64,000 nt of DNA, from positions 96,001-160,000 of IMG/VR virus record IMGVR_UViG_3300042544_003795; one strand, given 5' to 3'. The notes under the pieces are model-generated. The model saw only the letters and a program-made list of their open reading frames with translations. It made no database searches and had not been told where the DNA came from. The stretch comes from a virus. Below, piece after piece: positions 1 to 64,000 of this stretch (the first letter of the stretch is position 1; the number at the start of each line of letters is the position of its first letter). Position numbers and translations under genes: made by a program.

Positions 1-863
1 ATTAAATTTAATAATGAATCTAGATTATACTTTTCTCTATGAGACTTTTGAACAATATAAATATAATTAGCTTCTATATTCAAAGCTTCTATAACAACTT
101 GAATCATGGGTTTTCCGTTTACCTCGACTAAAGGTTTTGGGAAAGTATACCCCGCTTTTTCAAAGCGAGAACCTGCTCCAGCCATTGGAATTAAAACATT
201 TAGCTTATTATCTACCCATTTAGGAATCATAGGTTTAGAGTTTGTATTAATAGATTTTATTTTAGAGAAAACATTTTCAGATACCACTTCTGAAGAATCC
301 CTTACTCTAAGTACATGAGATTGACTTCTTTGTGCCGCTAATAATCCATAAGGAGAGTCTTCTACAATCAATGTTTCTTCACTTAGACATTCGGCTTCCG
401 AAATAGCTTTCCAATACATTTCTGGATGAGGTTTACTATTTTTTACATCCTCATTAGATAATACAAAATCAAAATAATTAATAATTTGCAATCTTTTTAA
501 TACAGTCAAAATTGTTTTTTTAATAGAATTTGAACAACAAGCTATTTTATATTTATTATCCGATAATTTTTTTATAAGATTTAAAATATTTTCATTCACT
601 TCTATTCTCTGTAAATGCTCTATAGTATATCTTTGCTTATTTTCCCATATACTATGATGAGAACTCTCTGGCAATCCTTTGTACTGGGTTAGCATAGAAA
701 GTTTTTGACTTGTTTTTAAACCATCATATAAACTTATATGCTCAGATTCTAGTATAACAAATTCTTCTCCAACTTCTCGAAGAGCACGATTTAAAGATTC
801 AAAATGAATTTTTTTTATATCTACTAAAACTCCATCTAAATCAAATATTACTAATTTTATCAT
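1..863 (-). CDS. HAD-family phosphatase fused to sugar-nucleotidyltransferase-like domain (3' end runs off the window; missed by ORF track)
   Basis: Manual translation from ATG at 863: MIKLVIFDLDGVLVD (HAD motif I)...SKPHPEMY...IVEDSPYG, then LNVLIPMAGAGSRFEKAGYTFPKPLVEVNGKPMI (NTP-transferase N-terminal signature). Confidence 0.85.
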   Translation of the reverse strand, partial: MIKLVIFDLDGVLVDIKKIHFESLNRALREVGEEFVILESEHISLYDGLKTSQKLSMLTQYKGLPESSHHSIWENKQRYTIEHLQRIEVNENILNLIKKLSDNKYKIACCSNSIKKTILTVLKRLQIINYFDFVLSNEDVKNSKPHPEMYWKAISEAECLSEETLIVEDSPYGLLAAQRSQSHVLRVRDSSEVVSENVFSKIKSINTNSKPMIPKWVDNKLNVLIPMAGAGSRFEKAGYTFPKPLVEVNGKPMIQVVIEALNIEANYIYIVQKSHREKYNLDSLLNL

Positions 864-935
864 TTTAACGAATCTTTCATATCCAAATAATTGCCGAGTT
901 ATTGACCATTAAATTAAAGATATAGTTTCTATACA

Positions 936-1619
936 TTAAGAAAGTGCAATAATTTTATTTAGAGTTTCCTTTGAAGTTTCTTCAAATACCCTATCTTTTC
1001 CGGCTTTTGTAATAATAACCTCGGAATGAGGATTCATTGAAAATTTATATTTTTCTCTAACCTGTTTAGACCAAATCACATCTTCGCCTTCTCCCCAACT
1101 AAGCCTTTCATCTAAAGGAAATTCTAACATAATATTTTTTTTGACTATAAAATATCCTCCAGAAATATACATGAATTTTGTTAAATGAGAAATATTGTAA
1201 GGAATCAAACATTCTCTTCCCACAACACCGTCCATCCAGTTTCCATTATGAGGCCAAATACACCAGTCTCTAAATCGAGAGCCATCTGTATTAATTATTT
1301 TATCCATTCTAATTTCAAAGTCATTACCTCGACATAGTTGGCCTTGATACCATTTTTCACCTAAAATAAAATAATCATGCATAAATACAAGATTATCATA
1401 CTGAGCAGTTTTGACTATTAAATTTTTCTTTCTAGTTATCCAAGCCGATTTTCTACTTTCATCAAAAATAATAGATTTTACATTTTTTCGATTATACTCA
1501 TGAGGTCCAACTACAATTATTTCATATCCTTTTATACCCTGAGATTCAATAGAATCAAAAATCATTTCCATTCTGTCGTCTGAATGGCCATCTGTAATAA
1601 TCCCAAAAGTAAAATTCAT
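936..1619 (-). CDS. GT-A fold (GT2-like) glycosyltransferase
   Basis: FTFGIIT...YEIIVVG, ITRKKNLIVKTAQYDNLVFMHDY, WGEGEDVIWS. Confidence 0.7.
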   Translation of the reverse strand: MNFTFGIITDGHSDDRMEMIFDSIESQGIKGYEIIVVGPHEYNRKNVKSIIFDESRKSAWITRKKNLIVKTAQYDNLVFMHDYFILGEKWYQGQLCRGNDFEIRMDKIINTDGSRFRDWCIWPHNGNWMDGVVGRECLIPYNISHLTKFMYISGGYFIVKKNIMLEFPLDERLSWGEGEDVIWSKQVREKYKFSMNPHSEVIITKAGKDRVFEETSKETLNKIIALS

Positions 1620-2431
1620 ATATATTTAGATAAAAATTCTGAAAATATGTAGTCGTCTATTAATTTATACCCGGCAATAAGCTCGAAGTTTCTTTTAACG
1701 CTTTCAATTTTTGAAAAATATAAATCAGGATTTAAATCTTCTATATCTATATCATCTAAAAATAAAATACCATTCGAATCAAAATGATCGCTGATTTCCC
1801 TTGTGCCTTTGTAAATAGGAATGGTTCCAGTAGCAAAACAATCTAAAATTTTTTCTGTAAAGTATGTATCATATGTAGCATTTTCTATAGCAATTGAAAA
1901 CATATAATCTTTAAGCCCCTCCTCTTTTTCTTCTATCTCTCTAAATCCTCTTCCATATACATCTATTTTATCTTTATTTTTCTCGGCGAAATTTACCCTA
2001 TATTTCTGTTGTTCTGTCCAGACTTTATTAGATGTAATCATAGAAATTAATCTAGATTTATCATAAATTTTAGGATTTTTTATCCATGAATTTGTAGTGT
2101 AAACTTTATGGAATTTATTGCTTAAAGAAGATATTTCATCACTATAAGTAAATACATCTTCAAAAGTATCTTCTATAAGTTTTATATTATTTTTAACTAT
2201 TTCTATAGCTCCTCCATTAAATTCGGGAGACTCTAATAACCACAGGAATTTAATTTTATCACAATTTTCATTTACAGCTATAGATAAATCAGAGTCTACA
2301 TAAACAGAAACTTTAGAATTTTTTGTTTCATAATCCCATTCAAATAATTCGGGAGTGCAATTATGACAAGATGAATTCCCATGAGAAAAACATTTTGATA
2401 TCATATTAATCTTATTCATATTTTTATTCAT
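1616..2431 (-). CDS. GT10-like (alpha-1,3-fucosyltransferase-like) glycosyltransferase
   Basis: YMFSIAIENATYDTYFTEKILDCFATGTIPIYKG matches the GT10 fucosyltransferase motif. Confidence 0.75.
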   Translation of the reverse strand: MNKNMNKINMISKCFSHGNSSCHNCTPELFEWDYETKNSKVSVYVDSDLSIAVNENCDKIKFLWLLESPEFNGGAIEIVKNNIKLIEDTFEDVFTYSDEISSLSNKFHKVYTTNSWIKNPKIYDKSRLISMITSNKVWTEQQKYRVNFAEKNKDKIDVYGRGFREIEEKEEGLKDYMFSIAIENATYDTYFTEKILDCFATGTIPIYKGTREISDHFDSNGILFLDDIDIEDLNPDLYFSKIESVKRNFELIAGYKLIDDYIFSEFLSKYI

Positions 2432-3188
2432 CTGAAGCTTTTAAAAAACCATTACTATAAAAAACAGGGACTTTTATAAAACTATCTAAATATATTTCAT
2501 CCATATCTGGTCCTTTAGGTCCAGTCCATAAACTAGGAACTATAACTTTTTTACTTACATTTCTATTTAAAAAAGAGCCCCACCAAGAAAATGTAGAGTT
2601 TGATATAATATTATTCCCACATAGACTCATCATCCATAACTCCTCATAATCTTCTAAATCTTCAACTACTGTAAAATTGCTATTATTAAAATTTTCTTTA
2701 GCCCAAGCTTTATCATCTGAGAAAACGAAAACTTTACTGTAATCTCCTATTGTCTCAATAGCTTTATTTATATAAGAAATATCTACGATAGGAAGGATAT
2801 CTGATATAGTTAGATAGTCTCCTCTTCTTATATGAATAGATAGAGTCCCATTACAAGATAAATCTGGATAGCTTTGATATACTTTATTAAAGAAATCAGA
2901 AGAAGGTGAAAACATTCTCTTTATATCACTTTCAATTTCTTTAAAATACTTAACACTTTGAAAATATCCATTCAGTACTAAAGAATTAGCGTATTCATCT
3001 TCAGTCATTGAAAAATCAATATTCCTAAAAATATTATTAGTATACTTAGAAGGCTGAAATGCTTGCATAGGGGTGTATGCTTGTGGCATAAATTTGTATT
3101 CAATCCCATATTTTCTAGATTCAGATATTACATTTGAAATCTGAAACATTTGATTTCCCAAACCACCTTGAAGAAAAGAAGTTATCAT
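2424..3188 (-). CDS. GT11 alpha-1,2-fucosyltransferase-like protein
   Basis: GGLGNQMFQ, GYFQS, SIHIRRGDY, FVFSDD, IISNSTFSWWG. Confidence 0.85.
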   Translation of the reverse strand: MITSFLQGGLGNQMFQISNVISESRKYGIEYKFMPQAYTPMQAFQPSKYTNNIFRNIDFSMTEDEYANSLVLNGYFQSVKYFKEIESDIKRMFSPSSDFFNKVYQSYPDLSCNGTLSIHIRRGDYLTISDILPIVDISYINKAIETIGDYSKVFVFSDDKAWAKENFNNSNFTVVEDLEDYEELWMMSLCGNNIISNSTFSWWGSFLNRNVSKKVIVPSLWTGPKGPDMDEIYLDSFIKVPVFYSNGFLKASDE

Positions 3189-3197
3189 TTTAATATA

Positions 3198-3902
3198 TTA
3201 AGAATATAAATTATTAATTGCAGTTTTATGTCTGTTTTCCAAATCTGAATAATCAGTTATACGATTTTCAATAGAAGAAAAACCCGGACTTTGACTACAT
3301 AACATTTCTTTACTAATAAAACATGAATTATTAAAACAAAAATATTTAGCTAAAAAAATATCAAATATTTTATAAGAATGCATCTCTTCAATAAAAATAG
3401 ACTCATTCGGAAAAATTTCTAATATTTTCAAAATACCTTTTCTTGAAAAAGAGATAGCATGACAACAGTAAGCACTGTTCAACTTAAAAAGATTATCAGA
3501 AAACTTTTCTATAGGATAGATTGTGTAGTCATACATTATATTAGCACCTAAATAAAATATATCCCAGTCTAAAGGCAGACTATCTATAGATTGCTTTAAA
3601 AATAAATTTGTACTCTCTTTATCATAAATAAATTCAAAATCATCTTCAAAAATTAAAACTGAATTAAAGTTTTTCGCATAAGCATCTTTAATTACTCTAT
3701 AAAAAGATAACGAACACCCCAATTGAGATTTATCTTTTTCTGATAAAAAAGTATAATCATTATCATTTATTTTTACGCCATTAAATTTTTCGAAATTATC
3801 AATCCCATAATTATTAAAATTTATTAAAGAATTTTCAAATCTATCTTTTCTTTCTTCAAGATTTATAAGATATATTTTTTCAAAGAAAGAGAATGCATTC
3901 AT
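3198..3902 (-). CDS. GT25 glycosyltransferase (LPS/LOS biosynthesis-type)
   Basis: YLINLEERKDR, LGCSLS, LIFEDD, WDIFYLG. Confidence 0.8.
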   Translation of the reverse strand: MNAFSFFEKIYLINLEERKDRFENSLINFNNYGIDNFEKFNGVKINDNDYTFLSEKDKSQLGCSLSFYRVIKDAYAKNFNSVLIFEDDFEFIYDKESTNLFLKQSIDSLPLDWDIFYLGANIMYDYTIYPIEKFSDNLFKLNSAYCCHAISFSRKGILKILEIFPNESIFIEEMHSYKIFDIFLAKYFCFNNSCFISKEMLCSQSPGFSSIENRITDYSDLENRHKTAINNLYS

Positions 3903-4594
3903 AAAATAGATTTAAAATATTCAAATCGGTTGGACATTAAATTTGTATAATCGAAAAATGCATTTTCTATAGATGAAAAAGCAGGCTCTTGCAAACATAA
4001 AATATCTTTCCATACAAAACATTTGTTAGAAACTTGAAAATCTTTTGCAAAAAAAACATCTATGGCTTCATAATTTTTCATTAAATTTTCTAACCAATCT
4101 CCTTTACCTTCAAAAAAATTTAAAATTTTATTTAATGCTTCTTTAGAAAAACAAACGCTATGTAAAGCATACCCACTATTTAATTTAAGTAAATTTTCAG
4201 AATATTTTTCGATAGGGTTTGACATTATCTCATTCATTACATTCGCGCCTAAATAAAACATATCCCAATTCTCTGGCATTTCCTTAAAAGCTCTATCTAA
4301 ATTATTTATAATTTCATCTTTAGATACAGTAAAATCAAAATCATCTTCTAAAACTAAAATTTTTTCATAACTATTTTTAGAAGCATCTTTAAATACATTA
4401 TAAAAAGAAGCCGCGCAACCTATTTGACCTAATTTTTTAGAACTTAAATTGCCATTTACTTTAACACCATCAAATCTTACATAATTAGTAATCCCATACT
4501 CTTTAAATTTTTCCTCGCACAGATCCCATCTATCTTTTCTCTCTTCAAGATTAATACAATAGACCTTATCAAAAAAACTACATATACTTCTCAT
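3899..4594 (-). CDS. GT25 glycosyltransferase, tandem paralog of 3198..3902
   Basis: YCINLEERKDR, IGCAAS, LVLEDD, WDMFYLGAN. Confidence 0.8.
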   Translation of the reverse strand: MRSICSFFDKVYCINLEERKDRWDLCEEKFKEYGITNYVRFDGVKVNGNLSSKKLGQIGCAASFYNVFKDASKNSYEKILVLEDDFDFTVSKDEIINNLDRAFKEMPENWDMFYLGANVMNEIMSNPIEKYSENLLKLNSGYALHSVCFSKEALNKILNFFEGKGDWLENLMKNYEAIDVFFAKDFQVSNKCFVWKDILCLQEPAFSSIENAFFDYTNLMSNRFEYFKSIL

Positions 4595-5425
4595 TTAGTT
4601 TTCAAATATTGAAACAGTTTTATCTTTTGATTCTCTAAGGAAATTTATTAATTCCAATCCTCTTAAACTGCACCAGCTTTCTAAAAGATATGCTATGTTT
4701 TGATTTCCTATTACATCTGTATTAAGACAATTAGCTTCAATACAAACCCTAGAAAGAGTTTCAAAAACTTTAGGGAAAAATACAAAATTTCTAGAGGAAG
4801 CTAAAATTTCACAGAATTTTTTATGCTCTGTATTATGATTTATTCCTATATAATTATAATTATTCTTTAAACAAAAATCTTTTGCTCCTTTTGCATTTTT
4901 TTGTTCATATAAATGATCCATAAAACATGCATCATATTTTTTATCTATATTTTGCAAAGACTCTAGATTAATCAAATTTTCTTCTGACCAAAGATTGACA
5001 CTAGATTCCACATTGCTTAATTCTAAATTTAGCTCAATTATTTTTTTGTGAGTTGAGCTTTGTGCTACTATTTTGTAGGAATTCTTATATAAATTATAAT
5101 TAGCAATTTCGCTTTTAGGAGCTATGAAGTTTTCATATATACTTGGATCTCGACTCTTTAAAAATTTATGATCATGCTCATATATAATATATTTTTTATT
5201 TTTTAGAGCATTTACAGACCCAGAAGGTAATCCTCCAAAATTACCAATAATAAAAATATCAGAATCGCAATTAGAAATATAATCAGGAGAACAAAAAAAT
5301 GAGTAAACTCTTTCTACTGAATGACCTTTTTTTGAAAGACATTCAATAAGTTCTTTATTACAAGTTTCTCCTCCTCCTGAAAAACCATCTTCATAAAATT
5401 CATCTGATATAAATGTATATTTCAT
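4595..5425 (-). CDS. Putative GT-B glycosyltransferase
   Basis: SGGGETCN N-terminal motif; FVFFPKVFETLSRVCIEANCL resembles the GT4 E-x7-E motif. Confidence 0.55.
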   Translation of the reverse strand: MKYTFISDEFYEDGFSGGGETCNKELIECLSKKGHSVERVYSFFCSPDYISNCDSDIFIIGNFGGLPSGSVNALKNKKYIIYEHDHKFLKSRDPSIYENFIAPKSEIANYNLYKNSYKIVAQSSTHKKIIELNLELSNVESSVNLWSEENLINLESLQNIDKKYDACFMDHLYEQKNAKGAKDFCLKNNYNYIGINHNTEHKKFCEILASSRNFVFFPKVFETLSRVCIEANCLNTDVIGNQNIAYLLESWCSLRGLELINFLRESKDKTVSIFEN

Positions 5426-5443
5426 ATTTACAGTTTAAATATT

Positions 5444-6733
5444 TTACTCTGCATTGTCTAATAATTGAGTTTCTAATCCTAAGAATTTAAGATCCTTGAG
5501 CTTGTAAGCCTCCCATTTAAAAGGAACTTGTCGAGAAACAACTACGCCTTCCATTGGGAGCTCAGTAGAACATAAAGGATCTACTTTATCTAGATACTCA
5601 AATTCTAATCTCTTTAAGAAAGTTTTACCCCATTCAGAAGAGTCAAAAGGAATATCAAATAAATCCTTGGCTTTTCCATAGTAGTAAGTTTCTGGAGTTT
5701 TTAACTGCTTCTTCTTACAATAAGCTTGAATTTGTTCATGAGAAAAAGAAATAACTTCTCCATCCTGATTAGTATAATCAATTCTAAATACTAGGAAATC
5801 TCTTTGCCCTTTAAGAATCCCATAATCATATGGAGTTTGAATCATTGACTGCCCATTTACCCAGCCAATTACCTCTCCATAAACAGAGATGCCCTTGTCC
5901 AGCTTTGGATAAACTTCATCAGCAACAGACTTCCAAATGTCCTCTTTGTAAAAACCTTTTGAAACTCCAATTGCAATATCTTTATTTTTGATTACATTTC
6001 TAGAAGCATACAGCATCCCATATTCTTCTTCTGGAACTTTGAATCCCAGAAGTTTAACAAGCTTTTCTAAGAGAGAAAGACGGCGCTTGATTAAAACATT
6101 AGCTACGACACCATTGCTTCCATGATATTTATTTGTAATAGAAATATAATCTTCAGGATTAATCTTATAGATTTCTTTTCTCAAATTTTCTGTATCAGAA
6201 TGGAGTCTAAATTGATTTTCTACTAATCTTTCAAATTTTTTAACTTTTGTTTTCGTAGATGGCGAACTGCTTTCTTGAATAGGCGGCTCATATTTAGAAA
6301 TAAATAATTCACCACAAATGGTATCAAAAGAAATATTCTCTTCAATATCTTTTAAGAACACTCCGTATTCACTAGAAACAAATTCAGAAAATCTTTGGAA
6401 AGAGATAATATAACCATTAGAATATTCCCCTCTCAATTTTATCATTTTGACTCTGCCTTTAGCATCAAAAAATCCTTTGACAGTTTTGTCCTGATTTAAA
6501 AGAGGATCTCTAAAAGAATTACTCCAAGATAAAAACTTGGAAGAAATTTGACTTTCGACAGGGCAATATACATAAATATCACCGACTTTAGAAGTTAAGT
6601 CAGTAACGACTATTGAATTCTGTATCTCTGCCAATTGCAATTTATCAGCATTTGGGTGAGGGTAAACAGAATCCAATTTTAAAATTTGAGCTAAATAATT
6701 TGAATTATAATCTTTAGAAGTAGAGAGTGTCAT
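5444..6733 (-). CDS. RNA ligase (DRB0094/Rnl-type) with N-terminal tRNA-binding-like OB domain
   Basis: PHPNADKLQ OB domain; motif I TNKYHGSN, VYGEVIG, FLVFRI, EGVVV, AYKLK. Confidence 0.75.
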   Translation of the reverse strand: MTLSTSKDYNSNYLAQILKLDSVYPHPNADKLQLAEIQNSIVVTDLTSKVGDIYVYCPVESQISSKFLSWSNSFRDPLLNQDKTVKGFFDAKGRVKMIKLRGEYSNGYIISFQRFSEFVSSEYGVFLKDIEENISFDTICGELFISKYEPPIQESSSPSTKTKVKKFERLVENQFRLHSDTENLRKEIYKINPEDYISITNKYHGSNGVVANVLIKRRLSLLEKLVKLLGFKVPEEEYGMLYASRNVIKNKDIAIGVSKGFYKEDIWKSVADEVYPKLDKGISVYGEVIGWVNGQSMIQTPYDYGILKGQRDFLVFRIDYTNQDGEVISFSHEQIQAYCKKKQLKTPETYYYGKAKDLFDIPFDSSEWGKTFLKRLEFEYLDKVDPLCSTELPMEGVVVSRQVPFKWEAYKLKDLKFLGLETQLLDNAE

Positions 6734-6738
6734 AATTA

Positions 6739-6766
6739 AATATACAAAAATTTTTTAATCTGTCAA
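6739..6766 (-). promoter_or_regulatory. sigma70-like promoter TTGACA-N16-TATATT, probably leaderless for the RNA ligase
   Basis: -35 at 6761-6766, -10 at 6739-6744, ATG 5 nt downstream at 6733. Confidence 0.6.
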
Positions 6767-7165
6767 CTAAATTTGAACCATTTTTATGTCGAACTTGTGA
6801 GCTATTTCAAAAGACTTTTCACCTTTTTCATAAAAATCTCTAAAAAATACTTGTTTTATTCCATACATTGCAATGTCCATAATACAGTTTTCACAAGGAG
6901 ACAATGTAACCGCTATCAGTTTCCCTTCTCCCGGCTTACAATATCTCAATGCTGACCTCTCAGCATGAGAAACGAATGGTCTGCGACCGTCCCTACAAGA
7001 CCAATCTATATCGTGTCCCGGTATAGAGCCATTGTAACCTAATCCAGCTACACTATTGTCATGTCTTAAAATACAAGCTCCACATTTTACATATGGGTCT
7101 TCAGATCTTGAAGATGCTGTTTCGGCTAATTTTAAAGCATATTCTTCCCAAAGTATTCTACTCAT
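6767..7165 (-). CDS. dCMP deaminase
   Basis: RSEDP..KCGACI, GYNG, HAERSAL, LSPCENC zinc deaminase motifs. Confidence 0.85.
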   Translation of the reverse strand: MSRILWEEYALKLAETASSRSEDPYVKCGACILRHDNSVAGLGYNGSIPGHDIDWSCRDGRRPFVSHAERSALRYCKPGEGKLIAVTLSPCENCIMDIAMYGIKQVFFRDFYEKGEKSFEIAHKFDIKMVQI

Positions 7166-7170
7166 TTTTT

Positions 7171-7503
7171 TTATTCAAAAAGGTTTTCATCTTCTTCTTC
7201 TTCCCCATCTTCATCTGAGTCCTCTTGAAGAAAAGTAATTGTATCTTCGAAAGAAACTTCTTTAAGAGAATCAGATATATCACTTATCTCTTTACATTTT
7301 TCAGAGAAATGAAGGGATGCTAAAGATAGAATTAAATTACAGCTGAATAAAGTTTCTTTTTCATCCATCCCTTCTAAAGCTGAATGATTAAGAATATTAT
7401 GCCAATTAACAAATGCTATTGTAGATATTTTTTCCGCAGTATTAGGGAAAACTTTCTCTATAAGCTCTAAGACATTTTCTACTGCATTTTTATTTTCAGA
7501 CAT
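7171..7503 (-). CDS. Hypothetical protein with acidic C-terminus
   Basis: ORF in operon context. Confidence 0.55.
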   Translation of the reverse strand: MSENKNAVENVLELIEKVFPNTAEKISTIAFVNWHNILNHSALEGMDEKETLFSCNLILSLASLHFSEKCKEISDISDSLKEVSFEDTITFLQEDSDEDGEEEEDENLFE

Positions 7504-7506
7504 ATA

Positions 7507-7959
7507 TTAATCTATTATACCGTTTATAAGTTTTCTTTTTGCTCTGAACTTCATAGATCTAGAACCTTCTCCTTTTGTTAAACAATTAAAATGGTTCTTG
7601 CTTAAGCTTTTCAAGGAATTTAAAATATCTAAACCTTCTAAATCAGAAAAGGATTGATCTTTAGAATTTGAAACATATTTATAAGATACTTTTTTTCTTT
7701 TTATGAAGTTTTGTATTCTATTATTAATGCAGACAGAACAGAATGTTAAAAATTTAGTTTTATTATCAGGATTAAAAGCGTAGATAGCCGAAATTATAGC
7801 ATCATGAGATTCAGACAATAGATCCTCTGTATATCCAAAATTTTTATACTTATTGCAGACTATAGTATTAGCAAGTTTATAAGACTGCTCAAGTATATCC
7901 TTACCCATAGAGTAATCTCCTGTTAAACAAAAGTTTTTTACCTTTTCTTCTAGAATCAT
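7507..7959 (-). CDS. Small sigma70-family factor (region 2 clear; region 4 weak or absent)
   Basis: EDLLSESHDAIISAIYAFNPDNKTKFLTFCSVCINNRIQNFIKR matches region 2.2-2.4. Confidence 0.7.
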   Translation of the reverse strand: MILEEKVKNFCLTGDYSMGKDILEQSYKLANTIVCNKYKNFGYTEDLLSESHDAIISAIYAFNPDNKTKFLTFCSVCINNRIQNFIKRKKVSYKYVSNSKDQSFSDLEGLDILNSLKSLSKNHFNCLTKGEGSRSMKFRAKRKLINGIID

Positions 7960-8522
7960 TTTACTGAAAATTGAGAGTTAAATATAGGAATACATCCACA
8001 AAAAATTTGGTTTTTGAAAGACTCTCTAATAATAGAGAATTGACTTAACCCTTCAATTAGTTTATTTTTGCTACCTCTTAAAATTTTAGGGAGAATCAAT
8101 AAAGGATTTTCAGAGAAAAGTCTATCTACTCCGGGCAATTTAAGATCATAACAAATCTTTAAAAGATTACCCATGTAAGGATGAAGTCTAAAATCTTGAA
8201 CAGAAACATTCTCTTGAACTATCTCGAATCCTTCTTTAGTCATTTTTAATTTAGACATTTCAGCTTCCAAAGAGGAGTACATATTAATAATTTCCCAATC
8301 TATTAATGTGAAATTTTCACTTTCAATTTTATCAGAAGATAATACAGAAAGAAAAACATTCAAAGAATCATCTTGAGGAGGCATATTACCGAAATTAACT
8401 AAGCCATGAGAGATATCTTTTAGAGGCTTATGAGATAAAACTACTATTTCAGTATTGCTTTTTTGAATAAATTCTCTTAAATTTTCTTCTTTTTGATGTG
8501 GGTAAAAAGTAGTAAGAATCAT
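7956..8522 (-). CDS. Hypothetical protein
   Basis: ORF coupled to neighbours by overlapping start/stop. Confidence 0.55.
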   Translation of the reverse strand: MILTTFYPHQKEENLREFIQKSNTEIVVLSHKPLKDISHGLVNFGNMPPQDDSLNVFLSVLSSDKIESENFTLIDWEIINMYSSLEAEMSKLKMTKEGFEIVQENVSVQDFRLHPYMGNLLKICYDLKLPGVDRLFSENPLLILPKILRGSKNKLIEGLSQFSIIRESFKNQIFCGCIPIFNSQFSVK

Positions 8523-9376
8523 TATTTATTATATTTAGATTTTAATATAGCAATGAAACTCATAGCCGCTGCTGGGTCAACTCTATCGACTGTAGTCCAT
8601 TTAGGGTTCCAATCAAAACCTTCTACAGTAGCTAATTCTTTCAAAGAGTGTACATCCATGGAATACTTGTCTAAATGTTGAGACAATAGAGATTGTATTT
8701 TTACAGTCTGAGCTTCAGCTCTTACGTCTTCTTGCTTCATCTCGTCTTGGCCCAAGGATATAATACCTAAAGAATGCCTCACAGCTCTGATAAAAGCTCT
8801 ATTTTCAGCAATTGTTTCTAAAAATTTAGAAAACTTTTCATCAGTATTTGAAGTGGAAGCATTTGCTGTAGCACCGACTGTCATTTCCAAAGGGCTTTCT
8901 ATATTCGGTATCCACTTAATCACAACCTTCATTGTAACACTATCACCAGAAGAAGAGACTGGGATAGGATCAATCATAGAATATCCTCTAATCGAAGCCA
9001 ACTCTCTGAACCCTGCCAATTTAATCACAAGATCTTCCTCTGGGGATTCATCTATTAATCTATCAAGATCTTCTTGACTTAAATCTTCCAATGGAATTGC
9101 TCTAGCAGCAAAATTATACTTGTTCAATACAATGTGCTCTCTTGGAATAAGTTTCCTCCAATCTATAAGTCCATTAGACTTTAGTGGATAATTAACATTA
9201 TTTAAAAGACCTGCTTCGTTTCTCAATGGTTTAAAAACACCGTCTTCCGGTTGAACAAATAAAAGAGGAGAATCTAAACCTGTTTTTGCAGGTGCAATAA
9301 CTCTTTTCTTAGAAGACTTTTTTACAGTTTCCTCTTGAGAATCTTTAATATCAGAATGATTACTAGACTTAAGCAT
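8522..9376 (-). CDS. Possible single-strand annealing protein (Rad52/RecT-like)
   Basis: IKLAGFRELA...VTMKVVI...GATANAS...TIAENRAFIRAVRHSLGI resembles the SSAP core helix (MAEKRA..RA.R...G). Confidence 0.4.
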   Translation of the reverse strand: MLKSSNHSDIKDSQEETVKKSSKKRVIAPAKTGLDSPLLFVQPEDGVFKPLRNEAGLLNNVNYPLKSNGLIDWRKLIPREHIVLNKYNFAARAIPLEDLSQEDLDRLIDESPEEDLVIKLAGFRELASIRGYSMIDPIPVSSSGDSVTMKVVIKWIPNIESPLEMTVGATANASTSNTDEKFSKFLETIAENRAFIRAVRHSLGIISLGQDEMKQEDVRAEAQTVKIQSLLSQHLDKYSMDVHSLKELATVEGFDWNPKWTTVDRVDPAAAMSFIAILKSKYNK

Positions 9377-9381
9377 AAATT

Positions 9382-9702
9382 CTACTGTAGTTTGTTGTAA
9401 ATTTTTATAACATTCAAGATATCTTCGAAAGAAGTATCTGGACTGTCGTTGAACTCAGCAACAAAAAAACTTTTACCAGTATATAATCCGATAGCTTTTG
9501 ATAATTTAGACATTACCTTTGAACGAGATTGAGATTCAGGTTCTGAAAAATAAGTAACTGCTCCATGGAGAGAGAAACAAATAGGTTCTTTTGTATCCTC
9601 TTTCCATTTCCTAGTAAATGAGAAATTAGAGCCATCTTTATTTAGAGCTCTACCATTTTGCAGCCACTTGTTTTTATTAGTGAATATTTTATTTAGATTC
9701 AT
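9382..9702 (-). CDS. Conserved phage hypothetical protein (W.Q...C...GA...F/W-ND..T..V pattern)
   Basis: KWLQN, CFSLHGA, EFNDSPDTSFEDIL. Confidence 0.5.
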   Translation of the reverse strand: MNLNKIFTNKNKWLQNGRALNKDGSNFSFTRKWKEDTKEPICFSLHGAVTYFSEPESQSRSKVMSKLSKAIGLYTGKSFFVAEFNDSPDTSFEDILNVIKIYNKLQ

Positions 9703-10837
9703 TTTTAAATATTAAAGTATAATCTTTGTTCTCCAAGAAATCTTCATCATTCATAAAGCTTTCTTTTAGTTCTATAGGAAAAGATTTAAAGTCTAAATCA
9801 TTTTTGTAATGATAAATAGATGCATATGTTTTTCCGTGAGCTATGTAAACTCTATTTGATTTAAATAACATAGCATCTTTTTCTAGTATGTCAAGAGGTT
9901 TTTCTTTTGATTTCTTATATATAGTACATATGCCTAGAGTCTCAAGCCTTAACTGATTTAATAAATCATCGTTGCAACAGATAACAAGTAAATTTATAAG
10001 ATTCGAAACACAGCTTTTAATAAAATCTACATCAAAACTTTCGTCACAAAAATAAACAATAGATTTTATATTTTTAATGTTTAAAGAATTTAAATCTAAA
10101 GGCTTTTTAGTGCTTATATCCGCTTTTGTTATATTTAAGATAGGAACAAGACACTCTTGATTATCAAAAATATCAAGACGTATATTAAAAGCTGTATTAA
10201 CTAACTCTCTAGGAAAAAATCCGTCAGGAATAAAATTTAAAAATCTAGGACCATATTTTTCTCCAATATATAATGTTTTATAATTTACAGAATCTTGTAT
10301 ACCTATTTTATTTAAAATTGCATTAGCTATTATTTCCGGCTTTATAGTATTTATAGTCTTTGGCCATTCATCTTTTTTATAATTCCATCTCGCAGTTTTT
10401 AATTCTGGCTCAATATAAAGAACCTTATCAAAAGAAGGAACCACTACTTTGCTAGGATAATTACTTCCGAGAAGGATTAAATCTTTATTATAAACTCTAC
10501 ATAATTTAGCAGTAAGCTGGTTAGATGTAACACAAAGTCTACTATTTTTAATTACATAAGCCAATTGTCTTACAGTTAAAGCTGATCTCAAATCCAAGGA
10601 ACTTAAGACAGTGGGGTCTTCTTTATCTCCAACTTGAATGACTTCAATACCTGTGATCCTTAAAAAATCAAGAATCATAGGAATGACTTCTGAACTGTAA
10701 TCGTAAATTTGAGATTTCTTTTCAGAACCTGTTTGATATACTATATAATCAGAAGGTACAGGATAGAAGTTTTCAGGGAAATCCTCTTCAGAAGTATAAT
10801 CTTCTACTCCACAATGTTGAAATATTTTATTAAGCAT
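9689..10837 (-). CDS. GT9 (heptosyltransferase)-like C-terminal domain plus unknown domain
   Basis: YIVYQTGS...VIQVGDKED...LDLRSALTVRQLAYVIKNSRLCVT. Confidence 0.55.
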   Translation of the reverse strand: MLNKIFQHCGVEDYTSEEDFPENFYPVPSDYIVYQTGSEKKSQIYDYSSEVIPMILDFLRITGIEVIQVGDKEDPTVLSSLDLRSALTVRQLAYVIKNSRLCVTSNQLTAKLCRVYNKDLILLGSNYPSKVVVPSFDKVLYIEPELKTARWNYKKDEWPKTINTIKPEIIANAILNKIGIQDSVNYKTLYIGEKYGPRFLNFIPDGFFPRELVNTAFNIRLDIFDNQECLVPILNITKADISTKKPLDLNSLNIKNIKSIVYFCDESFDVDFIKSCVSNLINLLVICCNDDLLNQLRLETLGICTIYKKSKEKPLDILEKDAMLFKSNRVYIAHGKTYASIYHYKNDLDFKSFPIELKESFMNDEDFLENKDYTLIFKNESK

Positions 10838-10838
10838 A

Positions 10839-12530
10839 TTAAAAATTATTTTTCATGAAATCTACGCAATTCCTTGTTATTTTTGGATGGAAAGCCATAT
10901 CGAAAAAACCTTTATGATTCTCTATCCCCTCCATACCTAGGACATCATCTAATGCTGGACTACAAGGCATTGTTTTTTTAATAAAATCCAAGTGCTCAAA
11001 CATTTGAGGAAATAATGTAGATACATAGTAATCCCATTCTGATTTAGGGAACTTTTTATGTAGCCTCTCTAGAACAGCAATAGAATCCACGCAATCTCCT
11101 AAATTGCCATCTTCTACATATAGAATTCTTTTTTTATCACTTTTATAATCTATTATATCATCTATAGAAAGAGTTTTATTTTCTGGCTTCTCTTCTATTT
11201 TTTGATTAAAAGAAAAATCGTAATCAGTAAAAGGAAGATCATCTATAAACTTCTCAATTTTAGCGCAAATTTTATTACCATCAAAATTTTCTAAAGCCCA
11301 TTGTCTTAGATTATATCCTTTTCGCTCTATTTCTTCTTTAGAAAGAGAAGTTATCTTCTCCATAAATTCGACTATTGAAGATGGCAAGACTTGAGCTTTA
11401 TCAAACTGAGAGCCGTGTTCTCTATACAAAGTAAAGTCGAGAGGGAAGACTTCAGGATTTACTGTAAAATTAGTACCATAAGAATAATTAGTAGTAGCAA
11501 CAGGCAAACCACAGAACAAAGCTTCTAAAACAGGCATCTCAAATCCTCCACTTGTAGCTGGATGAATATAAGCATCGCACATATTGTACAATTCGCACAA
11601 ATCTTCTTCTTCCACTCCTACAGAAACATTTGAAGTATTAACTTTTTTCTCTGATTGACAATTTTGACAGTTCAATTCTTGACCAAAGAAAGGTTTAACA
11701 GATACATCCTTACAAGCAGAGCATACATAAGTAGTTAGAACATCCTCTCTTCTGACATTGAATCTCTCTAAGAATTCAGGAATACGCCATCCCTCTGACC
11801 AATTTGTATGTAAAAATAATTTACAATCAATTTCTGGATGAGCTTTCTTAAAAATAGAAAAAGCTTCGATAAGTGTACCTACAAGCTTTCTTAACTGATT
11901 TCTAAAAACAAAACCAAATACAAAAGTATTATCTGCTACTCCGAATTTTCTTCGAACAGCTTTCTTTTCTTCTTTTGATAGAATTTTAAAATTCTTATCC
12001 TCAATAAGAGCTGGCATATACTCAGAATCTACTCCCTGCTCTGCCAAAGCATCTTTCGCAAATTGAGCTTTAACCCAGAGGTTTCCAAATTTATCTTTTT
12101 GATCTTTAAAAACTCTTAGCAAAGGAAGAGAATCAATAGGAGTCCAAAAAACATGTGGGAACTTATTGATCCACGGTTTATCAAAATAAGGCATACCCCA
12201 TATATCTTCTAACATTATTAAAGCATCTGGCTTTTCTGTTTCAAGAACTCGATTTATATTATATTCCCCATACTGAATAGCTTGCATTTTAGATGCATCA
12301 CCTCGAAACTGATCTAGCTCTCTAGGATTGTCTGGTAGACACCCGTAACATTTCCAAGGCATTGACTTGCAAATATTATCACTCCAAGTAAAAGATCCTC
12401 CTGCGTACTCTACTAATTCATATTTACCTGTCTTAAAAAGATAAGACAATAAAAATTTCATATGTCTACCAAAACCTGTATTGGCTAAACATGAATTAGA
12501 GTGTAATACTACTTTTTTCTTTCTTTGCAT
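10839..12530 (-). CDS. GT4-like glycosyltransferase with zinc-ribbon insert and C-terminal GT9-like fragment
   Basis: TGFGRH, FVFRNQLRK, CDAYIHPATSGGFEMPVLEALFCGLPV; CSAC-x15-CQNC; KRILYVEDGNLGD. Confidence 0.75.
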   Translation of the reverse strand: MQRKKKVVLHSNSCLANTGFGRHMKFLLSYLFKTGKYELVEYAGGSFTWSDNICKSMPWKCYGCLPDNPRELDQFRGDASKMQAIQYGEYNINRVLETEKPDALIMLEDIWGMPYFDKPWINKFPHVFWTPIDSLPLLRVFKDQKDKFGNLWVKAQFAKDALAEQGVDSEYMPALIEDKNFKILSKEEKKAVRRKFGVADNTFVFGFVFRNQLRKLVGTLIEAFSIFKKAHPEIDCKLFLHTNWSEGWRIPEFLERFNVRREDVLTTYVCSACKDVSVKPFFGQELNCQNCQSEKKVNTSNVSVGVEEEDLCELYNMCDAYIHPATSGGFEMPVLEALFCGLPVATTNYSYGTNFTVNPEVFPLDFTLYREHGSQFDKAQVLPSSIVEFMEKITSLSKEEIERKGYNLRQWALENFDGNKICAKIEKFIDDLPFTDYDFSFNQKIEEKPENKTLSIDDIIDYKSDKKRILYVEDGNLGDCVDSIAVLERLHKKFPKSEWDYYVSTLFPQMFEHLDFIKKTMPCSPALDDVLGMEGIENHKGFFDMAFHPKITRNCVDFMKNNF

Positions 12531-12555
12531 TTGATTGTATTGTTTAAATATTTAT

Positions 12556-12591
12556 AAAAAAAGGCCGCTCACTTAAAAAGTGAGAAGCCTT
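12556..12591 (-). terminator. Rho-independent terminator after ssb-like gene
   Basis: Minus strand AGGCTTCTCACTT-ttt-AAGTGAGCGGCCT followed by a T-run. Confidence 0.75.
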
Positions 12592-12613
12592 GAATATTTT
12601 ACTTAACTAAACA

Positions 12614-13246
12614 TTAAAAAGGGATTTCTTCTTCAGCTTCCCAACTTTCAGATTCATCAGAAGCAAAAGATTTAGTTTCTGTTTCTTCAGAGGCTTTAGT
12701 AGGATTTAATTTAATCCGTTCATTAAGGATTTTAATTTGATCTACGAAAAACAAATCAATCTTAGTAAAATCTCTAATAATTTTTCCCTTGAAAGAAATT
12801 TCTTCTGGAGAAGGAAGCTCTGAAGATTCAAACTTCCAAGTCACCTTCTCATCATTTTGAGTAACATAATACGAGTCATACCCAGCTTTGGACAAGTAGT
12901 ATCGAATAGAGATATTTTCAAAAGATTCTAAATTAAAAAATGAATTAAGAAGGCTTCGAGTCGCAATATTCATTCGGAAAGGAACAAGATAAGCTTCATC
13001 TTTATCTTTAATTATAGCCTTGACTCTAAAGTACTTGTCTCCCTTATACTCCTCTTCTACAGCTTCAATCTTAAATATAGAGCCAGATATAGAATTTATA
13101 GAGTTATCTGTGGATGGAACCCATTTATTTGTAACTGCATCTTTAGATGAGACTTCAAAGAAAGGTTTAACACTTTCGCCATTTATTTTAGAAACTGGCT
13201 TAAGAATTAAAAGCGTTCCAGTTTTTTCGTTTTTATTGCCTAACAT
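12614..13246 (-). CDS. Putative single-stranded DNA-binding protein
   Basis: Beta-rich core plus acidic tail ending EEEIPF, like the bacterial SSB C-terminal DDIPF. Confidence 0.55.
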   Translation of the reverse strand: MLGNKNEKTGTLLILKPVSKINGESVKPFFEVSSKDAVTNKWVPSTDNSINSISGSIFKIEAVEEEYKGDKYFRVKAIIKDKDEAYLVPFRMNIATRSLLNSFFNLESFENISIRYYLSKAGYDSYYVTQNDEKVTWKFESSELPSPEEISFKGKIIRDFTKIDLFFVDQIKILNERIKLNPTKASEETETKSFASDESESWEAEEEIPF

Positions 13247-13344
13247 TCGAGTATTTTTTTATTTGTTTGGTTTGTTTTTGGAAAGAGACTTTCGTCTCAA
13301 AATTTTTGTATATTAATATTACATTCTAAAATGAAAAATGTTTC

Positions 13345-13608
13345 TTAAGCTTTAAAAATATGTTCCATTCCATTTTCAAGAATGAAATCAAAAAGCTCTA
13401 GTACTTCTTCTGAAAAGTTATTTTGATTTTCATCATCTATAGAAGAAATATATTTATCATATATTAAGTACATCAAGGAGGCTACCCATAAAGCATCAAA
13501 ATTATGACTTTTTTCGTCTTTTATAAAAGGTAACCATGTTTCATTTTTTTTAGAAAGAATTTGACCTATGGAAAGTAAAACTTCTAAAGAATTTTTATCT
13601 ACACTCAT
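13345..13608 (-). CDS. Hypothetical protein (paralog of 13624..13989)
   Basis: ORF; shared helical motif with neighbour. Confidence 0.55.
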   Translation of the reverse strand: MSVDKNSLEVLLSIGQILSKKNETWLPFIKDEKSHNFDALWVASLMYLIYDKYISSIDDENQNNFSEEVLELFDFILENGMEHIFKA

Positions 13609-13623
13609 AGGTATATTTATTCC

Positions 13624-13989
13624 TTAATTACCGTCAGATTCTGGCTGATCAGTAGCGATATCTTCTTCGTCAAGAGTTTCTTCTCCTTTCAAAGACTCAA
13701 TAAATTTTTGCACAACATCTATAGCAAAACTTTCACGTTCATCTTCAGGAACCATAGAACAATAAGAATTTAAAATTAAATGTATTAGTGCAACTACAAT
13801 TTCCGAATTAAACGAATGAGGGTCTACATAGTCAAAAAAAGCAGATGAAGCGTCTTCTCCAGAAGCCTTGAATAATACTCTAAATAGAGTTTTAGTATCA
13901 GTGGTAATGGTCGGCTCCGATGTTTCAGTGTTCAACTCTTCGTTGATAATTTCAGCGTCTAAGATTTCTTCATTCATATTATTATTCAT
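13624..13989 (-). CDS. Acidic hypothetical protein
   Basis: ORF overlapping the dnaE stop. Confidence 0.55.
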   Translation of the reverse strand: MNNNMNEEILDAEIINEELNTETSEPTITTDTKTLFRVLFKASGEDASSAFFDYVDPHSFNSEIVVALIHLILNSYCSMVPEDERESFAIDVVQKFIESLKGEETLDEEDIATDQPESDGN

Positions 13990-16552
13990 TTTCTTCTATA
14001 TTTTTTAATTCCGAGAGTTTCGTGTAAGCTTTATGGTTTTGGATTTCCATATGATTTATCCAAAGTATATCTTCCCCTTTCTCTCCTGTTATATACAATA
14101 TATCTTCCTCTTTTGGTGCTTCAGCTTGTTTTAAATATTTCGCTAATTTATCACCTAGTAACATAGCATAGTTTGAACCAGTCTCATCAAAAATTTTCAT
14201 TTTTAGATAAATATTACCACTTTTACTTTTACCTTGAAGAATATCTTTTACAATACAAGTAAGCTCAAAAGAACCTTTAAGGCGAACGTATTTATCAATT
14301 TCATCTAAATTCCTAATCATAGGATTCAAGTCTCCAAAAACCATTTTCATGGTAGTCGAATAAGAGAATCCGAGAAGCATTCTTTCATAAAAGAATGAAG
14401 CTAATAATTCATTTCGACTATTAAGATTATATATTTTAAAATATCCTATAGAATTTTTTCTGATAGTACTTAAACGAGAATCTTTTGTAAACTTTTTGCC
14501 ATTAGAATCTATCCAATTCAGATAATCTTTAAGCATAATAACAAGATCAGAATTATATTTATGCTCATTATTTATACAAAAGATTTTCTCTTTAGGAGTT
14601 AAGAGATTCCACAGTTGAGCTTCTAAAACTTTTTTAGATCTATCTTTAATAGAATGTCCTAGAGCACCGCTTTGAATGAGAGAAGAAAGAATCCCAATAC
14701 CTAACCTTGCATCCTTTGCAGAATTATAAAGTTTAAAATCAGAATCTATATCAGAAGATATGAAACTTTTAAGCTTTTCTATACTCTTGTCTGAGATACC
14801 TTTAATCTCTCCCAATCCGAATCTGATATTTTTACCCTCAATAGAAAAAGCTAATCCACTTTTAGCAACATTCGGAGGTAGAAGTTCAATTCCGAAATGA
14901 GGAAGTTCATGCTGAATAAGCTGAAACTGTTCTAGGAAATCGCCTCTAGTAGCAGCTATCTTTAGACAGGCCAGAAAAAACTGTTGAGGATATTTATGTT
15001 TTAGATAAACCGTTGAGGCTGCGATAGTTGCATAAGAAAAGCTGTGGCTTTTGTTGAACGAATAATTTGCAGAATCTTCAAGAATCTTCCACAACAACTC
15101 TGGAATCTCTTTATTTAAACCATTCTTCTCGCAGGTTTCAAAGATGACATCTTTCCACTTGGCCATGTCTTTTATCTTCTTCTTACCAATGCATTTTCTG
15201 ATGACCTCCCCGTCAGCTTTTGTTAAGCCAATCTTCTCACACATCTGCATCGTACTTTCTTGATACAAAGCTAAAGAGGCAGTGGACTTCAATAATTCGT
15301 CGAAAAATGGATGAATAGATTCATTTTTCCCTTCATTGACGAATTGAGCATATCTGTCCACAAACTGCAATGCTCCGGGTCTAGCGAGTGCTGTAACAGC
15401 AGCTAGATGATCCATATTCTTTGGCTTTACCTTATTTACTACTCCTAAGTTACAATCTCCACTAATTTGGAAAAGACCATAAGGATACTTCACATCTTGA
15501 AGATTCTTAAAAACATTATCATAATTTATTTCAAAATCTTTTGGATCTAAATCTAAATTAGAACAAACTTCATTGATAATACCAACAGCTTTCAATCCCA
15601 ACAAATCAAGTTTGATATTATCAAGCTGAGCATAATCCATATCATAAGTCGTAACCATTTCTCCTTCGCCCATTTCGCATGGGATAGAATCAATCAACTT
15701 ATTATAAGACACTATATAAGCACTCGCATGAGAGCCTTTAGAACAATTTAGTTCTGCAAGTTTCAGAGCTATCTTATAAGCCTTTGGATTATCTTTGACA
15801 AATTGAGCAAAAGAAGGAACCTCTTCTACAGCTTTCTTCAAGGAATGAACCTTCCCAAATAGAGAAGGGATCTGTGCAGAAATCTCAAGACTTTGCTGTT
15901 CAGAATATCCCAAAACAATTTTACAAACTTCCTTAATACATTTTCTACTTTGTAATGTGCTATGAGTAGATATTTTGCAAAAGTATCCATTATATTTTTC
16001 TTTTAGAATTTCAATTAATTTTTCACGTTTCGAATCTTCGATATCTAGATCAATGTCGGCAGCATCAGAATAATATTTAACGCCATCAACAATATTTGGA
16101 GTTGTTCTAGATGGAGAAAGAAACCTTTCGAAGAAAAGCCCGTTCTCTACAGGGTCTACATCTGTCACCTCTAGACAGTAGAGAACTAAGCTTGATGCGG
16201 CGCTGCCTCTTCCCGGCCCTACAGCGATCTTATTCTTCTTGGCTATATTGACTACATCCCATACCATTAATAAATAATCTACAAAATCTGTGGGTGAAAT
16301 TACCCCCATCTCATAAGACAATCTATCTCTATAGGATTTTTCCTTTTTAGGATCAATGTCATTTTTTAATCTTTTCTCAAATCCTCTTTCGACTAACAAA
16401 TTAAAAAGCTCTAGACTTGTTAGGTCTGATCCATTTAAATTAAAAGGAAGATCTAGGGCAGAATAATCCTCCTTACTTAAACAGAATTTAGGCAATCTAA
16501 TACCGTGGATATTAAGATCTATATTTTCGAATTGATCTAAAAAGAATAACAT
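13982..16552 (-). CDS. dnaE: DNA polymerase III alpha subunit (family C), lacking the N-terminal PHP domain
   Basis: VGPGRGSAASSLVLYCL, GLFFERFL, ADIDLD, KLDLLGL, ALARPG, YSFNKSHS, IRFGLGEIKGI. Confidence 0.93.
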   Translation of the reverse strand: MLFFLDQFENIDLNIHGIRLPKFCLSKEDYSALDLPFNLNGSDLTSLELFNLLVERGFEKRLKNDIDPKKEKSYRDRLSYEMGVISPTDFVDYLLMVWDVVNIAKKNKIAVGPGRGSAASSLVLYCLEVTDVDPVENGLFFERFLSPSRTTPNIVDGVKYYSDAADIDLDIEDSKREKLIEILKEKYNGYFCKISTHSTLQSRKCIKEVCKIVLGYSEQQSLEISAQIPSLFGKVHSLKKAVEEVPSFAQFVKDNPKAYKIALKLAELNCSKGSHASAYIVSYNKLIDSIPCEMGEGEMVTTYDMDYAQLDNIKLDLLGLKAVGIINEVCSNLDLDPKDFEINYDNVFKNLQDVKYPYGLFQISGDCNLGVVNKVKPKNMDHLAAVTALARPGALQFVDRYAQFVNEGKNESIHPFFDELLKSTASLALYQESTMQMCEKIGLTKADGEVIRKCIGKKKIKDMAKWKDVIFETCEKNGLNKEIPELLWKILEDSANYSFNKSHSFSYATIAASTVYLKHKYPQQFFLACLKIAATRGDFLEQFQLIQHELPHFGIELLPPNVAKSGLAFSIEGKNIRFGLGEIKGISDKSIEKLKSFISSDIDSDFKLYNSAKDARLGIGILSSLIQSGALGHSIKDRSKKVLEAQLWNLLTPKEKIFCINNEHKYNSDLVIMLKDYLNWIDSNGKKFTKDSRLSTIRKNSIGYFKIYNLNSRNELLASFFYERMLLGFSYSTTMKMVFGDLNPMIRNLDEIDKYVRLKGSFELTCIVKDILQGKSKSGNIYLKMKIFDETGSNYAMLLGDKLAKYLKQAEAPKEEDILYITGEKGEDILWINHMEIQNHKAYTKLSELKNIEENE

Positions 16553-16555
16553 AAA

Positions 16556-17176
16556 TTAAGATTCCTGAAAATTGTAAGCAAGTTTTTTAAATATCTGAGC
16601 AGTCAAATAACAATCATAGTCACCTTGGTGAGTTCTAGATGCATCTATTTCGATTCCCCATTCATTACACAAATAAGTGACATTACTTTTCAATCCTCTT
16701 TTAATAAAATTAGCCCAACGAGTTTGCCATGCATCAAAATTATCATAATCAGGCTTTGCCCCTGAAAGATAAGCTTTAGCTAAAGCATTCGTATCGACAA
16801 CTCTTTTTACCCATTCGAAATCAATAGGCTTGCCAATTTCCCTAAACCAGTTTCGAATTTGATAAGCGTCGAAATTTAGTCCATTATGAAAACCTAGCAA
16901 GTCTTCTCCAAAAAACCAAGGGGATATTTCTTCATAAACCTTCTTCGGACATAGAGCTTTCTTTTCATACTCTTTAAAATTAAAACCTGTAATTTCAGCT
17001 GCCCTAGGATTAACATTCAAATCTTCCCACCACAGATATCTAGATTGACTATCTAGAATCTTTCCATTCTCCATGATAACCCAAGCAAACTCCCATGGCC
17101 GAGAAGTGTTAAGATTAAGTCCTTCTGTTTCTGTATCAGCAAAATAAATGCGCTGATTGATATCTAGTTTATTCAT
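16556..17176 (-). CDS. DEDDh 3'-5' exonuclease (DnaQ/epsilon-like)
   Basis: ADTETEG, GFHNGLNFD, THQGDYD. Confidence 0.85.
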   Translation of the reverse strand: MNKLDINQRIYFADTETEGLNLNTSRPWEFAWVIMENGKILDSQSRYLWWEDLNVNPRAAEITGFNFKEYEKKALCPKKVYEEISPWFFGEDLLGFHNGLNFDAYQIRNWFREIGKPIDFEWVKRVVDTNALAKAYLSGAKPDYDNFDAWQTRWANFIKRGLKSNVTYLCNEWGIEIDASRTHQGDYDCYLTAQIFKKLAYNFQES

Positions 17177-17403
17177 ATTTGGTTTAAAAAATCTATTTTC
17201 TTTTCAAGTTTTTTGATAATAGCTTTAGCTTCTTTTCTTTCTATTAGAAGAGGATCACAGAATGAAATTTCCCCATCCTCAGTTATACAATCGTAAATAG
17301 GCGTTCCATCTTGATAAACGATTTCAACGACTTTTCCAACTCTACAGCTATCTCCAAAAAAGATTTTGGTTTTAACAAAGTCACCTTCTTTTATTGTTTG
17401 CAT
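17173..17403 (-). CDS. Small hypothetical protein
   Basis: ORF coupled to neighbours. Confidence 0.5.
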   Translation of the reverse strand: MQTIKEGDFVKTKIFFGDSCRVGKVVEIVYQDGTPIYDCITEDGEISFCDPLLIERKEAKAIIKKLEKKIDFLNQI

Positions 17404-17405
17404 AT

Positions 17406-18167
17406 TTATTTTTTATTTTCTAGAAATGATTCCCAACAAAACTCCCTAGAAGACATATGATCAAATCCGGGATTGTCAAGTGTTCTTCCTGATCCAAATT
17501 GTTTTCTATTCAAGCACTTCAAAGTAAGAAAGGCTTCGTAATCACTTCTATTTTTATAATAAATACTTTTAACCTCTTCTGTCTTAAAGTTATTCATCTT
17601 AGCAAAAAGAAGAGCAGCTTCTCTAATTAGATAATCAAAAGGTAGATTATTATCCTCAAGAAAAACTGTAGGGTTAATCTTTTTTAATTCAGGAATACAA
17701 AGAGATCCTTGTAATAGATTTTTATGGAGGAAAGAATCATAAAAAGGAATAGCTAATGCTAAATCTTCGCTCCAAAGAGAATGCAAGTCAGAATAAGAAA
17801 GTCTTGCCTCCTTGTTGAAATTATTATAAGCCGCCATAGTAGAAAGCTTAATCAAAGCCTTATAACCATTAAAATTCTTTGGAAAAATAATATTTTTGTG
17901 AGAAGATAAAGAGGTTTCTTCCGAAGAGCTGTTAATGAAGGAAACTCTTAAGCCAAAAATAAGTTTAATTTTTGAATCTTTACAGGCTTGTAACGCAGCT
18001 ACGAATCCAGCCATTGTATCCTCTACAAGACATAATTCTTTTAGATTATTCTCAACAGCAATATTTATAATACTATCTGATAGATCAGTATCTTTATTCT
18101 TCTCGTAAGGATCGAGAGTTAATATACTACGTAAAATAGAGTAGTGACTCTTAAAAAGAGGAATCAT
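17406..18167 (-). CDS. Stand-alone PHP domain of DnaE (degenerate)
   Basis: FKSHYSILRSIL, LCLVEDTMAG, IKLIFGLRV, KNFNGYKALIKLST match the DnaE PHP layout. Confidence 0.8.
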   Translation of the reverse strand: MIPLFKSHYSILRSILTLDPYEKNKDTDLSDSIINIAVENNLKELCLVEDTMAGFVAALQACKDSKIKLIFGLRVSFINSSSEETSLSSHKNIIFPKNFNGYKALIKLSTMAAYNNFNKEARLSYSDLHSLWSEDLALAIPFYDSFLHKNLLQGSLCIPELKKINPTVFLEDNNLPFDYLIREAALLFAKMNNFKTEEVKSIYYKNRSDYEAFLTLKCLNRKQFGSGRTLDNPGFDHMSSREFCWESFLENKK

Positions 18168-18191
18168 TTGTAAGTAATTTAAATAAAAAGC

Positions 18192-19133
18192 TTAATTAAA
18201 TTTAGGACAGCCGGAGTGCTTTCTCTGAACTATAGTATAGCCCAAAGCTACATAACTATCAAGTTCTTTTTTAAAATAAGCAGATTTAGAAGGTAAGCCT
18301 TCTTTAACAGCTTCAAAATACAAGAAGGGAGCTTTATATTCACAAACCCAAACAGGTGATCCGTCTTCCTTATAAGTAAAAGGTTCTTTACCACAAAGCC
18401 ATTTGCGTTTAAAATCTCCAGCAGCTGTATTAGCTAAAGCTTTCTCTAATCCAAAATCTTGCAAATATCCTGATATATATTCAAGGTAATGCTCGAAAGC
18501 TTCTATCTGACTCAAAGAAAACTCCATCTTAATATATGGATTCTTTCGGAATTTAAGGAAAAGAAATTCTACAGTTATTTTTTTTCCGGGATAAAGTTTA
18601 GAAGCCACTAATGCATAAATTAATGCTTGGATATTAAAATCCATATCTTCTGAACCTTTTGAAAATTTAGATTTAGAAGATTTAAAATCTAAAATTCTAA
18701 TATGATCTTCATAAATAAATAATCTATCTATAAAACCATAAATCCAATATTTACCATTATTTATATTGAATTCATATTCTGTCTCGTATTTCTCACAGCC
18801 TTTTCCGTGGAAATCATTTTCTAAACCGGTTACCAAAAACCCGTTTATTTTTTCATAATTTTCAGAAGAATCTACCTCTTCTTTTTTAAGCCACTTAGAA
18901 GCAAGTCTATGAAGACATGGCAACGATAATGGCCTTCCGCAAGTAAGAGCTTGACTCACCTTTTCTTTCCTTTTCGGATGAGCCAAACATTCTAAAATAA
19001 TGTGAGTTATTCCTCCCAGTTTTGAACCAGTGTTCCCCTTTGAAGGTAAGCCACAGTTATATTTTAAATATGCAAGATAAGAACAACTACTATAAGATTT
19101 TATTTTGCTTGCGGAAAGCCTAGGAAGTGACAT
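18192..19133 (-). CDS. PD-(D/E)xK RecB/Cas4-like exonuclease
   Basis: LSASKIKSYSSC, G.ITH..LE, GFIDRL, ILDFKSS, QALIY. Confidence 0.8.
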   Translation of the reverse strand: MSLPRLSASKIKSYSSCSYLAYLKYNCGLPSKGNTGSKLGGITHIILECLAHPKRKEKVSQALTCGRPLSLPCLHRLASKWLKKEEVDSSENYEKINGFLVTGLENDFHGKGCEKYETEYEFNINNGKYWIYGFIDRLFIYEDHIRILDFKSSKSKFSKGSEDMDFNIQALIYALVASKLYPGKKITVEFLFLKFRKNPYIKMEFSLSQIEAFEHYLEYISGYLQDFGLEKALANTAAGDFKRKWLCGKEPFTYKEDGSPVWVCEYKAPFLYFEAVKEGLPSKSAYFKKELDSYVALGYTIVQRKHSGCPKFN

Positions 19134-19134
19134 T

Positions 19135-19740
19135 TTAATTTTCGATTAGATTCCAGAGAGTGTCATCAAACAATGATGATTTTACTAGAGTCTTTATATC
19201 AGAGTCTTTGGGTTTGTCTCCTGAATATTTCACTTTTCCGCCTCTTTTTTTGTATTCCTTCAAAACAAATAGATTTTTTACATAAGAATTTTTTTCTCCA
19301 AATTTTCTATCTGCGACTTCCTTTACTTGGGAATACTTTTCCTTGTCCAAATACTCAACTTCAGCGAATGAGAACTCAATAGGTTCTTCTTTGGCATTTT
19401 CAAGATCTCTATCTAGAGCGATTATTTCTTCTTGAGATGGAAGATTATCAAAATCAAAATGATCTTCTTCCGATCCTACAATTTGACTAACTGGCTTATC
19501 TGACCACATTTTACATGACCAATAATTAGCTTTGTATTTAGGTCCGGGATTATCACAATTATGTCTGGCTCTATAATTGCTTCTACGCTCAGGATCATCT
19601 CTTTTGATTGACATATTCGGATCACCGAATTTTACAATGACAACACTACCTTTGTCATTTTTTACGTACACACCAAATTTTTTAGCACTTCCACCCGGAA
19701 GTCTGAATGGTTTATTTAAGGTTTTATTTTCGTTTTTCAT
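19135..19740 (-). CDS. Conserved viral hypothetical protein, two-domain fusion
   Basis: KKFGVYVKN..FGDPNM..RARHNC..ANYWSC domain plus ADRKF..SYVK..KEYKKRGG domain. Confidence 0.6.
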   Translation of the reverse strand: MKNENKTLNKPFRLPGGSAKKFGVYVKNDKGSVVIVKFGDPNMSIKRDDPERRSNYRARHNCDNPGPKYKANYWSCKMWSDKPVSQIVGSEEDHFDFDNLPSQEEIIALDRDLENAKEEPIEFSFAEVEYLDKEKYSQVKEVADRKFGEKNSYVKNLFVLKEYKKRGGKVKYSGDKPKDSDIKTLVKSSLFDDTLWNLIEN

Positions 19741-19800
19741 ATTTAATGCTAATTATACTGTATACACCAAAAGGATGAACTAAAAAACTTGTAGATTTTT

Positions 19801-20700
19801 TTATAATGATTTGTACCATTCAATAATCTCTTGTTTTTCCATATCTCCAAAATCTTTTTTATAAGGAAGTTTTACAAAAATAGAATCACTGCTAAAGAAT
19901 TTAGATAGTTTATATTTGATTCCCAATGCAGCTTCCATTCCTCTATTAGTTTCAGAATCTATATCATTGTTAGTCGCAATAATAATTTTATCTACATTGC
20001 TTTTTATCAGAGTAAGTATTACAGGCTTTGAAACACTTAATCCGAAAAGAACTAAAAAGTTTTTTATACCAGCCTCATAAAGAGAAAGAGCATCTCCAAT
20101 ACTTTCCACTAAAATTACACATCTTGAAGATTCGATATCAGAGTGTGTGAGTTTATAAGGGTAAACAAAATTAGCCTTTCTACCTAATATTTTCCATTTA
20201 GGCCTTTGAGAGTTAGTATATAAATCTCTCCCAGCAAGACCTATGATTTTTTCTCCTTGATAGATAGGGAAAACGAATCTGTTGTTAAGTTTCCCATAAG
20301 TTTTTACTCCTCCACCAAAATCTTTTACAGTTTGTTCTGAAATGCCTCTATTTTTATAAAATGTATACCAAGGCATTAAATCTTTTACGAAATCAGAATC
20401 AAAGAATTTATCTTGAACTATTTTAGTTTCCTCTTCTTCTTCCTGAGCATTAGCCGAACTATCGAAATACTCATCCCTTAAGAAGTTTTTAGCATCCTTT
20501 TCATTTATGTTCAAGGTTATCATGGCCAACTTTACAAGAGGACCCGATTGACCAGTAACGAAATCTGTAAACCATCCACTTTTAGTGTTCACACTTAAAG
20601 ATGAACTAGCACTATTTCTATAAATAGCTTTCATTCTTAGATAATCAGATCCAGACTTCTCTGGCATATATCCCATTTTCTTGAGTAAATCTACGATCAT
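19801..20700 (-). CDS. dnaG: DNA primase (TOPRIM)
   Basis: RFVFPI, GLAGR, PKWK, ILVESIGDALSL, ATNND, KKDFGDM. Confidence 0.85.
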   Translation of the reverse strand: MIVDLLKKMGYMPEKSGSDYLRMKAIYRNSASSSLSVNTKSGWFTDFVTGQSGPLVKLAMITLNINEKDAKNFLRDEYFDSSANAQEEEEETKIVQDKFFDSDFVKDLMPWYTFYKNRGISEQTVKDFGGGVKTYGKLNNRFVFPIYQGEKIIGLAGRDLYTNSQRPKWKILGRKANFVYPYKLTHSDIESSRCVILVESIGDALSLYEAGIKNFLVLFGLSVSKPVILTLIKSNVDKIIIATNNDIDSETNRGMEAALGIKYKLSKFFSSDSIFVKLPYKKDFGDMEKQEIIEWYKSL

Positions 20701-22160
20701 ATGAAATCTCCTTTAGTGTATTTTTTATTATTTGCAACTTCTATTTGCCCTAATCTTTTATTGAATACATCTTCTGCACTACCGCATTCACTAACCTTAA
20801 AGTTTTCGACTTTAAAATTAATATAATTTTCTACAAAAACATCTCCGTCTTGAGTAGATCTCTTTACATAGTTGTCTGCCCCCATAGCCTCTTCGCCTTG
20901 AACACGGGCTCGAACTTCGATAAGTTTATGAGTTCCGAATTCTTTGCCTCCTTCTCCAATCTCCTCTGGGCTTTTCTTCTCTAGTCTATACATGTTGGAA
21001 CAATGCCATTCGATCTGAGAAGACATTGCTGTGCCTCCGCTACGATTAGTCTGAACGGCTGTCAATCCTGCGGTTCTAGGTAATAAAGACACGAGCTTTT
21101 TTAGTTTATCAGTCTTTTGACCAAGAAGCTCATATCCCTCGAATGCATTAGTAATATTTTCTTGAGTAGATTTCAGATAATCATAAATAAGTAATACATT
21201 CTCCCCATTTTTGACATTTTGAACATACCATCTTTTAGCAATTGATATTACTTCATCAATAGATTTGTTAGCAACATATTTATGGTGAACTCTCCCCTTG
21301 TATTTCTCTAGAGAATTTAAAGCTGCATATACTTTATTTTTATCAATTGGATTATTTAAGAATTTGCCAGTTTTAATTTTGTATTCATTGACACCCGAAA
21401 TAGCAGAAAGATTTCTAGCAATAATACGATCTGTTTCAAGTTCTGTATCCAAAACCAATGCTAAACAATTATTCTCTTCTAGACCAGCTACTTCATAAGC
21501 TAGAAAGTTTACGAAAGTACTCTTGCCAACCTTTGGCCCAGCGGCAATAACAAACAAGTCACCGAAGCTAGGACCTCCATACATTTTTGTAAAAATTGGA
21601 AATGGGGTTTTGAGACATACTGGCCTTGGATTATTAGCCCAGTCTAGAACGGTCTCCTGCATCGTAGAAAAAACATCAATAGGCTTTTCCTCATCAGCTA
21701 CGTTTTCTGTGCCTGCACTCTTTAATGTGTTCTCAATAACATTGGCAAGCTCTGGCAAAGATTTATCAATATTACTCCTGATTTCATTCTTACCTTCTTC
21801 TAAAGATTTATCTGCTTTTCTAGCAAAATCATATTTAATTACGTTACTAATAAAGCTAGGAAGAGACTGCTCTCTGATTTGCATCTGAGACAAACAATCA
21901 AGATAATCTATAATGTTTAAATCTTCAAATAGCTTTAGACCAATAGACGTTAGCTTTTCAGAGACAAGCAATTTATCAACAGTAGCATTCTGATTGTAAA
22001 CAGCCAAGATAGCTGAAAAAATGGCTGAGTGAACTTTGTTATCAAAATGAGTGGCTTTTAAAATAGAACCGTAATCGGCTACATTGTCTGGCCACTTTAT
22101 AAAGCCAGCTAGACATGCACGTTCTTGTTCTTGAGGAGTTGAAATTCTGCTATGATTCAT
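20697..22160 (-). CDS. dnaB: Replicative DnaB-family helicase
   Basis: N-terminal EQERACLA domain; AAGPKVGKST, LDTE, IYDYLK, AVQTNR. Confidence 0.9.
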   Translation of the reverse strand: MNHSRISTPQEQERACLAGFIKWPDNVADYGSILKATHFDNKVHSAIFSAILAVYNQNATVDKLLVSEKLTSIGLKLFEDLNIIDYLDCLSQMQIREQSLPSFISNVIKYDFARKADKSLEEGKNEIRSNIDKSLPELANVIENTLKSAGTENVADEEKPIDVFSTMQETVLDWANNPRPVCLKTPFPIFTKMYGGPSFGDLFVIAAGPKVGKSTFVNFLAYEVAGLEENNCLALVLDTELETDRIIARNLSAISGVNEYKIKTGKFLNNPIDKNKVYAALNSLEKYKGRVHHKYVANKSIDEVISIAKRWYVQNVKNGENVLLIYDYLKSTQENITNAFEGYELLGQKTDKLKKLVSLLPRTAGLTAVQTNRSGGTAMSSQIEWHCSNMYRLEKKSPEEIGEGGKEFGTHKLIEVRARVQGEEAMGADNYVKRSTQDGDVFVENYINFKVENFKVSECGSAEDVFNKRLGQIEVANNKKYTKGDFI

Positions 22161-22702
22161 TTAAATAGAAAATCTTTTAGAGATTTAGGTTTTTTCACTG
22201 ATAGTTCTAAGTCTAACTGTACATCTTGAACAAACATATCTTCCGATTTTTCTTGTTTTTGTTCTTGTTTTATTTCTATACTAGGTAAATACGCTCTAAT
22301 ATATTTTCGACCTTCTTCACATAGATAGAAAAGAAGAGTAGAAGCTTTTTTGTTTGGAACTACAGAGAGAAGAGTTTTTAAATCAAACAAAGCTAAAAGC
22401 TTATTTGCCGCCAGCATTTCCTTAGGCCAAAAAATATTATCTCTTTTTCCAAGGAAATGGAAGATAAGCATTCTTGCCTCTTTAGGATTAGAAATTTTCT
22501 TTTCCTTTGGTTTAAGTTTTAAAATCAAACCAAATTTTCCATGCAAATATTCTCTGATTTCCATGACCCCTTTTGACCCCATGCCCTCTAGAGACTTAAT
22601 ATCTTCTAAAAATTTACCATTGAAATCAACTTCAGAAAGGAAACCGTTTTGCAATAATACATTTTTTGTCCTATTAGAAATAGGGAATTCAGAAACAAGC
22701 AT
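22157..22702 (-). CDS. Protein with N-terminal RNA polymerase alpha-CTD-like domain
   Basis: ISNRTKNVLLQNG...DIKSLEGMGSKGVMEIREYL aligns to RpoA LSVRSANCL..A....LLKTPNLGKKSLTEIKDVL. Confidence 0.6.
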   Translation of the reverse strand: MLVSEFPISNRTKNVLLQNGFLSEVDFNGKFLEDIKSLEGMGSKGVMEIREYLHGKFGLILKLKPKEKKISNPKEARMLIFHFLGKRDNIFWPKEMLAANKLLALFDLKTLLSVVPNKKASTLLFYLCEEGRKYIRAYLPSIEIKQEQKQEKSEDMFVQDVQLDLELSVKKPKSLKDFLFK

Positions 22703-22704
22703 AA

Positions 22705-23121
22705 TTATTTAATAATATGAGAACCAAAAACACTCTCTATCCATTTTTCTTTTAAGGGCATATTCTTTTCATAGATTTCGATTACTTCAAATCCATTCTT
22801 TTCAAGAAGATGCTCTTTCAGAACATCTCTATAAACCTGTTTCTCAAAATCTTCAACTGAATTTTGAAAATAAGGAGTATATTCTACATGAAATAATCCG
22901 TTTACTTCTACAGCTATTTTTCTTGAGAAATTCATCAGATCAACTCTCAAGCGAGTCTGAGGCAACAGGACCTCCTCTCCAACCACATCATCCTTCCAAT
23001 ATTTTTTAAAGAATTGTTTTACATTAAACTGGAAAAAACTAAGACTATCGCCATTCCATTTTATTGCATATTTTTTCTCAGATAATGGTCGGATATTATC
23101 CTTTGCCGTTATCCATTTCAT
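22705..23121 (-). CDS. Vsr/DUF559-like PD-(D/E)xK endonuclease
   Basis: EE....RVDLMNFSRKIAVEVNGLFH...RDVLKE. Confidence 0.65.
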   Translation of the reverse strand: MKWITAKDNIRPLSEKKYAIKWNGDSLSFFQFNVKQFFKKYWKDDVVGEEVLLPQTRLRVDLMNFSRKIAVEVNGLFHVEYTPYFQNSVEDFEKQVYRDVLKEHLLEKNGFEVIEIYEKNMPLKEKWIESVFGSHIIK

Positions 23122-23128
23122 TTAAAAA

Positions 23129-23416
23129 TTATAGAGATAATTTTTGGATTTCCGCAATTATAAGACTACAAGCCTGTACTAGATTGTCTTGAACAGATTC
23201 ACTAGGAGAAAAATTTTTAAATGGCCAAAGTTCTTTAGCTTCTTTAAAATTATTATCGCCAGAAGTTTGACCATGAGCAAAACCAACAAGAGTTAAAGCA
23301 GCCAATAGAAGCTGACCATTTTTATATTGTAGATCATGATCTACAGTATAGCCTTTTTCGATCTGCTTTTCTCTTTGAGCCTTAATTGAATCTAGTATTT
23401 CTTGAATGTCTTTCAT
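23129..23416 (-). CDS. Conserved phage protein (RQI.KG...HD / WP / NLV.A..LI.AEI pattern)
   Basis: QREKQIEKGYTVDHD, LWPF, NLVQACSLIIAEI. Confidence 0.55.
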   Translation of the reverse strand: MKDIQEILDSIKAQREKQIEKGYTVDHDLQYKNGQLLLAALTLVGFAHGQTSGDNNFKEAKELWPFKNFSPSESVQDNLVQACSLIIAEIQKLSL

Positions 23417-23419
23417 ATT

Positions 23420-23833
23420 TTATAAAGATATATTGTATTGCTTTAGAAAAAAATCAAATGATAAATTATCAATGTTCTCATTAAAAAGTTCTACTAATGT
23501 AATATTATTTCTAATGCACCATTCTCTTTTGATATCGTCACTTTTAACTTTGTTTAAGAAATTTTGTCGATTCTTATGCAACCATGGATTAAAATTTACA
23601 TGGTATTCGTCGGGACTAACTTCTATAGCTATTTTTTTAGAGAAATTGAAAAGATCAATTCTGAATTTGCTGCCCGGAATAACAAACTCTTCTTTGACTA
23701 CATCATTTTTCCAGAATGGGTAAAGGAAATTTTTTACTTTAAACTGGGGAATAGAAATTTTCTTATCCCAATCTATACAAGATTTAGCAACAACATTTAC
23801 TTTTGTATTGCCTCTTAATTTCGTTAATTCCAT
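23420..23833 (-). CDS. Vsr/DUF559-like endonuclease, paralog of 22705..23121
   Basis: WKNDVVKEE..RIDLFNFSKKIAIEV..YHV..SDDIKREWC. Confidence 0.65.
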   Translation of the reverse strand: MELTKLRGNTKVNVVAKSCIDWDKKISIPQFKVKNFLYPFWKNDVVKEEFVIPGSKFRIDLFNFSKKIAIEVSPDEYHVNFNPWLHKNRQNFLNKVKSDDIKREWCIRNNITLVELFNENIDNLSFDFFLKQYNISL

Positions 23834-24972
23834 TAAGCTATAATCTCATTAACCTTTCTAAGAAGCCATTCGAAAACATTTCGATTGCTTTCTATATAAT
23901 CATAAAGAGAAGACATTCCTTGATGCTGTATTTGTATTTCTACCCCATCATCTTTAGCCATTGAAACAATACTTTCAGAAAAAGAATACCAAGCTCCTTT
24001 TTTGGTAACGAGTTCAAAGGATATAATCATATCCACTACTTCTTTCTCAACCCAAATAGCACAACCACTTCTTCCCTTTTTAATAGGGATTTTTACTTTA
24101 GATCCGGTTACATCTGTAGATGACTTTTTGATTTCAATAGTAGCATAAACTCCAAGAACTTTATTCTTTACAGGATCTGGTTTCTCATTAGGTTTTTCAA
24201 GAATGTAATCTCCACCATAACGAGGCTGATAGGAAAGGGTAATATCACTTTGGTGATTGATTGCTGATCCTCCTGCCCCATCACTTTGCCTTGGAGGAGT
24301 CTTACTATAAGGATCGAGTTTGATCTCAGCTGTGTACTGACTTGTAATCAAAAACAAAGCATCAAAGTGAACTACCTTCAAAGCCAATCTTTTAAATAAA
24401 ATTTTTGTAAGAAGAGGAACCCCAGCTACTTTAACATTCTCATCTCCATTCCATAGATTCTTCTCTTTATCTGATTTAAGGATCACACCATCTAGAGAGT
24501 CAAGAATAATACATAGTTTCTCTCCTGCCTCATGCATTTTAGGTAGAATGCTTTCAATTAAAGATGCTATAGTTTCAAAAACATTACAACTAAAAACAAA
24601 AACAGTACCGTATTCCCAATTACTTGGATCAGTAACAAATTTCATTCCTGTTCTTTTCTGCATTTCAGGGGTTAAGCGAGCTTCAGCTTTAATAAAAATG
24701 GTTTTAGATTTTTCAATCTTATCCATATAATTTTGAGAGAAAACAAAACATTGTGAAGTTTTACCTAACTCACTCCCCTTACCACAAACTCTGACAAAGG
24801 AGCCAGAGCGCACCTTAATTAAGGTATCTAGGCCTAAAGATCCAGAAGAAATCGTTACCTCCTCAGGTTGAAGGTAATTAAAATGATTTTCCTCATTGTT
24901 CTTCAAAAATGAATTAAGCATATCTTTTGAATCTGCTTCATTTGAGGAGTCTTCTTTCTTTTTAGATGCCAT
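23833..24972 (-). CDS. recA: RecA/UvsX recombinase
   Basis: ISSGSLGLD, GKGSELGKTS, IKAEAR, IILDSLDG, GGSAINH, KKGAWYSF. Confidence 0.85.
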   Translation of the reverse strand: MASKKKEDSSNEADSKDMLNSFLKNNEENHFNYLQPEEVTISSGSLGLDTLIKVRSGSFVRVCGKGSELGKTSQCFVFSQNYMDKIEKSKTIFIKAEARLTPEMQKRTGMKFVTDPSNWEYGTVFVFSCNVFETIASLIESILPKMHEAGEKLCIILDSLDGVILKSDKEKNLWNGDENVKVAGVPLLTKILFKRLALKVVHFDALFLITSQYTAEIKLDPYSKTPPRQSDGAGGSAINHQSDITLSYQPRYGGDYILEKPNEKPDPVKNKVLGVYATIEIKKSSTDVTGSKVKIPIKKGRSGCAIWVEKEVVDMIISFELVTKKGAWYSFSESIVSMAKDDGVEIQIQHQGMSSLYDYIESNRNVFEWLLRKVNEIIA

Positions 24973-24987
24973 ATTATTATAATTTTT

Positions 24988-25179
24988 CTATTCTACTTGC
25001 TCTAATCCCTGAGTTTTCGAAGAATACAACTCGCAAGAGTTACAAACTTCATCTGTTAGACCGTGGATTCCACGTTCTAAACAATAATAACCAACAGATC
25101 TTTTGGATGAGCAGCATGAAGGGCCATACTCTGCAACTGTATCTGATCTGAATTTACATGTTTCCATTTTATTTTCCAT
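24988..25179 (-). CDS. Small Cys-rich protein
   Basis: 63 aa with 6 Cys; AGTGTA motif just upstream. Confidence 0.5.
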   Translation of the reverse strand: MENKMETCKFRSDTVAEYGPSCCSSKRSVGYYCLERGIHGLTDEVCNSCELYSSKTQGLEQVE

Positions 25180-25197
25180 AGATAAAAGAATACACTT

Positions 25198-25233
25198 TAA
25201 AAAATAATCCCGCGCCTAATTAAAGGCGCGGGA
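25198..25233 (-). terminator. Rho-independent terminator
   Basis: Minus strand TCCCGCGCCT-ttaatt-AGGCGCGGGA followed by TTATTTTTT. Confidence 0.85.
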
Positions 25234-25247
25234 GAAACATCAATCTA

Positions 25248-25478
25248 CTAAACAATAGATGTTTTTGCAACTTTCAGAACTTCTCCATTATTAACATTTA
25301 TGAATGTAACATAATTATTAGAGATGCTCAAGATCTTTGCGCAGAACTTTTGTTGCCCTTTCTTTGATCGAGTATGAAGAGTTATAAATCGACCTCGATG
25401 ATTTGCGTAAGGATGGTCCGCAGGAGTTTGAGCTTCGATCTTTACTTTTTCAGTTTTTATTTTATTTTGCTTATTCAT
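25248..25478 (-). CDS. Small basic hypothetical protein (start moved to ATG at 25478)
   Basis: ORF track start is TTG; in-frame ATG overlaps the upstream stop. Confidence 0.5.
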   Translation of the reverse strand: MNKQNKIKTEKVKIEAQTPADHPYANHRGRFITLHTRSKKGQQKFCAKILSISNNYVTFINVNNGEVLKVAKTSIV

Positions 25479-25623
25479 ATAGAGATATTGTGTCAAACAA
25501 ACATATTTTTGTATGCTTTATAATTAAAGCTTTTAGTCTATCTGACTGCTCTTTTGTTAAGAGCTCTTCTTTAGTGTAATCTATTATAGATTGCAATGCA
25601 ATTTCATTTGCGATTGCTTTCAC
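25471..25623 (-). CDS. Small hypothetical protein, probably leaderless GTG start at 25623
   Basis: The ORF-track 5' extension is occupied by a TTGACA-N16-TAGAGT promoter; in-frame GTG lies 5 nt after the -10. Confidence 0.4.
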   Translation of the reverse strand: MKAIANEIALQSIIDYTKEELLTKEQSDRLKALIIKHTKICLFDTISLYE

Positions 25624-25628
25624 ATCTG

Positions 25629-25656
25629 ACTCTAGCACATTCATATTATTTGTCAA
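25629..25656 (-). promoter_or_regulatory. sigma70-like promoter TTGACA-N16-TAGAGT
   Basis: -35 at 25651-25656, -10 at 25629-25634. Confidence 0.55.
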
Positions 25657-25665
25657 TTAAAATTT

Positions 25666-26301
25666 TTAAAGATTGAAAGATTTTAGAGAAAATTCAAAGG
25701 GATTACCTTCGATACTCTTTACTAAGTTTAACATTTTAAGAGCTATGATTCGAGTTTCTTCTTGAGTGTCAGGCTTTAGTCTTAAATTCCAAAAATTAAG
25801 AAAAGAAAGTAACGATCCTGTCCAGATAAATTGAGTTTCTAGACACAAAGGTAAAATTGCTCTAGCTTGTTCCTTAGCAACTCCGGCCTCACAAAGTTCC
25901 TTATAAAGTAAAGAGGATTGCTTGACAAAGTTAGAAATTTTTTCTAATAATTCTGGGTTATCAATTTCACCTTCACTGCCCTGTTTAGATGACTTAGACT
26001 GTTTTCTCAGTTTCTCTATTGTAAAATAATTATCACTGAAATCAACATATCTACCACTTATACTATTTGCAGACATTCCAACCTGATGTTTGAAAAGCTG
26101 TCTCTCTACAAAAATAGGACACTCTATTCTAAATTGTAATTGAGGATGTCTGAAAGGAGCGACATGTTTATGTTCAACAAGAAAATTTATTAGTTTTCCA
26201 TCTTTTTCATCAAAGACATTTTTATATTTTCCATAGCTAACTCTAGCAGCATTGGCGATCATTAGGTCGTTTCCAAAATAATTTAATAATTCAGCTTTCA
26301 T
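25666..26301 (-). CDS. thyX: Flavin-dependent thymidylate synthase
   Basis: AARVSY, HVAPFRH, RQLFKHQVG..NSISGRY, EQARAILP, LRL..TQEE. Confidence 0.92.
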   Translation of the reverse strand: MKAELLNYFGNDLMIANAARVSYGKYKNVFDEKDGKLINFLVEHKHVAPFRHPQLQFRIECPIFVERQLFKHQVGMSANSISGRYVDFSDNYFTIEKLRKQSKSSKQGSEGEIDNPELLEKISNFVKQSSLLYKELCEAGVAKEQARAILPLCLETQFIWTGSLLSFLNFWNLRLKPDTQEETRIIALKMLNLVKSIEGNPFEFSLKSFNL

Positions 26302-26728
26302 TTTGTAAATTTATTTTTTTTCTGTTTTCTATATGAGATAAGATTATATCTTCTTTTGATTTTCCAAAATATTCGACTCCATGGAAGTTTTTAATTATTT
26401 CTACATTAAGACATTTGTTTGCAGAGGTATCAAAAACATAAGCTAATATCCTACCAAATTTTTCTTTACCTTCTAATGACACATTATGTATATGAGTCTT
26501 AATCACAACTTCATTTTTATTATTTTTAAAAAATGTTTCTGCAAATTTTTTACTTAACTCTCCGAACTTCTTTTCTTCGGAATCTTTAGTTTTTATCTCA
26601 GGGGTATCTACCCCCATTAATCTTATAAATTTCTCCTTTAAGGAAAAACCGAATCCAAGATCAATGTCAGCTAAAAAAGTATCTCCATCATAGACTCTTA
26701 AGACTTTAGCTTTATATTCGTAAGGCAT
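26291..26728 (-). CDS. Thermonuclease (SNase-like)
   Basis: RVYDGDT, IRLMGVDTPE, KFGRILA. Confidence 0.88.
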   Translation of the reverse strand: MPYEYKAKVLRVYDGDTFLADIDLGFGFSLKEKFIRLMGVDTPEIKTKDSEEKKFGELSKKFAETFFKNNKNEVVIKTHIHNVSLEGKEKFGRILAYVFDTSANKCLNVEIIKNFHGVEYFGKSKEDIILSHIENRKKINLQNES

Positions 26729-27184
26729 TTAATTATTTTTTTTTATTTGACTTTCTAAAATAGGAGAAAGATTAGCAGGACTGTAATTTGGACCCTTTTG
26801 CCATTTACCATCCTCTCTACGAAATCCATTTGTAATTTTGGAATCATTAGATCTGCACACTTCATTCTCAAATGGCTCAATGTCAAGTCCATAAGAACAT
26901 GCCGCTCCTATAGAAACATAGTTAATATCGGCTAGAGCATCAGCCACTTCTATTAAATTGACTTCTCCTTCTATATCGTAATTAAAATCATCAATACTTA
27001 TAGATTCTTCTTTATCTGACAAAGAAACTTTAACACCGCTTGCTTCAGCTAGTTCCAAAACTTCTTCTAAAAGAAGACTTATCCTTAGAACTCTAGTTAA
27101 ATTGTCAGGTATAGAAGGAGAATCTGGGCAGTTTTGCCCAATAGCTTTCATAAAATTTAATACGCTTTTTTGGAAATTCGTCAT
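26729..27184 (-). CDS. MazG-like/PRA-PH-like NTP pyrophosphohydrolase
   Basis: LLLEEVLEL, EVADALADINYV, EVCRSNDSK, REDGKWQKGPNY. Confidence 0.8.
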   Translation of the reverse strand: MTNFQKSVLNFMKAIGQNCPDSPSIPDNLTRVLRISLLLEEVLELAEASGVKVSLSDKEESISIDDFNYDIEGEVNLIEVADALADINYVSIGAACSYGLDIEPFENEVCRSNDSKITNGFRREDGKWQKGPNYSPANLSPILESQIKKNN

Positions 27185-27194
27185 AACAACGAAA

Positions 27195-27222
27195 ATACTA
27201 TAACATATTTTAAAAAAGTCAA
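27195..27222 (-). promoter_or_regulatory. sigma70-like promoter TTGACT-N16-TAGTAT
   Basis: -35 at 27217-27222, -10 at 27195-27200. Confidence 0.55.
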
Positions 27223-28391
27223 GCTTTTTCTACTGATAGCTTTTCGATGTCAGACTTTAACATTTTATTCACAAGCTGATCAAAGTTACATTTTGGAAAC
27301 CAACCCAAATCTTTTCTAGCTAATGAGCTGTCTCCTAATAAAGTTTCTACTTCAGCTGGTCTATAAAACTTTTTATTGATAATTACTAAAGTTTTTTTAA
27401 TGCCATTTATACAAGCTACTAATTTTTCATCTTCAGGATTATTTGTTTCATTTTCCCATGAGCAATCTAATTTAATATAATTGAAAGATTTTTCTACAAA
27501 CTCTCTAATAGAATGTGTTTCATTAGAAGAGAAAACATATTCATTGGGAATACCTGAATAATCTTTATTATAAATATCTTGATTTAACATTCTCCATACC
27601 CCATCCATGAAATCTTCAGCATCGCTCCAGTCTCTTTTGGCATCTATATTTCCTAATTCTAAAGGAGAAAAGTCTAAAGAGTTATCTATACAATATTTTA
27701 TAGAAGAAACTTTTTTAGATATTTTTCTAGTGACAAATTCTTCACCTCTTCTCGTTCCTTCATGATTAAATAGCCAGCCTTGAATAGCATAAAGATTATA
27801 AGATTCTCTATAAACTTTTACAAGCTGTCTAGAAGCTGCCTTACTTGCTCCGTAAGGACTTCTAGGGCGTAAGGGATGAACCTCATCTTGAGGAAAATAT
27901 AAAACATTACCGAATTCTTCAGAAGATCCAGCTTGATATAAACGACAAGTAGGTTTATATAATCTGATAGCTTCCAATATATCAAGAACAGCTGTAGAAT
28001 TAGTCTGCCATGTTTGCCTAGCAAAATCCCAACTACTAGCAACAAAACTTTGAGCAGCAAAATTGATAAAATAATCAGGAAGTAGTTTTTCTACAATCCT
28101 AGAAATAGCATGAGGATCAGTCAAATCAAAATTAATGAGATGAAATCTATCTGATTTTACATGTTTAATATTTTCATGATTATAAACACTTAATCTTCTC
28201 ACTCCTCCAAAAATTAAAAAATCTGTATTGTCAAGTAAATAGTCAACCATATGACTTCCATCTTGACCAGTAACGCCTGTTATTATTACACAGGGCTTAC
28301 CATTGCGTATATTAACAGCTTCATCTATATTTAATATATTAGATGTGTCTATCTTTTTGCCATAATAAGTTTCTTGTAAATTCTCACTCAT
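27219..28391 (-). CDS. gmd: GDP-mannose 4,6-dehydratase (start moved to ATG at 28391)
   Basis: ITGVTGQDGS, AAQSFV, YQAGSSEEFG, PRSPYGASK, LFNHEG.RRG.EFVTRKI, LGNIDAKRDW, YRPAEV. Confidence 0.92.
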   Translation of the reverse strand: MSENLQETYYGKKIDTSNILNIDEAVNIRNGKPCVIITGVTGQDGSHMVDYLLDNTDFLIFGGVRRLSVYNHENIKHVKSDRFHLINFDLTDPHAISRIVEKLLPDYFINFAAQSFVASSWDFARQTWQTNSTAVLDILEAIRLYKPTCRLYQAGSSEEFGNVLYFPQDEVHPLRPRSPYGASKAASRQLVKVYRESYNLYAIQGWLFNHEGTRRGEEFVTRKISKKVSSIKYCIDNSLDFSPLELGNIDAKRDWSDAEDFMDGVWRMLNQDIYNKDYSGIPNEYVFSSNETHSIREFVEKSFNYIKLDCSWENETNNPEDEKLVACINGIKKTLVIINKKFYRPAEVETLLGDSSLARKDLGWFPKCNFDQLVNKMLKSDIEKLSVEKA

Positions 28392-28402
28392 TTTAATAAA
28401 TT

Positions 28403-30052
28403 TTAAGATTCGCAACTAGTACAGGTCATTAGATTCCTAGACAATTCCTGAGCAGGATTAGCTGATCTTTGGTAATACAATGTTTTAATTCCCATCTTCC
28501 AAGCTTCGATTAGTAAGTCACTTACTTCTTTCGGCTTTATATCTGGAGGAATCATAATATTCAAGCTCTGACTTTGATCAATAAATTTTTGTCTTTGAGC
28601 AGCTTGAATAATAATTTCTTTTTGACTGATTTCTCCAAAAGTTTTGAATACATCTTTTTCATCAGAAGAAAGAAAATCTAAATGTTGAACTGATCCACCT
28701 CTAATCAAAATGGATTTCCAAACTTCATCTGTATCATTCTTATACTTCTTTAGAACTTCTTTGAGGAATGGATTCTTGAAAGTGAAAGATCCCTTAGCGA
28801 GTTTCTTTACAAAGTAATTACTATTTAAAGGTTCTATACTCGGAGATACTTGCCCCAAAATGAATGATGAAGAAGTGGTAGGAGCAACAGCAATTGTTGT
28901 TACGTTTCTTCTCCCATAACCCTTGAGGAGTTCTGGCTCTCCGAATAAATCTGCGAGCTTTTTAGAAGCTTCATCTGCTCTCTTTCTGATAGTATCCCAT
29001 ATATGAGAATTAAGCATCTTAGCCTCTAAAGATTCAAAAGCAATCATTTGTGATTGTAGAAAAGAGTGCCATCCCAAAACTCCCATTCCTAAAGCTCTTT
29101 GATTTTTCGCAAATTCATGAGGAGCTTCCATAAATTTCATTCCTTGAGTTTTCTCAACAAACTCTTGATTTACAGTATCAAGGAAATAGATTAATGTCTC
29201 AATAGCATCAGTATTTCTAATCTCATCCCAATAAAGAAGATTCAAAGAAGATAAAACGCAAACAAAACTTTCATTACTGTTCGATTGAAGAGTTATTTCT
29301 GAACAAAGATTGCTTGAATTTATTTTGTATCCTTTATCTTTGTAAACTTGAGGAGCATTATTATTTACAGTATCAGTAAAGAAAATATATGGATACCCTG
29401 TTTCGAATCTTTTCTTTATAATCTTACCCCATATTCCTCTCTTATCTTTGTCCCCCTCTATCATCTTATTCATCCAGTCGTCTGTTATTGTTACACCAAT
29501 GCTCATATTCTGAATAGCATGACCTTCAGAACGAATCATAAGGAACTCTTCAATATCTGGATGTTCGACGGGAAGATAGGCTGCAAAGCTACCTCTACGA
29601 GCCGATCCCTGACTAACTACATCTGAAACTTTATCAAAAAGCTCCATAAAATGTGCAGCTCCACTGGATTCTCCCCCAGAACTTATTTTAGAACCTCTTT
29701 TGCGAAGGTCTCCAAAATAACCTGAAGTACCTCCTCCCATTTTAGACATGATACCTACTTCGCCGACCTTCCAAAGAATATCGGTCATTGTATCATCCAT
29801 ATGGGAATTGAAACAAGAAACAGGAAGACCTCTCTTATTCCCATAGTTAATCCACACTGGTGTACTTAAACTATAATATCCAAGAGAAGTGTACTTTTCA
29901 AACTTATCAGCAAACCCTTCAATGCCTAGAATATTCTCTGCATTTTTAGCTATTTCTTTTACCCTCTCCTCTGGAGATACACCTTCTTCTAAATAGCCTC
30001 TCTCTAAAAAGAGACGGCTGTGGCTATTTAGCCATTTATAAGCTTTTTCCAT
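28403..30052 (-). CDS. nrdA: Class I ribonucleotide reductase alpha subunit (no ATP cone)
   Basis: PVSCF, GGGTSG, SNLCSEI, CVLSSLN, APTTSSS, DQSQS, KTLYY, C-terminal CTSC. Confidence 0.95.
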   Translation of the reverse strand: MEKAYKWLNSHSRLFLERGYLEEGVSPEERVKEIAKNAENILGIEGFADKFEKYTSLGYYSLSTPVWINYGNKRGLPVSCFNSHMDDTMTDILWKVGEVGIMSKMGGGTSGYFGDLRKRGSKISSGGESSGAAHFMELFDKVSDVVSQGSARRGSFAAYLPVEHPDIEEFLMIRSEGHAIQNMSIGVTITDDWMNKMIEGDKDKRGIWGKIIKKRFETGYPYIFFTDTVNNNAPQVYKDKGYKINSSNLCSEITLQSNSNESFVCVLSSLNLLYWDEIRNTDAIETLIYFLDTVNQEFVEKTQGMKFMEAPHEFAKNQRALGMGVLGWHSFLQSQMIAFESLEAKMLNSHIWDTIRKRADEASKKLADLFGEPELLKGYGRRNVTTIAVAPTTSSSFILGQVSPSIEPLNSNYFVKKLAKGSFTFKNPFLKEVLKKYKNDTDEVWKSILIRGGSVQHLDFLSSDEKDVFKTFGEISQKEIIIQAAQRQKFIDQSQSLNIMIPPDIKPKEVSDLLIEAWKMGIKTLYYQRSANPAQELSRNLMTCTSCES

Positions 30053-30062
30053 AATCTAAAAC

Positions 30063-30090
30063 AGTATATGTACTACAATTAAAAAGTCAA
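30063..30090 (-). promoter_or_regulatory. sigma70-like promoter TTGACT-N16-TATACT upstream of nrdA
   Basis: -35 at 30085-30090, -10 at 30063-30068. Confidence 0.6.
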
Positions 30091-30102
30091 GGTGTATCTG
30101 TA

Positions 30103-31074
30103 TTAAAACAAATCTTCTTCTCCAAAACTTTTATTTGATCTTGCGTACTCAGTCGGACGAGAATGAAAAAAATCAGTCATATTATTTCCATGCAGCTGCT
30201 CATCAAACCAATCTGTTTTAGAAATTAAATCTTGATCAACCTCGAATATCTTTTTATATCCGATACTAACCAATGATTCATTCATTCGATTTTTAATAAA
30301 ATTCTTCAAAAGAGGAGAATTTAATTTTTCCGATTCGAGTCCATTTAAAATCCAGTCAATAATTTCACATTCATATTTAACAGCTTGCTCAGATTCGTAA
30401 ATTACTTTTGCTTCAAGCTCTTCGTCAAAAAACTCTGGATATTCAGAACGAATAGTATTGATTATTTTAATTCCAACTATAGCATGGAGATTTTCTTCTC
30501 TAGAAGTATACTCTACTTGCTTGTTCGTATCCTTAAGGAGATTCTTGTAACGACCAAACCAATTGATAATGTAAAATTGAGAAAACAATGCAATATTTTC
30601 AACAAATAAAGTGAAAAGAATTATAGAATATACGAACTGTTTTTTATTATCAGAATGAAACTTATGAAGATGTTTCCGAAGATAATTAACTCTACCTTTT
30701 ACAATATCCAATTTTAAAGCATCATCAAAAGCAGTTTCCAACCCTAGAACTTCTAAGAGTCTTTCATATGCGTCCCCGTGTATAACCTCTGTATTCGCCA
30801 TAACGAAGCCTAGATCGCTCATGGAAGGGTGAGGTAGGTTATCACCCAACTTAGACCAAAACTTTTTTACAGAAATTTCTAGCTGGCCAATCGTAGTTAA
30901 AGCTTTTACAATTATTTCTTTTTCCTTCTCAGAAAGCTTAACTTTAAAATCTTGTAAGTCACTTTGGAAATTGAATTCTTTATTAGTCCAAAATCCATCA
31001 TGCATTGCCGAAATAAATTCTTGGCTCCAAGGATAGTGATCTGGCTTCCTTGAGATTTGTTCTTCGAAAATCAT
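30103..31074 (-). CDS. nrdB: Ribonucleotide reductase beta subunit
   Basis: FW...E, TEVIHGDAY, VENIALFSQF, SREENLH, DFFHSRPTEY. Confidence 0.93.
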   Translation of the reverse strand: MIFEEQISRKPDHYPWSQEFISAMHDGFWTNKEFNFQSDLQDFKVKLSEKEKEIIVKALTTIGQLEISVKKFWSKLGDNLPHPSMSDLGFVMANTEVIHGDAYERLLEVLGLETAFDDALKLDIVKGRVNYLRKHLHKFHSDNKKQFVYSIILFTLFVENIALFSQFYIINWFGRYKNLLKDTNKQVEYTSREENLHAIVGIKIINTIRSEYPEFFDEELEAKVIYESEQAVKYECEIIDWILNGLESEKLNSPLLKNFIKNRMNESLVSIGYKKIFEVDQDLISKTDWFDEQLHGNNMTDFFHSRPTEYARSNKSFGEEDLF

Positions 31075-31076
31075 AA

Positions 31077-31415
31077 TTAATTCTTTTTTATTTCTGAGGG
31101 ATGAGCGACATTATACTTCTTTTTGTACTTTGCAACTTCTTTTTCAAGAATAGGGTCTTTACCTAGTTTATCTTTCCTCATATGGGAAAGTTCTTGAGCT
31201 CTATCCTGCAAATCTCCAATAGTTCCTTTTTTATTTGTTTTATTTAAAAAGTCCCTAGAGGAAAAAGGATCAATTTTAGTATCTATACTCGTGTGAGGAA
31301 TAGTCCAAACTCTATTCCATTGAACACCATTCTGTGCATATACGTGTTCATCATTCATACCTTGAACGACTTCGATTCTCTCTTCGGAATCTGGATTTTC
31401 ATAAATATATATCAT
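31077..31415 (-). CDS. Hypothetical protein, possibly degenerate FmdB-like
   Basis: MIYIYENPDSEERIEVVQGM..WNRVW; zinc Cys absent. Confidence 0.45.
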   Translation of the reverse strand: MIYIYENPDSEERIEVVQGMNDEHVYAQNGVQWNRVWTIPHTSIDTKIDPFSSRDFLNKTNKKGTIGDLQDRAQELSHMRKDKLGKDPILEKEVAKYKKKYNVAHPSEIKKN

Positions 31416-31436
31416 AGGAATTGTATTTACACTTTT

Positions 31437-32054
31437 CTAAATATTTACAGAAATTTCTGGAGTTAATTTTAAAGAAAAAATTGGCAATCCTATATGGCTA
31501 GTAATACCTAAATCCAAAGCTTCTTTAGCATTTAAATACCAATCTAAATCTTTTCTTTTATTTAATTCTTTTTTAAGCCATTCTTTATTTTTAGGGCCTT
31601 TTAAATGAGAAGAGATTACTTTAAGTATTTCTTCCTCCTCTTTCATTAAAGCATTAAAAAATTCTTTTTGCTCACTAGCTCTTCCATCTGGGATAGAAGA
31701 AACCTGAATACCATGCAGCATTAAACCTGCATATTCTCCCATGAAACGAAAACCTTCATCCCCGAAACAGAAGACAAAAGCTCCAGCAGAGGAAGCTTCA
31801 CCAGCCGTCATTGTAGCAATCTTTAAACCTTTTTTCCTAGCAGAATAAAGGATAGAAAGAATAGCTTTTAAAGATGAGATATCTCCTCCGGGAGACTCAA
31901 TATGGATAGGAAAAAGTATTTGCTCCAGTTCTATGGCTTCATTGATTCTATTACTTAAAGCTTTTACAGTTGTTGAAGAAAATTCTGTTAAGTAAAAACT
32001 TCTAGGCCCGTTTATTCCTTGAACAAAGTTTGGAGCATTTATATCCCATTTCAT
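31437..32054 (-). CDS. ClpP-like serine protease
   Basis: IESPGGD, EASSAG (catalytic Ser), LMLH, DWYLNAKEALDLGI. Confidence 0.8.
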   Translation of the reverse strand: MKWDINAPNFVQGINGPRSFYLTEFSSTTVKALSNRINEAIELEQILFPIHIESPGGDISSLKAILSILYSARKKGLKIATMTAGEASSAGAFVFCFGDEGFRFMGEYAGLMLHGIQVSSIPDGRASEQKEFFNALMKEEEEILKVISSHLKGPKNKEWLKKELNKRKDLDWYLNAKEALDLGITSHIGLPIFSLKLTPEISVNI

Positions 32055-33124
32055 ATTTTTGATAATAGTGTATCTACAGTATTTTGTACACTGAATACAC
32101 TAGGAAGAGTTGATATAGTTTTTTCGCCAGAATTAAAAAATTCAACGGCTTCCAAAATTTTATCTTCTACTTCTTTATCATCAAAATCAAACATGTTCCC
32201 TTGATTAACTATATTACCTAATTTGAAAAAGGCATCATCATAAATAGGAATTTTCTGAGAAGGTTTTACAATAATAGCATTACCATTGTTAATAAAATCA
32301 GAATGAGCATGAGCATCCATTGCTACACAAACCTTGTTAAGAGAAAGCATATTAAACAAAGGAAGATTAAATCCTTCTGCGCCGGAAAGACCGGAAAGAT
32401 CAATATCACAAGAATTCATTAGTTTGTTTACTTCTGAATTTTTATCTTGACGAGATATTAGATTAACATTCCAAGGAATAGATCCCTCAAAGATTTGATT
32501 CAAAATTTGTTCCCATTTTTCTCTCTCTATAAAAGGGTTATCTATTAAGCAATTTAATCTATATCTTTTATCATTACCGAAAAGCTTCTTCCATATTCTG
32601 ATTATCTTTTCTGTATGTTTTCTTTTTTCAAATTTTCCAATAAGCAAAAAGTTAATAGCATCAACTCTTGGAACAAGAGGATCAGCTTTTACATGAATAG
32701 AATCAAAATAAGGATGGCAGACTCCTACATTTTCTAGACCTTCAGATTTAGCAACCTCATAAGAATAATTACTAGAAAACAATACCAAGTCATTATTTTT
32801 AATAATATTTTTTTCAACTTTAGTTAAAGTATCCGTTTCATGGAATGTCCATAAAATAGTTTTATCAGACAAACGTCTTTCAGATTCAATTAAATGCCAA
32901 AGTCTAATCGTAGGAAATTTACGAGAAAAATTGGCATGAGCTTTTTGACAACAGAATTGGAGCCAATCAAAAAATGGTTTATCAATATCGTAGGCTTTTA
33001 AATCTACTTGCCCGATAGGAAATATATTAGGAAGGAATTTTCTATCGAAAAACTCTTTCAATAATCCAAATGATACTTGACCAAAAGATAATCCATTAAT
33101 TGGAACTTCTAAATTTATATTCAT
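32051..33124 (-). CDS. GT4-like glycosyltransferase
   Basis: LSFGQV, IGKFEKRK, SGAEGFNLP. Confidence 0.75.
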   Translation of the reverse strand: MNINLEVPINGLSFGQVSFGLLKEFFDRKFLPNIFPIGQVDLKAYDIDKPFFDWLQFCCQKAHANFSRKFPTIRLWHLIESERRLSDKTILWTFHETDTLTKVEKNIIKNNDLVLFSSNYSYEVAKSEGLENVGVCHPYFDSIHVKADPLVPRVDAINFLLIGKFEKRKHTEKIIRIWKKLFGNDKRYRLNCLIDNPFIEREKWEQILNQIFEGSIPWNVNLISRQDKNSEVNKLMNSCDIDLSGLSGAEGFNLPLFNMLSLNKVCVAMDAHAHSDFINNGNAIIVKPSQKIPIYDDAFFKLGNIVNQGNMFDFDDKEVEDKILEAVEFFNSGEKTISTLPSVFSVQNTVDTLLSKI

Positions 33125-33483
33125 TCTAAATCTTTTTTTAAATTATACTGATCAATCTTTTCTTGTAAATTTGTTTCTCCCCTTAGAAAGCTTTCAATAA
33201 TACAATAAGAAAGTCCGAGATCGTAAGCTTTATCTATATACAATATTTCTGGAGTAAATGGTTTGTATTTTTTTAAAATATTTTTAATAACAAAAGAAAA
33301 TTCATTATCATCTTTGCAGTTAAAGAATTTTTTTTCATTAGCTTCAATATAAGTTACAGATCTTTTATTAGAATCTGTAGATGAAATTATCTGAATACAA
33401 AAATATAAAAATTCACCACCTAAAGTTTCTGCAAACCCATTGGAGCTTTTTATTATATGAGATAAATAAAAATTGGTATTCAA
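33121..33483 (-). CDS. Hypothetical protein
   Basis: ORF in operon. Confidence 0.5.
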   Translation of the reverse strand: MNTNFYLSHIIKSSNGFAETLGGEFLYFCIQIISSTDSNKRSVTYIEANEKKFFNCKDDNEFSFVIKNILKKYKPFTPEILYIDKAYDLGLSYCIIESFLRGETNLQEKIDQYNLKKDLE

Positions 33484-33485
33484 TA

Positions 33486-33788
33486 TTAATTTTCCCTATG
33501 CTGGAAAGAAGTCAAAAAAAGATTATTTATGATAGTAGCAACTATAGGACAATAAATAAAATTATTAATATCAAAACAAAGACAATACCAAAAAGTTAAA
33601 CAAAAAATACAACCCATCAAATATCTAACTTTTCTGCATAGATATCCTAGAATATTTTTACTCCCACCTTTTATATCTAAATATCTATACGCTATTGATC
33701 TTGGATAATCAAATATAGGAGCGAAGTTTAATAGAAAAAATATGAATACACAAGCTGTAGCCGTTTTTAAAATTTCGATTATTTCCAT
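33486..33788 (-). CDS. Small membrane protein with C-x-x-C-x-x-F-W motif
   Basis: Hydrophobic segments; LMGCIFCLTFW. Confidence 0.5.
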   Translation of the reverse strand: MEIIEILKTATACVFIFFLLNFAPIFDYPRSIAYRYLDIKGGSKNILGYLCRKVRYLMGCIFCLTFWYCLCFDINNFIYCPIVATIINNLFLTSFQHREN

Positions 33789-34129
33789 TTCTTTAAATCA
33801 TTTAAGTCTTCTCTTCCTATTTCTTCAAAGTGAATAATTGCCATCAAGTTAAATATTACAGCTGCAAGATGGTCTTCGTCTCTATCTCCTTTCCAATATT
33901 GCATTAAATGTCTAAATGCACTGGCAAAGAATCTTGAGAATGGCATCCCTTTTTCCCAATTCCATTCACCATATTTAACAGCTCCTCTTTCCATCAAAGA
34001 AGCTAATCTTGTCATCATAAAAGGAGAGATTAAATCGAATCTTGGTTTTCCTTCTTGAGTATCTCTTTTAGCTCCAGATTCAAAACTTTGTCTAGCTCCA
34101 CTATCTTTTGTTTTAAAATTCATACTCAT
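33779..34129 (-). CDS. dATP/dGTP diphosphohydrolase-domain protein (DUF5664-type)
   Basis: GAKRD..GKPRFDLI, GAVKYGEWNWEKG, SAFRHL, EDHLAAV.FN. Confidence 0.8.
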   Translation of the reverse strand: MSMNFKTKDSGARQSFESGAKRDTQEGKPRFDLISPFMMTRLASLMERGAVKYGEWNWEKGMPFSRFFASAFRHLMQYWKGDRDEDHLAAVIFNLMAIIHFEEIGREDLNDLKKWK

Positions 34130-34157
34130 AAATTAATCTCTATTTTTATAAAGTCAA
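34130..34157 (-). promoter_or_regulatory. sigma70-like promoter TTGACT-N16-TAATTT
   Basis: -35 at 34152-34157, -10 at 34130-34135; second Met at 34123 would give a near-leaderless mRNA. Confidence 0.45.
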
Positions 34158-34204
34158 TCTTATAATATGTCTCTTATATAAATATACTATATACATAAAT
34201 ACAT

Positions 34205-34615
34205 AAAGAAAGAAGAGTAAGAAGCTTTCCTTCTAGTCAGGGGACTTCTTACCTACCTGTTTTTGAAAAAAAACAGAAGTATTTGTATGCCTGAACAAGT
34301 TTAAATCGCTTGCTTAAAAAAGTTTCCTTTAGTCAGTTTGGACTCGCCTTTCAGCGACCCATGAGGTTTTTATTGACGTATCAAAATTGGATAGAAGCCC
34401 TTTACCCAACCGACTTGCTCATCTGCCCACTAGATTTATTAGATCGTAGCTGTAGAAACTACTGAACAAGTACTCAAATTCTCAACTTCGGTGCACCCTT
34501 TCGGATGTTGGTGTTGACAAGTCCCGAGTCAGAGCACCATGCGATTTTCTTGAATGACATCCGGCTTTGGGAGTCCCGGACCCATTGCGGCAAATGAGGC
34601 CGCTATGTAAAATTA
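34205..34615 (-). ncRNA. Candidate large structured non-coding RNA (family not recognised)
   Basis: Only long ORF-free gap; GC-richer than flanks; many stems including two GAAA-tetraloop hairpins with G-U pairs on the minus strand; upstream TTGACA; 3' stem followed by a U-rich tail. Confidence 0.65.
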
Positions 34616-34623
34616 ACTTTCTT

Positions 34624-34652
34624 TATATAATGCCAAAATTTTCTTTTGTCAA
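34624..34652 (-). promoter_or_regulatory. sigma70-like promoter in front of the candidate ncRNA
   Basis: TTGACA at 34647-34652, then TTATATAA 16 nt downstream (imperfect -10). Confidence 0.5.
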
Positions 34653-34658
34653 GTACTT

Positions 34659-35933
34659 TTATGCAAAACCTTGCAAATCTACAATTTTATTTATACCCGC
34701 TAAATCATCTGTGCTAATCCCAAGAATACTGTAAGCTTCTTCTTCTGTCATTTCTTTTTTTAGAGTTATATCAGGAGGACTTCCATCAATTGTTGGTAGA
34801 GCTGTTTCCACTAAAATACTATTATAAAGTGAAATATTCTCATATACATTTTTCATTATTAATTTATCTCCTAGTGTTTCCTTATATATTAAAATTACTT
34901 GATAAACGGATAAATTTTCTTTTCTGAAATAAACTATCTCTGTAGCATTTTTAAAAAGACCATCGTAAATATAAGATTGATTTAAATAATTGATTCTTTT
35001 TTCTATTTCTTCTCTAGCTGACTCTGCTATATAATCTATTGATTTATTTATAAATAAAGGGCTAGAAAAATAACTTGAATTTTCAACTAATAAACGATTA
35101 GGCCCAGCTCTTCTACTAAAAGAGTAAGGAATTGTAACCTTTTCATCTTCTGTTTTTTCGCTCCACTCGGTCAAAGGATCGTCTTCAAATCCCTTTATAG
35201 TTTCTACTTCATAATAACCTGCTAGTCCATTAAAAAGACCAGCTTGATAATCTCCTGCATCTATAGGAAAGCCTATTGTTTTAGCTACACTTTTAAAATA
35301 TATTTTTATATTTCTAGCTGATAAATCTCCTAACCTTAAATACCTATGAGGACTTAAAACATTTGATCTCAAGAACGGTGTAATTTTTACTTCATTACCT
35401 TTAATTATTATACTTGCTATTTTTATATATATTTTACCTGCGTATTCAGAATCTTTTAAAATTTGAGTTCCTCCTAATTTTATAAAATTATCTTTTTGTT
35501 GAGTGTAAAGTATATTATTATCATAATACTCTACGAAATTTTCATCTGTAGATGTTATTATTGAAAATTGATTTATAAAATCCGAATGATTATTTTTGTC
35601 ATCTAGCCACCAATTTATTTTACCGCCTAAAATTCCATCGCTAAAACCTGCTGGAACTTTAGGTATAGTTAAATAAACATCACAGCTTTCAGCTGTTTCA
35701 AATGTTTTTAAAAAAGATGTTCCTAATTCATAAGTAGTTTCTTCAAGGGAATTGAAGGGATAATAATTTTTTTTGTCTAAAGGATTATTTTTTATTTCGA
35801 AATTTAAATAGTTAGCTTTATAAGTATTTAATATAAATGAATTTATATCTCCAGCATTTACTATAAAATTATATTTATTACCTTTTTTAGTACTCAAGAT
35901 AACTTGAAATGGTAAATATGTTTGATTACTCAT
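34659..35933 (-). CDS. Hypothetical virion-region protein (PF...N.G family, member 3)
   Basis: YLPFQV..FIVNAGDI; IKIASI..ITPFLRSNV. Confidence 0.55.
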   Translation of the reverse strand: MSNQTYLPFQVILSTKKGNKYNFIVNAGDINSFILNTYKANYLNFEIKNNPLDKKNYYPFNSLEETTYELGTSFLKTFETAESCDVYLTIPKVPAGFSDGILGGKINWWLDDKNNHSDFINQFSIITSTDENFVEYYDNNILYTQQKDNFIKLGGTQILKDSEYAGKIYIKIASIIIKGNEVKITPFLRSNVLSPHRYLRLGDLSARNIKIYFKSVAKTIGFPIDAGDYQAGLFNGLAGYYEVETIKGFEDDPLTEWSEKTEDEKVTIPYSFSRRAGPNRLLVENSSYFSSPLFINKSIDYIAESAREEIEKRINYLNQSYIYDGLFKNATEIVYFRKENLSVYQVILIYKETLGDKLIMKNVYENISLYNSILVETALPTIDGSPPDITLKKEMTEEEAYSILGISTDDLAGINKIVDLQGFA

Positions 35934-36823
35934 TTTTTAAAATTTTTATAATTTTTTTGATCAAAGTAAAATGGAAAATTAAACGCATAATCAAAATCAA
36001 TTATTTGTTCTAATTTATCTTCTTTACTGCTATCTAAGTAAGCTATAGGTATTATTTTTTCACCATTTATTATAAAATTGTATTTATCTAGTTTTTCCTC
36101 TTCCTCTTTAGTTTGAGTTGAAGATTCTATAAATTCTATACTTACATCTGAAATAGGACAAGAAGCATTAACAAGCGGAGTTAAAATAGATGATCCGAGT
36201 AAAGTCGCTGGTTTAAAAACGAAGGGAGCATTATTTGAATCTGCAATTTGATAAAAAGCGCTTATATCAGGAGTCCAATTTTTTAAAAGATTCTGTTCTC
36301 GAAGTATAGATTCTTTCTCTATTTTTACAGCATCTTCATACCCTTCAGACGTAGGATCAAATAAAGTATATGAAGGTATATAATTACCTATTTTTATTCC
36401 AAGTTTTTCATCTTCCAATTGTATTAATTGTAAATCATTAGCTATATAATCTCTAATTATATCTTCTGTTAAATATTTTTTAATATAAATTTTGAAAAGA
36501 TCGGATCTTTTAGAAAATGAAGATGATTCCCATTCATTTACACTCTCTGCTAAAACAGAGTCTATATCTTTTAAAGTTATTCTTAAGCATATACATCCTT
36601 TAGCCGCCGTATCAATAGTATTAAATCCTATATTTCTTTTCTCTGCAAAAAAATTTAATCTTTTTTTAGAAAGTGTTTTTGGAACAAATACATTTTTTAA
36701 AGAGTTCGAAGCTGTACAAATTACTAATCCAAAATTAACAAAAACTTTTGTTACAATATTATTTTCTATTTTCTGGATAAAACAAGAAAATGGCTTCATA
36801 GGTTCTATATTTAATTTTTTCAT
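35930..36823 (-). CDS. Hypothetical virion-region protein (member 2; start moved to ATG 36823)
   Basis: MKPFSC..VFVNFGLV; IPIAYL..LEQII. Confidence 0.55.
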   Translation of the reverse strand: MKKLNIEPMKPFSCFIQKIENNIVTKVFVNFGLVICTASNSLKNVFVPKTLSKKRLNFFAEKRNIGFNTIDTAAKGCICLRITLKDIDSVLAESVNEWESSSFSKRSDLFKIYIKKYLTEDIIRDYIANDLQLIQLEDEKLGIKIGNYIPSYTLFDPTSEGYEDAVKIEKESILREQNLLKNWTPDISAFYQIADSNNAPFVFKPATLLGSSILTPLVNASCPISDVSIEFIESSTQTKEEEEKLDKYNFIINGEKIIPIAYLDSSKEDKLEQIIDFDYAFNFPFYFDQKNYKNFKK

Positions 36824-36824
36824 T

Positions 36825-37721
36825 TTAAACAATATTAGAATCTATAGTTATGCTGTTACCGTTATCAATACTTTCTATAAATCTGTTCTCTTCACTCGGA
36901 AAAATAAACTGTTTACTATAAGAAATAATATTTATATTTTTATTATGTTTTATATATCCTCTTAATGAATTTTCAGATGACCTTCCCAGAAGAGTAGAAA
37001 CTTGTTTTTTATTTCCTATAATTTTTTCATTTAATTCAAGCTTTTCATCTTCTAAAGTTTCACTAACATTTATATCATAAAATTCTGTATTCATTAATTC
37101 AAAAGAAGCTGAATCAAATAGTTCTGTTAAAGCATAGTTTTCATTTAAGAATTGATCTACTGTCCATTCGCCTTTTTCATCTTTGTAAATAGATGCTACA
37201 ATAGCTAAATTAATAGCATTTCCTCCCCAATATATTTCATCTCTATATAAATAATCTAATTCAGAATTTCTTTCTTCTGCATTTAAATCAAAACTTTCTA
37301 ATTTAATATTAGAATCGCTTAAATTTTTTGTATTTCCCAAAATTTCAAAATTACTTCTGTCTTCTTCATCTAAATAAGCCTTACAAGCTATCCATGCTTT
37401 GTCTAAAAATGGAATATAAGATGGTCCCGGAACCCATTTATCTGGAGGGTTAAAAGAAGCTAATATATATATATTTACTTTAAAATATTCAGATTTTAAA
37501 ATAAAAGAAGTCTCCTTGATCGTTCCATTCCTTTCGCTTTTTCTTTCTTCATTTAAAAAAAAATCTAATTTAGGAAGAGGCTTGCCATATATATCACAAG
37601 TAACATTCCTATAATTTAAAGGATTATAAAAATTAAATACTTTTCCAGAATTTATCGCGAAGATATCTGAGTTATTTATTTTAAAAACTTCCGTCTTAAA
37701 TGGATGGTATTGAATTGGCAT
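36825..37721 (-). CDS. Hypothetical virion-region protein (member 1)
   Basis: YHPFKT..FAINSGKV; AIVASI..VDQFLNEN. Confidence 0.55.
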   Translation of the reverse strand: MPIQYHPFKTEVFKINNSDIFAINSGKVFNFYNPLNYRNVTCDIYGKPLPKLDFFLNEERKSERNGTIKETSFILKSEYFKVNIYILASFNPPDKWVPGPSYIPFLDKAWIACKAYLDEEDRSNFEILGNTKNLSDSNIKLESFDLNAEERNSELDYLYRDEIYWGGNAINLAIVASIYKDEKGEWTVDQFLNENYALTELFDSASFELMNTEFYDINVSETLEDEKLELNEKIIGNKKQVSTLLGRSSENSLRGYIKHNKNINIISYSKQFIFPSEENRFIESIDNGNSITIDSNIV

Positions 37722-40700
37722 TAAGGTATAGAGAAAGAAGAAACCACTGGAGAAGGGTCATTATTAAAAGAATAAGCTGTTAAAGTAATTAAAGCTTGAT
37801 CATTTTCATTAAAAGTAATTTCTTCTATATCATCGTGTGTAATTTCCAGATATCTTTTTTGACTATCTAAACTAATTTGAGTTGCGAAACCTTTTATTTC
37901 ATATTTATCGAAATCAAGAGGAGTCGGGCCTCTAAATTCATATACTGGAATTTCATCATCAATAGAATTTTTAATTTTTACACTCCAAACTTGATTCATT
38001 CTTTTTTTAATATTATAGAATGTTCCAGTTAAGTCCAAAATTGAATTTGCGAATTGTTTTTTAAAATAGCAACTTTGCACATAAACTGTTGAATTTATTG
38101 TTTTTTCTAATTCTTTAGGAATATTTGATTTTACTAATCTAGAAAAACTAATATTAATTAAACTCATAGACTCTTTAAATGGTCTTTCATTTATTTTTGA
38201 TTTTTCTTCAGGAAATAAATCTACAAACGTATTTTGAGTATTTATTAAATTAGTATTTTTCACATCATAGAAATTAGGAGTTTCATAAAAATAACCAAAA
38301 TTTTGACTTCCAACATTTTCAGTCAAATAATATCTACAAAATCCAGCTTGAATATTCAAATCTAAACTTTTATTTAAAAATCCTGAAAATACAATATTGT
38401 CCAATTCATTATTTGGAATAGGTGTTAATTTATTAGTTCCATAAGATTTCGGTATTTTATAAATAACTCCTTCTAAAGATACATATGAATAATCATAATT
38501 TTTATGTTTTATAAATAAATCAATAATTTCATTTACAGCGTAGCTATAAGTATTATTATTTTTTAGATAAAAAGTATTTTTTGTTTCTAGAACAGTCCCA
38601 TTTGAAGCGTATTTTGTAGCCTCAAAATATAATTTATCAAAATCTGTATACAATTTCGGAAAATTATTATTTTTTATGTTGAATAAATAAGGTAAAATTT
38701 CTTTTGTGAAAAAAGATACAATATTAGAATTACTTTCAGATATGCCTTTATATTTAGAATTGCTTCCTCCTATAATATTTTTATCCCAAAGTGTAGCCTT
38801 ATTGTTTTCTTCAAAAAAGGTAGAAAAACATTTAATATCTCCGCAACTATTCCTTTTCTCATCTCTTATTAATGGATTGGTCGTAGTAAAAACTCTGTAA
38901 TTATTATTTCCTTGACTAGTAATAGTAGAAAATTGACCCGGTATTCCATAGAGTTTATAAATAAAATATTGAAAAAGACCACTGAAAACACCTTCCAATA
39001 ATGTTCCTTCTGAATATAATTGATATGGAGTTGGAGTTAAAAATGTAGAAAGATTTTCTTCTTCTAACTGTACTCCAAAAATATTAACTTTCCATATATT
39101 TGATTGTGGATTAAAACCGTCTTGACTAATACTAGAGTCACTTGCATTAACTAATTTTATATTTATATTTTCTTCATTAAGTATTTTAAATTTAACAAAA
39201 ACTCTTTTTATATTCTGCGGATAGAATGCTCCTTCTTTATCAGTATCATATGAGCCTGCTTGCACTGATTTGTCAGTTAGAACTGCACCAAGACTATTTA
39301 TATTACAATAAAAACTTTCCCCGCAAAATATTTGAATAAAAGGAACGCCTGTTTCAGCAGGCAAAGGATCTTGAGGTAAAATATAAAAAGAAAAAGTATA
39401 ATCTTCTTTTGTTGAATCTTTTTTCGTAAAATTAAAATTTATTTTATACTCGTTTGTTGCAGTATTCGCTAATGTTCCATAAGATACAAAATTTGGATTT
39501 GCTATATCATCAATTTTTACATTTGTTGATAAAGAATCAACTGTAAAATTTTCCGATTGTGTAGATTTTATTAAATTAGCAGACTTAGAAGTAGATCTAT
39601 CTGAAAGAAATTCTTTATCATCAAAAGTTATACCAAAATTTATAGAATCTGAGTCAGAATAAAAACATGACGTATTATCTTCTTTTTTTAAAACTAACAA
39701 ATTATTCTCATTCCAATTTATACCATAATCAAGTTTTTTTATATCTTGATTGTCTTCTCTTTTGTAAAAATCATTATACACATCTTCTACATTATCAAAT
39801 GGAGTTAAATTTTGATAAGTAATTATACCATCCTTTATTATTGAATTAATAAATTCTTTTCCTTTATATTCTAACGAATCTGAGAATCCTCCGTTGTTTT
39901 TGAAATAATAAGTATTACTATTTAAAACTCTAGTTTTTACTAAATCTTGAGATGATAATCTATATTGTCCATTGTAATCTATATTGCTAAGATTTTTAAA
40001 GAATAAAGTATCAGAATCTGAGGTTAAAAATATGAATGGTCTTGTTTCACCTTTCGCTTCTGAAGAAAATAAAATATATTGATCATTTAGAGTTGCGTAA
40101 GAAACTCCTCTATATGGATAAATATTTCCAATTTGAGTATTGGTAATAGATGTCGGAAGATTTTTTGTATGCAATAGAACACTTGACGGAAATATAAATT
40201 TATGTTTTTCAAAAACAAATTTACCTTCCATTTCCTCTTTATCTACTATGCCTGTTATGGGAAAAGGAGTAAAATTATTTGGAATAGCTATTGCCTTGTA
40301 AGTATTTAATCTTTCATAATTTAATTCGTAATTTTCAAATGTATTAGGTAAACCAGTTTTACCTCCCAAATCTATAAAATAATCTGGATTTAAATTTAAA
40401 TCGTTTATTTTAGTATTTATTGGAAGGCCATCATTAGGTTGAACAATATAAACTACTTCTCCTGTAGCTTTTAAATTTGTAAATTCTCTACTTAATTGTC
40501 CTTCTAAAGAATAAAATTTTACATCTTGTATATTTCCTTTTATAGTATAGTCATCTTTTGTTTTTTCGAAGTCTGTGTTATAAAGAAGGCCATTGGAAAT
40601 ACCATTTTGCGTAAAAAGAGTTCCAGAATAAGATACATTTATATTCTCTGATCCAAAAAAATCAGTGGAAGATCCAGTTATAGTTAAGTCTCCTGTTTTC

Positions 40701-41566
40701 CCTTCTGTGTATTGAAAATCTAAATCTATTTTAGAACCTTCTACTTGCAATAAATATTCTAATTCAAAAATAGCTTTTGATATGCCTGTTTGAATAATAT
40801 CCCCAGAGTACGCGGAAATATTTGACCATGTAATACGCTCAAAAACTATATCATCTGTATCATCTTCTTGAGCATCTTCATTAACAGTTTGAGCATTCTG
40901 TATTTGTAATGAATACGACTGGTTCCCAAAATTTGTTTCTAAATCTAAGTAGACAGGGAATCCTTGAGAATATCCGCTTGTATCATAGTTGAAAAAATTT
41001 ATATAATTTCCGGGTTGTATTTCTTTTACATGTGTGAATTTCCCTGTAATGCTACTCGAATTTATAGAAAAAATATCAACAATATACTGTCCTTTATTAG
41101 TTATTTTTCCGCTTACTGCTTCATTTGAATAAAAATTTGAAAATTCTAATTTAGGGATAGAGCTTCCATATATAAAAGCGTCTAAATCTACAGAATTCGA
41201 AACTGGAGAATCTAAAATTTTAACCACTAATGCGCTAAATATAGAAGTTGGAGTGGCGAGTACCCCCTCTCTAGTGATAGGAACAGAGTTTAAATAATCT
41301 TTATAAGTAGTATATCCTTGAACATAAGATCCTTCGGAAAATGGTTCTTTAATATAAGAATTTATACTAATAGGTTCTTTGTTAAAAGTTCCTATAATAT
41401 TATCATTTGGATCTTTTATTATACCAGATTTAAATAAATAACGAACATAATGTGTTCCTGTAATTCCTACTTCAAAATGATCACTAGAATAATTATAAAC
41501 TTTAAAGTCAAAGTTTAAAGATTTTTGAGGGTAAAAATTCCTATATTGTATTCCTGTAATTTTCAT
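37721..41566 (-). CDS. Large beta-rich putative virion/tail protein
   Basis: 1281 aa, N/S/T/F/Y-rich; internal YTFSFY...GVQLEE..TPYQ spike/carbohydrate-binding-like module. Confidence 0.55.
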   Translation of the reverse strand: MKITGIQYRNFYPQKSLNFDFKVYNYSSDHFEVGITGTHYVRYLFKSGIIKDPNDNIIGTFNKEPISINSYIKEPFSEGSYVQGYTTYKDYLNSVPITREGVLATPTSIFSALVVKILDSPVSNSVDLDAFIYGSSIPKLEFSNFYSNEAVSGKITNKGQYIVDIFSINSSSITGKFTHVKEIQPGNYINFFNYDTSGYSQGFPVYLDLETNFGNQSYSLQIQNAQTVNEDAQEDDTDDIVFERITWSNISAYSGDIIQTGISKAIFELEYLLQVEGSKIDLDFQYTEGKTGDLTITGSSTDFFGSENINVSYSGTLFTQNGISNGLLYNTDFEKTKDDYTIKGNIQDVKFYSLEGQLSREFTNLKATGEVVYIVQPNDGLPINTKINDLNLNPDYFIDLGGKTGLPNTFENYELNYERLNTYKAIAIPNNFTPFPITGIVDKEEMEGKFVFEKHKFIFPSSVLLHTKNLPTSITNTQIGNIYPYRGVSYATLNDQYILFSSEAKGETRPFIFLTSDSDTLFFKNLSNIDYNGQYRLSSQDLVKTRVLNSNTYYFKNNGGFSDSLEYKGKEFINSIIKDGIITYQNLTPFDNVEDVYNDFYKREDNQDIKKLDYGINWNENNLLVLKKEDNTSCFYSDSDSINFGITFDDKEFLSDRSTSKSANLIKSTQSENFTVDSLSTNVKIDDIANPNFVSYGTLANTATNEYKINFNFTKKDSTKEDYTFSFYILPQDPLPAETGVPFIQIFCGESFYCNINSLGAVLTDKSVQAGSYDTDKEGAFYPQNIKRVFVKFKILNEENINIKLVNASDSSISQDGFNPQSNIWKVNIFGVQLEEENLSTFLTPTPYQLYSEGTLLEGVFSGLFQYFIYKLYGIPGQFSTITSQGNNNYRVFTTTNPLIRDEKRNSCGDIKCFSTFFEENNKATLWDKNIIGGSNSKYKGISESNSNIVSFFTKEILPYLFNIKNNNFPKLYTDFDKLYFEATKYASNGTVLETKNTFYLKNNNTYSYAVNEIIDLFIKHKNYDYSYVSLEGVIYKIPKSYGTNKLTPIPNNELDNIVFSGFLNKSLDLNIQAGFCRYYLTENVGSQNFGYFYETPNFYDVKNTNLINTQNTFVDLFPEEKSKINERPFKESMSLINISFSRLVKSNIPKELEKTINSTVYVQSCYFKKQFANSILDLTGTFYNIKKRMNQVWSVKIKNSIDDEIPVYEFRGPTPLDFDKYEIKGFATQISLDSQKRYLEITHDDIEEITFNENDQALITLTAYSFNNDPSPVVSSFSIP

Positions 41567-41567
41567 T

Positions 41568-44027
41568 TTAAATAATATTTATATAGGATTTGCCGGGGTT
41601 GCTTCTTAATGCATTATTTAATTGATGCGTTTTTACACTATCAGAAGGATTTACAGGAAAAGAGTTTGAAAAAGTAAGATTAGTTCTAGTCCCACTCTGA
41701 TCTAATCTTATGGAAAAAGATACTAGTCCATCTTCTGGACCTAATAAAGAATTAGGTAATCCAAAAATAGAATAAGTTTTAGTTTCTTTCTCCTCTTGCA
41801 AATTTGTATTTAAATTAAATAATATTTTATCTGCATAAGTTTTAATTTTTGCTTCATCTATATAACATCTATTATCATTTCTTTCTAAGTTAGAAATATC
41901 TCCATTTGTTATATCTTTAGTATTTGCTCTAATAGAAACATATTTATCATTTTGTTTTCCTTGTGTAGCAAAAACTAATTCAAGTTTAGGTATAATAGCT
42001 TTTATTTTTCCAAAATTAAAAGAATTGACAGTTTCTATAACTTTTATTACATAATTAGAATCTATAGGTGATAAGATTGGTAATCTTGTATATGTACCCT
42101 TAGTTTTCTTTATATAAAATTTAAATAATTTACATTTATTGGATTTCGCTCCTAAGCCTTCAGTATTTTCATTTTCGTCTGGAGATATTCCATTTGAAAT
42201 CTCACATTCTATATCAGGCTGCTTATTCTCTCCAAAAGACCAAACTAAATATAACTTTTCTTTATCAGTCAGAGCTGCCCCACCTTCTGAAGTTCTGTCT
42301 AAAAAAACATAAGGTTTTAAGCCATCTATAAATTTTTCTACATTTTCAGAATTTGGGTCAGGTTGCCATATAGGAGTTCTATTAAGGACAACAATATTTT
42401 TTTCGGCAAACTTTGATATCTCAGCTGCTCTTATATATGGATGAGAAATATTTATATCTGGAAATACAAATTTATTACCGGGTTTAATCCTTGAGAATCC
42501 TTTAACAGTTCCATCTGGACTTTCAAAACTTTTATCTTCTAAATCACTTGCAGCAGCAGACCAATATTTTCCACAAAATGTTTTAGCTATCTGAAGTTCA
42601 AAATCATAAGCTTTAGTTCCTGTTTCTTCTACAATTAATAAGTAAGCCCCTCCTTCTTTTAGTTCTTTTATTTTTTCTTCTGTAAAAGCTCCTCCTAAAC
42701 TAGGATTAGAAGATCCTATTATATTATGGTAAAGAGCTTGGCATTGAGCTTCCCCTTTTTTGCCTGCTTGTTTATCTGTCGTATTCTCATGGCATATAGC
42801 TTTTATATTCCATCCTAAAAGAGCATTATTCCCTGTCCCTAATTTTACTTTATCCGGACTTGTATATTCGAGTACTTTAACATAACAAAATAAATCTCTT
42901 AATTCTTTACTATAGTAACTTGCAATAACTGATGCTTGGAAATTGAATTCTGATCCATATCTTCTTTCTAATGGTCTATTTCCGTTGGATAATTTATCGA
43001 GAGATATTGGGAAAAGCGTTCTATTACTATTTCTACTAGATCCAGATCCTCCCCCTGTATTTGAACTACAATCATATTCTTTTATTTCTCCATCTTTTCC
43101 AAAATATGCTATATTTATATCTTTGGAAAGTCCTTCTATGCTTTTACTTGTAGAAACTTCTTCTATTTTGCAGTTATTCGAATCTTTTATAGTCGAATCA
43201 TTTATATTTATACCTCTACTTAAATCAAAGAAAATCACTGTATCGTTTTTCCAATAAAATGAAAATCCAAAATCTTGACACCAATTGTTCAAAACTTCTC
43301 TAAGAGTTCCTGTGTATTGAGCTCTGTAATCGACTGGAGAAGAAAAAGTATTATTGAAATTCACTCCATATCTAGAAGCTTCTTGTATGAGATCGCTAAA
43401 TTTATAATCTACATCCAACTTGCTGAATCCTCTTGATTTCTGACAATCTAAAGAGTTATTAGGGGTTGTGTTTGATGTACAAGGATCACATTTATCTTTC
43501 TCAGAGTCATTTTCTAAATTGCCACATGGATCAATATAATCTCCAACAAAAATCATATTTGAAAAATCTCCAACAGCTCTATAAATAGATAGATTGCTAA
43601 CTTTATTTGAAACTAAACTAGGAGTAACTGATGAAGTTTTTAAATAATTATTTAAATTTATATTACCGGGTAATGCTACTTGTGTTGTATTTTGTTTTAA
43701 TATATTCGGCAAAGGGCCTCCATCTTTGCCTTTTAATCCTACATATATTTTGTCTAAAATTACACTAGTATCGACAAGGGTAAGTTCACAAGTTTTTCCA
43801 GATGTTACGCTTTCCTTTGTAGAAAAAGAAATAGCATGTCCCTTAAAAGTATAAAAATTCCCAATCCTAACTACTATTTCGGATTTTGTGTTAAGATTGT
43901 AGTCTTCTTTTCCCCATATAAAAGATAATCTTAATGTAGACGGCTCAGATCCTCCACCGCTTAAATCTGCTGAGTAAACTTTTTTCGTAATACCTGATAT
44001 TTTTATTGAAGGAAAATCCGCTTTCAT
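41568..44027 (-). CDS. Putative baseplate hub/tail protein
   Basis: CELTLVDTS, YTGTLREVLNNWCQDFGFSFYW, SFSIRLDQSGTRTNLTF hub-like layout; position downstream of tape measure. Confidence 0.5.
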   Translation of the reverse strand: MKADFPSIKISGITKKVYSADLSGGGSEPSTLRLSFIWGKEDYNLNTKSEIVVRIGNFYTFKGHAISFSTKESVTSGKTCELTLVDTSVILDKIYVGLKGKDGGPLPNILKQNTTQVALPGNINLNNYLKTSSVTPSLVSNKVSNLSIYRAVGDFSNMIFVGDYIDPCGNLENDSEKDKCDPCTSNTTPNNSLDCQKSRGFSKLDVDYKFSDLIQEASRYGVNFNNTFSSPVDYRAQYTGTLREVLNNWCQDFGFSFYWKNDTVIFFDLSRGININDSTIKDSNNCKIEEVSTSKSIEGLSKDINIAYFGKDGEIKEYDCSSNTGGGSGSSRNSNRTLFPISLDKLSNGNRPLERRYGSEFNFQASVIASYYSKELRDLFCYVKVLEYTSPDKVKLGTGNNALLGWNIKAICHENTTDKQAGKKGEAQCQALYHNIIGSSNPSLGGAFTEEKIKELKEGGAYLLIVEETGTKAYDFELQIAKTFCGKYWSAAASDLEDKSFESPDGTVKGFSRIKPGNKFVFPDINISHPYIRAAEISKFAEKNIVVLNRTPIWQPDPNSENVEKFIDGLKPYVFLDRTSEGGAALTDKEKLYLVWSFGENKQPDIECEISNGISPDENENTEGLGAKSNKCKLFKFYIKKTKGTYTRLPILSPIDSNYVIKVIETVNSFNFGKIKAIIPKLELVFATQGKQNDKYVSIRANTKDITNGDISNLERNDNRCYIDEAKIKTYADKILFNLNTNLQEEKETKTYSIFGLPNSLLGPEDGLVSFSIRLDQSGTRTNLTFSNSFPVNPSDSVKTHQLNNALRSNPGKSYINII

Positions 44028-44033
44028 AATATT

Positions 44034-45686
44034 CTATTCAAAAGGTCCAAGAATCCTAAATGCGCCTGACCAATTAGAGTTAGTATTATTATAAATACTA
44101 CTCTGATCAACTAATGTTATTCTATCTCTTTTTCCATGAGATAAATGTAAAGTAGATGTTTCGTAATAATCTTCTTTTACCTGTCTATATTTTACTTTTG
44201 CTGAATTTTCTCCTAAAAATACTATACTTGCTCCCCTTGCAAAAAGGCCCTTCGAAAATGTAAAATTTGAAAATAACTGCAATGGATTAGCTGAAGTTTT
44301 ATCGTATATTACTGGATATACTCCATTCTCTAATATCTCTGGAAATGTAATATGTGTTTCGTCTATTGTATAATTATCTACTTTTCCAGAGTAACCCCAG
44401 TATACATTATAACCATTTACAAATTCTTCGTCTAATCTAAAAAGACCATTTGAAGTATCAAAAAGTAATTGCTTTCCTATATCTTTAAATGATTTGCCTG
44501 CTTGAGTTTGCAATAACATATATGGCTTTTCTAGGATCTGACTATCCATATAAAAAGCTTTTTCATTTATTGCTCCATCCATATGCAATGACTGTTTATA
44601 AGTAGTCGCTGTATTTATCTCTGTTAAGTTTGCAGTTGAAACATATGTGTATTTTTCCAACTTATTATATGTAAAAAAATCTTCTACATCAATATTTGCT
44701 CCAGTATAGAAAGAAAATAAATGACTTACTGTTCTTTCTGACTGATCATTCATTGAGTAATAAATTTCATCATTAAATATTATATTATTTGAACCTATGC
44801 TAAAAGGAGTATATTCTCCTCCTATTGGAATTATAGTTCCTGTATTGTAACATAATAAATCTTGACTTAAACTATATTCTCCTGACCAAAAAATTTTACT
44901 TAAAGCATTAGATCCTGTACCAAATATAGTAGATATATAATTACCTGTATTTGTAGGTATATAATTTTCAGTTACATAGTCTAAAAATGGTATAAATTTT
45001 TCAGCGTTAGACTGAGATAAACTCGAATTATTTTTTCTTTCAAGCTGTTTAATCTCAGAAGTTTTTGTATAAACATTAGTATAAGTACCTTCTAATGGTA
45101 AAAAACCTGAAAAAACTTTTTCATAATCTTCTTTTTCTAATGTGCCTGTGAAACAAACTAGCTGATCAAAATATCCCGATATACCACTTAACGAATTCTT
45201 GTTTAAAACATAAGTATTATAGCCTATGAAAAAACCTCCTCCTGAAAGATTTGTTTCTGGTTTAAATGAGAAAGACTCTGTTTTATAAATAGATCTTGAA
45301 TCTATATCATAATTTAATAAAGTTATATTATTAGAAGCTTTTATTATACCTAAACAGTTTTTTTTAGCTAGTCTTATATCGGAGAATGTGTAGCAGTCAG
45401 ATTTTGAAGAGTTTGAGTATAAAAATAATTCATTATTATTATTAAAGTTTAAAGAAAAACCTGCATTCGATTGAATTTTAAAATTCGAAAGTAAAGAGCC
45501 TGCTTGATTATTCTTTTTTTCTAAAGTAAAAAATAATGAAAAATCACAATCTCCAGTTATCCCAGTTAATTGAGTAAACTCTGAATTAATAAAACTTCTA
45601 GATTTAGCAGAACTTGTATCAAGCCATTTATCTCTTACTAATAGAGATGCAGCTTCTGACTGTGATATAAAATAATTTAATTCCAT
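44034..45686 (-). CDS. LamG/concanavalin-like domain virion protein
   Basis: DFSLFF..LLSN..GFSLNFN..FFIG..SGYFDQL. Confidence 0.55.
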   Translation of the reverse strand: MELNYFISQSEAASLLVRDKWLDTSSAKSRSFINSEFTQLTGITGDCDFSLFFTLEKKNNQAGSLLSNFKIQSNAGFSLNFNNNNELFLYSNSSKSDCYTFSDIRLAKKNCLGIIKASNNITLLNYDIDSRSIYKTESFSFKPETNLSGGGFFIGYNTYVLNKNSLSGISGYFDQLVCFTGTLEKEDYEKVFSGFLPLEGTYTNVYTKTSEIKQLERKNNSSLSQSNAEKFIPFLDYVTENYIPTNTGNYISTIFGTGSNALSKIFWSGEYSLSQDLLCYNTGTIIPIGGEYTPFSIGSNNIIFNDEIYYSMNDQSERTVSHLFSFYTGANIDVEDFFTYNKLEKYTYVSTANLTEINTATTYKQSLHMDGAINEKAFYMDSQILEKPYMLLQTQAGKSFKDIGKQLLFDTSNGLFRLDEEFVNGYNVYWGYSGKVDNYTIDETHITFPEILENGVYPVIYDKTSANPLQLFSNFTFSKGLFARGASIVFLGENSAKVKYRQVKEDYYETSTLHLSHGKRDRITLVDQSSIYNNTNSNWSGAFRILGPFE

Positions 45687-45726
45687 TACCCTTAGACCTT
45701 TAAACAGAATACACTTTAAAACCTAT

Positions 45727-48700
45727 TTAAAGAAGATTGTCCGGAATTATAATAGCTTTTTCGGCAGACCAAGAAAAAGCAAAAGTTATAGATCCAGCTG
45801 GAGAAACTTTTGAAATTTGAGAAGAGTCTAAAATTTTATTAGCTCCATAAAAAATCGAATTAGAAATTTGATTTACTCTATTCCTTAACTGAGCTACTGT
45901 TTTCTCGTAAGAGCAACAAACGGGTTTAATCAATGTCCCTTGGATATTAAATGCCGCCCTTTTTATTATTTTAATGTCTTCTATATAATGACAGCCATTA
46001 CTATTAATAGGCAATGAAGCTTTTATTTCTTTTAAAGCTGGAACGAAAGAATATTCATAAGTAAAATTTTGTAAACATCCACAATCAGAACCTAAACTGT
46101 TGCAAAATTTAGCACCTATTTGAATGGTTCCTTCAAATTGGTTCTCTGAATAAGAATTATCTTTTTCATTGAAATTCAATCTTTCCGTATTACCGAATTT
46201 TGTCCATTTTTGCTGCACATAATCTGCAAAATCTAAATTATTATAATATTTGTAAACATTATCCCATCTATCTTTTTTACATTTTATCTCAGATCTTATA
46301 GTCAAATTAGCTTCTATACATTTTCTTGAAGTTATTAGATCATGAGTGATTCGAGTTTCGTCTATTGTATAAACTTTATTGTCTTGTTTATTTGAAAACT
46401 CTAAAGAAAATCCTACGCTATTATTAGAGAAATCTCTTTGAAGAGAAAAATTTGTGGGAGTTGTATATAGTGGAGAAAAATCTTCCGGATAATATTCAGT
46501 CACAGAGTAATCACTCCCTAACTCTGAAAGAGCTTTATTTATATAATCTATAAAAGTCGGGATCATCAGAAATTTGCCTCCATTCCCAATTAATCCCAAA
46601 GTTATAATTTCATCATTTGGGGTAATTAAACATACATTGCTTCCGCTATCCCCAGCTATAAAATCATTAAAAAATAAACTTTCAGGAGAAAGATTTGATT
46701 GAACATATTCGTTGAAAGTATCATCAATGGAAAATTGTTGTGTTTGCTGATCTGTTACTGTAATTTTTTGAAATTTCCCGATACAAGCTCTTTGAAAAGG
46801 GGATGCTTCACTTACTCCCGGACTACTCTCTTCTATTTGGTCTCTGCAAAATAAAGAGTAATCTTTTAAATCTATAAAATTTTTATAATTTTTGGTGAGA
46901 ACTCTAAAAAACTTTACAGTATCAGGCAAAGCTTCGTTAAGAACTCCTAATCCTAAATCTGAAGCTATTTGATTAGGATGCCCTACTTCTAATATAGAAA
47001 CTAAAGTTCTAGTTAAAACTTTATTATCATTAGTTAGAAAATATAAAGTTTGACCTACATTAACAGGGTAATGATAAGCAAATAAATAATGCTTTGGAGT
47101 AATTAATATACCTATTTTTCTATTTTCATATCCAGATTCACTACTAGCGACAACAAACCCTGAAATATCTATGCCATAAATCCAGCAAGATGGATTTTTT
47201 ACAAAAGTCAGAGTGGATGTACTAAAAGTGCTCCATATTCTTTTTTGTTCAGTCGTTCCAGTTAATCCTGCTACTCTTTGAGATATTCTAGATGAAAAAT
47301 TAGGATATTTAAATTCTTTTGATTCCGTAAGATACATTTCATTAGCTGTTGAATACCAATCTTTAGTTGATATATCATATTTAATAGCTTCTAATGTGCT
47401 ATCTTTAGAAGAAATTTCATTCAATCCTTTAGCTAATAATGGACCTTGGTGAGTTCCATCTATTTTGACTGAAACTTCTCCATTTTCAGAAATAGACATA
47501 TCTCTAACATATTTTAAAATACCATAATGACTTTTAGATAAACCAGATTGTAAAACAAAAGTTTTAGTTAAAGATACTTCACCTGTTAATCTATTTAAAG
47601 TTTCATTTTGAGAAATTAAAAAAGAGTTATAAGAATTTAAATCCGCTGTTTCAAAATAATTTTCTATAGCAGCTTTCCAAATGTAAAGAGATTTAGTAGC
47701 TACAGTTGTATATAAAGATACAGAATTAGAATCTACTATAGATAATTGAAAAAATGGAAATAAAGATCTCTTTGTATCGTATGTTATAGATATTTTATAC
47801 CAACCATTACCAGCATCGGAAATATAATGGTTAATGTAAGAAGTCGCTTTATTTTCATCTACATAAATAGATCCTTTCTGTCCAGTTTTTATATTGAACC
47901 AACCTCTAATTAAATAAGGATCTAAACCTGAATAGTTAATAGTTCCCCCGTAAACATAAGGAGTAGTAGTTGTATTAGCATATGATATTGAAGTACTTGT
48001 AGAACCGGTAACTACAAAAGTCCCATTGTATCCAGATGGATTAATATTCTCTACAGTAACTGTAGTCCCAACCGATATAGTTCCTGATCCAGCTAAATAT
48101 GTTATAGTAGCTGTAATTCCATTTCCACTTGCTCCAGTAACTCTAAATTTTTCAAAACCGAATGATAAAGTAACCCATTCCGCTGTTACTGCTTTGACGT
48201 ATATAGATGTTTTATATCTTCCTGAAGTAGTAGAACCATCTCCCGGATTTATTATACTCCCTTTTATAAGATTCAATCCATTGGAAGGGCAAGCAATTCC
48301 GTCAGCTGTTAGAGATCCATCAGGAGCCAAAGTATCATTGGGCAAAACGCCCATATTTACTGTTTTCCAATATGTGTCATTATCAAATGCGCTTTCTGAT
48401 ATAAGAATATTACTCTCATTTATTAAACTTGAGTAAGTTAAGTAAAGATTATTTAAATCAGAACTTAATAAATTAGAGTTAGAAGCTACAAAATTTTTAG
48501 CATTTTGAAAACCACCTTGTGTTTTATTTAATCCTTTGCAAGAACATGAAAGTGTTATATTTATTGTGTTGTCAGGAGAGACTTCTAATCCTAAATTTCT
48601 TTTAGGCTCTATTATTCCATAATTTTCAAAATATCCTTTTTTAAAACATTCTATATTTATAGTATAGGGCACCCAATCGTACCATTTGTTGTCATCAAAA

Positions 48701-49089
48701 CTTATAGATTTGATTATGCAATTTTCCCATTCTTCGACATTCTCGTAGCCTACTATACCTTGTATACCTTGAATACCCTGTACACCTTGTACCCCTCTAT
48801 TTTCTATTAATTGTAACTTTTTAAAATTTTTAGAGAATTTGGAAACAAGCAAATCTGCTACATTTTTAATCCCTTCGAATCCAGATTCGCAAGGATTATA
48901 ATATGAGCCTGTCGCTCCAGTTACTGAAATCGGATAATTTCTTTTTATTCTCCCTGTTAAAGATAAATTGTCTACTAAATTTATATCAGAATTAGAATAG
49001 ATATTCTGAACATCTCTTGATATAAAAGGTGTTGGACCTATATTAGAAAAAATATCTTCCGAATCGTATAAAACTTTAACTTCACTCAT
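45727..49089 (-). CDS. Putative tail protein with inserted spike-like, Gly/Thr beta and trypsin-like protease domains
   Basis: APDGSLTAD..GNGWYKISI; PSGYNGTFVVT; LITPKHYLFAYH..SDLGLG..GDSGS. Confidence 0.6.
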   Translation of the reverse strand: MSEVKVLYDSEDIFSNIGPTPFISRDVQNIYSNSDINLVDNLSLTGRIKRNYPISVTGATGSYYNPCESGFEGIKNVADLLVSKFSKNFKKLQLIENRGVQGVQGIQGIQGIVGYENVEEWENCIIKSISFDDNKWYDWVPYTINIECFKKGYFENYGIIEPKRNLGLEVSPDNTINITLSCSCKGLNKTQGGFQNAKNFVASNSNLLSSDLNNLYLTYSSLINESNILISESAFDNDTYWKTVNMGVLPNDTLAPDGSLTADGIACPSNGLNLIKGSIINPGDGSTTSGRYKTSIYVKAVTAEWVTLSFGFEKFRVTGASGNGITATITYLAGSGTISVGTTVTVENINPSGYNGTFVVTGSTSTSISYANTTTTPYVYGGTINYSGLDPYLIRGWFNIKTGQKGSIYVDENKATSYINHYISDAGNGWYKISITYDTKRSLFPFFQLSIVDSNSVSLYTTVATKSLYIWKAAIENYFETADLNSYNSFLISQNETLNRLTGEVSLTKTFVLQSGLSKSHYGILKYVRDMSISENGEVSVKIDGTHQGPLLAKGLNEISSKDSTLEAIKYDISTKDWYSTANEMYLTESKEFKYPNFSSRISQRVAGLTGTTEQKRIWSTFSTSTLTFVKNPSCWIYGIDISGFVVASSESGYENRKIGILITPKHYLFAYHYPVNVGQTLYFLTNDNKVLTRTLVSILEVGHPNQIASDLGLGVLNEALPDTVKFFRVLTKNYKNFIDLKDYSLFCRDQIEESSPGVSEASPFQRACIGKFQKITVTDQQTQQFSIDDTFNEYVQSNLSPESLFFNDFIAGDSGSNVCLITPNDEIITLGLIGNGGKFLMIPTFIDYINKALSELGSDYSVTEYYPEDFSPLYTTPTNFSLQRDFSNNSVGFSLEFSNKQDNKVYTIDETRITHDLITSRKCIEANLTIRSEIKCKKDRWDNVYKYYNNLDFADYVQQKWTKFGNTERLNFNEKDNSYSENQFEGTIQIGAKFCNSLGSDCGCLQNFTYEYSFVPALKEIKASLPINSNGCHYIEDIKIIKRAAFNIQGTLIKPVCCSYEKTVAQLRNRVNQISNSIFYGANKILDSSQISKVSPAGSITFAFSWSAEKAIIIPDNLL
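48749..48795 (-). repeat. 9-nt tandem repeat encoding collagen-like GVQGVQGIQGIQGIVG
   Basis: Direct inspection. Confidence 0.8.
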
Positions 49090-50786
49090 TATATTAATAT
49101 GTTATCACTTTCAATTTTCTTTGTATAATAGTAATCAAAAGTAGCATTGAATGTGTTTTCGAAAGGATTAAAAGTATAATTCATATTTTTCAAAAAAACA
49201 TTTTCAGCATAAACTCCCGATATAACTGTAGGTTTTTCAACTTTAGTAAAACACTCTGTTAAGTAATCTTCTATTTGTAAATTAGGTTTGCCTATAATTT
49301 TTATGGAATTAGAATAGGAACCTTCTGAAGATTGTCCAGCTGATTGAATTATTTCATTTGAATTCGGCACAAGAAATTTATTATAAATGTGAACAGGTTT
49401 ACTGTCTGAAATAGAATTAGTACAAAGAATAAAATTAGAATTTTCAGAATAATAAGATGGATTATTTGAATAAGTATTACTATAAGAAATTTCGCCATCA
49501 AACTCCTTGTAAGAAGTCGATTTATTATTTAAATAAAAATTGCCAGTTGGTTTGCATAAAAATTTATTTACTTTACTAGCCAAAGAAAATGTTCCACTTA
49601 TTCTAGAGTAAATTTCTGGATAGCCTCCTGTGTAACCCGATAGTGCTAGATTAAATCTTTTTTCTTTATTTTGTGATCTACCTATATAAGAACCATTCTC
49701 TTCTATAGTGAAATAACCGTCTTCGTCTTTAGATGAAGATCTGGAATTGTTAAATATATAACCTGAATTTAAATATTGAGGATCATTAGTGTAAGAATAA
49801 TTATATTGAACAGTTCCTTCTAATGGGTCTTCTTGTAAAGTTTTAGAAATTTCTGGATAAATCAAACTACAGGTTCCTGTATAAACATTCTGAAATCCTG
49901 TAATCAAATTAAAAGAACCTGATACTCTTTCATAAATTCCTGTTCTAACTGTATCCCATCTTGTTCTTGCTCCCATTAAGTTTCTTTCTATACCATCTCC
50001 ACTAAATAAAATAGATTTTAAAGTTCCATTCTCTGAGGCTACTATATTATTACCATTGAAATCTACTGAATGAGAAAATTCCCATGTCGCTGAATTATTA
50101 TTATCATAATAACTTCTTTTAGTAAGTGAATACTCATTGTTAATAGTATCACAACTTTCATTTGAATATGTTATATATCCGCTATAAATATTTCCAGTTA
50201 TAATAGATGGAAATATACTTTCGATTCCTATATTCGGAATTCTATATTGAGAAAATCCTGAGAATATTTTATTTTTTAAATTTATTCTTGAATTTAAATC
50301 TAAAGGACTATCAATAGAAACAGAAATTTCTTGAGCTGTTTCTTGAATACCATTCGCATTCATTGAAATTGAAAATGATTCGTCTATAGATTTAACATAT
50401 TTAAAATCGTTTTGAAAAATGCTTTTATCTATTTCTAGATAATTATTGCCAGTTAAATTATATAGATTGCCAGAAGAGGGAATTTCAAAATTTAATGAAA
50501 AAACTTTATATTGCAAATCATTTCCTTCCTCCCAATTTAAAGAAGTTATTTTTCCTGTACCCAAATTAATACCATGCAATACAAAACTAGAATATCCAAA
50601 TCCTGATTCTATAATATTTTTCATGCCTGTATATGCTACAGAAATAGAATTTAAATTGGAATCTCCTGTTACTCTAGATCTTATAGAATAACTATCCAAT
50701 GATGAGAAACAGAATATATTTCCTAAAAAATTAAAAGTTTTACTAAAAGAAAGAGATTCTATATCATTGAAATATAAAGTATTCAT
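49089..50786 (-). CDS. Putative tail protein with internal repeats
   Basis: Immediately downstream of the giant ORF; repeated ENG..., GTVQYNYSYTNDP / GEISYSNTYSNNP units. Confidence 0.55.
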   Translation of the reverse strand: MNTLYFNDIESLSFSKTFNFLGNIFCFSSLDSYSIRSRVTGDSNLNSISVAYTGMKNIIESGFGYSSFVLHGINLGTGKITSLNWEEGNDLQYKVFSLNFEIPSSGNLYNLTGNNYLEIDKSIFQNDFKYVKSIDESFSISMNANGIQETAQEISVSIDSPLDLNSRINLKNKIFSGFSQYRIPNIGIESIFPSIITGNIYSGYITYSNESCDTINNEYSLTKRSYYDNNNSATWEFSHSVDFNGNNIVASENGTLKSILFSGDGIERNLMGARTRWDTVRTGIYERVSGSFNLITGFQNVYTGTCSLIYPEISKTLQEDPLEGTVQYNYSYTNDPQYLNSGYIFNNSRSSSKDEDGYFTIEENGSYIGRSQNKEKRFNLALSGYTGGYPEIYSRISGTFSLASKVNKFLCKPTGNFYLNNKSTSYKEFDGEISYSNTYSNNPSYYSENSNFILCTNSISDSKPVHIYNKFLVPNSNEIIQSAGQSSEGSYSNSIKIIGKPNLQIEDYLTECFTKVEKPTVISGVYAENVFLKNMNYTFNPFENTFNATFDYYYTKKIESDNILI

Positions 50787-50798
50787 TTACTTAATATA

Positions 50799-50804
50799 TA
50801 CACT
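50799..50804 (-). promoter_or_regulatory. AGTGTA putative late-promoter motif (also 45710-45715, 31428-31433, 25191-25196; GGTGTA at 19763-19768)
   Basis: Recurs in five short intergenic gaps 11-23 nt upstream of ATG. Confidence 0.5.
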
Positions 50805-50809
50805 CCATT

Positions 50810-53800
50810 CTAACCTGTTGTTGCTGGAGGCGCTTTGGTAGGAGGAGCAGCTGGAGGCGGTTTCCCCGCTGCACTAGCCACTTCTCTATTATGCTGTTCA
50901 ACCATACCTATAATAGATGGTTTTAATTTTTCTATCATTTCAGGTGTAATCCCTTCTCCTGTTATATTCACACTTATCTGAGATGTAGTATTTACATTCG
51001 TAGTATTTACAACTCCTTGAGCACCTTGAGCGTTTTGACCTTCAGCTGCACCTTCTGTCGCGGCTCCTTGAGCATTAGTAAGTCCAGTCACAGCATCTAC
51101 AAGAGGTTTTATAACTGCTCCTAGTTTATTCTCTTCCTCTTTTGTTTGAGCTATTTGTTTTTCTATTTGAGCTTTTTTACTCTTTTCATCTTTTACGTTT
51201 CCAACATTATTTAAATCTTCAAAAGTTTGACCTTCTTTTTTTGGTATAACTTTATTATAAGCATTTTTCAAAGCTCCACCTGTTTGTTCATCGGCCTCCT
51301 CTGCTGTAACCTCTCCTCGTATAAACTTATTAATGAAATCTGATTTTTTTCCGTCATTATCCGGCCCCATATCAGCCATTGCTTCAAAGCCTACTTTACT
51401 TCTATCTCTTCTTTTCGCCTCTATATCTGCTATATTTTTATTTATAGGATCTAACTGAGCTTCTTGATCTTGTCTCTCTACAACTTTAGCATTATAAGCT
51501 TGAACTTTTTTCTTGTCTTCTGGTTTTTGTATTTGATCCATGATAACAGGAGCTACTTGACCTTTAAATAGTTCATTGTTTATAGCTCCCATGTTCTGAT
51601 CTGTAGCCCGAGCTACATCTTCAGTACCTTTTTTTACTTCACCTCTTAATTGGGTTTCTTTTTCAGTATTTTTAGCTTTAGCCTGTAGCTCTTTCATTCT
51701 CTCTCTTTTCACTATATCCAAACCATCTTGTGGATCTGCTAATATTTTTGTATCAGTCGCTTCTCTTGATTCTAATTCAGTTTTTCTAGCAATCTGTCCT
51801 TCACTAAGAGGCCCCATACGATCTAACTCCCTTAAATCTTGAAGCTCTAATTTATTGTCTTTAGCTTCTTTTCTAGTGTCTAATGTTTTTGCATCTGTAG
51901 CCTCTGTTAATTCTAATTGTTCTTTTCTTTTTTTATCACTATCAGTAAGAGTTCCGTAAGGCTCTTTAGCTCTTAAAATATTAAGTTCTTTTCTATTACT
52001 TTCAGCTTTATCAAAACTTCTAGTTTCATCTTCAAGACCAGTAAGTTCTGTTTTTTCGTCTGCTGTAAGAGTTTTTCCTTTAAGAGAATCTAACTCAGTT
52101 TTCTTTTTATCTAATTTTTCTATTTTTGCAGCTACACCTTGTAAATTTTTATCTTTGCTACCTTTCAATTTAGCTACATAAGAAGCTCTTACTTTAGCAG
52201 GATCTTTAGCATCAGCTTTCTTTTGGGCCTCAGCTATCAATTGATCTTCTGATAAAGTTTTTTCATCTGTTTCTATTCCTTTTCTTAAGTCCGCTATTTT
52301 ACCTTTAGGATCTAGTCTTGCTTTAAATTCTCCAAGTTTTTTCTTTTTATCTCGTATATCTTTAGGGTTTACTCCTTTCCATGGTTCGAAATCCGAATAA
52401 CTTGTTAGCTCCATATCAGCTGAAGATGTAGCCTCTAGTTCCGCCTTTCTTTTTTGTGATTGTTCGGAAAGATTAGGTATCTTATTCAATGCTTCTAGTT
52501 CTTTTATATTACTGACAGATTTATCGTAAGCTGTAGTTTCTTTTTCTAAACTGGTAAATTGATTTGCTTCATCAGCAGAAAGCGGATTAACTTTCTCAAG
52601 AGATTTGATTTCATCTTTTTTAGCTTGTATTCCTTTTTTTAATTCTTCTGGATCTCTTGGTGGTCCGACTCCTCTTCTAGATTGCAATAATTCAAGATAA
52701 CCTTTTGGATCTGCCATTTGAGCTTGAGCAGTAACACTTTTTATTTTATTATCAAGATCAATTTCTTTTTTAGCAGCCATATTAGCTTTCAAAGACTCTT
52801 CTTCTTTTTTTCTTTCTTCTGGTGTTAATGGAGTTAATTGCTCTTTTCCATCCTTTCCTTTCCTCATCACTCCGTTTTTAAGGTAATCTTGATTCTTTTT
52901 TATATTTTCGTCTATTTGCGCAGCATCTTGTAAAGGAGCTGTTCCTCTTTGTTTCTCTAAAGATTTTAAATATTGAACCGGATCTTCAGCCAATCCAGCT
53001 TTTACTCTTGCTGTTTCAGATTTATTTTTTATTCTAGCCGCAGTATTTTCAGCTTTATCTGATTTAAAACCGGCTAACTGTTCTTGTGCTTTTTTTACTT
53101 CCTCGGGAGACATTTTAACTCTTTCGATTTTTCCATCTTTACCTTGTACCTGTCTCCCTTCTCTCAAGTCTTCCTCAACTCTTTGAATTCTCTCATCATC
53201 TTTTTTACCATCTCCTAAAACTTTTGCTGTCTCTTCTAATCCCTGAAGTCTTTTTACATTTATATCTGTTTCTTGAGGAGTTTTACTTTTTGTTTTAGCT
53301 GGTAATACAGCATCTTGAGTTAAAAATTTAGAACTTTCAGTATTGTAACTTTCAGCAGCAGATATAGCGGCATCTATTCTTTCTCTCTTCGCGGCTAAAG
53401 TGGTATCAGATCTTTCTATTTCTTTTTCAAAATTTCGACCCGCATCTTTTTTTCTTTTAGTTAAATTACTTATCTGATTATCCTCCAGAGTAGTATCTAA
53501 ACCCTGTTTAGCTTTTGCATCTTTTTTAGCTTGAGCCTCTTTAATTCTTTTTTCCACTGATACCTCATCCTCTTTAAAAGAGAATCCAGAGCTTTCTACT
53601 TGTGAAATATAAGCATTTCTAGCTGAGATTTCTTCTCTCGATCTATCGTTTCCTCCTTCATCCATTAGAGTAGATGCTTTTAAATTTTCAAAATCAGTTT
53701 CTGTAGCTTTTCCGCTTTTCATCCTTTCTTGAAAACTTACTAGATCATCCATTACAAAATCTTGTTTAAGTGTGGCAGCTGTACCAGTATTTATTGTTCT

Positions 53801-56800
53801 CTGGTAATTTAAAGGAGTTTTTATTTTTTCAACAGCTTTTTGATTATCTATAATTCTTTGTGGTTCACCTGCCTCTGCTACACTTCTTTCTTGTCTAAGC
53901 TGTACGTTTTTCGCTTTTTCAGCTTCAAAACTTTTATAATCTTGTGTTTGAGTTACCGCAGCTGATCTTCTTAATATATCAGCTTGTTCTGACCCTCTAC
54001 CAGTTAATGATTTTGCAGTTATATTAGCTGTCGAGCTTGCATAATTAGGCATAGCGGCGGAGCTAGGATTCATTGATGTGTTAGTTGCTGCAACACCACT
54101 ACTAGGAACAGTTGTAACACCAGCTCCAGCTACGCTAGGAACCGTTGGAACACTGGCTCCAGCTACGCTAGGAACAGTTGTAACGCCAGCTCCAGCTACG
54201 CTAGGAACCGTTGGAACACCAGCTCCAGCTACGTTAGGAACCACTGGGAATCCAGCTCCAGCTGCGCCTGCACTCGCAGCTATTGGAACATTTGCTCCGG
54301 CTGAAGCTGCCATTTGGTTATTATTAGCAAAAATGCTATTTACTCCACCAACTCCTTTTATTTCTCTAGCAAAACTTTGAACAGTAGAATCTTGAAAATA
54401 AGGATTATTAAATTTTTCATCTAACATTCTTTTAGATTCATCTGCTCCTGATCCTCCTATCTGTATACCTTCTGTAATTTTTTTTATAGATGCATCGGAA
54501 AAAATACTACCTTGATTAGATTTTGCTCTAGCCTTATTTAAATCCCTCAATTTTTGGCCTATATCATCTGCCATAGTTTTTTGCAACTGTGCTTTCCCGG
54601 ATCTTTCCTCGTTAGTTCTTTTAACTACATTATCTTTGCCGTATCTTTCAGCTTGAGCTTGTTCATCTTCATATTTAATTCTATCATTCTGCATCTCTAA
54701 ATTTGATGCTTCGACTAATAATTTTCTTCCTGTTTCAGTCTCTCCTCCGCCTGATCTTTCAGCTTTATCTCTTAATTTTTGTATTTTAGCATCTGTCTCT
54801 AATACTGCCCCAGTATTCATAAGTTTTTTAGTATATTGAGGGGGACCAGCTAAAGCACTTTTACCTATCTCAGCTAAATTCCTTCTTTGAGATTCTTTTA
54901 ACTGGTCTTGAGATATTGTATTTATAGATCTTAAGCCATCGGCTTGATCTATTCTTAATTTTTCTATACCTAGTACAACTTCTTGATTTATATCAGCTAT
55001 TTGGGATAAGATTTCTTTTGAGCCATCTGATGATCCTAAACTTTGCTTTATAAGACCTTCTAAAGATGAAAGATCTCCCCCTCCTTTTAATACAGAACTA
55101 GCTTGATTAAGAATATTTGATCTTTGTTCTATAGAAGCATTTTTTGGAATTAATGCTGTAAGCTGCTCCACTGCTTTAGAAACTATTTCAGTGCCTTTCT
55201 TTTCAGCATCTAAATTTAAGTCTTTTGTTTGAAGACTAGCTTGTCTATTTATACCCTCAGCTTCAGTAATTCTTCCCGATGCTCTATCCGAGTCTAGTCT
55301 GCTTTTTTCTATTGATAAATTAGTTCCCGCTGTTGAAAAATTCTTATAGTTTATCAATGCTGTATCTAAAGTTAAACCTTTCAATCCTTCATCAAAAACT
55401 TTTTGGAAGTCTAAGCTAAACCCTTGTATTCCTGTTTGCACAGTGTCATTCAGATTTTTATTAAAAGTCAAAAGCGCAGCTGCATATTTATCCATACTTT
55501 GTATAGAGCTATCTGTGAATTCTTTATTTAAATCTCCATAAGTTTTACTCGCCATTTTTACTTGAGACTCAGTTAGTCCTAACTCTGAACCGAATTGAGT
55601 TATAAAATCTCCCATACTTAAAGTCCCATTCCCCAATTTATCTATAGCCTCTGAAGCTTCTTTGGATTTAACTTTAGTAAAATCTATACTATCAATAATA
55701 GGATTTAAAAATGTGTCAAAATCTTCTGTTTTGAAATCTGAAGTTTTAGTTTTGTTGCCAAAAACACTAACATTTTCTTCTCTAGATTTCTTTATTATCT
55801 CAGAAGTAACCAAATTCCCTTGACTAAAATTCAGATCTTTACTCTTCTTTTCTTGAAAATTTGCTATAGCTTCTTGTTTTTTTAAATCACTTTTTTCATT
55901 TAATATCGTAGAAATTAATTCCGGATCTTTAATCCCTCCTAATGATTTAGCAAATGTGGATTGAGCTTTAGCTATCTTTTTTGGATCTCCTCCTGAAGTT
56001 TTTAATTCAGAAATTTCATTTTGAGATTTAATAGCTTCTTGCAAAGAAGTAATTTGAGATTCAGTGGATTGAATTAATTTTTGGTTGTTATTAGTCAATT
56101 CCAATGTAGATGGAACAGCAGCTTTAGTAGCTTTAGTGGCATAATTAAAAGCCCCTGCGAGAACCCCTACAATAGGGGCAATAGGAGCTAGAGCCGGAAC
56201 CATAGCTACCATCATTGCGGCTGAAGCTCCAGCTGCGATAGATTCTCCTATATTCTGAACCTCCTTTTGAGCCTTTGTTTGCTCTTTTCCTTCCTCCGGC
56301 GTTGAAAACATCCCAGTTACAGTAGAAGCAGTAAAGGCTAATCCCATCATTTTTGCATTGATAGCTCCAGCTTTTGCTGCTCTTTTCTCTTTTTTCTCTT
56401 GTTTGAGTTCTTGCGGAGTTTTTGTTACTTTATTATCTGAATCGGGTAGATCTCCGCCCATAGGCATTCCTCCTCCCGCAGGCATTGCTCCTTGTTTCCC
56501 CCCCCCTTGTTGACCTCCTCCTTGCAAAATTCCACCTTTCTGGTTCGCGTTTAGTTCTTTTTGTTTAGCAAAATCAGCTTTGTATTCTTTTCTTATTGAA
56601 CGTGATTCATTGTTTACGCTTCGTAATCTATTAGCTTTAGCTTTTCTTGCATCTTTTTCTACTTGAAATCTGTTCTCTATTTGAGTTCTTGGAAAACTTT
56701 GCATCCCTTTTCCTGCCCCTTGTATACCTTTCGTAGGTAAAATCGGAGATCCAAGCTTACCTCCGGGAGTCATAATCCCAGCTGCCACTGATCTATTGTA

Positions 56801-59800
56801 AAGTCTATCAGCTCTGATAGAGTCTGCTTTTCTATTCCTTTCTTCTGATCCTACAATTTGACCATCTCTATTTCTGAACAATTTGCTTTGCCCTTGTCCT
56901 CCTTTTTTAAATGTATTTTCAACACCTTTCGCTCCTACTCTTCTTTTATTAATTCTATCTTGAGTAAGATTTTTTAATATCTCTTTTCTACTTACAAACT
57001 GGTTCTGTGCTGTAAGAGTCGGCTGATATCTCCCCGGAGCTTGAGGTAGTTTAGCCATCTGCGCTTTAGCATTAGTGTAGTCAATTTTTATATTTCTCCT
57101 TTTTCTATCAGCATTAGCTTTAGCATCTCTTTTAGCTTGATCTTGAGGGGAAATGCCTGCTTTTTTGATAGGCGCAGCATTTGTGCGAGAAGCTTTTTTT
57201 TCGGCTTCAGCAGCTTTTCTTTTAGCTTGGTTTCTTTGAAAAATTTCTCTTGTAGCTTGAAAAGATCCTCCTAAACCTGATCTTAGACTACTGGGCAAAG
57301 CAGGTCTAGCTCTTACGGCTGCTACTTTTTGTTGAGCAGCTTGAGTTTTATCTTTTTTTTCCTGATCCTTGTCTGCATTCTTTTGTTTTGCTTCATTTCT
57401 TTTCCTTATTTTCTTTAAAGCTCTTTTCTCTTTGGGAGTCGCAAAATTAGGAATGAAACCTTCAGAAGAGGAATTAGGATTTTCTCTTGAAAAGCGAGAG
57501 CTTAAATAATCATCCACAGTTGGCACTATAACGCTCAAAGCTGTTCTGAGAGAAGGTAGATTGGCTCTTTGGACTGATGTTAATAGATTTCCTGTACTAT
57601 ATTGAACTTGATCTAAAACTTTTTTAAAAAATTCTATTTCATCAGAAGAAATGTCGGGAGCTCCATCTATTTGAGATATAAGAAGTGATAAAGCATTTGT
57701 AGAAGTAGGAGTATTTAGCATACTTCTAATTTTTAAAGCCAATGGACTATTAGCCGCAGTTTTTACTTTAGAGGCTCCTTGTCTTACCCTGTTCATTAAT
57801 GAGGGTCTACGAACAGGAATTTCAAAATTAGGAATAAAACCAAAAGCTGAAGTTCTGCTTACCAATCCGCTTGAACTATCTCCATAAGTTCTTTTTGTTG
57901 TAGGCTCTATTTTCGCCATTTTGGCGAAACTCATCCCCTTGGATAAAGTCTTTTCGTCCTTGTTAAAAACTGCAAGACCTTTTGGGTTAGATTTTGTTTT
58001 TAAACTAGCTCTTCTCCCAATCTTAACATCTTTTCTTTCAAAACCCGCACTCATTTCCGCGTTTACGGATTCATTTAAAGCTTTTCTTTCTTGTGCATAA
58101 GGAATTTTTGCAGGGGAAAGCCGAGAAAAGAAATTAGGAATAAAGCCTTTTGCAAAAGAAGTCGGTTTACCTCTCAATCCTAATCCTTGAATACTATATC
58201 CTCTACCTCTTTTTTTATTTGGATTTTTAGAACCCCTTATATCGTCACTTTTTTCGTCAAATCTTTTCGATAGGGGAATTAAATTTCCGTCATCATCATA
58301 CTCTACTAAAGCAGCTGATTTGATTTGTGAGGCATTCGGAACAACTAGCTCAGAAGACATAGTTTTTTCTTGAAGTGTTCTTCCTGCTATTCCCCTTATT
58401 GAGTCATAGGGTATTTTACCCTCCTTCATTAAAATAGCTGTACCTATTTTGTATTTTTCATTTTTTGCACTTCTTGATCTTAAAGTGGAAAGAAGCAATG
58501 AACGATTACTAATTTTAGCTATTTCTTCAGGACTTAAGTGGCCGTATTTGCCGAGTTTAGCGTAAGCATCATTGATAGCTATCTCATAATTGACTCTAGC
58601 ATTTAAATAAGGCATAAACTCATCAGGCAAATTTCCCGTTAAAGGTTTTTGAGCTTTTACATATACTTCGTCTTTCCTAAATTGAACATCACTAGCTTTT
58701 AATCCTAATGCTTTGAGTCTGTCTTCATGTGGTTTTGAATTTACAGATACATCTGACCCACCAATAGATAAAGAAGCATCTTCAGCAGTATAATATCCCG
58801 GACCAAAATTTAGATCTTTAATCTCTGAACGCAACGGAACCCCTTTATTATAAAAACCTAATCTAACCCCTTTTCTATTGTATGGGGAATCTTGAGCTTC
58901 TTTTTCAACCATCTTCTTCAAAAGATCTGTATTATTTTTCTCTACAGCTTCTTTATACATTTTATCTTTTTCTGAAGAGAAATCAAAAGCTGGAGTTTTA
59001 CTTATTTTAGCTAAACTAGATTCAACTTTTTCTCTTCCGTATTTTGCAATTAAGAAGTCATAAGTTTTTCTATCTATATTTCTGGCAAGATTCTTTCCAG
59101 ATTTTTTATTTCCAACAACGTCTCTAAAAAATGTTTTGTCGGAAGCAAGAGAAGGAGTTGCGAAATTAGGAATAAAACCTCTTGAATTAGTTTTTTTGCT
59201 ATACTCATTAACTTGATTTTTTAAATTTGGATCAATTACATTTGTATATCCGGCATCTATAATAGTAGCTTTACCTCCAGATTTAACAAACTTGTCGTAT
59301 AAATCCTGACTTGATTCAGGTACTTTATAGTACTTAACATAGTCCTTAAGCAAATTATTTTTATTTTCTTCAATAAATTTTCGACCTTGAGGATTTAAAG
59401 TATAATTGGCCCCATGAAGGTCATCCATTTCCAACCCAGCTTTTTTTAATCGGGCTTGCAAAATACGCCCGAAAACTCCAGAAGCCGCTATACCAACAGA
59501 GTCACGAGCCATTGGTTCTTTAATGATCTCTTTCCGAATGCTTTTAGCTCGCAATGCTCTTTCTAAATTATCTGGAATTTTAGGTCCTGTAATTCCGTCA
59601 ACTAGTCTTTTTTCAGCTAATAATTTTGATACTGTAAACTCATCTGTTATTGTTTTTGGTAAATTAGATTCAGATTTGACGTTTGCTGTTTTTGTGTCTT
59701 TTTTTGTTTCAAATCCTGCAAAAATTCCAGCTGACGAAGAGGGTTTTCTATTATAAAATCTTTTTACCCCTATATCCTTAGTTAATCTATGAAATGTTCC

Positions 59801-62800
59801 TTCTGCTCCGCCACCCATAAAAGAAGATTGGAGTGCAAAATTAGGAATAAATCCTTCAGAAGCGGACATACCTTTAGATCTGGGATCTATACCTTCTTTT
59901 TTAGCTAAACCCATTCCATTAGCTAAAGTTCCTTCATACTTATTATAAGTGCCAAAACCTTCTGGATTAAAAGGAGTTCTTAAAGAAGGGTTTTTACCCA
60001 TTCTTATTTTTCCGATAGGTATTCCAGCTTTAGCTTCTTTGGCTCTAGATTTCTTTTTGGCATTTTGAGTTTCTTTATAAGAAAGTTTTGAAGCAAAATT
60101 AGGAATAAAACCACTTGATAAAAAACGCTCTAAACCATTTTCTCTTAGCACTTGTTCTCTAGTCTTTTTTCTTCCTCCAGTGTTTCTCGGTTTATTATAT
60201 CTTGCGGACAGAATAGCTTGAACCCGATCTTCATCAGATAAAGGAGCTATTTCACTAACAGGCATATTTCTATCCTGTACATCAGTTGGTAATTGTCTTT
60301 CTGTTAGTATCTGTTGCTGAATTTTCTTATAACTGTTTGTAGTTTTCCTTGCTCTACTTCCTTGTCCTGCTAAATTAGCCGCCCATTCTTGAACTTTCCT
60401 TTCATCATCGGATAGAGGACCTGTTTCTATAGCAGGCATATCACTGTCCGGTACACTCATCCTTTCAGGATAGGCATTCATTGTCATTCCAACTTCTTTA
60501 CCCATGTTAGGTAGATCCCTCGCCCTAGTGGAGCCCTGAAAACGTAACTTTGGAATAACTATTTTAGGAACAATTCTTTTACCATTTACTATCTGTGTTA
60601 GAGGTCCGGCATTAGTTTGTCTACGAGTTATTGGATCAATATCATTTAAATCAGGGACAGCTATATAATTGGTTAATTTTATTCTGTCGTATTTATCTGG
60701 AACGCCTTCTGTAAAAAGGGGTAAAAGCATTGGACTTAACTCAGCTATATTTTCAGGAAGAAATCTCCCATATTTATCTCCAACTTTGGGAGCTGTCCAA
60801 TCTCCAGCTTTAGCTTCAAGTAAAGAGATTTCTTTATTTTCTATAGAATCTATTGAGAATGCATCGACTGCGTTATTGCCTTTATTAAATCCGGTGTTTC
60901 TAGTCGGAATAAATTTAGGGCCTACTTTTGTTTTATTGGCTTGCTGTATAGCGTATCTTTCAAAAACTCCAGTATAATCAGTTTGATCTACTTTGCCATC
61001 TTTTCTATTTTTATCTTTAAAGCGATAAGAATCTGGAGCAGATTGCAAAATTGAAGACATTAAATTTCTTCTTGAGCCCCCTTTATCAGGAATCTTAACT
61101 TGAACTTGTTCAAAAGAAATTGTACTAATTTTATCATCAAACTCAACATTTTTATTGCCTCTAGACTGAGCTAAAGCAAATTGATTCGCAGCATTTACAT
61201 TATTAGGTAAAAATTGTGATATATCTATATAATCATCAGATTCATCAATTTTACTATTTAAATTAACATTCTTTTTACTCTTCGACTTAGGATTATTTAT
61301 TGGTTCATCAATTATATCATCGACATAATCATCTGTTTGCAGAGCCTTGTACATCCTAGTCGCTCTATCTAATATTCTACTTCCAGAATCAGATTCTTGT
61401 ATTCTCTTTCTTTGTTTCCTAAGCGCTCGTATTTCGTCGGCTTGTTCTGGAGGGGTTATATTTTTTCCAACTGTATATATTTTTGGTGGAAGCTCTCCTA
61501 GCCGTCTATTTATTTTATCAATTGCTTTATTCTTTTTTAGAGAAGTTCTTCCCATTGTTTTATCAATAAATGCGGTCCTATTTTGTATTTGAGGTAAATT
61601 AGCTATTAAAAGATCTTCTGACCCTCCCGCAGCTAATCTCCTAATTCCTTTTGTATCTCCTTCTCCAATTGCTTTTCTTAATTCAGTTCCACTTATACCC
61701 TCAGTCCTAGCGTCCTGCACCACTTGTAATCCCTTTTCTGTATATTTTGCGGTTTCATAGAGTCCCTTATCGTCACCTACTAATGCAATACTTCCGGGAG
61801 TAGGGCTTAGATATCTTCCGTCTGACACTTTAAAAACAGAAGGTATTCTACCTCTGAATTCGGAAGACGGAATAACTGTTGTTTTGGCTCCAGTCGCTTT
61901 TTTTATTAATTGTCTTCTAAGACCTATAGGAAAAACTGAGGTACGATAAGAATGTTTATCGCCTTCCTTAAGTGTAGCTCCAGAACTAACTCCGAATACT
62001 ATATTCTCTGGTTCGAAACCTAACGAACGAGCTTGTGTAAACATTTCCTTATGCCCTTCCGTAAATGGGGCAAAAGCTCCATATGCGAATGCAATTTTCT
62101 TCTTTTCAATATTAAGTTGTTTTTTAATTATAGATGTTTTATCACCTTCTCTTTGCAATCTTGCGACAGGAACACCTTTATTTTCAGCCACTGCGGCTAT
62201 ATAATTAGGGTCTTCAGGATTTTTTCCTACAGTTTCTAGTAATGATTTCCCAGATCTACCTTGATTTGCTATTGGGTTATCACTAGCTGCTCTTTTTTTA
62301 GCAGACTTTATTTGATCTTCTCTGGATATTTGTAGAGAAATTAGCCTATCTACTCCTCCGAAAAGTCCTTCTTGTAAACTCCTTTCAGCATTTGACTGGG
62401 AAGCTTTTGTAGCTACGACTTCATCAACTTTGTCAATGTCTGACTCTTGTAGAATTGGTATTCGAGTCGTTTTTCTAAATTTACTATCATCGCTCTTTTT
62501 TGGTATGCCATATTTGTCTGCATTAAATGCAAGAGAAGTTTTTCCTGACCCCGGAGCACCATAAATTCCAGTAATTCTTTTTAAACCTCCGGTTTTTCTT
62601 TTTTGCATAGCATAATTACCTAAATGCTCCCAATACTCATGCGTTTTTGAGTTGCCAAGTCTTTCCATTTCTGAATTAACTATCTGTGCGTATTCAGGAT
62701 TAGCTAAAACATCGCCATCTAATATACCAACTCTTCTAGTAATTTCTGCAAAATTCGGAATAAAGCCTTTGCTTGAAAAGTAAGAAGGAAGAGCCGCCGT

Positions 62801-64000
62801 AGAATTTTCTTGTCTTTTAATTAATGTGTATGGCTTTTCAAAAGATATAGGTTCTTTGATTTTATTTTTGAAAAATGGAAACTTTGATCTTTTATCTGTT
62901 TTTGGCAATTCTAAAGCTTTGGTTTGTAAAGCTTTTGAAACCAAATTATCTCTAGTTATTTCTCCCGCTTTAACTTCTGCTATCCCCTGCCTCTTTGAAT
63001 TGATTATGTCCATTCTTGCACCTTTACCAGTTGCTAATACAGATGCTTCTTTATTTATTTCATTAAACGCTCTTTGTCCTGTTTTCTCAAACATATTCCC
63101 ACCTACTTTAATAGCGAATCCATTTATTTGATTTTCGATAGAATCATTCTTTTCGCCTTCTATTAAAGGCATAGATGAGTCTTTAACTTCACCACGATTT
63201 CTTAAATTATCAATTAATAATTTTACCCCATCTTCAGTATATCCATTTTTTAGGCCTATATTAGTTATAAATTTTGCTTTATCTTCTGTAAATTCTCCTG
63301 CAAGTTTTTTCTTTATGCCTTTGATATAATCCGGAGTATTTAATGATACAACATTATATTTTAAATTTTTTATAGTATCAACACCAACATCTGCAACACG
63401 AGAAGATTGTTCTCCTGAAATTTTACCTGAATATTCGATTGATTGTAATTGTCCATCATCATTTTTATTATATTTACTTATATCCTTTTTTTTAATTTTT
63501 CCTATTCCTTTTCCCCTCTCCAAAGAGGCTTTTGCGAAATTTGGAATAAAGCCTTTGCTAAATGATCTACGTTTATATTCGTTAATTTTTTCCTTTGCTT
63601 CTTTGCTTCTTGCTTCTGCCATGCCAGCGTCCACAATAACAGCTTTGCCTCCAGCCTTTACGAAATCTTCATAAAGTTGGTTATCTGAGTCATATGATGC
63701 TCCCGCTCTACGCGAAGACAAATAATCTAAATGTTTTTTTAAGAAATCTTGACCTTTGGCGTTTACACTGTAATTTTCGCCAATTAGATCGCTCATAAGT
63801 ACGCCAGAATCGTACATCTTACCCTCTAATATTTTTCCAAAGCCATTCGATGCATCCCTTCCAATTGACTTAATAGCCATTGGATCTTTTATTATTTCTT
63901 TTCTAATACTGCTTGTTCTTACGGATCTATCTAATGTGTCTGGAATTTGAGGTCCTGTAACCCCCGGAATAAGGTTGCCTTCCGATAAAAGTCTGGATAT
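50810..64000 (-). CDS. Giant tape-measure-like polyvalent protein (>4,396 aa, 5' end outside the window) with GFIPNF-delimited enzyme cassettes
   Basis: Frame stays open from 63880 to 64000 (ISRLLSEGNLIPGVTGPQIPDTLDRSVRTSSIRKEIIKDP-M); 8x GFIPNF; hydrophobic Ala/Gly segments near 56150-56355; long coiled-coil; lies just upstream of tail genes. Confidence 0.75.
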   Translation of the reverse strand: MSRLLSEGNLIPGVTGPQIPDTLDRSVRTSSIRKEIIKDPMAIKSIGRDASNGFGKILEGKMYDSGVLMSDLIGENYSVNAKGQDFLKKHLDYLSSRRAGASYDSDNQLYEDFVKAGGKAVIVDAGMAEARSKEAKEKINEYKRRSFSKGFIPNFAKASLERGKGIGKIKKKDISKYNKNDDGQLQSIEYSGKISGEQSSRVADVGVDTIKNLKYNVVSLNTPDYIKGIKKKLAGEFTEDKAKFITNIGLKNGYTEDGVKLLIDNLRNRGEVKDSSMPLIEGEKNDSIENQINGFAIKVGGNMFEKTGQRAFNEINKEASVLATGKGARMDIINSKRQGIAEVKAGEITRDNLVSKALQTKALELPKTDKRSKFPFFKNKIKEPISFEKPYTLIKRQENSTAALPSYFSSKGFIPNFAEITRRVGILDGDVLANPEYAQIVNSEMERLGNSKTHEYWEHLGNYAMQKRKTGGLKRITGIYGAPGSGKTSLAFNADKYGIPKKSDDSKFRKTTRIPILQESDIDKVDEVVATKASQSNAERSLQEGLFGGVDRLISLQISREDQIKSAKKRAASDNPIANQGRSGKSLLETVGKNPEDPNYIAAVAENKGVPVARLQREGDKTSIIKKQLNIEKKKIAFAYGAFAPFTEGHKEMFTQARSLGFEPENIVFGVSSGATLKEGDKHSYRTSVFPIGLRRQLIKKATGAKTTVIPSSEFRGRIPSVFKVSDGRYLSPTPGSIALVGDDKGLYETAKYTEKGLQVVQDARTEGISGTELRKAIGEGDTKGIRRLAAGGSEDLLIANLPQIQNRTAFIDKTMGRTSLKKNKAIDKINRRLGELPPKIYTVGKNITPPEQADEIRALRKQRKRIQESDSGSRILDRATRMYKALQTDDYVDDIIDEPINNPKSKSKKNVNLNSKIDESDDYIDISQFLPNNVNAANQFALAQSRGNKNVEFDDKISTISFEQVQVKIPDKGGSRRNLMSSILQSAPDSYRFKDKNRKDGKVDQTDYTGVFERYAIQQANKTKVGPKFIPTRNTGFNKGNNAVDAFSIDSIENKEISLLEAKAGDWTAPKVGDKYGRFLPENIAELSPMLLPLFTEGVPDKYDRIKLTNYIAVPDLNDIDPITRRQTNAGPLTQIVNGKRIVPKIVIPKLRFQGSTRARDLPNMGKEVGMTMNAYPERMSVPDSDMPAIETGPLSDDERKVQEWAANLAGQGSRARKTTNSYKKIQQQILTERQLPTDVQDRNMPVSEIAPLSDEDRVQAILSARYNKPRNTGGRKKTREQVLRENGLERFLSSGFIPNFASKLSYKETQNAKKKSRAKEAKAGIPIGKIRMGKNPSLRTPFNPEGFGTYNKYEGTLANGMGLAKKEGIDPRSKGMSASEGFIPNFALQSSFMGGGAEGTFHRLTKDIGVKRFYNRKPSSSAGIFAGFETKKDTKTANVKSESNLPKTITDEFTVSKLLAEKRLVDGITGPKIPDNLERALRAKSIRKEIIKEPMARDSVGIAASGVFGRILQARLKKAGLEMDDLHGANYTLNPQGRKFIEENKNNLLKDYVKYYKVPESSQDLYDKFVKSGGKATIIDAGYTNVIDPNLKNQVNEYSKKTNSRGFIPNFATPSLASDKTFFRDVVGNKKSGKNLARNIDRKTYDFLIAKYGREKVESSLAKISKTPAFDFSSEKDKMYKEAVEKNNTDLLKKMVEKEAQDSPYNRKGVRLGFYNKGVPLRSEIKDLNFGPGYYTAEDASLSIGGSDVSVNSKPHEDRLKALGLKASDVQFRKDEVYVKAQKPLTGNLPDEFMPYLNARVNYEIAINDAYAKLGKYGHLSPEEIAKISNRSLLLSTLRSRSAKNEKYKIGTAILMKEGKIPYDSIRGIAGRTLQEKTMSSELVVPNASQIKSAALVEYDDDGNLIPLSKRFDEKSDDIRGSKNPNKKRGRGYSIQGLGLRGKPTSFAKGFIPNFFSRLSPAKIPYAQERKALNESVNAEMSAGFERKDVKIGRRASLKTKSNPKGLAVFNKDEKTLSKGMSFAKMAKIEPTTKRTYGDSSSGLVSRTSAFGFIPNFEIPVRRPSLMNRVRQGASKVKTAANSPLALKIRSMLNTPTSTNALSLLISQIDGAPDISSDEIEFFKKVLDQVQYSTGNLLTSVQRANLPSLRTALSVIVPTVDDYLSSRFSRENPNSSSEGFIPNFATPKEKRALKKIRKRNEAKQKNADKDQEKKDKTQAAQQKVAAVRARPALPSSLRSGLGGSFQATREIFQRNQAKRKAAEAEKKASRTNAAPIKKAGISPQDQAKRDAKANADRKRRNIKIDYTNAKAQMAKLPQAPGRYQPTLTAQNQFVSRKEILKNLTQDRINKRRVGAKGVENTFKKGGQGQSKLFRNRDGQIVGSEERNRKADSIRADRLYNRSVAAGIMTPGGKLGSPILPTKGIQGAGKGMQSFPRTQIENRFQVEKDARKAKANRLRSVNNESRSIRKEYKADFAKQKELNANQKGGILQGGGQQGGGKQGAMPAGGGMPMGGDLPDSDNKVTKTPQELKQEKKEKRAAKAGAINAKMMGLAFTASTVTGMFSTPEEGKEQTKAQKEVQNIGESIAAGASAAMMVAMVPALAPIAPIVGVLAGAFNYATKATKAAVPSTLELTNNNQKLIQSTESQITSLQEAIKSQNEISELKTSGGDPKKIAKAQSTFAKSLGGIKDPELISTILNEKSDLKKQEAIANFQEKKSKDLNFSQGNLVTSEIIKKSREENVSVFGNKTKTSDFKTEDFDTFLNPIIDSIDFTKVKSKEASEAIDKLGNGTLSMGDFITQFGSELGLTESQVKMASKTYGDLNKEFTDSSIQSMDKYAAALLTFNKNLNDTVQTGIQGFSLDFQKVFDEGLKGLTLDTALINYKNFSTAGTNLSIEKSRLDSDRASGRITEAEGINRQASLQTKDLNLDAEKKGTEIVSKAVEQLTALIPKNASIEQRSNILNQASSVLKGGGDLSSLEGLIKQSLGSSDGSKEILSQIADINQEVVLGIEKLRIDQADGLRSINTISQDQLKESQRRNLAEIGKSALAGPPQYTKKLMNTGAVLETDAKIQKLRDKAERSGGGETETGRKLLVEASNLEMQNDRIKYEDEQAQAERYGKDNVVKRTNEERSGKAQLQKTMADDIGQKLRDLNKARAKSNQGSIFSDASIKKITEGIQIGGSGADESKRMLDEKFNNPYFQDSTVQSFAREIKGVGGVNSIFANNNQMAASAGANVPIAASAGAAGAGFPVVPNVAGAGVPTVPSVAGAGVTTVPSVAGASVPTVPSVAGAGVTTVPSSGVAATNTSMNPSSAAMPNYASSTANITAKSLTGRGSEQADILRRSAAVTQTQDYKSFEAEKAKNVQLRQERSVAEAGEPQRIIDNQKAVEKIKTPLNYQRTINTGTAATLKQDFVMDDLVSFQERMKSGKATETDFENLKASTLMDEGGNDRSREEISARNAYISQVESSGFSFKEDEVSVEKRIKEAQAKKDAKAKQGLDTTLEDNQISNLTKRKKDAGRNFEKEIERSDTTLAAKRERIDAAISAAESYNTESSKFLTQDAVLPAKTKSKTPQETDINVKRLQGLEETAKVLGDGKKDDERIQRVEEDLREGRQVQGKDGKIERVKMSPEEVKKAQEQLAGFKSDKAENTAARIKNKSETARVKAGLAEDPVQYLKSLEKQRGTAPLQDAAQIDENIKKNQDYLKNGVMRKGKDGKEQLTPLTPEERKKEEESLKANMAAKKEIDLDNKIKSVTAQAQMADPKGYLELLQSRRGVGPPRDPEELKKGIQAKKDEIKSLEKVNPLSADEANQFTSLEKETTAYDKSVSNIKELEALNKIPNLSEQSQKRKAELEATSSADMELTSYSDFEPWKGVNPKDIRDKKKKLGEFKARLDPKGKIADLRKGIETDEKTLSEDQLIAEAQKKADAKDPAKVRASYVAKLKGSKDKNLQGVAAKIEKLDKKKTELDSLKGKTLTADEKTELTGLEDETRSFDKAESNRKELNILRAKEPYGTLTDSDKKRKEQLELTEATDAKTLDTRKEAKDNKLELQDLRELDRMGPLSEGQIARKTELESREATDTKILADPQDGLDIVKRERMKELQAKAKNTEKETQLRGEVKKGTEDVARATDQNMGAINNELFKGQVAPVIMDQIQKPEDKKKVQAYNAKVVERQDQEAQLDPINKNIADIEAKRRDRSKVGFEAMADMGPDNDGKKSDFINKFIRGEVTAEEADEQTGGALKNAYNKVIPKKEGQTFEDLNNVGNVKDEKSKKAQIEKQIAQTKEEENKLGAVIKPLVDAVTGLTNAQGAATEGAAEGQNAQGAQGVVNTTNVNTTSQISVNITGEGITPEMIEKLKPSIIGMVEQHNREVASAAGKPPPAAPPTKAPPATTG
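54102..54266 (-). repeat. Five 33-bp tandem repeats (alternating A/B units) encoding SVAGAGV(T/P)TVP
   Basis: Units start at 54102, 54135, 54168, 54201, 54234 (ctaggaac...ccagctacg). Confidence 0.9.
57443..63553 (-). repeat. Dispersed peptide repeat GFIPNF x8
   Basis: At 63536-63553, 62750-62767, 60095-60112, 59837-59854, 59162-59179, 58130-58147, 57824-57841, 57443-57460, all in the same frame. Confidence 0.95.

Follow-up and report, generated by a model that had tools for sequence, protein, structure and literature searches.

Polyvalent proteins are single giant chains, encoded among virion genes, that combine disparate conflict enzymes, with ART-PolyVal and GNAT domains among them, and are mosaic between relatives (PMC5512222). 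Thermus phage P23-45 possesses a tape measure of ~5,000 residues, gp96, which bears a folded enzyme; this is one fixed, N-terminal virion RNA polymerase, fused to the tape measure and suggested to work at the pore once ejected (PMC10770324), and the protein is not known to have a repeated motif. In actinobacterial contractile injection systems, effectors of the Sle1 type join a tape-measure-related scaffold to an exchangeable functional domain and are loaded into a tail-like particle (PMC13277306). The tape measure gpH of phage lambda harbors no enzymes and sheds a 14-kDa C-terminal piece, cut in a glycine-rich region at a site and by an enzyme that are unknown (PMC12617516), and a published scheme of the TP901-1 tape measure shows a cytoplasmic domain alongside two hydrophobic regions (PMC5099701). 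Tape measures fused to one enzyme, and tape-measure-like effectors that can be exchanged, have been described before (PMC10770324, PMC13277306). The literature searched contained no tape measure whose several cassettes are set apart by a repeated peptide at which recombination takes place.

Such a protein is encoded in the window, i.e., the whole stretch of 64,000 nucleotides analysed here. Together with its relatives it shares with polyvalent proteins the single giant chain, the place among virion genes, the mosaicism, and the ART-PolyVal and GNAT domains (PMC5512222). Unlike them, its carrier is a tape measure (the word "tape" does not occur in that paper), a recurring peptide separates its cassettes and is also their exchange point, and MPTase, MuF, ArdC, and LPD domains gave no Pfam match in the protein and 89 cassette representatives, although distant members may escape the profiles. 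It is about as long as gp96, and carries up to ~ten internal, swappable cassettes in place of one enzyme. Sle1-type effectors have a single C-terminal domain, belong to a bacterial nanomachine, and are sometimes accompanied by an immunity gene (PMC13277306), whereas a phage carries here an internal, multi-cassette array. The reading preferred here, held with somewhat better than even confidence, is a cargo array that resembles polyvalent proteins and is delivered together with the tape measure; delivery in some form is considered quite probable.

The window is phage DNA of 31% GC with replication and tail genes on its minus strand. The ORF of interest is truncated at the window edge, and its part inside amounts to the 3' 4,396 codons. 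The full protein (P0159) is 5,095 residues long, is identical to the window part over 4396/4396 residues, and was found on 41 contigs, the largest of 170 kb. The 699 residues added beyond the edge hold another GFIPNF (residue 649) and a degenerate GYIPTY (residue 540), for a total of ten motifs. The PhageMin_Tail domain (PF10145), matched on P0002, lies within the first 540 residues, just outside the window, and the PHROG TMP profile matches the N-terminal part with an E-value of 3e-38. Pfam and PHROG scans of the whole protein gave almost no matches, and no tape-measure profile matches the C-terminal part. By its sequence, P0159 is a TP901-type tape measure (PF10145); the earlier note had named it a tape measure from traits of the C-terminal part, whereas the identity stems from the N-terminal matches. 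Four upstream genes, without any profile match, are conserved in the family, and minor-tail genes lie downstream in relatives. Chimeric assembly is discounted because contigs of four lake-water runs span the cassette zone without a single difference (single contigs in three runs, two overlapping contigs in the fourth), although these runs may themselves be the source of the sequence. A join from the last motif to that at residue 1111, seen in one run, was discarded, as one of its sides measures just 26 nt.

Table 1. Features of the tape-measure locus (positions in the window; on the minus strand the higher coordinate is the first base; residues numbered in P0159).
Feature	Coordinates	Strand	Remarks
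Tape measure gene	50810..64000	-	starts 2,097 nt outside the window; 5,095 aa in full
Kinase-fold cassette 1, C-terminal three quarters	63554..64000	-	catalytic D..N 63770-63796, DxG 63623-63637
GFIPNF, residue 849	63536..63553	-	
PD-(D/E)xK-type nuclease cassette	62768..63535	-	E..D..ExK; predicted from sequence
GFIPNF, residue 1111	62750..62767	-	
Triple cassette: P-loop kinase, HIGH-type nucleotidyltransferase, second PD-(D/E)xK-type nuclease	60113..62749	-	Walker A 62537-62560; nucleotidyltransferase 61676-62068; nuclease 60803-60970
GFIPNF, residue 1996	60095..60112	-	
Small conserved module, copy A	59855..60094	-	RE..AG, NPxGLxVxN
GFIPNF, residue 2082	59837..59854	-	
Kinase-fold cassette 2	59180..59836	-	minimal protein-kinase-like fold
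GFIPNF, residue 2307	59162..59179	-	coil, pLDDT <50, between two confidently modelled domains
~70-aa module and ART-PolyVal-like ADP-ribosyltransferase fold	58148..59161	-	
GFIPNF, residue 2651	58130..58147	-	
Small conserved module, copy B	57842..58129	-	40% identical to copy A
GFIPNF, residue 2753	57824..57841	-	
117-aa cassette	57461..57823	-	no homologue among sampled cassettes
GFIPNF, residue 2880	57443..57460	-	last copy
Hydrophobic segments behind a very basic linker	56147..56350	-	candidate membrane anchor closing the cargo loop
Long charged C-terminal region	50810..56146	-	presumed ruler or channel
Two downstream genes	45727..50786	-	presumed tail tip; shared with a family subgroup

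GFIPNF occurs exactly eight times in the window, always in one frame of this ORF, and six-frame translation revealed no copy elsewhere; 5e-5 copies are expected from composition. The count and the seven spacings given earlier (262, 885, 86, 225, 344, 102, and 127 residues) were all reproduced, as were the (S/A)-x-GFIPNF-A context (S or A at position -2 in 8/8, a trailing A in 6/8) and the absence of the motif from the C-terminal end, where the final 2,216 residues hold none. The synonymous variation reported between copies exists at G, P, and F. It does not extend to Ile, which is ATT in 8/8 against 38% in the gene, and the copies are more alike than codon use predicts (0.68 vs. 0.54), for which reason the motif DNA is partly homogenised as well. 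Within the family, P and N of the motif are almost invariant. An intein or other self-splicing element was rejected, since Asn must then be followed by Ser, Cys, or Thr and the motif Asn precedes Phe or Tyr. A full-text literature search with GFIPNF and its variants returned nothing relevant, and GFIPNFA-containing short ORFs from the viral scan appear to match by chance.

The protein displays an array of independently folding cassettes between its N-terminal tape-measure domain and its C-terminal ruler region. Catalytic residues, alignments, and folds agree with the earlier domain calls (kinase-like, nuclease, P-loop with nucleotidyltransferase, ART-like). The two kinase-fold cassettes, 39% identical to each other, belong to the protein-kinase-like superfamily as judged from their residues and from the model of cassette 2, which superimposes on Rio2 (Z 10.4, rmsd 3.4, 152 aligned residues) as well as on Bud32 and other minimal kinase-like folds. 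Its G-loop, VxK, D-x4-N, and DxG are all intact, and the catalytic D, N, and DxG are invariant among eight homologues, kinase 1 included. Two further cassettes are predicted to hold PD-(D/E)xK-type nucleases: E..D..ExK of the first is invariant in five homologues, the E..D..(E/D)xK set is invariant in the alignments of both, and their language-model neighbours are REase-like. The ART cassette is linked to ART-PolyVal (PF18760) by fold, with ART-PolyVal-like matches in BFVD (E 1e-9), and by alignment: it falls below the Pfam cut-off itself, whereas its aligned homologues clear it. Domains of motif-free giant proteins other than tape measures share 41-48% identity with the cassette, and a word-indexed search found no free-standing homologue of its length. 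In its subgroup the catalytic His of the YHGT motif is substituted and the C-terminal Glu is retained; the missing family His is a point against a delivered enzyme. The ~70-residue module fused to the ART here is a separate cassette in the relative P0017. The small module, mostly the final unit of the array in relatives, is predicted in copy A as a small α/β domain with no clear structural match (best Z 3.4; TM <0.5). PDB sequence searches with the kinase and nuclease parts, as with the trypsin-like part described below, were blank or spurious.

Two DNA pattern scans yielded more than 200 viral stretches and, after removal of near-duplicates, 165 proteins. Their layout is constant: the tape-measure domain is followed by a lead module, by cassettes that vary, by a small terminal module, and by a long C-terminal part; profile comparison relates the lead and terminal modules with a probability of 97%, the motifs they share being included. 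The majority of the sufficiently long loci found via N-terminal patterns alone carry the motif, and two complete ones have degenerate or canonical forms of it. In three complete relatives (genomes of 148-178 kb) the motif is restricted to the tape-measure gene. This argues against a general packaging tag on free-standing genes, where the earlier note had suggested looking for it. Among 42 complete members, cargo length ranges from 210 to 2,231 residues, P0159 being the largest. Clustering of the 272 long cassettes gave 99 clusters, and the cassettes of relatives include GNAT, thermonuclease, and GHKL ATPase domains. The family is one of widespread uncultured aquatic phages: neither a cultured relative nor a host was found, cultured phages reaching 24-28% identity among the matches listed. 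N-terminal homologues in GTDB, which lie in metagenome bins of many unrelated taxa, are most likely mis-binned phage contigs. Another protein lineage (L109, L018, L090, L101) bears the GFIPNF-bounded small module towards the end of the chain (residue 1631 out of 1798 in L109), at the usual place of the canonical FAxGG domain described below. In another protein (L110:1-9213), ~17 motif-like sites fence short, duplicated, non-enzymatic segments, resembling a run-away duplication at the motif.

Cassette content is variable among close relatives, between which the earlier note had proposed to compare cassette order. P0003 and P0004, the closest ones, have neither the two kinases nor the ART, and three pairs with N-termini 92-98% identical carry different cargo (L099/L115, L168/L193, L034/L225). 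When protein alignments are made with the motifs masked, 51% of their ends within the array fall within 10 residues of a motif in both partners, against 0.8% at random, and 93% of the ends of DNA blocks with at least 85% identity between relatives fall at the motif, against 15%. Shared ancestry and redundant pairs make these counts non-independent, and short words common to two sequences attract the ends of local alignments. Individual exchange pairs are unambiguous despite this. In L008/L011, 95% identity runs through nucleotide 1907, with the motif at 1888-1905, and blocks generally start at the motif's first base and end with a peak 15-21 nt into it. The placement of the motifs at domain boundaries and their suggested use as a recombination joint are both upheld by these figures. 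Relatives compared at this resolution show cassettes gained, lost, and swapped via recombination at the ~20-bp motif DNA with the frame preserved. The nuclease cassette opens with a copy of the 52 nt at the start of the kinase-1 unit; this copy is missing in P0003 and is likely a recombination scar: the 52 nt from the motif at residue 849 are 85% identical (44/52) to those from the motif at residue 649. An exact 52-nt repeat just beyond the window edge was rejected accordingly, the copy being inexact.

Throughout the family, every synonymous codon of the motif is in use. Between close pairs, the synonymous change of motif codons is as high as upstream (0.247 vs. 0.218) and the non-synonymous change is lower (0.095 vs. 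0.142). This codon comparison demonstrates that the peptide is kept by selection at the protein level, and the earlier claim that the peptide itself is conserved holds. When two cassettes are modelled together, the motif forms coil with pLDDT <50 between domains at ~90, and its low value is partly expected because few alignment rows cover the linker; the model places the motif in a linker and not, as a structural repeat would be, inside domains. An origin is suggested by ordinary tape measures, whose C-termini show a nine-residue unit AxGGx(V/I)xx(F/Y)A followed by xGG, with GGx(V/I) six residues ahead of (F/Y)AxGG in 77 of 89 canonical sites. Aligned in this register, AxG(G)FIPNFA is the AxGGx(V/I)xx(F/Y)A unit in which P-N has become fixed and the trailing GG has been lost. 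Descent from the ordinary AxGG tape-measure repeat explains the motif better than a new signal does. In the relative L227 the same modules are fenced by FAAGG/PRFNKG/SRFAKG, and in three jumbo-phage tape measures (P0006-P0008) the cassette with P-loop and nucleotidyltransferase begins after FAxGG-type motifs. The canonical FAxGG-bounded domain matches lambda gpH 733-796 (probability 89%). Such a C-terminal, lambda-type domain is present in 81 of the 97 relatives with a long C-terminal part and is absent from a subgroup comprising the window protein, L020, L226, L233, P0003, and P0017. At least in the window, P0003, and L226, the downstream tail gene set also differs from that of most of the family. 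As the small module and the canonical domain share no profile match, it is the motif alone that is tied to the latter. Most likely, the motif serves as a short linear site to which a partner in tail assembly binds.

A role of the motif in processing is plausible, by analogy. The 14-kDa piece of gpH (PMC12617516) would begin at residues ~715-720, directly ahead of FATGG; the link between GFIPNF and gpH cleavage is positional only. A cleavage polyprotein, in which the motif would be a protease site akin to the gpH maturation signal and free enzymes would be packed and released into the host, is possible though not favoured; this estimate for cutting at the motif holds with or without delivery, and those given for the several readings overlap and do not add up to certainty. 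It is consistent with a motif modelled in an exposed linker, with the near-invariant P and N, with the fencing of whole domains, and with a gene of one relative (L240/L241, G004:C1:11661-12317) for a lambda gpK-like fusion of JAB and NlpC/P60, a candidate tail protease. However, JAB is found in just two of five complete relatives and NlpC/P60 in one, and no protease is common to the family members checked. Furthermore, three enzyme domains are joined motif-free within one cassette, as are the ~70-residue module and the ART. Downstream in the window, the 1,120-residue gene product encoded at 45727-49089 (minus strand) carries an insert (46653-47097) with a trypsin-like H/D/GDSGS pattern and no database match, possibly a serine protease acting on the cell surface; homologues about half as long lack it, which also speaks against cleavage. 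A further proposal, that the AxGG/GFIPNF unit is the processing signal of tape measures and that this family multiplied it, making of the tape measure a cleavable polyprotein that injects recombinable free enzymes via the tail, seems rather unlikely; if true, it would constitute phage-to-bacterium protein delivery with a defined loading grammar. Among the replication genes of the window there is a ClpP-like protease gene (31437-32054, minus strand; PF00574, E 2e-14), for which a search without positive control gave no match in three complete relatives.

According to the preferred reading of a delivered cargo array, the cargo would be packed with the tape measure, probably unfolded inside the tail tube, and would leave ahead of the DNA at ejection. 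The basic cargo loop would then refold on the cytoplasmic side, between a hydrophobic segment at residues 428-446 and the hydrophobic segments past the last motif, where its nucleases, kinases, nucleotidyltransferase, and ART may act on targets of the host or of rivals within minutes of infection. Such a fate on the cytoplasmic side parallels the one proposed for the polymerase of P23-45 gp96 (PMC10770324), and Sle1 (PMC13277306) and the TP901-1 topology (PMC5099701) are further precedents. That the tail probably carries the enzymes into the host is suggested by the swapping of modules exactly at motif DNA of the tape measure, and a cytoplasmic loop by the position of the cargo between conserved hydrophobic segments. 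A hydrophobic segment precedes the array in 56 of 67 proteins, follows it in 46, and lies inside it in 3, and the array has a net charge of +4.3 per 100 residues. In P0159, a simple hydropathy scan places segments at residues 428-446 and 3295-3313, a bracketing that the loop topology fits. Cargo that stays tethered is ranked above released cargo. As a rule, tape measures specify ~0.15 nm of tail per residue, and that of P23-45 has 5,002 residues for a tail of 800 nm. Two consequences are counted against delivery: 2,231 residues of cargo in the tube would imply a tail of ~0.75 µm, and tail lengths of close relatives would lie hundreds of nm apart. The cassette system is well supported, and we only infer cleavage and delivery.

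Folded domains do not fit into the lumen of a tail tube. This favours cassettes that are not delivered and would be removed or looped out in tail assembly, acting late in the producing cell in host shut-off or rival-phage exclusion, with the tape-measure gene as a strongly expressed, recombination-friendly site. Consistently, the remainder of the protein is not shorter when the cargo is long (rho +0.38, n=42). However, fusion to a tape measure brings no gain to late cytoplasmic enzymes, the array keeps its position between the hydrophobic segments, and its domains come from the pool of polyvalent proteins that virions deliver (PMC5512222), which makes this reading unlikely. Least probable is a selfish or neutral accretion, in which insertion of nuclease-bearing DNA at the motif would duplicate the latter and the cassettes would be tolerated passengers or length filler. 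PD-(D/E)xK-like signatures, present in 114 of the 272 long cassettes against 2.8% in shuffles, would fit it, as would the 103 proteins among 135 that have one or more nuclease-like cassettes, the likeness of motif copies within the gene, and the 52-nt copy, but many kinase, GNAT, nucleotidyltransferase, and ART cassettes have conserved active sites, synonymous sites of the motif vary freely while its amino acids do not, and a splicing signature is absent, Phe following Asn.

In an abundant family of uncultured aquatic phages, the gene of an essential tail protein thus serves as the locus where cassettes of conflict enzymes are kept, and their exchange point is mapped to ~20 bp. Its ~100 cassette clusters form a catalogue of candidate early anti-host or anti-defence enzymes. 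Since the same nine-residue unit borders the cleaved region of lambda's tape measure, where and how tape measures are cut becomes testable.

Other features were observed in the window and the family. A sheath profile found no match in three complete relatives. Within the C-terminal part of the tape measure, a 33-bp tandem repeat of ~six copies (54069-54266) encodes an 11-residue unit rich in Val, Pro, Ala, and Gly. The α subunit of DNA polymerase III is apparently split into separate genes (13982-18167, minus strand), with an NTPase/finger gene at 13982-16552 and, by eye, exonuclease-like and PHP-like genes. Many glycosyltransferase-like or sugar-modifying genes are also found on the minus strand (3-5425, 10839-12530, 27219-28415, and 32051-33124), including one confirmed GT1 and one GDP-mannose dehydratase-like gene recognised by eye.
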